A stretch of DNA of 32,000 nucleotides from Candidatus Saccharimonadota bacterium (GTDB taxonomy: Bacteria > Patescibacteriota > Gracilibacteria > BD1-5 > UBA2023). The first letter of the stretch is position 1. Each line of letters starts with the position of its first letter. The notes below the pieces were generated by a model. The model saw nothing but the letters and a program-made list of their open reading frames with translations, had not been told where the DNA came from and did no database searches. Position numbers and translations under genes: made by a program. Below, in pieces: positions 1 through 32,000 of the stretch. The DNA lies in NCBI GenBank assembly GCA_963706795.1, contig OY970170.1, forward strand, positions 1,140,001-1,172,000. The letters run 5' to 3'.

Positions 1-356
1 TGTGATCCATAGAGATCAAAAAGTCTTGAAGTTGGATGATTTTTGACTGAGAGAGTGAGTTTTTGACTGAGATTTACAGGCACAAAAGGCTCGACTCGCA
101 TGTCATTCCAAACCCTGTGAGGATTGTGATTGATCGCAATAGTCTCACGAAAAGGGAAATGTACCGTGACATCAATAATCGGAGGAATACCCGAATCAAT
201 ACTGAGGTCATTTAAAAAACCAGCGGGTTCAATCGGTGGAAGTTCTTCGTCTAGCGTTTCCTCGTGCTCATCGTGGCCGTGTGCGTCATGCTCATTGTGG
301 CCAGAGTGCTCATCGTGGGCGTCGTGACTTGCGTGATCGGAGTGATCGTGTGACAT
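1..356 (-). CDS. Hypothetical protein with a His/Asp-rich N-terminus; the 3' part runs off the left edge
   Basis: ATG is the complement of 354-356 and the frame stays open to position 1. The N-terminus is MSHDHSDHASHDAHDEHSGHNEHDAHGHDEHEE, followed by non-repetitive sequence (…IDVTVHFPFRETIAINHNPHRVWNDMRVEPF…). It is absent from the ORF track, probably because it is truncated by the edge. Confidence 0.5.
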   Translation of the reverse strand, partial: MSHDHSDHASHDAHDEHSGHNEHDAHGHDEHEETLDEELPPIEPAGFLNDLSIDSGIPPIIDVTVHFPFRETIAINHNPHRVWNDMRVEPFVPVNLSQKLTLSVKNHPTSRLFDLYGS

Positions 357-383
357 CTCGCTTGCGCTTCGGGGGTGACTTTT

Positions 384-401
384 TATACTGTGCACAGTAT
401 A
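384..401. promoter_or_regulatory. 18-bp perfect palindrome TATACTGTGCACAGTATA in a divergent intergenic region (candidate operator)
   Basis: The sequence is perfectly self-complementary over 18 bp. It lies between the minus-strand His-rich gene (start 356) and the plus-strand DUF2130 gene (start 429). It overlaps TATA-rich -10-like sequence. Confidence 0.35.
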
Positions 402-428
402 TATACGCCGTTCACTTTTCGAAATTCA

Positions 429-1616
429 ATGCAGAAAAATACTTTTACGTGTCCACACTGTGGCGGAGCGATTGATCTCGGTCAGATCGAAGAGCATCAA
501 ATTGCGGAGCGGCTCAAGGAGCGCGAGGCACAACTCGAAAAAGATATCAGCCTCAGAGCTAAAAACTATTACGAAAAACAAGCGACCGATGAGCGTAAAA
601 AAATGGAAGAAGATCAAAAAAAATCTGCCATTGAACTCGAAATGCTCAAAAAACGCGACGAAGAAGCTCGTAAACGCGAGCTCGATTTTATGCGCGAGAA
701 AGCCCTTCTCGAAAGCAAACAAAAGGATCTCGAGCTCGAAAAAGAACGCGCCATCATCGAGGCTCGAAAGGTCATGGAAGCTGAAATGGCTGAGCGAATC
801 AAAAAAGAACAGGCTCTTCAATTTGAGCGCATCGAGCTCGATTTTGCTAAAAAGCTCCAAGAAAAAGACAAACAAATCGAGCAGGTCCAGCGCTCTCTCG
901 AGGAGGTTAATCGCAAGGCGAGCCAAGGTTCTATGCAGATCCAGGGTGATATCCAAGAAGATGCTCTGAGAGCAATTCTCATACGTGAATTTCCGTCAGA
1001 TATTGTTGATGACGTCCCAACAGGAATTAAATGAGCGGACCTTATCCAGAGTGTACGCACGCAGTTTGGTCACCATGTCGGAGTAATCGCATGGGAATCC
1101 AAAAATACCAAGGCATGGAGTGATAGTTGGGTCGACAAGCTCAAAGAAGATCGTCTCCGCGTCAATGCTGGAGTATCAGTGATTGTCTCAAGTGTATTAC
1201 CCGAATGAGTCAATCACTTTGGTCTCTACCGTGATATTTGGGTCACAGAATGGCACTATGTTCTTCCACTGACTATTGCACTTCGTGAACAGATGATCAG
1301 CATGGATCATTTGCGTAATTCTCTCGCTGGCAAAGACGAAAAAATGGAGGTTCTCTATGCGTATCTCACATCTACCGAGTTTCGCGACAAGATTCAAAAT
1401 ATTGTAGAGGCATTTACATCTATGAAGGACCAACTCGACCAAGAAAAGCGCGCCATGGAGCGCATCTGGGCCAATCGCGAAAAACAACTCGATCGCGTCA
1501 TCAGTAATACTGCACGTCTCTACGGTGACATGCAAGGCCTCATCGGAGCCAAACTCCAAGGTGTCGGGTACTTTGAGCTCGGAGCTTGAGAAGATATTTC
1601 AGAAGAAGAAAAGTAA
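429..1616 (+). CDS. DUF2130-family protein (N-terminal CxxC, long Lys/Glu coiled coil, C-terminal globular domain)
   Basis: This joins track ORFs 375..1034 and 1293..1589, which are in the same frame, across TGAs at 1032, 1206 and 1587. The true stop is TAA 1614-1616. It starts MQKNTFTCPHCGG. The C-terminal block GIK[G]ADLIQSV…IAWESKNTKAWSDSWVDKLKEDR…EKRAMERIWANREKQ matches my memory of DUF2130. Confidence 0.8.
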
Positions 1617-1621
1617 CAAAC

Positions 1622-1654
1622 AAAAACTCACCAATCCTGGATTGGTGAGTTTTT
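1622..1654. terminator. Bidirectional rho-independent terminator
   Basis: A 15-bp stem pairs AAAAACTCACCAATC with GATTGGTGAGTTTTT around a CTG loop, with A/T runs on both sides. It sits between the convergent stops at 1616 and 1657. Confidence 0.7.
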
Positions 1655-1656
1655 GT

Positions 1657-1998
1657 TTACGAGAGCGAGAAAGTAAGTTTTATTTTCTCTTCAATTTGTT
1701 TCTGAGTTTGTATGTCGTCTATATTTCCTATATATCCAGCTATTCTTGTCTCATCTATAACTCGAATTTGATGAAAAAGGATTTTAGACGCGGAATCAAG
1801 TCCGTAGTTTTTCCAGCTGCTTAAAATGAGACCCGTAGGTACATCAGTAAGGTTTGGAGTTAATGGAGCAACAATGTATAAACCAATATACTTACTAATA
1901 AAATCATTTTGGACTATAACACACGGACGAAGGCCTTGCTGTTCATGTCCCTTTACTGGGTCTAGATTCACCAGAATAATCTCAAAACGATTATGCAT
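1657..1998 (-). CDS. mazF: MazF/PemK-family type II toxin (mRNA interferase)
   Basis: The 113-aa ORF begins MHNRFEIILVNLDPVKGHEQQGLRPCVIVQND…, a typical PemK/MazF N-terminus. Its start overlaps the upstream small gene by 8 nt (ATGCATAA). The stop is TAA. Confidence 0.8.
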   Translation of the reverse strand: MHNRFEIILVNLDPVKGHEQQGLRPCVIVQNDFISKYIGLYIVAPLTPNLTDVPTGLILSSWKNYGLDSASKILFHQIRVIDETRIAGYIGNIDDIQTQKQIEEKIKLTFSLS

Positions 1999-2257
1999 GC
2001 TCTTTTTGAATAAATTTTAGAGCATCACTGATCGTAGATTCTGCAAGAAATGACTCTTCGCTGGCTAAGTCTTTATCTACCTTCATGGCTTGACTGTAGG
2101 ATTTAAAACCATTTTCGATCTCGTTCAATTCTGCTTGTTTAATCCAAGAATTCAGACTTTCTTCAATAATTTGGGTCTGAGAAATACCCTTTTTCTTTGA
2201 AAAGGAACGAAGAGATCATACAAGGAAATCTTCAAGCTTAAAACTCAAGGCAACCAT
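1991..2257 (-). CDS. Putative antitoxin, possibly ribbon-helix-helix (RHH)-like, partner of MazF
   Basis: This is an 88-aa ORF with one in-frame TGA, so it is missing from the ORF track: MVALSFKLEDFLV[G]SLRSFSKKKGISQTQIIEESLNSW… Size, position and the 8-nt overlap with the toxin start fit a type II TA pair. Confidence 0.6.
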
Positions 2258-2276
2258 ACAGAATATATTATCAAAT

Positions 2277-2753
2277 TTATTCCCCATACATATTCCAACT
2301 CAAACTTCGCTCGCCGGTGGGACCAATAATCTTTTGGGTGATCACACGGATATTGCTCCCTGATGAGCTCACTGCAGTTGAGAAAAATGCCTGATAGATT
2401 GATTTTCCACCTCCAGTTTGTGTATCCGTTCCTGTACCAGAATATGTTTGAAGCGTGATCCCCGTAAATGTCAGTCACGTATCATAGCTACCAGTTGCGC
2501 ACGAGAGATTATTCGATCCAAAATTGATCGCAACAGGTGTAGCTACCACGATTGATTTGATATATCAAAATGGCAATGAACCAATACATGATCGCACACT
2601 GAGTTCGATTTCCTCGGCTTCTTTATCAGATTTAGTACGGTCTCATTGTCGCGTTGCTGACGAGAGCAAAAGGAAGGCTCAGACTATGACAATTGAGACA
2701 ATAGTGGCTGCGACGAGTACTTCAATAAGAGTGAAACCAGAGCGATTTTGCAT
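2277..2753 (-). CDS. Type IV pilin-like / pseudopilin protein (prepilin N-terminal cleavage-methylation motif)
   Basis: This is a 158-aa ORF with 4 in-frame TGAs, so it is invisible in the standard-code track. The N-terminus MQNRSG|[18 protein letters not shown][G]AFLLL has the classic G/F…E5 class III signal. The stop is TAA 2277-2279. Confidence 0.75.
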
Positions 2754-2830
2754 GCAAATATCATAGCTTCAGACACTTCTTTGCCAAGCGATTCTTGAAA
2801 AACTCTCTTTTTCCGATACTCTGCCCACCT

Positions 2831-4285
2831 ATGCTCCACCTCTACAACACACTCACGCGAACGAAAGAACCGTTCAAACCCCTTCGTCAAGAAAACACTA
2901 AGGTATATTTTTGTGGCCCGACGCCCTACAATTACGCCCATATCGGAAATCTCCGATGTTATCTTTTTGAGGACTTTGTGATCAGATCGCTCCGATTCCT
3001 TGGTTATCGAGTCGAGACAACGATGAATGTCACTGATATCGATGATAAAACTATCCGCGATAGTATTGAGGCCTGAGAATCACTCAAAGAATTCACAGAA
3101 AAATACACGAAATTTTTCCTCGATGATCTAGAATCACTTTTTATAGTACCAGCTGATCACATAGCACCGATTTCGGGATTGATTGACGAGATGGTTTTGA
3201 TTATTAATGGACTGCTTAAAAAGGGTTATGCCTATATCGCCGAGGATGGAAGTATCTATTATTCGATCAAAAAATTCAAGCACTACGGTGAACTTGCGGG
3301 ACTGGATATGAAGGGTATGAAGACCAGTGTACGTATTAATAACGACGAATACGACAAAGAATCTGCAGCCGATTTTGCTCTTTGGAAGGCCTATGATGCA
3401 GCATCTGATGGTGACAACGTCTGGGAAGGAACATTTGTAGTCGACGGCGTAGAAAAAACTCTAAAGGGTCGTCCAGGCTGGCATATTGAGTGTTCTGCAT
3501 GTAATCTCAAATATTTTGGACCGCAGATCGATATTCATATGGGGGGCGTCGACAATATTTTCCCTCACCACCAAAACGAGATTGCTCAGACAGAAGCCTA
3601 TACTGGCAAACCTTTTGCAAAATGCTGGATGCATTCGGGGCATCTCCTCGTTGAAAACAAAAAGATGTCGAAGTCTGCAAAAAACTTCTACACATTCCGC
3701 GATATTATTGAGAAATATCCAAATGTTCCAAAGGCAAAAGTAGCCCGTGGATTCCGACTTATGGCACTCGCGACTCGATATCGAGAGAGTTTTAATTTTC
3801 TCTTTGATCGCCTCGAGGCTTCTATCAAAACAATTGAAGGGTTTGATGCTCTCTTGCTCCGTCTCAAGCGCGAAAAGACAGAAACTGGCCGAGTTCGTAG
3901 AGATTTCCGTGAATTCGTACAGAATGCGATGGCTGATTTCATAGAGTTTATCGAAGACGACATCAATACTCCAGAAGCCCTTGCGAGCGTCCATACATTC
4001 ATTACGCATCTTAATGCGGTCATGGATGAGGAAACTCTCCGTGAAGGTGAAATGGCGGCAGTTATTGATCTCCTTAAGAGCTTTGATAGTGTGCTCGGCA
4101 TCTTTGATTTCACGCTTCTTGATACTGCTGAATATCCGCCAGAAGCACTCGAGCTCCTCGCTCAGCGTGATGAGGCAAAAAAAGCTAAGGACTTCACAGC
4201 AGCAGATACAGCGCGTAATGCTATCGAAAAACTCGGCTATAGAGTTGTTGATACCAAAGAGTGATCTGTACTCGAAAAGATCTAA
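2831..4285 (+). CDS. cysS: Cysteinyl-tRNA synthetase
   Basis: This joins 2795..3076 and 3179..4264, which share a frame, across TGA 3074. TGA 4262 is also read through, giving …DTKE[G]SVLEKI and stop TAA 4283-4285. It has HIGH-type HIGN, KMSKS and GWHIECS motifs. The start [15 protein letters not shown] at 2831 is preferred; ATG 2795 is an in-frame alternative. Confidence 0.93.
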
Positions 4286-4317
4286 AAAAATCATCCCTGT
4301 TCAGGGATGATTTTTTT
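4284..4317. terminator. Bidirectional rho-independent terminator
   Basis: A 9-bp stem pairs ATCATCCCT with AGGGATGAT around a GTTC loop, flanked by an A6 run and a T7 run. It lies between convergent cysS and the LemA-like gene. Confidence 0.75.
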
Positions 4318-4834
4318 AGGCTCGATGTTCGATGAGTATTTTTTTGGATCCAGGAAGCAGTGCTCCGATGAGTGTTGCATTCCTTGCGCGGAGGATGCTG
4401 TTATAGAGTCGTGCAATTCGCGAATGCTCGATGAGAAGTTCTTTGATCTGCCCCTCGCTACGTGTTATGGACTCGCGGATGGTGATAAAATTACCGTCCT
4501 TGGCCATTCCTCTAATATTGAGCGCAAAACGCATGAGGAATGCAAATCGCCTCGAGATATTTGCGTTCATTTCGAGGATGTCATAAATGCGTTCACTCGA
4601 TGAAACAATTGCACGCCTGTGGAGATCGGTGAGCTCAGCATATGAGTCATCAGTGCGAGTATGTTTACGAACTACTTCGATAATTGCTGGTATTTTATCG
4701 ATCTTTTCACGATATCGGCCAATAATCTGATGCTCAACGCGGCGCAGGCCTTTATTTACAAAGTATGCAAAAATCCAAGCTACGCCTGCAATAACAACGA
4801 GTGCTCAAAAAATGAGAATGGTGGTTTCTTTCAT
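4316..4834 (-). CDS. LemA-like membrane-anchored protein (weak call)
   Basis: This is a 172-aa ORF extending track ORF 4316..4570 upstream through one TGA. It has an N-terminal TM helix (MKETTILIF[G]ALVVIAGVAWIFAYF). The C-terminal …ARLYNSILRARNATLIGALLPG resembles the LemA C-terminal motif. Confidence 0.5.
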
Positions 4835-4894
4835 ATGAATTTTTAGGATCGAGAGCTTCTTGATCTTTTTCTGCTCTAGATATACTGCTGTCTA

Positions 4895-6310
4895 GTGAAA
4901 CGATACATGATTTTCTTCGCTCTTGCAAAGATTCCAGTGGATTTTGCGATTGTTTTGTGCGCATTTTTTTTGGCGCGCAATATTCGCAGGGCGACGGACC
5001 TCATTCCTGGGATCAAACTTCCGGTTCAAACAATCAGCGATACTTCACTCCTCAAGTTTGCGATTGCTGGCGGAATATTGTTTTTTCTGGTTCAGGCATT
5101 CCGCAAAATGTATCGCATGAATAACGATGATAGTGTAGCCGAAGCAGTGGGCAAACTCTTTGTCTCGGCACTTTCTTGGTTTTTGTTTTATATAGCACTG
5201 GTCTATCTTGGTAATGGCTATCTCTATACGACAGAGATTCCTCGTTTGATCATATTTTTTGCTTTCTGGCTGATATTTTTGTTTACCGGAGGATCAAGAC
5301 TCGTTTTTGCGTCTCTTCAACGGATTTTTCATATCTATTCGCTGCTTCCAAAAACTCGGATTTTTTTGCATGGAAAAACCAACGATGACTTACTTGTGCA
5401 CTATAAAAAGGATCCAAGAAATGCGGTAGAGACTGGGGATAAAACACTTCTTCTAGAGCTTATTCGTTCGCGTCAGATTGACGAAGTAATACTGCTCGAA
5501 GTGGATCAAGACCAGGTTTTTTTAGATGAAGTACTCCGTCTGACTCGTATTTATGGTGTAAAACTCAAGCTTGCACAGATTAGCAATCACGCACTTCTCG
5601 AGCATACAACTGTCCGATTCGTCCAGGATATTCCGCTCGTAGAGATCGATTTTGTCGGACTCACACCATGGGGGAGAGTACTGAAACGAGCCTTTGATCT
5701 GATGTGATCAAGTATTTTACTCATATTGCTGTCTCCGATATTTTTGATCGTTGCGATCCTTATTCGGATTGAGGATTTTGCAGGACCTGCGATCTATCTC
5801 AATAGGCGAATTGGTAAAAATGGCCATCCCTTCGATCTCTATAAATTCCGTTATATTTATTGGAAATACTGTGTCAAAGATGCTTATGGTGTAGCGCCAA
5901 AACACGATGATGCTCTCAAATTTGAAGAATCCCTCAAAAAGGATCACGATGGACGTAGTGGTCCACTCTACAAAATCCAAAATGATCCACGCAAGACACG
6001 CGTTGGTAAATTCATCGAAAAATACTCGATAGACGAGCTCCCTCAGCTTTGGAATGTATTTATTGGCAATATGAGTCTCGTTGGTCCCCGCCCGCATCAA
6101 CCACGAGAGGTCGAACATTATGACGAATGGCACCGACAAGTACTCACCCTCAAGCCAGGGATTACCGGTATGGCTCAGACGCATGGTCGCCACAAAAATT
6201 CTTTTGATCAGGAAGTCTCGCTCGATACGTACTATATCGAGCATTGGAGTCTCTTTCTCGATCTCAAGATCCTGATGAAAACAGTCATCGTTGTTTTATT
6301 TAGAGAATAG
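4895..6310 (+). CDS. Polyprenyl-phosphate glycosyl-1-phosphate transferase (WbaP/bacterial sugar transferase family)
   Basis: This joins 4895..5707 and 5726..6310 across TGA 5705. It has N-terminal TM helices. The C-terminal domain carries …KRAFDLM[G]SSILLILLSPIFL…DLYKFR…DELPQLWNVFIGNMSLVGPRP…KPGITGMAQ. The start is GTG at 4895 (ATG 4907 is an alternative). The stop is TAG. Confidence 0.85.
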
Positions 6311-6316
6311 TTCACA

Positions 6317-6490
6317 ATGGAATTCGCACCAACTGGTGGGCGAACAAAGCCCGTAACTAAGTCACAAATCCGCAAACTTCAGGCCGCCTTTGCTCAGGGC
6401 GATGAACTCGCGCGAGCTAATCGCGAACGCGAAGAACAAGAAAAATGATCCACTGAGTGAGAGATCGACGATCTGCTCACTGGAGTATAG
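6317..6490 (+). CDS. Small hypothetical protein (57 aa)
   Basis: The ORF runs from ATG to TAG with two in-frame TGAs: MEFAPTGGRTKPVTKSQIRKLQAAFAQGDELARANREREEQEK[G]STE[G]EIDDLLTGV. It fills the gap between the sugar transferase and the helicase. I recognise no motif. Confidence 0.3.
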
Positions 6491-6511
6491 TTTTCCAATC
6501 AACCATAAGTC

Positions 6512-9499
6512 ATGCACGAAGCATATAAAAAAGCCTACGACCATCTCAATGCCAAGCAAAAAGAGGCGGTCGATACGATCTATGGTTCTGTCATGGTGGT
6601 TGCCGGACCTGGTACAGGGAAGACTCAGGTTCTCTCAGCGCGTGCATGTCGCATCCTCGAACTCACTGATGCTCGGCCGGATAATATTTTGATCACGACC
6701 TTTACCGAAGCCGGTGTTATCGCACTCAAAAAACGCCTCTCTGATTTTTTAGGAGCTGAGAGCTATCGTATTAAAGTTACAACCCTTCATGCCTTTGCAA
6801 AGGATGTCATTGATCGTTTTCCTGAGGCTTTTTTGCAGTATCGTGCCTTTAGTGCTATCGATGAGCTTGATTCGTATTCGCTCTTTGAAGAAGTTCTCGC
6901 CGAAGGCAATTTCCCTGAGCTCAGACCTGTATATGAGCCGAGTTATTGGATACGTGATATTTCCAGTCGCATCAAAAAGCTCAGAGATGAAGCGATCACT
7001 CCAGAGATATTTATCGACCATATCGAACTCCTCCAAGAAGCCTACGCAGATGAGCTTTCGGAGATCAAACCAGAGCTCAAAAAATATGCTCAGACCGAAG
7101 AAAAACAAGCTCGGCATATCGCTAAGCTCCGAGAGCTCGCCGGTATCTACGAAGCCTACGAAGCCAAGAAAAAATCCCGAGGACTCTATGACTTCGCTGA
7201 TATGATTTTGCATGCTTCGAGAGAACTTGTAAATAATACGCTTCTCGCGACTGAGCTTGCTGAGCAGTACCAATTTATTATGGTTGATGAGTTCCAGGAC
7301 CTCAGCTCAGCACAAAACAATCTCCTCGAGGCAATTCTCGCCGTGCAGGACGCACCAAATATTATGACGGTGGGTGATGATGATCAGAGTATCTATCGTT
7401 TTCAGGGCGCGAATCTTGAGAATATGTTTCATTTCTCATCCAAATTCGCAGATACCAAAATCATCGTACTCGAAGAAAATTATCGCTCTGTAGAGCCTGT
7501 ACTCGCGCATGCACGTACTACGATTGATCTCAATGCTTCGCGCATCGTCAAGCTCATTCCCTCGCTTCAAAAGCCTCTGATTTCCCGCGTTGAACATCCA
7601 AGAGCCCGAGCGGAATACATCTCATATCCAACCGTAGTAGAGGAACAAATGGCGATTTTGGATCACATTAAATCGCTTGCCTCACTCGGAGTTCCTTTTG
7701 ATGAGATGGCGATTTTAGTTCGCACGAATCGCGAAGTCGGTGCATGGAGCAATCTCCTCGCAAAGGCAAATATTCCCTACGAAAGCCGCGAAAAATGAAA
7801 TCTCCTCGAAACCGAAGAAATGGCACTTTTCGAGCATATCCTCAGTGTTTCTGAGCTCGCAGTAATACCAGATAGATCCCTCATATTCTTGCTGAGGAGT
7901 GGCATATTTGATATCGATAAGGCTGATCTTTATCGCCTTATTCGTCAGCTTTCGGACCTCAATTTTAGCCGCAAGCAAAAATTCTCGCTTTTTGATCTAC
8001 TGATCCGTGAGGATATTCGTGATACGATTTTTGCAGATCGCGCAAAAGCATGGGCGGATATTGCGGACACTCTCATTGTACTGAGAGAAAAAGGTGATCT
8101 CATTCTCGCAACGCGCATCCAATCAATTATTGAGACATTTAAATTGACGGAATTTATTCGCAGTAGGGCGGGCGTAACGGGGCTTCGTAATTTTTATTCG
8201 ATCCTGTCATTTATTAAGGACAAAATTGCCCAACGATCGATCAGTGATCTTGCCGACCTCTTTGTCATTTGGGAACGCATGCGATCGTATGGGATTTCAC
8301 TCTCGGGTGATGCATTTCTTGCTGGTGGACTTGCAGGGGTTAAAATCTATACAGCACATCAATCCAAGGGGCTTGAGTTCGAGGCAGTATTTGTTCCATG
8401 AGTACTTGATGGCGTGTGGGGTGGACGTCGCAATATTGATAAACTCAGATTGCCTGAGACGATTACATATCGCACCGACACTACAAAATTCGACGAAATC
8501 GAAGAAGAACGTCGACTCTTCTTTGTGGCGATTACTCGTGCGAAGTACGAGCTCATAGTCTCGTTTTCGGAGAGTGAAAATGGACGAGCAAAAATCCCAT
8601 CGCAATTTGTGACCGAATGCGGCAATATTCCAACTCGTAAAGAGAGTGCTTCTATTCAGGATCTCGAAAAGATGCTCCTCTTGAGCACAACTCAGGCGAC
8701 TGTCTCATATGTGCCTGGACTTTCGGATAGTGAGATCGGATTTATTAAAGAAAAGCTCCAATCCTATCGACTTTCTGCGAGCGATCTGAGCAAATTTTTG
8801 ACTGACCCTATGCTCTTTTTGGAGGAATCTATTTTTCGTTATCCATTCGAAGACACATCGCGCACAATTTTTGGAAAGGTCTACCACAAGGCACTCGAAG
8901 AATTCTTCCTTACTTGGAAAAAAGAAGGTCGCAAACCGACGAAAGAGTCACTTGTTACGCTCTTTACTCGACTCATGGCCCGTGAAGTTTTGCCACCTGA
9001 ATACCTTGATGAAGAAATGCGACGTTGAACCGAATGACTTGCTGGTTGGTATGATGCACAACCATCTGATGCCAAGCTCCCACTCGAACTTGAGTACAGT
9101 TTTTCGGCACGAAATATCCATTTTGCAGGCATTCCCCTCACTGGAAAGATCGACCGAATAGATGAGATCGAAGAATGACTCCTACGTGTCACGGACTACA
9201 AAACTGGTCGAATACGCAGTGAGAATGAGATGAAGTGACTCACAGAATCTGGTGATAACAAGTATTTCCGACAGCTTCTTTTTTATAAGCTCCTGATTGA
9301 TTCTGATCCAAAACTCAGTGCCAAGTATGAAGTTCGTGATCTTGTCATCGATTTTGTCGAATGAAAAAATGGCATCTATCGAGCCACTTCCATGACATTT
9401 ACCGAGGAAGACGAAGAGAATCTCAAAAAAGAGATCCAAACTGTCTGGGGACAGATCATGGATATCGAGTTCTGGAAGGCAAAATTTGCAGCTAAATAG
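6512..9499 (+). CDS. UvrD/PcrA-type superfamily 1 helicase fused to a C-terminal PD-(D/E)XK (RecB/AddA-like) nuclease domain
   Basis: This 995-aa protein joins 6512..7798, 7820..8401, 8414..9028 and the tail to TAG 9497-9499 across 7 in-frame TGAs (7796, 8399, 9026, 9035, 9176, 9236, 9362). It has Walker A AGPGTGKT, DEFQD and VGDDDQSIYRFQGA motifs. The nuclease-like tail reads GKIDRIDEIEE[G]LLRVTDYKTG…YFRQLLFYKLL. Confidence 0.9.
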
Positions 9500-10238
9500 C
9501 AGATTTTGCTTTAGCCAAAATTACAGCTTTGGATTTCTGTGCAGCTTCACGAGAAGCTATGAGCATTGCCTGATCTCGCGTGAGTCAGGCATTTTTTGTG
9601 AGCTGCTCAAATTCGCGGTGCACCTCCTGCATTTCTTCAGTATCTTTCGCAAAGCGATTCGTCCAAAGTGCATCAATAAGCGTGAGTATTTTTTCACTCT
9701 CAGCTGATGGATTCTCTTTGACGAGAGATCGCCATGCATTGAGTTCAATTTTCCAATTATTCTCTGCAGTAAACCCGAGTGAGATCAGTCCATCAAGATC
9801 TTTTGCTGATGGGATCTCGAGAATATCAAGTGTTTGAATGAGCTCGGGCCAATAGAGTCCATTGAGTGCTTTCATTCTCTCGATTCTTCATTGCTTTTGT
9901 GCGAATGTTTTTCAGGCCTTTAAGAGTAATTCTGCGTTCAAAGATAATTTCCAGCCTTTGTCTGAATCTTCTGATGCAAGATCGCGGGCATAACGTTTTA
10001 CTTTACCAGCAAATGTGAGTACATTAATATTTTCCTCAGCCTCATTTTTTGCTCACTCAAGAAGCTCTGCAACGATATCTTGCGGTTCCTCAGCTTCTTC
10101 TACAATGGCAAGTGCCTCCGCTCTTGTTGTTTGGGCAAGAGTTGGAATTTGAGAATGAGCTGACTTTGGATGATCTCAAGGGTTGATTACTACAGCAATC
10201 GCCAGTACCCCTGCAGACAAGGAGGATTTGATATTCAT
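9492..10238 (-). CDS. Hypothetical secreted protein (248 aa)
   Basis: This extends track ORF 9585..9875 in both directions through 5 in-frame TGAs. It has a signal-peptide-like N-terminus (MNIKSSLSAGVLAIAVVINP). The stop is TAG (complement of 9492-9494) and overlaps the helicase 3' end by 8 nt. Confidence 0.55.
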
Positions 10239-10272
10239 ATCGGTACAATAGGCAAAGAATCGATAACGTCAA

Positions 10273-10797
10273 TTATTTCTTTGTAAGCGCATACCAAATA
10301 CCTCCAAAAATGGCACCAGCAGCATGTCCTATGAGGCTTATCGAGCCAGTAAAGCCAATGAATACATTGAGTCCGAGCATAAAAAACGCAGCCTTAGCTT
10401 GCGGATGATTGGTTCTATCGAGATAGAGCGCCAGGTAGGCAAGTACTGCCATGCAAAATCCACTGATTCCGATAGTTGGCTGACCCGAAAAAAATAGCAG
10501 CGCGACGTAGACGAAGACTGTATTTGCGAGAAAAAACCAAATGAATCGCTTGTTTCACATAATCTGTTCAAGCGTCGGTCCGTAAAAAATCAAAAAGATC
10601 GCATTGGATACGAGATGCAAAGTACCACCATGCAAAAATTGGTAAAATGCGAGCTCAGGCAGTACAGTTTGCCAAGTAAACCCGTCCTGCAAACTACTTC
10701 CGTTTGCTGCAAAATACAAAAGCTCAGGTGCAAAATATGAGGCAACCGTCACTCCAACACAGAGGAGTACGAGCATGAACGAAATCGATCTATCCAT
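10273..10797 (-). CDS. Rhomboid-family intramembrane serine protease
   Basis: This is a 174-aa ORF crossing TGA 10555. It has motifs …FLHGGTLHLVSNAIFL…, GISGFCMAVLAY (a GxSG-type site) and HAAGAIFGG. Its ATG overlaps the lgt stop (ATGGATAG). Confidence 0.75.
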
Positions 10798-11521
10798 TTT
10801 TACGAATGAGCCAAATACCAAAAATAAGCATCGGAAGCGACAAGAGCTGTCCGAGCGTAAAATACGACAAAATATATCCAATTTGCGGATCTGGAAGTCG
10901 TATAAACTCGACTAAAATCCGGATAATTGCATACCCAATCAAGAACACTGCGCTGACAATCCCAGGCTTTTTAGATCGTTGCGCTAATAGGAGGACGACA
11001 AACAAAACAGGTCCTTCTAAAACTGCTTCGAGCAGCGGAGAAGGGAAGTGGCTCTCGCTTCCAACCTTCATGGCAAACGGTCCGTAGTATCCTGCGCGTC
11101 CAAAGAGTTCACCATTGATATAGTTCGCGATTCGCCCGAGCCCAATTCCGATAGGAAGTATTGCAGTGACTTCGTCACTCACCTGCAAGAGCTGAAAGTG
11201 CTTTTTATGTGCAAACCAAATCATCGCCAAGATAACTCCGATCACTCATCCATGAAAGCTCATCCCACCATCCCAAAACGCCAAAATCTTGTTCGGATTT
11301 GCGAGATAAAACGGCAGATTATAAAAGAGAACATAGCCGAGTCGACCACCTAAAATCACTCCAAAAAAAATGTGAAAGAGGAGGTTATCGAGATTTTTAA
11401 TAACAAAAATACCACGCCTTCGAATAATCTCATATCCCGCAATAAAGCCTATTGCATAAGCCAAACCATAATAGGTCGGAGCAATGCGTATCGAAAAAAT
11501 CGTCAGCTCAAATATAGCCAT
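10790..11521 (-). CDS. lgt: Prolipoprotein diacylglyceryl transferase
   Basis: This joins 11246..11521 and 10790..11245 across a TGA that encodes the second Gly of the conserved WDGGMSFHG[G] motif. The downstream [13 protein letters not shown] is typical of Lgt. Confidence 0.9.
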
Positions 11522-11569
11522 AGAGTTTTGTAAGGAAGGTGAGTATAGCCTATTTCCTTAAAATTTCGT

Positions 11570-12112
11570 TTAAAATTCGCTATATCGAGTCGACTTAATT
11601 CCGTAGAGCACATAATCTGAGCCTGTGAGCCCTGCAGGATTGAGCTCTGCCTTCTTACATATGATCTCAAAAAGTTCGTCCGCCGTTCCTGCAATATTCG
11701 TGATATTTGGGAGAAGTACCGCGAGTTTTCCTAGATTTTGCGAGAGCAGGATGAATCCTTCGTTTTTTGGATCAATATCCTTGTGCGATTGGAGAACACG
11801 ACGATCTTCATTGCGGATGACGTCTACGCGAACCTGGATTTTGTCGATTGCCATTGGATTTGCGAGCGTATTTGAGAGTCGTGGATCTGTAAGACACGCG
11901 AGGGTATTATCTATGAGCTCGAGAATAGTGTTCTCTTTTTTTGCGTGCACTCTACCGCTCGATGCAATAATAGCACCGTCTTTATAGAGGGTTACAAAGA
12001 CGAGATTTTTCGTCTTCACCTCAGGATTATTTGTCGCACCAAGTTCATCAATTGTTGGGATTTTTTTCTCGTTGAGGTATGTCGTGAGCACTTTTTTAGC
12101 AATGGTGTGCAT
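11570..12112 (-). CDS. AMMECR1-like domain protein
   Basis: This 180-aa ORF shows the pattern …NLVFVTLYKDG…DPR…IQVRVDVI…AVLLPNI…CKKAEL…, which resembles the AMMECR1 fold. The canonical LRGCIG cysteine motif is not evident. Confidence 0.55.
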   Translation of the reverse strand: MHTIAKKVLTTYLNEKKIPTIDELGATNNPEVKTKNLVFVTLYKDGAIIASSGRVHAKKENTILELIDNTLACLTDPRLSNTLANPMAIDKIQVRVDVIRNEDRRVLQSHKDIDPKNEGFILLSQNLGKLAVLLPNITNIAGTADELFEIICKKAELNPAGLTGSDYVLYGIKSTRYSEF

Positions 12113-12115
12113 GGT

Positions 12116-12871
12116 CTATTGGAATGTGGTAAGTGTCTTTTCGGCCTGAACTTCACGGTATTTTTCTTCTTCTTCGATCTGTTTGAAAACATTCCCTAGG
12201 ATATCCTGTCCCGAAATACTGTAGAGGTAGTAATATCCGAGCTCAAAAAGCGTGCGAAATGTCGTCGTCAAAAAGAATGCGAGTACGAGGACTAATGAGA
12301 GTGCATAGAGGATTTTCTCAGACACATTCGAACTTAAAAAGAAAACGGTTGATGCAAATGTTGCTACAAAAAATCCTAAAAATGATGCGTATACCGACAA
12401 GAGAGAATATCGATAATTTGAAAGGATTTCGACGATGAGATTTGTACCGAGAATATTAATGAGAACGTGCATTACAAAGACTGCCATGAGCATATCTGCT
12501 CTCGAAGATCCCACATAGACATAGAGTGGCGTAAAGACGAGGTAGAGCAGGAGTGAAAACAAAAATGTCTGCGTTGCCTGTGAAGCTCCACCACGGTATT
12601 TTTGTGGGAAAATGAGTGTTTGCAGATAAAACGCGAGTGCGCTTGCAATCAAGATAGCTACAAATGAGACAATCGAGAGGATATACGGAAACATTGCCGG
12701 CGCGGCTTCCTGTACTCCGCCAAGGAAAAAAAGCGTACAAATCAGGATAAATACTCCACCAACAAATCCTGCAACAATACTCGCAAGAGAAGAAAGTCCG
12801 ACTGATACAAGATCCGATCGTGGAGGTCCGAGAACATCCTCGTGTGAGCTATTTTCGAGTGGTGCGTTCAT
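12116..12871 (-). CDS. Polytopic membrane protein, unknown function
   Basis: This 251-aa ORF starts at the internal ATG (MNAPLENSS…) of track ORF 12116..12943 and has several hydrophobic helices. It ends 3 nt before the AMMECR1-like start. lspA overlaps its 5' end by 23 nt. Confidence 0.6.
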   Translation of the reverse strand: MNAPLENSSHEDVLGPPRSDLVSVGLSSLASIVAGFVGGVFILICTLFFLGGVQEAAPAMFPYILSIVSFVAILIASALAFYLQTLIFPQKYRGGASQATQTFLFSLLLYLVFTPLYVYVGSSRADMLMAVFVMHVLINILGTNLIVEILSNYRYSLLSVYASFLGFFVATFASTVFFLSSNVSEKILYALSLVLVLAFFLTTTFRTLFELGYYYLYSISGQDILGNVFKQIEEEEKYREVQAEKTLTTFQ

Positions 12872-13304
12872 AGTGCAAATGCGAAAGGATGAGGAGAATC
12901 GCTCAAAACGTGATAAATATATCAGCAACGTTAAAGATTGCAAAGTATTTGAGGCTTATGAAGTCCACAACTTTACCGATCATAATGCGATCAAATGCAT
13001 TTGAGAGCGCTCAAAAAATCACAGAGATATACCCAATTTGAGACAGGGGCAAGTGCCTCGTCGGATCAAATTTCAGCCCATACATAGAAATTGCACAGAT
13101 GAGCACACAAGTAACCCCAATCTGCAGCCATCCAGTAAGTGGTAAACTAAAGGCAATTCCACTATTATGTACGAGGCTCAGACTGAGATAATCTCAGATA
13201 ATCGAAACCTGCGTATCCCCAAAAAATGTACTCGCAAACGACTTTGTAAGTCGATCTGCGAGCAGGATACTTATCGCGTATATTCAAAGAATATATTTTG
13301 TCAT
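12849..13304 (-). CDS. lspA: Lipoprotein signal peptidase (signal peptidase II)
   Basis: This 151-aa ORF has 4 in-frame TGAs and is absent from the ORF track. Motifs are LVHNSGIAFSL and VIF[G]ALSNAFDRIMIGKVVDFISL…FNVADIFITF[G]A, the LspA catalytic Asp regions. Confidence 0.85.
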
Positions 13305-13332
13305 GAACGAAAAATAGTGTTCACCTTTTGGG

Positions 13333-14548
13333 TTAGGCTTTGTGAAAAATGAGCTTGAATTTCTTTTTACCTGCTTGTACAACTGTACCCTTTGCAGTGT
13401 CTAATGATACGATGGATTCGAGATCAGTTACTACAATTCCATTGATCTTGACTCAGCCTCCAGTTACTGCATTGCGAGCTTCGCCAGTAGTTGGGAAAAA
13501 TCCAATCTCTTTAATGAGTGATACGATTTTGATTGTAGACTCAGCGATAAAGGCTTTTTCCATCTGGTCTTCACTTGGCATGAGGCCTTCGGAGAGAACC
13601 TTTTCGAAGTATGCCTTTCCGGCTTCTGCAGCTTCTGGTGAATGGTAGAGACTGACGATGGTTTCGAGCAAGATCGAGTTTTACGTTTTTTGGATGCTCG
13701 CCAGAGTCGAGACGTTTTTGGTAAGCACTTACTTCTTCACTATCAAGAAGTGTTGCGAGTCTGAGGTAGTCAATAATGAGCTCGTCGCGTACTTCCATGA
13801 TTTTTACAAACATGGCATTCGGTTCCATGTCGATCGCAATGCAATTTGGTGAAGTCTTGCTCATCTTTTTGCCGTCTGGTCCGAGTAGGAGATCAAAGGT
13901 CATGATATCCTGCTTGGCTTGTCCGTGAGCTTCCTGAAGTGTACGACCAGCAAGAAGATTAAAGTACTGATCATTTCCGCCAAGCTCAACATCCGCCTTA
14001 ATCTGTACCGAATCCCACCCCTGCATCACTGGGTAGAGGAATTCTTGGAGACTGATACGGATACCACCCTTGATTCGCTTACTAAAATTCTCACGGTCGA
14101 GCATTTCAGCTACCGAAAAATTTGCAGCGAGTTCCCCAACCTGATTGAAGTTTGTCTTGTCCATCCATTCGCTGTTATAGCGAACTTCAACTTTGTCTAT
14201 ATCAAGGACTTTGCCAAAGAGACCGAGCCAGTTTGCTGCATTTTTGCGAGTCTGTTCGCGTGCGAGCATTGGACGCTCACCATCTTTGTCTGAGGTATCA
14301 CCCACCTGCGCTGTAGCATCTCCGATGATGAGGATGATCTGATGACCCAAATCCTGAAAAGCGCGAAGCTTGAGAATAGGAACCATGTGGCCAAGATGTA
14401 CGATAGTACCGGTTGGATCGATACCGAATTTTATACGGAGTTTTTCTCCTGATTCGAGGCGCTTGCGGAGATTGTTAGCATCGATGGCAGTGCTTACTCA
14501 TTTGGTGAGCAGGGTATCGATGGCGAGCTTAGAGGATTGAGTTGTCAT
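13333..14548 (-). CDS. tyrS: Tyrosyl-tRNA synthetase, reading frame interrupted by an apparent 1-nt frameshift near 13663-13672
   Basis: Motifs are HIGH-type TIVHLGH, GGNDQ, KMSKS-type KKMSKT and a C-terminal S4-like domain (…NAVTGG[G]VKING…). The catalytic part is in the frame of 13571..14386, extended to ATG 14548 through one TGA. The C-terminal part (ETIVSLYHSPEAAEAGKAYFEKV…) is in the +1 frame and ends at TAA 13333-13335. The total span is 1216 nt, which is not a multiple of 3. Confidence 0.85.
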
Positions 14549-14635
14549 AGATTGATTCGTTGCTGGATAAATTCCATAGTCAAAAAGCAGGATTTACCTG
14601 CGGACGACCAAGGAGTCTGGATGCAAAAATAAGAA

Positions 14636-15262
14636 CTACTTATTTTTGATGATTTTGTCGATGAGTCCGTAGGCGAGGGCATCGTCCGGATACATATAAT
14701 TGTCACGATCACAGTCCTTCTCTACCTGCTTGATATCTTTGCCGGTATGTTTTGCGAGGATTCCATAGAGAACCTGACCAGTTTTGATGATATTTTCTGC
14801 TACGATCTTGATATCGATTGCCTGACCTTCGGCACCACCAAGTGGCTGATGGATCATGATCTCAGAGTTCGGGAGCGAAAATCGTTTTCCCTTAGTTCCA
14901 CCTGCGAGGATGATCGCACCCATAGAAGCTGCGAGTCCGATACATACCGTGATGACATCACACTGGATATATTGCATGGTATCATAAATCGCGAGACCTG
15001 CAGTGACGTGTCCTCCTGGAGAATTTATATAAAGGGTGATTGGAGCCTTTGGATCCTGTTTTTCGAGGAAGAGCAATTGCGCAATAACGGTATTAGCTAC
15101 TGCTGAATCGATCGCATCACCAAGGAAAATCACACGGTCTTCGAGAAGTCGTGAATAAATGTCATAGACACGTTCTCCTGAAGGAGTCTTATCAATAACT
15201 GTTGGGATGAGCATATCGCTCAAGATAGTCTTCTTTTTACTTACGAGCTGTTGTGGAGCCAT
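14636..15262 (-). CDS. clpP: ATP-dependent Clp protease proteolytic subunit
   Basis: This is a 208-aa uninterrupted ORF carrying …[30 protein letters not shown]…[18 protein letters not shown]…AASMGA…MIHQP… The start is 2 nt after the upstream pilin stop. An internal Met (MLIPTV) is a possible alternative start. Confidence 0.93.
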
Positions 15263-15264
15263 TT

Positions 15265-16035
15265 TTAGAAACCGTTAATTGGGAATGGAACGTTCGTCGT
15301 GTCGTTATTTTTGAGATTAGTTGTAGCACCTCCTGGCCCGATGAGCGAAACTGGACATGTGCCGTTACATGTTCCGTACTTGTCATCAAAGTCACCACTG
15401 ATTTTAGTAATCGGACCCTTCTGATCGTCGAGAATAGTGGCTGCAAGATTGAATGCCGTTGCAGTATTTCCACCTGTATTCCAAGCTGCTGGAAGTGCTG
15501 ACTTAGCATAGACAGCATAGACGTAGCGACCGATACCAAAATCTGAGAATACCTGTGATGATCCAACCTTAATATCTTTAAGTCCTGGATCCATGAGATC
15601 GAGTGAGAGTGAAGACTTTGGAAGAACGGTTGTATCCATAACTCCCTTCGCTCCGAGTTGGTTTGTTGGCGTTACTACGTCCATAACCATTCCACCACCA
15701 ATCGAGCTTGCTGCAGTTACACCAGTGATATTGTCACCAGATTTAGTAACCGTGATACCATTTTTGAGTGCAGCAGGAACCGCAGAATTATATCCCCAAA
15801 GATTAGTCGTCGCGCTATATACTGTCGGCATTGGAAGATACTGCTTGTCCTGACGATAGAGTTGAAGAGCATTTTCGATGGCTGCAAGATTCTCAACACG
15901 TTTTGAGTTTTTAGCCTTGTCCGTAGCTCCGGAGAAGCTCGTATAGGCAACCGTAGAGATGATTGCGAGAATAGTAATGACAACGAGAAGTTCTACGAGA
16001 GAAAATCCTCGCGAGGAGCGAATAGATGACATCAT
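15265..16035 (-). CDS. Type IV pilin (second pilin gene)
   Basis: It has the prepilin motif [10 protein letters not shown]|[21 protein letters not shown]. It is 256 aa from ATG 16035; in-frame alternatives are 16032 and 16056. It has no in-frame TGA and stops at TAA. Confidence 0.85.
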
Positions 16036-16098
16036 GGGGAATAATGAATTACGCACAGTAGTGTAGGGCTTTTTAGGGTGAAATCAAATGCACGCAAC

Positions 16099-16124
16099 AA
16101 AAAATCCCCGTGAGGGGATTTTTT
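16099..16124 (-). terminator. Rho-independent terminator after the first pilin gene
   Basis: The sequence is AAAAAATCCCC-GTGA-GGGGATTTTTT, an 11-bp stem including the A:T pairs, about 40 nt downstream of the pilin stop at 16163. It is followed by a U-run on the minus-strand transcript. Confidence 0.7.
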
Positions 16125-16162
16125 GATCTCTTTTAAGCTTAATTTCGAGTGAAATTTTAAGA

Positions 16163-16996
16163 TTAGTAAGGGAGATTTGTACCTTGTCCGTCAGTAATTG
16201 CAGTTGTACCACCTGCTGCTGTTGCAATAAGTCCTGCAACTTCGTTTCCATCTGCAAGTGATGAAGTATGTCCAAGAGCAATAGTTGATACCACACCTGC
16301 TGCACTTGTACCTGTAATAGTAAGTGAAAGACCATCACCACTTACAGAGGTAATAGTACCATCACCGTCAGTACCTGCGCCATTTACCCAAACAGTGTCT
16401 CCTTTCTTAAAGAGTCCAACTGCTGTCGATTGAAGCCCAGTAACTGTAAAGCTACCTGCAATTCCAGTTCCACCAGCAACTGTGTAAGCAACTGCGGTTC
16501 GATTATTGTAGTTGCCTTTTACTGATGCAACTCCATTCGCATTTGTTCCTGCAGGTTCAAGCTTAGCGGCTACTTGAAAAATTCCATTTGCTCTAGTCGA
16601 TGAGCCCATGCGATATTCTGAACCAAGTGGATCCTTAAAACTTGTTGCATCAAGGCCAAGAACTGTATAGTTAGGAACACCTGCATTGTAGTCAGCAGTT
16701 GTTGAGTCTGCACCACCTACTTGTGCTGTTGTAAGTGCAAGTTTATTATTCGTGACCGCACTGTTAACAGTTGAAATAAGTGAAATTCCTTCTGTTGATT
16801 TTGTCGTAACTGCAGTTGTGAGTGATCGGAGATCAGCCGTTCGCTTCGAGTCACGGCTCTGTCCAGAATATCCCTGGAGTGAGAGGAATCCGATTGTTCC
16901 GAGGATTGCGAGGATCGTGATAACTACGATAAGCTCGACGAGGGTGAAACCCTTATTATTAGTAGAGGCAGAAGCCTGTGTTGTTTGTGAAACCAT
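16163..16996 (-). CDS. Type IV pilin (probable major pilin)
   Basis: This 277-aa ORF starts MVSQTTQASASTNNKG|[27 protein letters not shown]. The C-terminal part is Thr/Gly/Ala-rich. It has its own terminator, no in-frame TGA, and is first in the minus-strand string. Confidence 0.88.
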   Translation of the reverse strand: MVSQTTQASASTNNKGFTLVELIVVITILAILGTIGFLSLQGYSGQSRDSKRTADLRSLTTAVTTKSTEGISLISTVNSAVTNNKLALTTAQVGGADSTTADYNAGVPNYTVLGLDATSFKDPLGSEYRMGSSTRANGIFQVAAKLEPAGTNANGVASVKGNYNNRTAVAYTVAGGTGIAGSFTVTGLQSTAVGLFKKGDTVWVNGAGTDGDGTITSVSGDGLSLTITGTSAAGVVSTIALGHTSSLADGNEVAGLIATAAGGTTAITDGQGTNLPY

Positions 16997-17293
16997 AGAA
17001 AATGGTTATGGAATTAGAAGCGTTCGCTGGGCGAACTAAAATGAATCAAAACACAAGCTTCGCGTGATGTCAAATTTTCATGACACTCCGCTCTGCCTCG
17101 TGTCTCGAATTATGATAGACTATTTTTTGAAAAGTAAAATTCATTAATCGAATATTAATTTTTGAACATGTTTTTAAATTTTGTCTTGACTTGTGTGTGA
17201 GTTCGATTGGTGATTCGCGAATTTGCGGATATAAATATGCATCAGTAATTTTACTATTAGGCTGATCAATCCAAAGAAGCAAGAGGTCAGAAT

Positions 17294-18589
17294 TTGCTCC
17301 ACAAAAGCAAGTATACTATAGTACATACAGTAGATCGTAATGTTCCACGGAATTTGCTACAAAAAATAACATCCCAAAAGGATTTTCTTGAGCGATCAGT
17401 AAGCACAGACCTGGGTGATATCGTAGCGTATACGAATAGTCTCTTTGACTTTGCCATTGAGATGAAAGCGTCAGATATACATATCGAACCAATCAAGGAT
17501 TTTGTGAATATCCGCTTCCGAGCCAGCGGTGATTTTATTTTTGTGGACAAAATTTCGCACGAAGAATACGCAAAGCTCATCTCCCGTCTCAAGATCCTCG
17601 CAAATCTCCGTATCGACGAAAAATATCGCCCTCAAGACGGTAAGATCGCATACAGCTCAGAACAACACAACGAACTCATCGACATCCGTGTGAGTATTTT
17701 GCCACTCGTTGAGTGAGAAAAGGTCGTTATGCGTGTACTTCGTCAGGATACATCGCTTCTCTCGCTCGATAAGCTCGACCTCCTCGATGTAAATCTTGAG
17801 AAGATTAAAAAGAGTCTCGCGAGCCGCTATGGGATCATCCTCGTTGCTGGTCCGACGGGTTCGGGTAAGTCGACGACGCTCTTCTCTATGCTCAAGTCAT
17901 TTAATCCGCTTGAGTTTAATATCTCAACGCTTGAGGATCCTGTTGAATACAATATTCCATTTATCAATCAGAGTCAGGTAAAACCACAGATCGGTTTTGA
18001 CTTTGCGGCGGGTCTAAGATCGCTTGTACGTCAGGATCCTGATATCATCATGGTCTGAGAAATCCGCGACAAAGAAACCGCCATGCTCGCTATCGAAGCC
18101 GCCCTCACGGGTCACTTGGTGCTCTCAACTATCCATACCAACTCCGCTGCGGGTACGATTCAGCGACTTATTAATATGGGAATCGAACCATTTCTGATAT
18201 CGTCAGCTGTAAAGATGATTATCTCGCAGCGTCTCGTGAAGCGTCTCTGTCCGCATTGTCAGACTGCTCATCATATAACGGATGCGAGCACTCGTGAGCG
18301 TATACAAGAGGAGCTCAATGGTATCGTTGATGAAAGCGTCGACGAACTCGAATTTCACAGACCAAAAGGATGTGAAAAATGCGACAATACTGGCTATATC
18401 GGCCGTATCGGTGTCCATGAAGTACTCACCATGCAAGAAGAACTCAATCCACTCGTACTCAATAAGGCTTCAGTGCAAGAAATCGATCGAAAGGCCCGTG
18501 AACTCGGGATGATCAATATTATCCAGGATGCACTCATTAAATCAGTAACCGGTAAGACTTCTATAGAAGAAGCGCTGCAACTCATCTAA
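17294..18589 (+). CDS. pilB: Type IV pilus assembly ATPase (GspE/PilB family), short N-terminus
   Basis: This joins 17294..17716, 17729..18058 and 18083..18589 across TGAs that encode the conserved Gly in …LPLVE[G]EKVVMRVL and …DPDIIMV[G]EIRD. It has Walker [11 protein letters not shown] and a tetracysteine CPHC…CEKC. The only in-frame start upstream of the domain is TTG 17294, preceded by AAGAGG, so the start is uncertain. Confidence 0.9.
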
Positions 18590-18592
18590 CTC

Positions 18593-20569
18593 ATGATCAA
18601 GGAGATCTTACGTACGCTCTTTAAAATCCACTCGTCACCTGCTGATAAGGTGACGGATTTTAGTGATGCGTACGACTGGATCATTACGTATAAAAAGGCT
18701 CGGGAATACGACACAGCCATCATGGCTGCGCGAGAGCTTCTCCTCAAGATCAAATCAGGGATTACGTATTTTACGAGCGCCGAAAAAAAGATCACGGTGC
18801 TTGCTTCGTCTAATATTGAGAGCATCGCAAAGGCTGCCAAGAGCAAAGGAAGGACCGTCGAACGTCATCTCAAGCATCTCCATACTTGGGAAACTCAGGT
18901 CCGCAAGCTCATCGAAACCTGTGAAGAACTCCGCATCAAAAAACAAGAAAAAGACGAAGAACTCCGCATCCATGCACAGGTTATGGCGGAGATTGCTGTG
19001 ATTAACGGGCATATTACCAAAAAAGAGTTCCCTCAGGCACTGCATTTAGCAAAGAAGCTTGCAGCAGCGCACTACACATCAAAGGAAGCGACGGATACGC
19101 TCATCAAAACACAAAAACTCTTTGATAGTAAAATCAATAAAAAAGAAGAAAGTCTCAAGGGTACGCAACGCAGACTTGAGAGATTTTTCCGTGAATCTGG
19201 TATTAAAAATGGAGCCGAAGCAGCTGAGAAAACAAATGTTGCTCCAAAAAATGGATTCAAAGAAAAATTTCGCGCGTTGTTTGATCAGATATCGCTCAAA
19301 CAACGAGAACACCGCGAGTATCTCAAGCGCCAAAAGGCACTCCGCACCATTGAGCAACTCTTAGTTGAGTCTGGTTCGATTACCAAAATTACAGACGAAG
19401 AGGGGAATGAAGAGCTCTTCTCGATCATGGAAAATGGTCTTACGAAGGACATCAATAACTTTAGTATCGATGGGTACAACTTCTTTGGAAAAATTATCGG
19501 TAAGGACAAGATCGTAGGTGACACTTTTGGTTTTCATCGTGATGGCACACGAACAGTGTTCTATTTTGGCGATGCTACGGGACACGGAGTACAGGCAGGG
19601 TTTACGGTCTCGCTTCTCACGAAAATTTTCTTTGAATACGCAAAGAAGGTAAAGAACTTTGTAGAACTCTTCAAGACACTCAATAACGAACTCAAGGCAA
19701 AGCTCAAGGGTCGTGTATTTGTGACGGGAGTATTTATGGAACATGATTCGATGGCTGGAACGCTCAAATTTATTGGAGCTGGCCACGATCCGATGTATAT
19801 CTACCACGCCAAAACCCGCGAAGTAGAAAAAATCATCCCAGGAGGTCTCGCACTTGGAGTTCGCAATATCAGTAATGTTGGCTCGATCAAGGTCCGTGAC
19901 ATGATCCTCGAAGATGGCGATATCCTTGTGGGATATACCGACGGTATTATCGAAGCTCGCAATGCTCAAAATGAGCTCTATGGTCTCACTCGCCTCGAAA
20001 ATGCGCTTCGTGCCAAAGGCAAAGAATCCGAGGGCGACATCAACCGTCTCTACGATCTGCTCTATAAGGACGTAAAGGAATTCCAGGGAAATACTCTCTT
20101 TTTGGATGACGTTTCGTTTTTTATTTTTAAGCGTGATTCTTCACGAGATTTGATCACTGAGAAGGCTGAGCTCGATAAGCTGCTCGAAGATCTCGATATG
20201 TCTCAGCGAACGGTCAAGGTTGACTACAAAGGCAAAACCCGAGCCGAAGTTGCAGAACTCATGCAAAAAGAACGTCACGCAGCTGAGCTCAAAGCACGCC
20301 TCGCCAATCTTGATCAGCTCTACAAAATCTGAGAATATCCTCGCCTCAAACAAGAGATCACACAGTGCTACAAACAAGGATTTGTCCATGAACGAATGAA
20401 GTTCTTCCTCGAAAAAATCATGAAGAACGAAGACAAAACCAAGCTCACCAAGCTCGAAGACAGAATCCAGAAAAAATACGAAATGCTGCAGGAACTCTGC
20501 GACAAATGAGAATATGGTATAGTGATCCGAGAGACGATCGACGTCCTTTATAAGAATGGTAATATCTAG
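18593..20569 (+). CDS. SpoIIE/RsbU-like PP2C-family Ser/Thr phosphatase with long helical N- and C-terminal extensions
   Basis: This 658-aa protein extends track ORF 18593..20332 through TGAs at 20330 and 20507 to TAG 20567-20569. The phosphatase motifs are intact: GDTFGF, VFYFGDATGHGVQAG, GAGHDPMYIY, LVGYTDGIIEARN and LFLDDVSFFIFKR. About 300 N-terminal residues are Lys/Glu-rich and helical with no TM segment. Confidence 0.8.
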
Positions 20570-20571
20570 TT

Positions 20572-21804
20572 ATGTTTGAGCGCAAAGCCAAATTCATCCG
20601 AGATGACGGAACATTCGATAACACGAAATTCCGAGATCTTTTAACGAAGGCTCGCAAAGCTGTAAATTCATGACAAAAAGGGAAGCGCTCATCACTCAAA
20701 AAGTCTGCTGGCCAGATCGTTATTGGCGGCATTAGTGACAAAGAAATCTGGGAATTTATTAATAAACTCTCCAACTTTTTAGGATCAGGAATCGACCTCA
20801 AAACAGCTTTTTCAATCGTACAAAAGCAGGTGAAGAATCCAAAACTTCAAAACATTGTCTCAGACATCAGATCCAACCTCGATCATGGTCTCTCGATCTC
20901 TGACACAATGAAGCAACATAGCAAATACTTCGATCCGCTCATTATTGCGCTCATCGAAGTAGGGGAGAAAACAGGTACGCTCCCGCGCGTTGTTGCTGAG
21001 CTCGAGTGAACGCTCCTCGAAAATATCGAAATCAAAGCCAAGATTAAGGGTGCGATGATCTATCCAGTGATTCTCTTCTCGCTCTCGATATTGATGGTAG
21101 TCTTCATGCTCGTCTTTATCCTGCCAAAGATCACAGAATCCTTCAAAAAAACTGGTGTTGAAGTCCCTGGATTGACGCAATTTATGATCAATATGTCCGA
21201 TTTTATTATCGGGAATTACATTTTGATTATTGGAGGGATTGTCGCGAGCGCCATTGGCTTTATTTTACTGAAGCGTACATATATCTGACAGATTATTTTT
21301 GGTCATATTGCGCTCAGGATTCCGGTGTTTGGGTTCATTACGAAACAGATGAATATCATTCTCTTCATTAATTCGCTTCACCTGCTCTTGGATTCAGGAG
21401 TGCTGATGCTTGAGGCGCTCGAGACTTCTGCAAATGTAGTACCAAATATGCACTTTAAAAAGGATATTATTCGCATCAAAAACGAAGTAGAAACCGGTAT
21501 CAAGCTCTCTGTCGCAATGGGTCTCTCACTCGAAAGCCGCAAAGATTCATCTGTATTCTCCAATCCGTATTTTCCCGAAGACATGGTCCACATGGTGAAT
21601 GTAGGAGAAGAAACTGGAACTATTGGATCAAGCATCCTCAAGGTTGGTCAAAACTATCAGAAGGCGCTTCGGCGATATATTTCTAATATCATGACTGCTC
21701 TCGAACCGCTCATTATCGTGTTTGTTGGATTTATGGTTGGAACCATTGTCCTCGCTATCATGCTCCCATTTTTCAATCTCGGAAAAGTCGCCAAAAAGCT
21801 CTAA
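20572..21804 (+). CDS. pilC: Type IV pilus platform protein (GspF/PilC family)
   Basis: This 410-aa protein starts at ATG 20572, 2 nt after the phosphatase stop. It crosses 3 in-frame TGAs and joins track ORFs 21055..21288 and 21325..21804. It has two GspF-type repeats (…FDPLIIALIEVGEKTGTLP… and …FPEDMVHMVNVGEETGTIG…) and TM helices. Confidence 0.88.
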
Positions 21805-21837
21805 AACAAAACCTCAAAAAATCCTAATATACTTCCT

Positions 21838-22926
21838 ATGATGGAAAATACTCTCATCCCAGAATACGGGATTCGCGATGCACTTCTTGGAGTGATTACC
21901 GACAACAAAGGATCGGACTTTTATTACACAGTCGGAACTTTTCCTGCGGTTAAGATATCAGGTGAGATTATTCTCATTGATGAAGAAATGGAGATCATCA
22001 CACCCGAAGACGCTGAGTCATTCGCAAAGTCACTGATGACCAAAGAGCAGCATGAGCAGCTTTTGAGGACAAAGAACCTGGACTTTTCTTTTATGTTTCA
22101 GGAGTTTCGATTTCGTGGAAATATTTCGTTCCAGATGGGGTATTACATGGTAGTTTTACGTTTGCTTTCGCAGACAATTCCATCGCTTCAGGATCTTAAG
22201 CTTCCTTTTATTTATGAAGAAATCACTCGTGTAGGACAAGGGCTCGTCCTCGTGACAGGGCCAACGGGTTCTGGTAAGTCAACGACGCTTGCGGCTATGA
22301 TCAATGAGATCAATACAACTCAGGCGAAGCATCTCATCACGATCGAGGATCCGATCGAGTACATCCACACTCACAAAAAGTCTATTGTGGAACAAAAAGA
22401 AATCGGACGCGATGTCCCTGACTATGGTACTGCACTTATCGGAGCCATGCGTCAAAATCCTCAAGTAATTCTCTTTGGAGAAATGCGAAATACGGTCGAA
22501 ATTGAAATGGCCCTCAAGCTTGCAGAAACCTGACATCTTGTTTTCTCGACACTTCATACTCGAAGCGCCTACCAGACGATTTCTCGTGTGATTGATGCGT
22601 TTCCTTCTGATCAGCAAAATCAGGTGCGTCTCCAGCTAGCTGATACGCTCATTGGAGTATTCTCTCAGCGTCTTCTCAAAAAATCTGACGGCTCTGGAAT
22701 GCGCCTTGCTAAGGAAATCTTGACCAAGAATACCGCGGTTTCTAATCTCATTCGTGAAAATCAGCTCCACCAGATCCCATCAGTCATGCAGACCTCAAAA
22801 CGTGAAGGAATGCAGATCATCGAACAAGATATCATCGACTTCATCCACGAAGGCGACATCACCATCGACGAAGGTCTCAAATACGCGAATAATCCGAAAT
22901 ACATCAAGGATAATATTAATGCGTAG
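21838..22926 (+). CDS. pilT: Twitching-motility (pilus retraction) ATPase
   Basis: This joins 21838..22533 and 22588..22926 across the TGA that encodes Gly in the conserved LKLAET[G]HLVFSTLHT. It has Walker [11 protein letters not shown] and ITIEDPIEY. It is 362 aa and stops at TAG. Confidence 0.9.
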
Positions 22927-22966
22927 CTGCTTTTCATAGAAATTTCTACGAAAAATTCCCATTCCT

Positions 22967-22998
22967 ACACGTGTTCGATATACTTCTCGGACACGTGT
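22967..22998. promoter_or_regulatory. Two copies of the palindrome ACACGTGT(T), 24 bp apart, upstream of recJ (candidate operator)
   Basis: ACACGTGTT occurs at 22967-22975 and again at 22991-22999. Both copies lie between the pilT stop (22926) and the preferred recJ ATG (23013). Confidence 0.3.
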
Positions 22999-23012
22999 TT
23001 TTTCTTCACTGC

Positions 23013-24686
23013 ATGGAACTCTCTACAATTCTCGGTAAAACTCTCATCATTGAGGAAGGTCTCGATACTCCAGTTTTTGAGCGACTTCTCGAAAAAAGAG
23101 GATTTGCCGTAGAGAAGGGAAGTGATCGTGCATTTCGAAATCCGACCATCGCAGATCTCTATGATCCATTTTTGTTTCCAGGCATGGATTTGGCGGTAGA
23201 TCGTATCCTCAAAGCTCGCGAAAACAAAGAGCGTATCGTCATATTTGGCGACTACGATGTTGATGGTATTAGCTCGACTGGCATGCTCGTACGATTTTTT
23301 ACAGAACTTGGCATCGAGACTTCATATAGATTGCCTCATCGAGTCCATGATGGATATGGTATGAAGTCATATTTCATGGACGAACTGGCACAAAAAAATG
23401 TAAAACTTGTCATCTCAGTCGACTGTGGAACCCGCGATGTCGAGGTTGTTAAGCATGCAAAGTCTCTTGGCATAGATGTCATCGTAACCGATCATCATGC
23501 CATCCCTGAGGTGATTCCCAAGGAAGTAATCGCCATCCTCAATCCAAAACTTCCAGAGAGCACCTATCCGTTTGCGGGTTTGGCGGGCGCATGAGTGGCA
23601 TTCAAACTGCTTTCTGCCGTTGCTTCTCGATTGTATGAGGGCCAAAAACTCGAAGAAGTTCTCCTCTCATTTATAGATTTTGCTTCATTGGGTACGGTTG
23701 CGGATATGATGCCGCTCATCGACGAAAATCGCATTATCGTCAAACTCGGTCTTGCTCGATTGAAGTACTCAAAATCAAGCGGTCTCCGTAAACTGATCGA
23801 ATGAAAAAATACAGGATCCGCTGACGTAATCGGATTTCATATCGGACCCCGTATCAATGCAGCCGGACGAGTCGATAGCCCACTCAAAGCTCTCAAGATG
23901 CTTCTGGCATCAGATGATAATATGGATGAGATTTTGGCTGAAATCGAGGACCTCAATATGCGTCGCCGTACTTCTACCGAACACTTTGTGACTCACGCAC
24001 TCACGGTCAGTGGTGGTGATGAAGGTGCGGTTTTTTATTCTTCAGAAGAAATCGAGCATGGAATTATTGGCCTCGTTGCAGGGCGACTCTGCGAAGCCTT
24101 TGGTAAACCAGCAGTAGCATTTAAGCAAGAATGAGAAAAATATGTCGCAAGTGCGAGAGCTCCTGAGGGATTCCACCTCACGGATGCTCTCGAAACCATG
24201 CGCGAACTCTTTATTAGCTTTGGTGGACATGCGCAAGCTGCAGGATTTAGTTTTAAAATTGAGTATTTCGATGAATTTAAGACGCGCTTTAATGCACTTG
24301 CTGCCGCAGCTCCTGGCCTAGATAAGGCTTCACCATGACGCAATAAACCTATAATTATTGACGCTGTGCTCGATCCAAAGCAGATTTCCCTCGACTTTAT
24401 AGCTGAGATGGAATCCTATGGCCCATACGGAATTGGGTTCGCGAAGCCAAGATTTCTTGTGTCATTTGAGAGAGTGCCCAATGTGGATTTTTTGGGAGCA
24501 GGGGAGAAGCATCTCAAATTTGATCGCATGGGCTATCCAAAAATGATCGCATTCGGACTTGGTTCACATTATCAAAAGCTCCGTGATCATTCTGGTCCTT
24601 GTCATTTTGTCATCGAGCTCGAAAAGGAAGCCTGGAAAGGCAAAGAATCCGTTACACTTCATGTTCGAGATATTGCTCTCGCTTAA
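23013..24686 (+). CDS. recJ: Single-stranded-DNA-specific exonuclease RecJ
   Basis: This joins 22971..23594, 23595..23804, 23898..24134 and 24366..24686 across 4 in-frame TGAs, one of which is the Gly in AGLAGA[G]VAFKL. It has DHH-family motifs GDYDVDGI, VTDHH and GGHAQAAGF. ATG 23013 (MELSTILG…) is preferred; GTG 22971 is an in-frame alternative. Confidence 0.9.
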
Positions 24687-24788
24687 AAATCCTAATAAAA
24701 ATATTCCTCCAATAACGGAGCAAAATGCAGGTAAAAGCCACTAAAAAGGCATTCTGACGAAAATAAGCTATTTTTTATCAGAAAAACT

Positions 24789-24816
24789 TTGACAGGCACC
24801 GAAGTTTTTATATGAT
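24789..24816 (+). promoter_or_regulatory. Candidate sigma70-type promoter for the tRNA cluster
   Basis: TTGACA (24789-24794), a 16-nt spacer, then TATGAT (24811-24816). It lies about 30 nt upstream of the first tRNA. Confidence 0.45.
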
Positions 24817-24845
24817 GCACGAGCGTTTTAAACGTATCGAGTTTT

Positions 24846-24921
24846 GCGGGCGTAGCTCAATGGCTAGAGTCCCTGCCTTCCAAGCAGACTGTTATGGGTT
24901 CGAGTCCCATCGCCCGCTCCA
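24846..24921 (+). tRNA. tRNA-Gly (anticodon UCC)
   Basis: Cloverleaf read by hand: acceptor GCGGGCG/CGCCCGC, anticodon loop CUUCCAA, T-arm ATGGG-TTCGAGT-CCCAT, encoded CCA. Length is 76 nt. Confidence 0.9.
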
Positions 24922-24956
24922 TCGATTATCAAAGAAGGTCCTTTTGGACACAGACA

Positions 24957-25016
24957 GTAGAGGTTAGTGGTTCGATTTTAGTGGACATCCACTAGAGTGG
25001 AGTCACTAACCTCTAC
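24957..25016 (+). other. 60-nt extended hairpin between tRNA-Gly and tRNA-Ile (unknown structured element)
   Basis: An outer perfect 13-bp stem pairs GTAGAGGTTAGTG with CACTAACCTCTAC. An inner 6-bp stem pairs TAGTGG with CCACTA around an ACAT loop. The 9x9 internal region can pair largely with G:U wobbles. Confidence 0.4.
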
Positions 25017-25025
25017 GCGTTAAAT

Positions 25026-25102
25026 GGGTGCATAGCTCAGTTGGTTAGAGCGCGTCTCTGATAAGGACGAGGTCCGTGGTTCAACTCCACGTGCACCCAC
25101 CA
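25026..25102 (+). tRNA. tRNA-Ile (anticodon GAU)
   Basis: Acceptor GGGTGCA/TGCACCC, anticodon stem CGTCT/GGACG with loop CUGAUAA, T-arm CGTGG-TTCAACT-CCACG, encoded CCA. Length is 77 nt. Confidence 0.9.
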
Positions 25103-25156
25103 TTTCAAAATTAGATTCCCAAAAGAGTTAAGAGAAGTACAGTAACTCTTTTTATT

Positions 25157-25233
25157 CGGAGACTGGCGCAATTGGCTAGCGCACGTGCTTTGGGAGCACG
25201 GGGTTGTGGGTTCGAGTCCCACGTCTCCGACCA
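25157..25233 (+). tRNA. tRNA-Pro (anticodon UGG)
   Basis: Acceptor CGGAGAC/GTCTCCG, anticodon stem CGTGC/GCACG with loop UUUGGGA, T-arm GTGGG-TTCGAGT-CCCAC, encoded CCA. Length is 77 nt. Confidence 0.9.
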
Positions 25234-25353
25234 TTAAAAAATCATCGAGTCTCCATGTGGGGCGAGAACATGAGGTATGCACCGAAGCTTCGCAGAAGCG
25301 AAGGCGCATAGAAAGCCAACGATTTGGCTTTCGGCCGAGGGAGGCCCGAAGGG

Positions 25354-25375
25354 GAGTCCCACGTCTCCGACCATT
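25354..25375 (+). repeat. Direct repeat of the tRNA-Pro 3' end (copy of 25214-25235)
   Basis: The 22-nt sequence GAGTCCCACGTCTCCGACCATT (T-loop 3' part, T-stem, acceptor 3' strand, CCA and 2 more nt) recurs exactly 140 nt downstream. No matching 5' half or T-stem partner is present. Confidence 0.85.
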
Positions 25376-25380
25376 TGTTT

Positions 25381-25455
25381 GACGCTATCGTCTAGTGGTT
25401 AGGACAACGGGTTTTCATCCCGTAAGCCGGAGTTCAATTCTCCGTAGCGTTACCA
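25381..25455 (+). tRNA. tRNA-Glu (anticodon UUC)
   Basis: Acceptor GACGCTA/TAGCGTT (G:U at 1:72), anticodon stem ACGGG/CCCGT with loop UUUUCAU, T-arm CGGAG-TTCAATT-CTCCG, encoded CCA. Length is 75 nt. Confidence 0.88.
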
Positions 25456-25470
25456 GTAAAATTCAACATC

Positions 25471-25508
25471 AAAAAAGACCGTTCGGATGATCACGAACGG
25501 TCTTTTTT
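25471..25508 (+). terminator. Rho-independent terminator ending the tRNA cluster
   Basis: AAAAAAGACCGTTCG-GATGATCA-CGAACGGTCTTTTTT: a 9-bp GC-rich core stem flanked by A and T runs. Confidence 0.8.
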
Positions 25509-25710
25509 GATGCCCCTACAAGATTCTCATTAAAGTTCTTTGTATACTGCATAGAGGAAATACAGCTTTTTCCCATGATATTCTAATTTAATTACTCTTA
25601 AAAAAACGATCAGCTTTTTGACAATCTCATGATGGCCAGTATGGTGCACATAGGTTAGATTGTGATTCTTCACTGTAAGAATGGTCGAACCTGTTCTCAA
25701 ATGACAACTT

Positions 25711-25720
25711 AAAGGAGGTG
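25711..25720 (+). promoter_or_regulatory. Canonical Shine-Dalgarno AAAGGAGGTG for the MCP gene
   Basis: The GGAGG core is 6 nt upstream of ATG 25725. I found no comparable motif upstream of the other gene starts I inspected. A possible promoter is TTGACA 25618-25623, 16 nt, TATGGT 25640-25645. Confidence 0.8.
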
Positions 25721-25724
25721 TACA

Positions 25725-27344
25725 ATGGTGAACTTGAAGAATGTAAAAATAGGTGTTCGACTTTCAGTCGGATTTGGGGTAGTAATTTCACTCTTGGCAG
25801 TGGTGATAATAAAAGCTGTCATGCTTTTAAATTCATCTAATGCTGCAAGTGATAATATCGTCGCTGCAGAAATAAATGCAGCTCTCGTGGAGGACTGGAG
25901 AAATCACGTTCTTCTTAACGGAGTTCGTACAGTGGGCAGAATTTTTTCAAATAGTCCAACATACGAAAAGCAGCTCGTAGATGATATGAACCGTACGATG
26001 CAGGAAGTTAATATCATTCAAGAAAAGCTTACCAAACTCACCGTTGAACCAGAAGCTAAGAAGCTAATGGAAAGTGTTGCTGCGAAGCGAAAACAAATAA
26101 TCGCCATTCGTGAACAAATCTTTAAAGCAAAAGCGAACGGCGAGAGTGCAGTTGTCCAAGAAATATTCGATTCGAAGTTTAAGCCAACTCTCTTGTCGTA
26201 CGAAGAGAGTATGCTGGAGGTTTCTAAATACTACCAGGATATAGTTGCAAAAACTTCACAATCAATGGACGATGAATTTCAGAAAGCGCTATATACGCTC
26301 ATAGGACTGGGTATAATTGCTAGTATCATCGGCATTGGTTTTGCAATAGGTATTATGCGAAGTATTACAAAACCACTCTATGAAGCTGTCAGAGTTGCAG
26401 ATGCTATCGCATCTGGAAATCTGACAGCACAGCACATCACGAATCATTCAAAAGATGAAACGGGGCAACTGCTGGCAAGCCTGGAAAAAATGAGGGAAAA
26501 TATTTCGGGTATTGTAGGAGGTATCCGCAGCGGTGTCATAAGTATCGTTGCTCAAACTCAAGAAATTGCTGAAGAGAGCTCAAATCTCTCGGCAAGGACT
26601 GAGGCACAGGCATCGGCTCTCCAACAAACTGCTGCCACTATGGAAGAACTCGCTTCCACCGTGCAGCAAAATGCAAACAATACGAACTTGACTGATAAGC
26701 AGATGGTACAAGTTTCTAAAATGGCTGAGCAAGGAAAGGGTTCGGTCGAAAAAGTAGTAGGGAGCATGGGGGAAATCAATGCAAGTTCACGGCAAATTGT
26801 GGACATTATCAGTATTATTGATGGCATTGCATTTCAAACCAATATTCTGGCGCTCAATGCTGCAGTAGAAGCAGCACGTGCTGGTGAACAAGGACGTGGC
26901 TTTGCCGTGGTGGCAACTGAAGTGCGCAATCTGGCTCATCGCAGTGCCGCTGCAGCAAAAGATATCAAAACACTCATTGATGATTCAGTAGCAAAAGTCG
27001 GGATGGGAATTGTCCAGGCTAATGCTGCAGGAGAAGATATGAACAAGATTGCCGCCGAAATCTCAAATGTTCAGAATATGATGGGAGGCATTTCTGATGC
27101 TACGCGGGAGCAAGAAATTGCCATTGATGCAGTCAAACTGGCTGTTAACTCAATGGACGATGGCACACAGCAAAACGCTGCCCTCGTCGAACAAACTGCT
27201 GCGGCAGCTGAAGCACTGAGGAGTGAAGCTGAAATATTAGCTAAGCTCGTTAGTCAATTTAAGGATGTTGAGCAAGTTGCAGCACCAAAGAAGAGTCAAC
27301 TACAGTACAAACCCACCAGACTACAACCTGTTTTAATAAAGTAG
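25725..27344 (+). CDS. Methyl-accepting chemotaxis protein (two TM helices, periplasmic helical sensor, HAMP, MCP signalling domain)
   Basis: This is a 539-aa uninterrupted ORF. TM1 is VGFGVVISLLAVVIIKAVMLL and TM2 is LIGLGIIASIIGIGFAIGIM. The HAMP-like segment is RSITKPLYEAVRVADAIASGNL…DETGQLLASL. The conserved signalling hairpin is …IDGIAFQTNILALNAAVEAARAGEQGRGFAVVATEVRNLAHRSA… The stop is TAG and there is no in-frame TGA. Confidence 0.93.
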   Translation: MVNLKNVKIGVRLSVGFGVVISLLAVVIIKAVMLLNSSNAASDNIVAAEINAALVEDWRNHVLLNGVRTVGRIFSNSPTYEKQLVDDMNRTMQEVNIIQEKLTKLTVEPEAKKLMESVAAKRKQIIAIREQIFKAKANGESAVVQEIFDSKFKPTLLSYEESMLEVSKYYQDIVAKTSQSMDDEFQKALYTLIGLGIIASIIGIGFAIGIMRSITKPLYEAVRVADAIASGNLTAQHITNHSKDETGQLLASLEKMRENISGIVGGIRSGVISIVAQTQEIAEESSNLSARTEAQASALQQTAATMEELASTVQQNANNTNLTDKQMVQVSKMAEQGKGSVEKVVGSMGEINASSRQIVDIISIIDGIAFQTNILALNAAVEAARAGEQGRGFAVVATEVRNLAHRSAAAAKDIKTLIDDSVAKVGMGIVQANAAGEDMNKIAAEISNVQNMMGGISDATREQEIAIDAVKLAVNSMDDGTQQNAALVEQTAAAAEALRSEAEILAKLVSQFKDVEQVAAPKKSQLQYKPTRLQPVLIK

Positions 27345-27364
27345 GTTGTATGTCTACGAGATTT

Positions 27365-27393
27365 GATCCCAAGAGATATTTGGGGTCTTTTTT
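27365..27393 (+). terminator. Rho-independent terminator after the MCP gene
   Basis: GATCCCAA-GAGATAT-TTGGGGTC (8 bp, one G:U) followed by T6. It starts 20 nt after the MCP stop. Confidence 0.6.
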
Positions 27394-27448
27394 ATTCCTT
27401 GCCTTTGGTGCAAACAGTAAATGCTTGATGCTCCACTGGAAGAAACTT

Positions 27449-27479
27449 AAAAATCCACTTCGTAATGAAGTGGATTTTT
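27449..27479. terminator. Bidirectional hairpin terminator (serves the minus-strand gene ending at 27484)
   Basis: AAAAATCCACTTC-GTAAT-GAAGTGGATTTTT: a 13-bp stem including the flanking A:T pairs. Confidence 0.65.
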
Positions 27480-27483
27480 AAGT

Positions 27484-27891
27484 TTACTTTGCTTGAGATA
27501 GAGAGTTCTGTAGCTCAGTACAAAATTCTTTTAAGGATGGACTTGCTGGAACTTTTGCACTTACAACATTGCGCACATCTCGTTGGAGTGATTCATAGGA
27601 AGTTCTCACATCCGAATGAGCTCCAAAGACTTTTTCTATTGCATTCTTCACTACTCAATTGAGCTCGATTAAAGCATTAAATTCTTCTGCGCGAATATGA
27701 TTACCGAAGGCGTCAGGATGTCATTCATTTCTTTCAATTCGAAAAACACCTTCTTTACACTGCTCTAATACTCGAAAGAGAGTATTTCCATGGACTGCTA
27801 AGGTTGCAGGATTGAGATGGTCTCAAGCAATTGCGATGGAGGCTCGACTCATTAAAAATCGAACTTCCTGCTCAGGGGAATGAAGCGACAT
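27484..27891 (-). CDS. Hypothetical protein (135 aa)
   Basis: The ORF runs from ATG (complement of 27889-27891) to TAA (27484-27486) with 3 in-frame TGAs: MSLHSPEQEVRFLMSRASIAIA[G]DHLNPATLAVHGNTLFRVLEQCKEGVFRIERNE[G]HPDAFGNHIRAEEFNALIELN[G]VVKNAIEKVFG… I recognise no motif, and it is absent from the ORF track. Confidence 0.55.
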
Positions 27892-27996
27892 ATCCTAAAG
27901 ATTAGATAGCTCAACAGTATATATAGAACAAACTAAGTCAATAGACCTTTGTATAAACTTCGGATTGTTGTAGGATTCCCCTTTAAATACTCTCGA

Positions 27997-28500
27997 TTAT
28001 ATTTTATATACATAAATGCTCATTCCTTTTGGGTCTTTGTGTACGGCAATCTGCTTGAGCCAGTCTATTTTAAAGAGATATGAGACGATCCTGGTTCATG
28101 GCTTGAGTTCATTTTGGAGTTTGGTTTTGAATGCATTGCTTTTATTGATTGTTGCATCTGTGCCGAACATATAGACAATAGTGGCTTCGCTCAGGTTCTT
28201 TTTAAAAAAGTTACCGAAGACAAAGTCTATATTTGTGCTTCTGGTAAGCCATTTTTTACAGATACAATAGAGATAAAAAATAATCGAAATCTCAAATCAT
28301 ACGGCCTTGATTCATTTTTGTGCAAAATAAAAATCGAGTCGTCCATCGCCGCATCAGAGATCATAGAAAACATCGGCAGAGGTTGGCTGCAAAATTTGAT
28401 AGATACGCTCTACATCTTTTGTCTTAGTGGGTACCCAAGGTGCAAAGTAAAAGGCTCACATTCCAAAAATGAGCACCACGAGAATAAAAATATCGTACAT
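27997..28500 (-). CDS. Membrane-anchored class I SAM-dependent methyltransferase (paralog 2)
   Basis: This 167-aa ORF has 5 in-frame TGAs. It has an N-terminal TM helix (MYDIFILVVLIFGM[G]AFYF), then APWVPT and motif I FYDL[G]CGDGRL, where a TGA encodes a motif-I Gly. It ends …GMSIYVYKI. It is antisense to track ORF 28114..28578. Confidence 0.8.
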
Positions 28501-28501
28501 A

Positions 28502-29059
28502 TTAAGCTACTTTATAGACATAGATTTTTTGATCGCGGCCGCATTCAATTATTTTATAGGGTTCGATTCACTGAATAAAAAAACTATTTGAATACAAGAG
28601 CGTTCATGGTTGGCACTCAGACTCAATTTTCTGCCATATTTTTAGCATGAGATGAGGGAGTAGGTATGCGTATGCAACATTTACTTCAGCTAAAGAAGCA
28701 TGGAAAAAGTCTTCATTTGAGACGCTGTAATTTCCTTGATATTCCGCCTTTTTTTTGAGTGCGAGATTGTACGGTCGCTTCGAATTTTCGTAGCCGATGA
28801 AATGGTTATTTGGATGCCTTTGGCTCATAGCATACAGAATTTTACCATCTCCGCAGCCAATATCTACAAATGTTTGTCACGGTCGCAGCTCGATATTTTG
28901 GAGAAGCACCTCGAGTTTTGAATCTGGTGTCATTACGAATGGCACTCAATAGCCCGCAAAGATCTGTCTGAATTCTCGGAATGCAAAATACAGCATCACA
29001 AGAACTACTGCACAAACAAATACGAGTGTAAATATGGCGAATACAAGCTGAATAGACAT
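28502..29059 (-). CDS. Membrane-anchored class I SAM-dependent methyltransferase (paralog 1)
   Basis: This 185-aa ORF has 4 in-frame TGAs. It has an N-terminal TM helix (MSIQLVFAIFTLVFVCAVVLVMLYFAF), then [G]VPFVMTP and motif I FVDIGCGDGKIL. It ends …QKIYVYKVA. Its stop is 1 nt before the start of paralog 2. Confidence 0.8.
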
Positions 29060-29148
29060 TCGATCGAGAAATGTAAGATTCCTTTTGTGCTCAGTTTGGT
29101 GTAAATAGTCTTTTTGTAAAGCAAAGCAGAATAGAGTGAATTTCGAAT

Positions 29149-29177
29149 AAAAAAACCGTAATGGTATTACGGTTTTT
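29149..29177. terminator. Terminator-like hairpin inside a divergent intergenic region
   Basis: AAAAACCGTAAT-GGT-ATTACGGTTTTT: a 12-bp stem with A/T-run flanks. It lies between the minus-strand methyltransferase start (29059) and the plus-strand gene start (29247). Confidence 0.5.
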
Positions 29178-29246
29178 AAAAAGGTAAATCGTCTTGTTCT
29201 TCTTCTACGATCTAGGTACAATACACTACGTAATCCTTCAATATTT

Positions 29247-29474
29247 ATGGCTCGCAATTCTACTCATTCTACTGAGGAATCTCAGGAAAATTCTCATAAA
29301 GGGAAAAGACACGGAAGACATCATACATATGTCGGTGTATTTATAGTGATTATCGGATGTCTTTTCCTTCTCGATAATTTTGGGTATCTGCCTCACGATA
29401 TGTGGTCAAAGTATTGGCCGATAGTGATTATCATCCTCGGACTTATGCGAATATTTCGTTCGCATAAAGAGTAA
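29247..29474 (+). CDS. Small two-TM membrane protein (LiaF-N/DUF5668-like), His/Lys-rich N-terminus
   Basis: The 75-aa ORF is MARNSTHSTEESQENSHKGKRHGRHHTYVGVFIVIIGCLFLLDNFGYLPHDMWSKYWPIVIIILGLMRIF. The pattern G..FLLDN.G.L…YWP…I.LG resembles the DUF5668/LiaF N-terminal region. The stop is TAA. Confidence 0.6.
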   Translation: MARNSTHSTEESQENSHKGKRHGRHHTYVGVFIVIIGCLFLLDNFGYLPHDMWSKYWPIVIIILGLMRIFRSHKE

Positions 29475-29475
29475 T

Positions 29476-29504
29476 AAAAAGACCTCCGTCATGGAGGTCT
29501 TTTT
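29476..29504. terminator. Bidirectional rho-independent terminator
   Basis: AAAAAGACCTCC-GTCAT-GGAGGTCTTTTT lies between the convergent stops at 29474 and 29506. Confidence 0.75.
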
Positions 29505-29505
29505 A

Positions 29506-30051
29506 TTACTTCTTACTTACTACTGGCAGCGATGGAATCCGCTCAATAGTATGCGTTTTTGGGAATATAAATAATCCACTTCCATTGGGTGCATGAGTTT
29601 CCTTGGTGTCCCCGTAAAACATTTCTTCAGCTGATCCATAAAACTCTCTTGCTGCCCGCTCGAAAAACGTTACTTGATGGGCGGGCATGATCAGAATAAT
29701 ATTCGTTTTTTTACTTACTTCAGATTGGAGTGTATCTGTAGAGAGCGGTTCCTCGTGATTGAGAACGTAAGATATCTCTGGCCCATGGAGATATTCTTCC
29801 TGTGCTTGCATTGTGTGTGATTGGCCCAGTTCTAGATATAGCTTCTCAAGGATATAATACACTCTCTTGCCGGTTCCCATTGGTTTTTCTCACGGAGAAA
29901 CCAATATCTTTGACGGAGCATACAGTGCGGGCGCACGGTCCAATATATTATATCCTGCAAAATCAGCTTGTAATTTTCAGAGAGTCTTCGATGTATCGCA
30001 GTACCTTACAACAGAAATAAAAGATTCTGTGTTTTTGAACAAGTGTTTCAT
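29506..30051 (-). CDS. Hypothetical protein (181 aa)
   Basis: This extends track ORF 29506..29880 upstream through 2 in-frame TGAs to ATG (complement of 30049-30051): MKHLFKNTESFISVVRYCDTSKTL[G]KLQADFAGYNILDRAPALYAPSKILVSP[G]EKPMGTGKRVYY… It starts 40 nt downstream of the surface-protein stop. I recognise no motif. Confidence 0.5.
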
Positions 30052-30090
30052 ATTGGATACAGTGAGTATTCAAGAATCTTCGATTTTGAT

Positions 30091-32000
30091 CTATTCAACT
30101 TCGTCAATGAATTTTTTGCGTACGTAGCCAGTTCCTTTTTGTGATCGGATTTCAACCCATTCTGAACCATTAAGACGGTCGAGGATAACGATGAGCTCGC
30201 CATGTTTGAGTGGGCTGAGTGATCGTACGATCGGAGAATCTCCATCTGGCTTTGAACGAATATTGAGGTATCGAGCTGCATTGACGCGTGCCCATGTAAC
30301 CTCGTAGTTGAGTTCGTGACCTTGTGCAAAGAGGTATGGATCAGTGCGGGCAATATCCGAATCCTGAAGCGTTCGGAGATAGTCGAGATAGACCCAACCA
30401 TCGACCCCGTCAAATGTTACATGCCCCCAAACTCCTTGTTCCCCAATGAGTTCAACACGGCTATTGCGTGGAAGTGTCGCGAGGAGATCGCCATCCATGC
30501 TTGGTGTCAAGCGAACATTGACCGAGTTTGCAGCGCTGATAAATCGTGCACCACCTTCAAATGTATAGTCTACTGGATTTGTACCATTGGTAGCAGTTGG
30601 AGTATCGACTGCGTCACCATTCTTTACAACATATCCAAGTCCTGGAGCATCAACTGCATGACCAATTGGAGTCTTTGGAACTGTAGGCTTTTTTATCGGA
30701 GTGGTTGGCTTAACTGTTGGCTTTGTCGGTCTAACAATTGGTTTTGTTGTACCCTTCACTGGAGTAGTTGGTGGGTATGGGGTTTTAATTGTTGGAGTTC
30801 CCATGTTACCGATTGCTCCTGTTCCGGTAGTGGTAGTACCGGTACCAGTAGTAGTTGTCCCTGTTCCCGTATTTACTGTAGGAGTAGAAGGTGTTGAAGG
30901 AAATCCAATGAAGATGCTTCCTCCTCCACTTCCACCACCTCCGCTTGATCCAAATGATCCGCCGCCCCCTCCACCAGATGAACCTCCATTACTTCCGCCA
31001 TTTGTGCTTGCTACTGCGAAGAGTGCGGTACCAACTGGAGTATCTGTAATGTTTCCTGCTGCATCAACTGAGTGTACAAATACGTAATAGGTATTTGTTG
31101 GATCTACACCAACAATCGCACCTGAATGACTTGTACCAACTGTTGATCCGCTCCAAATTGTTGTCGCAACAACATTTGAGCCCGTTCCTACATAAAATGT
31201 TGAAGTCGTCGTTTCGTTCGTTGTAAATGTGTAATAACCCGTTGTCACTCCTGCATTAGTAACTCCTGAGAAGCTCTGAGCACTAATTGCGGGTGCGAGT
31301 GCGTCCTGAGTAATTACCACGTTCGTTCCAGTTGATACATTACCTGCGAGGTCAGTTGCCCGAACTACAAAGGTTGTTCCTGTATTTGTAACGAGTGGGA
31401 GAGTGAGCGTATATGCTCCAGTACCACTTGCGATTGTAGAGACCATTCCTGAAGATGTCGCTGTGACTGTTGCTCCTGTCTCAGTCGTACCTGTGAGAAC
31501 GTATGTAAGTGCATTTGTAATTGCTCCCGTTGCCGAGACCGTAAAGCTTGGTGCAACCGAATCTTGAATTACCGCAATCGATCCAGTAAGGGTCGCCGAA
31601 GTGTCAGTGGCCGTTACGAGGAAATTATTTGTCACATTTGCTGTGAGTGGAAGCGTAACACTATATGCCCCCGTTCCAGATACGGTAGTCGAGGCTGATG
31701 CTGTACCGCTGACTGCAATATTTGCATTTGCCTTTGAAGTTCCTGAAATCGTAAATGTATTTGCGCTCGTCGTAATTGGTCCGACCTGCGTAATAGTGAG
31801 TGTGAGTGGAATTGGATCCTGAGTAATTACTACAGATCCCGTTCCTACATTGCCTGCAAGATCAGTTGCAGTGACCAGAAGCGTATTTGCTGCACCAATC
31901 GAGAGTGGTACAACGAGGCTAAATGCTCCTGAACCATCTGCAACTCCACCGACTACTGCGCCAGAACCTCCAGAGATTACAATGCTCGCAAAGGCTTCTG
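30091..32000 (-). CDS. Large surface protein: tandem Ig-like repeats, low-complexity linker, two C-terminal SH3b-like domains (5' end beyond the right edge)
   Basis: The frame is open from the window edge (codons in register from 31998) to TAG 30091-30093, so at least 636 aa. A roughly 85-aa repeat recurs at least 3 times (…SGTGAY(S/T)(V/L)TLPL…ATDLAGN…V(V/I)(I)TQD…P). It is followed by an FN3/Ig-like unit, then a Gly/Ser, TGTGTTTT and Pro/Thr/Lys linker. Two SH3b-like units follow (…VNVRLTPSMDGDLLATLPRNSRVELIGEQGVWGHVTFDGVDGWVYLDYL and …LNIRSKPDGDSPIVRSLSPLKHGELIVILDRLNGSEWVEIRSQKGTGYVRKKFI). The GTG 'start' at 31635 in the track is internal. Confidence 0.8.
   Translation of the reverse strand, partial: EAFASIVISGGSGAVVGGVADGSGAFSLVVPLSIGAANTLLVTATDLAGNVGTGSVVITQDPIPLTLTITQVGPITTSANTFTISGTSKANANIAVSGTASASTTVSGTGAYSVTLPLTANVTNNFLVTATDTSATLTGSIAVIQDSVAPSFTVSATGAITNALTYVLTGTTETGATVTATSSGMVSTIASGTGAYTLTLPLVTNTGTTFVVRATDLAGNVSTGTNVVITQDALAPAISAQSFSGVTNAGVTTGYYTFTTNETTTSTFYVGTGSNVVATTIWSGSTVGTSHSGAIVGVDPTNTYYVFVHSVDAAGNITDTPVGTALFAVASTNGGSNGGSSGGGGGGSFGSSGGGGSGGGSIFIGFPSTPSTPTVNTGTGTTTTGTGTTTTGTGAIGNMGTPTIKTPYPPTTPVKGTTKPIVRPTKPTVKPTTPIKKPTVPKTPIGHAVDAPGLGYVVKNGDAVDTPTATNGTNPVDYTFEGGARFISAANSVNVRLTPSMDGDLLATLPRNSRVELIGEQGVWGHVTFDGVDGWVYLDYLRTLQDSDIARTDPYLFAQGHELNYEVTWARVNAARYLNIRSKPDGDSPIVRSLSPLKHGELIVILDRLNGSEWVEIRSQKGTGYVRKKFIDEVE
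30661..31008 (-). repeat. Low-complexity coding repeats within the surface protein
   Basis: The segment encodes TNGGSNGGSSGGGGGGSFGSSGGGGSGGGS, then TGTGTTTTGTGTTTTGTG, then TPYPPTTPVKGTTKPIVRPTKPTVKPTTPIKKPTVPKTP. The DNA shows short tandem units such as GGTACCGGTACCAGTAGTAGTTGT-type repeats. Confidence 0.8.

Follow-up and report, generated by a model that had tools for sequence, protein, structure and literature searches.

The 32,000-nucleotide stretch of DNA analysed here (the window) carries a compact type IV pilus (T4P) operon in which a 658-aa phosphatase gene, given the working name X, lies between pilB and pilC (Table 1). The gaps between genes are 3 nt (pilB-X), 2 nt (X-pilC) and 33 nt (pilC-pilT), and the gene order and spacing reported in the initial annotation are exact when the DNA is read with genetic code 25. 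Judged from this spacing only, X appears to be co-transcribed with pilB and pilC, and is probably translationally coupled to them. Two pilin-like genes, each with a class III signal/N-methylation motif, are divergent from pilB, and the region separating them from it holds two overlapping promoter-like sites. In a scan of promoters and terminators the overall counts were not convincingly above those in shuffled sequence. Since promoter-like sites are not enriched over shuffles here, the pair upstream of pilB is only a candidate. The hairpin that follows pilT is the one notable element of the scan, being the strongest terminator-like structure of the region and a candidate for the end of the operon.

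Table 1. Features of the pilus operon and domains of X, in window coordinates.
Feature	Position	Strand	Basis or remarks
Two pilin-like genes	15265-16056 and 16163-16996	-	PF07963 (N_methyl), E=1e-8 and 4e-8
Two overlapping sigma-70-like promoter candidates	17112..17156	+	Divergent intergenic region upstream of pilB; 9/12 consensus
pilB, short-type T4P extension ATPase	17294..18589	+	PF00437 (T2SSE), E=2e-117, residues 38-428
X, whole phosphatase gene	18593..20569	+	658 aa under code 25; TGA=Gly at aa 580 and 639
X N-module, aa 1-290	18593..19462	+	Helical scaffold in predicted structure
X PPM (SpoIIE/RsbU-type) catalytic domain, aa 291-520	19463..20152	+	PF07228, PDB sequence matches, Foldseek, invariance
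X C-module, aa 521-658	20153..20569	+	Short linker, four-helix module, two GEY motifs
pilC, T4P inner-membrane platform protein, 410 aa	20572..21804	+	PF00482, two T2SSF repeats, E=3e-49
pilT, retraction-type ATPase, 362 aa	21838..22926	+	T2SSE, E=9e-38
Terminator-like hairpin	22967..22998	+	12-bp stem then T-run, 41 nt past the pilT stop

The reading of the operon depends on UGA being decoded as Gly; the source is a recoded organism of the Gracilibacteria type. With translation table 11, pilB, X, pilC and pilT are all fragmented, and X shrinks to 579 aa (18593-20332). That reading was rejected, as code 25 restores each gene and places TGA at conserved Gly positions. Both in-frame TGA codons of X encode the Gly of conserved GEY motifs, and TGA is also found at the universally conserved Gly residues of GEK and VGEIRD in PilB and of ETGHL in PilT. 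PilB, up to 431 aa long when counted from the first TTG, has in-frame TGA codons at aa 141 and 255, and pilC carries three. The endpoints first proposed for the X reading frame are therefore exact under code 25, with its 658-aa length conditional on that code. The PilB of the window consists of the T2SSE domain alone and has no MshEN N-terminal domain. Its best 120 relatives likewise match PF00437 only and are mostly about 400-413 aa long, the shorter ones being fragment-like.

The central part of X is a bona fide SpoIIE/RsbU-type PPM domain that is predicted, from its residues and modelled fold, to be catalytically competent. PF07228 (SpoIIE) matches residues 318-514 with E=6e-39 and 134.4 bits (cutoff 25), covering profile positions 2-191 of 192. 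This full-length match, with which the predicted fold agrees, bears out the SpoIIE/PP2C identity assigned by the initial annotation. The four metal-binding Asp motifs, said there to be all retained, are located at aa 309 (GDTFGF), 325 (FGDATGHG), 447 (GYTDGI) and 504 (LDDVSF), and supply the metal-binding residues D310, D327 (in GDATGHG), D450 and D505/D506. These five Asp residues and the GDATGHG motif are invariant in 28 X-family proteins and in 44 distinct genome-derived ones, and H398, R424, D443 and E454 of the same domain are likewise invariant in the 44 sequences. D310, D327 and D450 align with the GD, DGxGxG and SDG motifs of SpoIIE. Sequence matches in the PDB are 3ke6, 5mqh, 3t91 and 5ucg (Rv1364c and SpoIIE), and the nearest outgroup PPM domains belong to HAMP-SpoIIE sensor phosphatases.

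The predicted structure leads to the same assignment. The full-length AF2 model is that of the closest full-length homologue (P0002, 59% identity), which stands in for the X of the window, and the N-module was modelled from residues 1-285 of the window protein itself. Across most of the PPM core of the P0002 model the pLDDT is about 88-92. Foldseek aligns this core with Rv1364c-RsbU, SpoIIE, SiaA-PP2C, RssB and RsbX at E=1e-13 to 1e-10, and assigns a probability of 1.0 to 3ke6, 5ucg, 6k4e, 3f79 and 3w40. The best superposition is with SiaA-PP2C (6k4e; target TM 0.75, rmsd 2.3 Å). AF2 and Foldseek thus agree on a PPM alpha/beta sandwich. X is not SpoIIE proper or its orthologue, scoring 23 bits against the SpoIIE equivalog TIGR02865 (cutoff 490.8). 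Nor does it belong to the RssB-type adaptor response regulators: the NF045505 model gives 22 bits (cutoff 700), Pfam finds no Response_reg match in X, and the catalytic Asp residues are intact. The protein has no transmembrane segment, as had been proposed: its maximum 19-residue hydropathy is 1.03, compared with 3.15 for PilC.

The PPM domain is flanked by two helical modules. Their description as Lys/Glu-rich holds for both: Lys and Glu make up 24% of the first 290 aa and 27% of the last 138 aa, and each region is all-helical by prediction. The N-module starts with a short hydrophobic/basic helix (consensus MF..., basic residues next), followed in the predicted structure by helices at 24-35, 39-71, 76-142, 146-159 and 164-201. 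A further predicted helix, 223-259, forms the linker into the PPM domain. With a pLDDT of 88-98 over aa 21-200, the N-module is confidently modelled as a helical, vaguely TPR-like scaffold. A Foldseek search of the PDB returned no significant relative for it; the weak list consists mainly of TPR and 14-3-3 folds and is topped by TPR proteins (E=0.15-0.9, TM<=0.3). There is no Pfam TPR match in X, and an N-terminally extended variant (P0220) gives weak, sub-threshold matches to TPR_14 and TPR_19. A profile search with the N-module against a 5.8-billion-protein set scored two hits, the word prefilter having been swamped by Lys/Glu-rich low-complexity candidates.

The C-module is modelled in P0002 as helices 551-580, 583-595, 601-638 and 642-656 and ends in a conserved ...KNGNI. 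Its mean majority-residue frequency over the 44 sequences is 0.62, compared with 0.61 for the PPM domain and 0.44 for the N-module, and E581, K586, G596, L606, L635, K638, V644 and G656 are invariant. All 63 matches of a C-module profile among 1.84 billion protein representatives are X-family proteins. By these sequence comparisons, the C-module is private to the X family among the representatives searched and is conserved as strongly as the active site, and both flanking modules are under purifying selection. Long matches to the C-module were considered as possible PilB-X fusions and rejected: they are N-terminally extended X variants, P0199 and an X-PilC protein (P0228). P0199 is a tandem X-X read-through. 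P0228, at locus L077, is an in-frame X-PilC fusion of 1121 aa known from one metagenomic contig only, contig 4588 of SRR23592402, so that an assembly or sequencing error is possible.

The position of X is a stable property of the lineage. The synteny set comprised 76 loci, 72 from a scan of species-representative genomes and four from separate look-ups. The order pilB-X-pilC is found at every X-anchored locus whose contig reaches the neighbouring genes (about 47 loci), and in four of four divergent homologues. It recurs in all three PilB-anchored look-ups and in two recoded metagenome loci. Closed genomes that carry X include CP017714.1 (HOT-871) and CP060226.1. Across the family the median gaps are 11 nt (pilB-X) and 12 nt (X-pilC). 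The outer flanks of the trio vary (amidase, hisS, IMPDH), with pilT on either strand: in the near clade it lies directly downstream of pilB-X-pilC on the same strand, and in the far clade 1-3 kb downstream on the opposite strand. X thus co-localises with pilB and pilC across the lineage regardless of flanking genes and, because the outer flanks differ, selection appears to act on the pilB-X-pilC trio itself. The initial annotation had named three outcomes that would count against it, a missing profile match, misaligned catalytic Asp residues and a one-off insertion; what was found is a strong PF07228 match, intact catalytic Asp residues and a conserved junction in all X-family loci examined as well as in the PilB-anchored look-ups.

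Outside this lineage X is missing. None of 76 standard-code PilB loci contains it; there pilB is immediately adjacent to pilC or pilT. In the recoded sister locus L156, pilC comes straight after pilB. X therefore entered as an insertion specific to this lineage and later became fixed. Nor is it a trait of recoded or CPR bacteria generally, since it is limited to one sub-lineage and L156 is recoded yet lacks it. All X-associated PilBs lack the MshEN N-domain of typical outgroup PilBs, one of which, of 582 aa, comprises MshEN and T2SSE. The idea that X compensates for the loss of MshEN is weakened by short PilBs encoded without X at the recoded L156 and the standard-code L113 and L125, which also imply that X is not an inherent requirement of the pilus machine.

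Signalling partners were sought around the gene. Pfam scans of window ORFs, a set to which 28502-29434(-) and 30091-31635(-) did not belong, gave no match to a kinase, STAS or FHA domain, in line with the earlier remark that no cognate kinase or STAS partner is present. Within about 6-7 kb of X in seven relatives there was likewise no kinase, STAS, FHA or other phospho-signalling partner, and partner-switching genes (STAS/SiaC-type substrate, GHKL-type kinase) were absent from both the scanned ORFs and these flanks. No STAS or kinase gene adjoins the outgroup HAMP-SpoIIE genes (L045-L050), whose neighbours are LepA, SHMT, HtrA and similar. PilM has no Pfam annotation within about 6-7 kb in the seven relatives.

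X is probably a soluble Ser/Thr phosphatase of the RsbU/SpoIIE branch, catalytically competent and metal-dependent, that serves as a dedicated T4P accessory subunit in Gracilibacteria (also called GN02, BD1-5 or Altimarinota). Its fixation between pilB and pilC across the lineage suggests control of the attachment pili by dephosphorylation of proteins. Docking of X to the PilC/PilB platform, on its cytoplasmic side, would fall to the private C-module, perhaps aided by the TPR-like N-module. Hints of a physical association with PilB or PilC are indirect and come from two sources, the single in-frame X-PilC fusion and the conserved family-private C-module. Like their counterparts in RsbU, RsbP and SpoIIE, the helical N-module and the linker helix may control PPM activity by dimerising or by binding a partner. 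Removal of phosphate from a pilus component would then switch the motor between an assembly-competent state and an idle or retracting one. The substrate could be PilB, PilC, PilT, a pilin or a small adaptor, and the opposing kinase would be encoded elsewhere. A bolder version, which is speculative and on balance doubtful, makes X a stoichiometric platform-bound phosphatase: the C-module would clamp PilC, the N-module would read either the state of PilB/PilT or a signal of host contact, and a phospho-switch on the motor would be reset by the PPM domain. Phosphorylation-gated extension and retraction would thereby replace the MshEN/c-di-GMP and PilM-type inputs of other bacteria. If this is true, a phosphorylation-gated pilus cycle could be central to episymbiotic or predatory attachment.

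Other roles have to be weighed against a dedicated pilus phosphatase. X might be the output of a partner-switching circuit, dephosphorylating a STAS-like or DUF1987-like adaptor encoded elsewhere that binds PilB/PilT or a sigma/anti-sigma factor controlling pilin expression, with the operon position reflecting co-expression only. The ancestry of the domain fits such a circuit, the closest sequence and fold relatives (the Rv1364c RsbU domain, SpoIIE, RsbX, SiaA and RssB) all being drawn from partner-switching or adaptor circuits, as does the kinship with HAMP-SpoIIE sensor phosphatases. However, no STAS, RsbW-type kinase or SiaB/C-like gene was found in the scanned window ORFs, in the flanks of the relatives or beside the outgroup HAMP-SpoIIE genes, and the proposal leaves unexplained both the X-PilC fusion and a family-private C-module conserved like an active site. 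We regard it as unlikely. It is equally improbable that X is a scaffold or pseudo-phosphatase, an architectural platform subunit that takes over the role of the PilB MshEN domain and/or PilM and whose PPM fold binds or senses, as in RssB. The short PilBs, the lack of an annotated PilM in the flanks, the large helical modules of protein-binding type, the X-PilC fusion and the presence of RssB among the fold matches would all suit a scaffold. Against this, the catalytic Asp residues and GDATGHG do not vary across 44 genomes despite an overall identity of 27-70%, a pattern unexpected of a pseudo-enzyme. Short PilBs also exist without X (L156, L113 and L125), and PilM could be encoded elsewhere in the genomes that have X.

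The remaining account, in which X is an unrelated housekeeping or stress phosphatase that hitch-hikes among the pil genes and has no functional bearing on pili, is very improbable. Reduced genomes do pack unrelated genes tightly, and in the window itself short gaps between genes are frequent and recJ and clpP are among the unrelated neighbours. Yet the place between pilB and pilC is kept at every family locus examined while the outer flanks are all reshuffled, X is missing wherever the lineage boundary is crossed and a fusion to PilC exists.

T4P are thought to be the main organelle of CPR/Patescibacteria for host attachment, movement and DNA uptake. To our knowledge, their regulation in reduced CPR genomes is essentially unknown, and a gene fixed between those for the motor ATPase and the platform offers a concrete handle on it. 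No published description of X was found in the literature on SpoIIE/PP2C/RsbU proteins with pil genes or on the pil genes of Gracilibacteria/Absconditabacteria. As X is soluble it should be expressible, and in vitro measurement of its activity, of PilB and PilC binding and of its substrates should be feasible without culturing the organism. The C-module could also act as a sequence marker of the pilus operon of this Gracilibacteria lineage.

Among characterised proteins, the closest in architecture are RsbU, RsbP and SpoIIE. B. subtilis SpoIIE (5ucg, 5mqh, 3t91) and the RsbU domain of M. tuberculosis Rv1364c (3ke6) have the catalytic fold and the metal-binding Asp set in common with X, which also shares their general layout, with a helical regulatory region at the N-terminus, then a linker helix, then a PPM core that faces the C-terminus. 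In contrast to these proteins, X is not accompanied by a gene for a STAS substrate or an RsbW-type kinase (scanned window ORFs and seven relatives), and its N-module cannot be recognised as an RsbU N-domain or as a GAF, PAS, HAMP or receiver domain. It carries the additional family-private module after the PPM domain and sits in a pilB-pilC operon. SiaA of the P. aeruginosa SiaABCD system is a SpoIIE-type phosphatase in post-translational control of surface and aggregation behaviour. It is membrane-anchored, contains a HAMP domain and acts on SiaC, with the kinase SiaB and the cyclase SiaD encoded in the same operon. X, unlike SiaA, is soluble, has other flanking modules and has pilus motor proteins as operon partners.

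T4P motility in Synechocystis sp. PCC 6803 involves SpkA, SpkB, SpkE, the RsbU-like Slr2031 and PilA1 phosphorylated at Ser59 (PMC7076178). As a precedent, it shows that T4P function can rely on Ser/Thr kinases, on an RsbU-like protein and on a phosphorylated pilin. In contrast to X, the Synechocystis genes encode scattered regulators and lie outside the core operon of pilB and pilC. For Slr2031 there is no reported physical association with the motor, nor any demonstrated homology to X beyond the PPM domain. Among PilB-binding regulators, the MshEN/c-di-GMP system and the Xanthomonas PilZ-FimX-PilB complex illustrate how an accessory cytoplasmic protein or domain can gate the extension ATPase (PMC8389850). 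These act through second-messenger binding, whereas X would use phosphatase chemistry, and no sequence or fold relationship between them and X was found.

In the PppA/PpkA/Fha1 threonine-phosphorylation pathway of the P. aeruginosa H1-T6SS, a PP2C-fold phosphatase is encoded among the genes of an envelope nanomachine and sets its assembly state post-translationally. PppA (6jkv) is among the Foldseek matches of the X PPM model (E=9e-8). Unlike X, which belongs to the SpoIIE branch, PppA is a small PP2C of the eukaryotic-like kind and works with a Hanks kinase and an FHA protein encoded in its cluster; neither partner was found near X in the scanned window ORFs or in the flanks of seven relatives. 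The T6SS and T3SS are envelope machines with a cluster-encoded PP2C-type switch, and X would add the T4P to them.

X, the gene between pilB and pilC, encodes an intact PPM phosphatase of the RsbU/SpoIIE type that carries two lineage-specific helical modules, and it is fixed at this junction. Under the standard bacterial code (table 11) pilB is broken into three ORFs and the X ORF stops at 20332, and reading TGA as a sense codon gives an intact series pilB, X, pilC and pilT. In PilB (VE-G-EK, MV-G-EIRD) and PilT (ET-G-HL) TGA stands where Gly is universally conserved, and in X it encodes the Gly of two GEY motifs; homologues translated with code 4 in databases carry Trp in invariant Gly columns. 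The source genome (contig of 1,267,896 bp) thus uses code 25, in which UGA encodes Gly. The initial annotation's length for X, 658 aa, holds in this code and fails in table 11 (579 aa), and its spacing of 3 nt (pilB-X), 2 nt (X-pilC) and 33 nt (pilC-pilT) matches the code 25 models exactly. The named homologues are filed under 'Candidatus Gracilibacteria', 'uncultured bacterium (gcode 4)' and 'Candidatus Altimarinota'. A four-tRNA cluster in the window includes a tRNA-Gly(tcc) that is an ordinary GGA reader, so the UCA-anticodon tRNA-Gly required for UGA as Gly must be encoded outside this cluster.

X belongs to PF07228 by HMM, residues and fold. Pfam matches residues 318-514 to SpoIIE with E=6e-39 and 134 bits (cutoff 25), spanning profile positions 2-191 of 192 and bearing out the SpoIIE/PP2C identity first proposed, and existing labels on X-family proteins read 'PP2C family protein-serine/threonine phosphatase' or 'RsbU'. 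Among PDB sequences, X is closest to the Rv1364c RsbU domain and B. subtilis SpoIIE. X falls far under threshold for the NCBIfam equivalogs of SpoIIE proper and RssB and, judged by sequence, is an orthologue of neither. The four metal-binding Asp motifs listed in the initial annotation are all kept, at aa 309, 325, 447 and 504. Invariant across 28 database homologues and 44 distinct proteins obtained by translating genome loci afresh in code 25 are D310, G326-D327-A-T-G-H-G332, H398, R424, D443, D450, G451, E454, D505, D506 and R514. X has no TM segment, again as first stated (hydropathy maximum 1.03 versus 3.15 for PilC). The AlphaFold2 model of P0002, the closest full-length homologue (59% identity), stands in for the full-length structure; it has a mean pLDDT of 80 and comprises a helical N-module (24-201), an alpha/beta core (284-514) and a helical C-module (551-656). 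With this core Foldseek retrieves Rv1364c-RsbU (1e-13), SpoIIE, SiaA-PP2C (target TM 0.75, rmsd 2.3 A), RssB and RsbX, and more remotely tPphA, PstP and the T6SS phosphatase PppA.

Structure prediction, proposed initially for both extensions, yields two helical modules. The N-module, modelled separately from the window's own sequence, reaches pLDDT 88-98 for aa 21-200, with helices at 24-35, 39-71, 76-142, 146-159 and 164-201 followed by a linker helix at 223-259. Fold searches give it no significant relative (best E=0.15, TM<=0.3); its weak matches are mostly TPR and 14-3-3 hairpin proteins, and the N-extended relative P0220 gives sub-threshold TPR matches. It is the least conserved region of X (mean majority-residue frequency 0.44). 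By the same measure the C-module is on par with the catalytic domain (0.62 versus 0.61), with invariant E581, K586, G596, L606, L635, K638, V644 and G656 and a conserved terminus ...KNGNI. Its profile finds 63 matches among 1.84 billion representative proteins, at the extreme C-terminus in nearly all; since every one is an X-family protein or a TGA-truncated X fragment, the module is private to the family. Variants include P0199 (1108 aa), a tandem X-X duplication within one ORF, and P0220, P0212, P0235, P0207 and an L080 gene in the X position, several with N-modules longer by 130-560 aa.

Coordinates of the features discussed
Feature	Source	Position	Remarks
pilB	window	17294-18589	code 25 reading
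X	window	18593-20569 (+)	658 aa; code 25 reading
pilC	window	20572-21804	code 25 reading
pilT	window	21838-22926	code 25 reading
DUF2130 coiled-coil protein gene	window	264-1616 (+)	
MazF/PemK-type toxin gene	window	1657-1998 (-)	113 aa
Pilin-like gene	window	2277-2828 (-)	
Pilin-like gene	window	15265-16056 (-)	
Pilin-like gene	window	16163-16996 (-)	
tRNA cluster	window	24846-25455 (+)	Gly(tcc), Ile(gat), Pro(tgg), Glu(ttc)
Chemotaxis protein gene	window	25725-27344 (+)	539 aa; 4HB_MCP_1, HAMP, MCPsignal
Protein 5' of pilB	L002	4853-5641	
Protein 5' of pilB	L003	4472-5656	
Protein 5' of pilB	L078	4953-5990	
Protein 5' of pilB	L080	5009-5884	
X-position gene	L080	7277-9643	788 aa
SpoIIE-domain gene, PilT-like ATPase	L050	5566-7865	code 11
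Short PilB, PilC, two membrane proteins	L156	2806-7442	
X-PilC fusion P0228	L077	5001-8366	Logan SRR23592402 contig 4588; pilB not adjacent

The position of X is not a one-off. In four of four divergent homologues (32-45% identity) the neighbours are a T2SSE gene on one side and a T2SSF gene on the other. Farther out the flanks vary: one has an amidase, two have hisS and the fourth has unannotated genes. pilT shares the strand in one, lies on the opposite strand in two and was not found for the fourth. An X-anchored scan with a single genome for each GTDB species gave 72 loci, with neighbours identified by tblastn under code 25. Wherever the contig extends far enough, all loci carrying the C-module (L001-L004, L005-L044, L064, L071 and L072) have PilB directly upstream and PilC directly downstream, with median gaps of 11 nt (pilB-X) and 12 nt (X-pilC); the closed genomes CP017714.1 (HOT-871) and CP060226.1 are among those with pilB-X-pilC. 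PilB-anchored look-ups return PilB, a SpoIIE-domain protein and PilC in three of three. In the more distant X clade, the gene immediately 5' of pilB encodes a low-complexity protein rich in Glu, Lys and Asn (262-394 aa). It has one TM helix and a conserved (E/D)(L/I)FGNYK(S/G)(D/S)F-like motif, and Pfam gives no match; it is missing at this position in the window and may be a further lineage-specific pilus-operon component.

Outgroup loci whose similarity to X is confined to the PPM domain (taxon labels Peregrinibacteria or Peribacteria, SAR324 and Bdellovibrionales) encode ordinary TM-HAMP-SpoIIE sensor phosphatases in code 11, and neither pilB nor pilC adjoins them. A PilB-anchored metagenome scan produced 80 loci, 76 in standard code and four recoded (UGA-sense). 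X is absent from all 76 standard-code loci (PilB 40-49% identical), where pilB is followed by pilC in 39 cases and by pilT in 23; X is present in both recoded loci with 58-60% PilB identity. The recoded sister locus L156 (PilB identity 47%; code 25 raises its coding density from 0.76 to 0.93) has pilB directly followed by pilC without X, and recoded L100 lacks both X and pilC within 2 kb. From these controls, including 0/76 and L156, X is an insertion into what was ancestrally a pilB-pilC junction, fixed in one sub-lineage. Two unannotated membrane proteins 5' of pilB in L156 (303 and 391 aa) could be PilN/O-like equivalents. In outgroup L050 a 398-aa TM-anchored SpoIIE-domain protein and, on the opposite strand, a PilT-like ATPase are encoded tail-to-tail; phosphatase and ATPase may have become associated independently in this Peregrinibacteria-like genome.

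All X-linked PilBs have the T2SSE domain only (about 400-413 aa when complete), and a typical outgroup PilB is of 582 aa with an MshEN N-domain. X is not simply an MshEN replacement, because short PilBs occur without X in L156, L113 and L125. On one metagenomic contig (L077) X and PilC are apparently fused in frame into a 1121-aa protein, the X alignment running through nt 7178 and that of PilC from nt 7182 with no in-frame stop; this single observation would be Rosetta-stone-type support for a physical X-PilC relationship. The window's strongest terminator-like hairpin, 41 nt 3' of pilT, and candidate promoters 5' of pilB are weakly consistent with a pilB-X-pilC-pilT unit.

Besides the pil genes, Pfam identifies in the window a DUF2130 protein and an adjoining MazF toxin, three pilins, CysS, a sugar transferase, a UvrD-nuclease, Lgt, AMMECR1, a class I Trp/Tyr-type tRNA synthetase (tRNA-synt_1b), ClpP, RecJ, a methyl-accepting chemotaxis protein (MCP), methyltransferases and several unknowns. 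The three pilin-like genes have N-terminal methylation motifs and two are divergent from pilB; one, of 277 aa, is Gly-, Thr- and Ala-rich. The MCP gene, shortly 3' of the tRNA cluster, has no in-frame TGA, though most genes of similar size in the genome have several, and che and flagellar genes are missing from the window. The gene may have been acquired horizontally, or its product may supply pilus-based behaviour with sensory input.

In RsbU, RsbP and SpoIIE, phosphatase activity is gated through the N-terminal region and a linker helix. We lean towards a reading in which X is co-expressed with pilC and pilB and would dock on the PilC/PilB platform, most plausibly through its private C-module; its N-module and linker helix would gate activity as in those enzymes, and removal of phosphate from a pilus component or adaptor would switch the state of the motor. 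Classical partner-switching by way of an unlinked STAS-type protein seems improbable. Pfam scans of window ORFs (28502-29434 (-) and 30091-31635 (-) lie outside the scan) find no kinase, STAS or FHA domain, in line with the initial statement that no cognate kinase or STAS partner is in the window; precomputed Pfam annotation shows none in the about 6-7 kb flanks of seven relatives, and by the local test X is not a member of a partner-switching module. A mainly architectural or pseudo-enzymatic role is likewise unlikely and is opposed by the invariant catalytic residues. Mere hitch-hiking in the pil operon is very doubtful, as the pilB-X-pilC trio is conserved while its flanks are reshuffled.

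The literature searched holds no account that connects SpoIIE, PP2C or RsbU to pilB and pilC as seen here, nor any for Gracilibacteria. PppA of the T6SS, a cluster-encoded PP2C switch of an envelope machine whose structure matches the P0002 core, is one of the nearest functional analogues of X. Another is the Ser/Thr control of type IV pili in Synechocystis, whose genes are scattered (PMC7076178). What is familiar in X is the enzyme class; what is new is its domain architecture and its fixed position in a core pilus operon.

Follow-up and report, generated by a model that had tools for sequence, protein, structure and literature searches.

The chemoreceptors Tsr and Tar of Escherichia coli, which are of the 36-heptad type (PDB 6s1k, 3zx6, and 1qu7), cross the membrane with two segments and combine a four-helix bundle in the periplasm with a HAMP domain and a signalling hairpin. 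Chemoreceptors of Burkholderiales are encoded by GC-rich genes within che/flagellar operons; these genes carry weak Shine-Dalgarno (SD) sequences (-5 to -7 kcal/mol), and their products mostly terminate in (D/E)WEEF. PilJ is the chemoreceptor of the Pil-Chp system, which controls the type IV pilus. In SD-poor bacteria, rare SD-bearing genes are found, e.g., rpsU of Bacteroidota, in which the SD sequence serves ribosomal-protein autoregulation. In a study on Vampirococcus lugosii, a UGA-recoded bacterium of the candidate phyla radiation (CPR), 126 genes are inferred to have been horizontally acquired (PMC8080830).

The gene for a methyl-accepting chemotaxis protein (MCP) considered here lies in a window (the whole stretch of DNA analysed, 32 kb) from a member of Gracilibacteria that reads UGA as glycine and does without SD sequences, and it is probably an old horizontal gain of proteobacterial ancestry, closest to Burkholderiales. 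The predicted protein has the same layout as Tsr and Tar, although its host is a CPR bacterium of the non-flagellated type, unlike E. coli. Burkholderiales receptors encoded in che operons are its best full-length homologs and have the same three Pfam domains, whereas the gene in the window is stand-alone, AT-shifted, and equipped with a very strong SD sequence. As with Bacteroidota rpsU, a single strong SD sequence occurs in an SD-poor genome, but here it precedes a probably acquired receptor. The V. lugosii study offers a parallel in genes of non-CPR ancestry that reside, intact, in a genome with code 25, although it reports no chemoreceptor and uses "chemotaxis" only as a COG category label (PMC8080830). 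Horizontal gains in UGA-recoded CPR bacteria are thus already documented; one further acquired gene is no news, and the locus, if so read, exemplifies an old gene transfer of a fairly ordinary kind. A complete flagellar-type chemoreceptor is, to our knowledge, unreported from the Gracilibacteria/CPR group, and nothing specific was found in the literature on chemotaxis or SD use in Gracilibacteria. The gene raises the question of chemical sensing by these epibionts.

The predicted receptor and its relatives

The open reading frame is real (ATG start, 539 codons, zero in-frame TGA). A preliminary description of this DNA had interpreted it as a 539-aa MCP with a sensor-HAMP-signalling layout, which is borne out by three Pfam domains, all above their cutoffs. 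The coding features are as follows:

25725..27344, + strand: MCP coding sequence, 539 aa and a TAG stop, without TGA
25740..26267, + strand: periplasmic four-helix-bundle sensor, aa 6-181 (Pfam 4HB_MCP_1, 57.1 bits vs cutoff 27)
26352..26507, + strand: HAMP domain, aa 210-261 (Pfam HAMP, 41.4 bits vs cutoff 25)
26709..27161, + strand: MCP signalling domain, aa 329-479 (Pfam MCPsignal PF00015, 156.1 bits vs cutoff 34.6)

Two hydrophobic segments, read from the sequence at about aa 10-35 and aa 190-212, flank the sensor. The hairpin tip of the signalling domain, IDGIAFQTNILALNAAVEAARAGEQGRGFAVVA, is the same as that of E. coli Tsr in the alignment, and MCP aa 182-517 align with Tsr 186-520 as one ungapped stretch with 0 indels over 335 residues. 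The cytoplasmic length is that of Tsr without heptad insertions or deletions, as in the 36-heptad (Tsr/Tar-like) class, although the cytoplasmic identity is 47%. At the predicted methylation sites, AQ, QQ, EE, and EQ lie opposite the Tsr pairs QQ, EE, EQ, and EE. A C-terminal pentapeptide of the NWETF type, which serves for CheR/CheB docking and occurs in high-abundance receptors only, was not found at the terminus of the MCP (...RLQPVLIK), whereas, of 28 close homologs compared, about 22 end in (D/E)WE(E/T)F or DWTEF. The predicted product is a complete Tsr/Tar-like transmembrane chemoreceptor in which HAMP lies between the 4HB sensor and a signalling domain of 36 heptads.

Homologs were sought among 5.8 billion proteins, of which the 8000 candidates with the most shared words were scored, a scheme that divergent CPR receptors could escape. 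The named matches among the best 120 are all from Burkholderiales, apart from one labelled just Pseudomonadota, at 42-48% identity. Full-length matches reach 42-46%, and most matches at 42-48% cover 89-99% of the length with the same three Pfam domains; one such homolog (P0006) is located in an operon with the order motAB-cheY-cheA-cheW-MCP-cheB-cheY-cheZ. The closest non-self match among the 8000 scored candidates (P0002) shares 48% identity across 67% of the length; it was considered as a possible CPR relative and rejected, its contig having 63% GC and ordinary bacterial genes. RecJ, encoded 1 kb upstream of the MCP, matches only Gracilibacteria, at 45-62% identity. In a quick neighbour-joining tree of 29 sequences with one outgroup, the MCP forms a long branch outside the entire Burkholderiales-type group. 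Cytoplasmic-domain identity is 53% between the MCP and the Burkholderiales type and 58% between the latter and Tsr. The homolog search and phylogeny that the preliminary description had proposed as a check gave proteobacterial best matches and a long branch outside them.

Two relatives, L082 and L084, retain the gene order pilins-PilB-SpoIIE-PilC-PilT-RecJ-tRNA (Gly, Ile, Pro, Glu). The MCP is absent after the tRNAs in both; with RecJ identities of 57-61%, these are remote relatives, and all that follows the tRNAs differs. Judged by gene order, synteny is lost at the tRNA cluster; the comparison does not show insertion of the MCP alone. A syntenic MCP in relatives, which had been named beforehand as evidence against acquisition, was thus not encountered in these two distant genomes.

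It is unlikely that the receptor is ancestral to the Gracilibacteria lineage or to CPR and was lost in the sampled relatives, its likeness to Burkholderiales then reflecting database bias or reverse transfer. The host-like GC content, the host-like promoter candidate, and the long branch that the MCP forms by itself apart from the Burkholderiales group would suit such an origin. However, no Gracilibacteria or CPR protein is found among the best 120 matches, despite the abundance of CPR proteins in that database; the gene is missing from both syntenic relatives, and its codon usage and SD sequence are unlike those of host genes. Moreover, the 36-heptad Tsr type belongs with proteobacterial flagellar chemotaxis operons, and the one paper searched on a complete Gracilibacterium genome never mentions "chemotaxis". 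Horizontal acquisition from an SD-using, standard-code donor, as put forward in the preliminary description, is supported by homolog taxonomy, the syntenic absence in the two nearest relatives at hand, and atypical synonymous codon usage. From these data, we infer both the direction and the age of the transfer. The donor would have been a member of Proteobacteria, with the flagellar-chemotaxis receptors of Burkholderiales as the nearest known, and the recipient a Gracilibacteria lineage that read UGA as glycine without using SD sequences, the MCP residing in variable DNA past a conserved tRNA cluster. After an old transfer, base composition would have drifted wholly to the host level, and the protein would have diverged from its relatives more than those relatives from E. 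coli Tsr, while the CheA/CheW-binding parts and the methylation sites would have remained intact.

Shine-Dalgarno sequence, UGA codons, and composition

The MCP start codon is preceded by the following element:

25711..25720, + strand: Shine-Dalgarno sequence AAAGGAGGTG, the strongest anti-SD complement in the 32-kb window (-15.4 kcal/mol)

Within it, GGAGG occupies positions 25714-25718 with a 6-nt spacer to the ATG, in agreement with the preliminary description. The strength is given as the duplex energy with a generic anti-SD sequence, which may differ from the host's own 16S 3' end. The value of -15.4 kcal/mol is the minimum among 63,956 22-mers on both strands, and all windows at or below it fall at the MCP site. 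The remaining 24 gene starts in the window range from +2.2 to -10.7 kcal/mol and average -1.7, which is weaker binding than in the background (mean -2.75), and no SD sequence was found at these 24 starts or at 27 gene starts in the relatives L082 and L085. The AAGAGG reported before pilB is present (-7.0 kcal/mol). The earlier claim that no other GGAGG-type motif precedes a start holds for strong SD sequences but overlooked a GGAGG-8 nt-ATG arrangement at 10305/10292 (-). This candidate for a second SD sequence was rejected: the GGAGG is internal to the rhomboid gene, and for the gene that follows, a start at 10238 (MNIKSS..., resembling a signal peptide), which has no SD sequence, is more plausible.

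The SD sequence of the MCP is far stronger than those in the proteobacterial che operon (-5 to -7 kcal/mol), and therefore looks unlike a simple relic. It may have been maintained by selection, which would imply a usable anti-SD sequence on the host ribosome. A lone, very strong SD sequence amid genes that avoid SD-like sequence provides a clean natural test of SD pairing by such ribosomes.

The absence of TGA from the MCP was counted correctly in the preliminary description but is no sign of foreign origin. TGA accounts for 8.3% of the glycine codons elsewhere in the window, and the probability of finding none among the 31 glycine codons of the MCP is 0.07; seven other genes in the window also lack TGA, including that of a 514-aa protein with 68 glycine codons. 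The absence is thus not significant, and the UGA argument has no weight; missing UGA is, at this gene length, a shortcut to foreign origin that needed correcting. Likewise, the gene does end in TAG, as had been noted, but so do 11 of the 25 genes. The GC content, said not to differ obviously, is 0.433 in the MCP vs 0.434 in the window, and GC3 (0.365) is inside the host range; the genes of the nearest homologs have a GC of 0.53-0.66 and a GC3 of 0.56-0.87. The comparison of codon usage and tetranucleotides suggested earlier reveals deviation in both within the window: codon usage is atypical (z = 7.8, rank 2 of 25 genes), with CTG, ATA, AGT, and AGG in excess, and in tetranucleotide distance the gene reaches the 97th percentile. 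The odd codon usage may equally stem from low expression or from the amino-acid make-up of a coiled coil.

The preliminary description had regarded the acquisition as recent, with the gene arriving at a tRNA hotspot and retaining the SD sequence and the lack of TGA of an SD-using, standard-code donor. A strong SD sequence in a genome without them, the lack of TGA, the tRNA-adjacent location, the atypical codon usage, and the absence from relatives are all compatible with this, but a recent date is very unlikely. Identity does not exceed 48% among the 8000 scored candidates from 5.8 billion proteins; neither GC nor GC3 exceeds the host level, against 53-66% and 56-87% in the homologous genes; and the MCP forms a long branch in the tree. 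The lack of TGA carries the P value of 0.07 and is shared with seven host genes, and the genes of the proteobacterial homologs have much weaker SD sequences. Neither an att repeat nor an integrase was found: around 25.5-28.5 kb, on either side of the MCP, the tRNA-Glu 3' end does not recur and flanking repeats are missing, and none of the annotated genes in the 32-kb window encodes an integrase. An old transfer is favoured by the same observations, although a fast-evolving copy could give a younger transfer an old look.

Signalling partners and function

No Che protein is encoded among about 25 annotated genes in the window, and CheA and CheW are not visible there, as had been stated. The function can be inferred only, because no Che partner is seen in the window; the MCP might signal via Che-type partners encoded elsewhere or be an orphan. 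The earlier suggestion that it feeds into the type IV pilus system is not supported. The MCP resembles PilJ in being an MCP-type receptor in a host whose motility genes, as far as visible, serve the type IV pilus; it differs in that its sensor is 4HB and not PilJ-type, its nearest relatives are flagellar-operon receptors, and recJ and four tRNAs separate it from the pilus genes. The pilus cluster at 15.3-22.9 kb contains only pilins, PilB, a SpoIIE-domain protein, PilC, and PilT, and PilJ/ChpA-type features and pilG/H/I/chpA-type neighbours were not found in the window.

The lack of a Che partner in the window is also what would be expected of a decaying orphan that is functionless in its host and whose reading frame and SD sequence persist by chance, as are accelerated divergence, poor codon adaptation, and the loss of the (D/E)WEEF C-terminal tether present in most close homologs. 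Such decay is highly improbable, since the 539-codon frame is still open despite a full turnover of composition, the CheA/CheW-binding tip is that of Tsr with no indels in 335 residues and with methylation pairs retained, and the strongest SD sequence in 32 kb is ideally spaced. A bolder proposition, which we regard as unlikely, is that a reduced, pilus-bearing CPR bacterium has long kept a proteobacterial Tsr-type receptor under selection and translates it via a canonical SD sequence, unlike its other genes. If true, a working anti-SD sequence would persist on these ribosomes to serve a few special genes, and the receptor would pass its signal to partners that are non-canonical or were gained separately, and might direct pilus-driven motility to host cells.

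Genomic setting and a tRNA-linked element

The surroundings of the MCP comprise the following features:

24846..25455, + strand: host tRNA cluster Gly(tcc)-Ile(gat)-Pro(tgg)-Glu(ttc) (ARAGORN and Rfam)
25467..25512, no strand assigned: perfect 19-bp hairpin with A/T runs on either side, terminator-like and separating the tRNA cluster from the MCP unit
25618..25645, + strand: sigma-70-like promoter candidate TTGACA-16-TATGGT, a consensus match only, not above shuffles
27365..27395, + strand: intrinsic-terminator-like hairpin (27365-27387) and T-run, 20 nt past the stop codon
27443..27485, no strand assigned: second perfect 19-bp hairpin, likely a two-way terminator that also serves the converging ORF 27484-27891

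The tRNA cluster is the final block syntenic with the relatives, and the MCP begins just past it, 270 bp downstream; its position directly after the tRNAs had been described correctly, with the 19-bp terminator hairpin in between. The promoter candidate resembles the one that precedes the tRNA cluster (TTGACA-16-TATGAT at 24789-24816). The promoter-like and terminator elements previously ascribed to the gene exist as sites, but their regional counts equal those in shuffles. The MCP unit is self-contained, with a promoter candidate of host-like type, a very strong SD sequence, and a terminator, and is therefore probably expressed.

The MCP is embedded in recoded host DNA. A TGA codon of RecJ lies opposite an invariant glycine in 79 of 80 homologs in the alignment, and TGA encodes the PG motifs' glycine position in the methyltransferase gene at 28502-29068. 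TGA-using flanks had been claimed with recJ upstream and ORF 27484-27891 downstream; recJ stands, and the methyltransferase provides the downstream flank, whereas no homolog support was found for the ORF. An assembly chimera or contamination, in which a foreign read cluster was merged into a Gracilibacteria contig, is exceedingly improbable. The gene is taxonomically foreign and bounded by hairpin repeats at which assemblers can mis-join; however, two precise joins would be required within a 1.27-Mb contig, the distance is 270 bp to the host tRNAs upstream and at most 1.2 kb to recoded host genes downstream, and the GC3 of 0.365 fits this genome and no sampled relative of the MCP.

At two thresholds, Rfam detected only the four tRNAs in the window and no known RNA in the MCP leader. 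A repeat of the tRNA-Pro 3' end, in a 140-nt unit upstream of tRNA-Glu, was considered as an attL/attR scar of MCP insertion and rejected, because the unit recurs beside other tRNAs in other genomes and its helices covary; a duplicated tRNA 3' end is not invariably an integration scar. The repeat is part of a conserved, structured, tRNA-linked element that adjoins many tRNAs in CPR bacteria, copies the 3' end of whichever tRNA precedes it, and occurs in Gracilibacteria and Parcubacteria. The element has no Rfam match at either threshold, its core has no copy in IMG/VR, and no specific description of an element of this kind was found in the literature. No protein family was found to travel with it, only the housekeeping synteny prfB-ftsE-ftsX. 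This element, a by-product of the analysis, may outweigh the MCP finding in importance.

Host genome and setting of the chemoreceptor gene

The window belongs to a code-25 Gracilibacteria chromosome, since its summed open reading frame (ORF) length more than doubles when TGA is read as sense, one TGA of RecJ aligns with a glycine invariant in 79 of 80 homologs, and the best RecJ matches are all from Gracilibacteria (45-62% identity). A second RecJ TGA is mostly aligned with glycine, and none is aligned with tryptophan. TAG is a normal stop (11 of 25 genes). The annotated genes of the 32 kb comprise DUF2130, MazF, CysRS, a sugar transferase, a UvrD-nuclease, rhomboid, Lgt, LspA, a TrpRS/TyrRS-type ORF, ClpP, two pilins, PilB, a SpoIIE-domain protein, PilC, PilT, RecJ, four tRNAs, a methyl-accepting chemotaxis protein (MCP), a methyltransferase, and a Big/SH3 surface protein; no Che proteins are among them.

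The MCP gene is located as follows:
25725-27344 (+), 539 codons from ATG to TAG, no TGA; Pfam domains 4HB_MCP_1, HAMP, and MCPsignal

The cytoplasmic part of MCP aligns with residues 186-520 of the Escherichia coli chemoreceptor Tsr in a single ungapped alignment, which places it in the 36-heptad class. MCP and Tsr have identical hairpin tips, and Glx pairs occupy the positions matching the Tsr methylation sites; a (D/E)WEEF-type C-terminal tether, present in most close homologs, is missing. That the tip and the methylation sites are intact speaks for an interaction, past or present, with CheA/CheW and CheR/CheB; the 32-kb window encodes none of these proteins. A tie between MCP and the pilus genes is speculation; the protein is not PilJ-like, and Chp genes are absent nearby. 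Promoter-like and terminator-like sites are found around MCP at the positions reported in the preliminary description, as consensus matches only.

Host tRNAs are located 270 bp upstream of MCP, and the methyltransferase 1.2 kb downstream carries TGA at conserved PG motifs. An assembly chimera would require two exact joins in a chromosome-size contig, and the MCP protein is recorded on a contig of 1,267,896 bp. The adjacent ORF at 27484-27891 (135 aa, three TGA) deviates most in codon usage among the window genes (z = 8.6) and matches neither Pfam nor NCBIfam, and the 2 kb around it (27400-29500) are the most AT-rich part of the window (GC 0.38); the ORF may be a further foreign or decayed fragment, or not a gene.

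Ancestry and age of the MCP gene

Among 5.8 billion proteins, of which the 8000 candidates sharing most words were scored and the best 120 listed, the only close match to MCP was MCP itself, and the next matches listed were 42-48% identical. All named matches among those listed are Burkholderiales (Herminiimonas, Massilia, Undibacterium, Janthinobacterium, Oxalicibacterium, Herbaspirillum, Noviherbaspirillum, Variovorax, and Oxalobacter) or are labelled Pseudomonadota, and one homolog is located inside an operon motAB-cheY-cheA-cheW-MCP-cheB-cheY-cheZ. Synteny was compared with the closest two relatives available, L082 (RecJ 57%) and L084 (RecJ 61%). The order pilins-PilB-SpoIIE-PilC-PilT-RecJ followed by the same four tRNAs is found in L082, and RecJ with the four tRNAs is kept in the short contig L084. 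Synteny stops at tRNA-Glu, with MCP on the variable side; MCP and the downstream genes of the window are absent from both loci. Furthermore, MCP ranks second among 25 genes for deviation in synonymous codon usage (z = 7.8; CTG, ATA, AGT, and AGG in excess), and its tetranucleotide distance is at the 97th percentile. The homolog taxonomy, the absence in relatives, and both compositional deviations support a foreign ancestry of MCP, as first proposed. The lack of UGA codons, previously taken as a further sign of foreignness, does not serve as one: for 31 glycine codons, with TGA at 8.3% of glycine codons, the probability of none is 0.07, and seven other genes also lack TGA.

The import had also been described as recent. 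The GC (0.433) and GC3 (0.365) of MCP are host-like, whereas the genes of its nearest homologs have values of 0.53-0.66 and 0.56-0.87, respectively. Cytoplasmic-domain identity is 53% between MCP and the Burkholderiales type and 47% between MCP and Tsr, versus 58% between the Burkholderiales type and Tsr; a quick neighbour-joining tree with Tsr as the root places MCP on a long branch outside the entire homolog group. No copy of the tRNA-Glu 3′ end, flanking repeat, or integrase was found around MCP. These features, with listed database matches of at most 48% identity, indicate that the transfer is old, that the copy evolved fast, or both, and that MCP is not a fresh import.

The Shine-Dalgarno sequence of MCP

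The sequence AAAGGAGGTG ends 4 nt upstream of the MCP ATG, placing GGAGG 6 nt away. Its pairing with a generic anti-Shine-Dalgarno sequence, which may not be the host's own 16S end, amounts to -15.4 kcal/mol, the lowest value among all 22-mers on both strands and reached nowhere else in the window, whereas the other 24 starts average -1.7 kcal/mol, weaker than the background mean of -2.75. None of the starts in two relatives is at or below -8 kcal/mol (0/10 in L082, 0/17 in L085), whereas pairing in a proteobacterial che operon with an MCP homolog averages -5.7 kcal/mol. The Shine-Dalgarno sequence of MCP, correctly singled out earlier as exceptional, is therefore real, unique in the window, and out of keeping with the gene starts of this lineage. 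The Shine-Dalgarno sequences of the homologs' genes are far weaker, and for a perfect motif at ideal spacing, after the turnover of composition and sequence in MCP, selection is a better explanation than inheritance. The sole other GGAGG before an ATG in the window lies inside the rhomboid coding sequence and is probably not a start signal.

Start means are likewise weaker than background in L082 (-1.45 vs. -3.5 kcal/mol) and L085 (-0.16 vs. -2.7); gene starts in these Gracilibacteria loci and the window are without Shine-Dalgarno motifs, have less anti-Shine-Dalgarno complementarity than random sequence, and are preceded by 20 nt rich in pyrimidines and A.

The tRNA-linked element and other features

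Downstream of tRNA-Pro (25157-25233), a 120-nt insert separates the tRNA from an exact 20-nt repeat of its 3′ end (25214-25233 and 25354-25373). L082 has the same layout after tRNA-Pro, the copy matching its own tRNA variant, and L084 has it after tRNA-Gly.

Copies of the tRNA-linked element
Window: 25234-25373
L082, relative: 12669-12855
L084, relative: 3102-3226
L087-L117: metagenome loci

The inserts share the core TAGAAAGCCAACNNNTTGGCTTTCG and an invariant hairpin, AAAGCCAA/TTGGCTTT. The core matches 31 metagenome loci and, there as in the window and both relatives, is located shortly downstream of a tRNA, of at least ten identities (Thr, Val, Arg, Cys, Ser, Trp, Lys, Leu, Pro, and Gly). 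An arm of the element is antisense to the T-arm or acceptor of the upstream tRNA in 23 of the 25 loci whose sequence includes that tRNA, and in 14 the element closes with 18 nt copied from the tRNA 3′ end; the copied stretch extends from the T-loop to the CCA of the same tRNA.

A covariance model built for R1, the Gracilibacteria-type form (ten seed sequences, 80-103 bits), detected, in 1.36 Mb of RecJ-centred loci from approximately 80 other bacteria, only the three already known loci and one weak match in L082. Compensatory changes occur in the closing helix and second hairpin, and the covariation score is 0.303 versus 0.110 in shuffles (0/500 reach 0.303; slid controls, ≤0.068). A second form, carried for one by a Yonathbacteria-like Parcubacterium, folds like the acceptor/T-stem minihelix of a tRNA in which the core hairpin replaces the D and anticodon arms; the element is thus found in Gracilibacteria and in this Parcubacterium. 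Neither Rfam 15 (element) nor IMG/VR (core) yielded a match. The element may act as a tRNA-like small RNA or as a natural guide pairing with tRNA, or it may form the end structure of a mobile element targeting tRNA 3′ ends.

Judged from ORF translations alone, one 7.5-kb metagenome contig (L091, 1-7530; also L101) resembles a type III restriction-modification cassette, with a large helicase-like ORF and a DNA methyltransferase that has a DPPY motif and an HTH-like N-terminus. Both contig ends bear the left part of the element in inverted orientation, after non-tRNA DNA ending in CACCA; the element may be mobile or flank cassettes, or the layout may be an assembly artefact. An inverted repeat at 24957-25016 (29-nt arms, 83% complementary), taking up most of the tRNA-Gly/tRNA-Ile spacer, is not a copy of the element.

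UGA-glycine codons are unevenly distributed among the window genes, many being in small unknown ORFs; the Big/SH3 surface protein (30091-31635) has none among 68 glycine codons (P about 0.003 at the window rate), and the two pilins (16163-16996, 15265-16035) and ClpP (14636-15262) have none, which may reflect avoidance of UGA in abundant proteins. The TrpRS/TyrRS-type ORF (13511-14548) has an Arg-rich tail extending approximately 50 aa past the Pfam match; the tail could be real, or it could result from a frameshift or from reading through the true stop. The MazF/PemK-type toxin gene overlaps a small ORF upstream of it (the pair at 1657-1998 and 1991-2230), which is likely an antitoxin without family match. 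In the type IV pilus operon, PilB and PilC flank a 658-aa protein with a SpoIIE/PP2C phosphatase domain (18593-20569), which occupies the same place in L082 (4661-6538; 44% identity). This arrangement suggests that phospho-regulation is an integral part of the pilus operon in this Gracilibacteria lineage.
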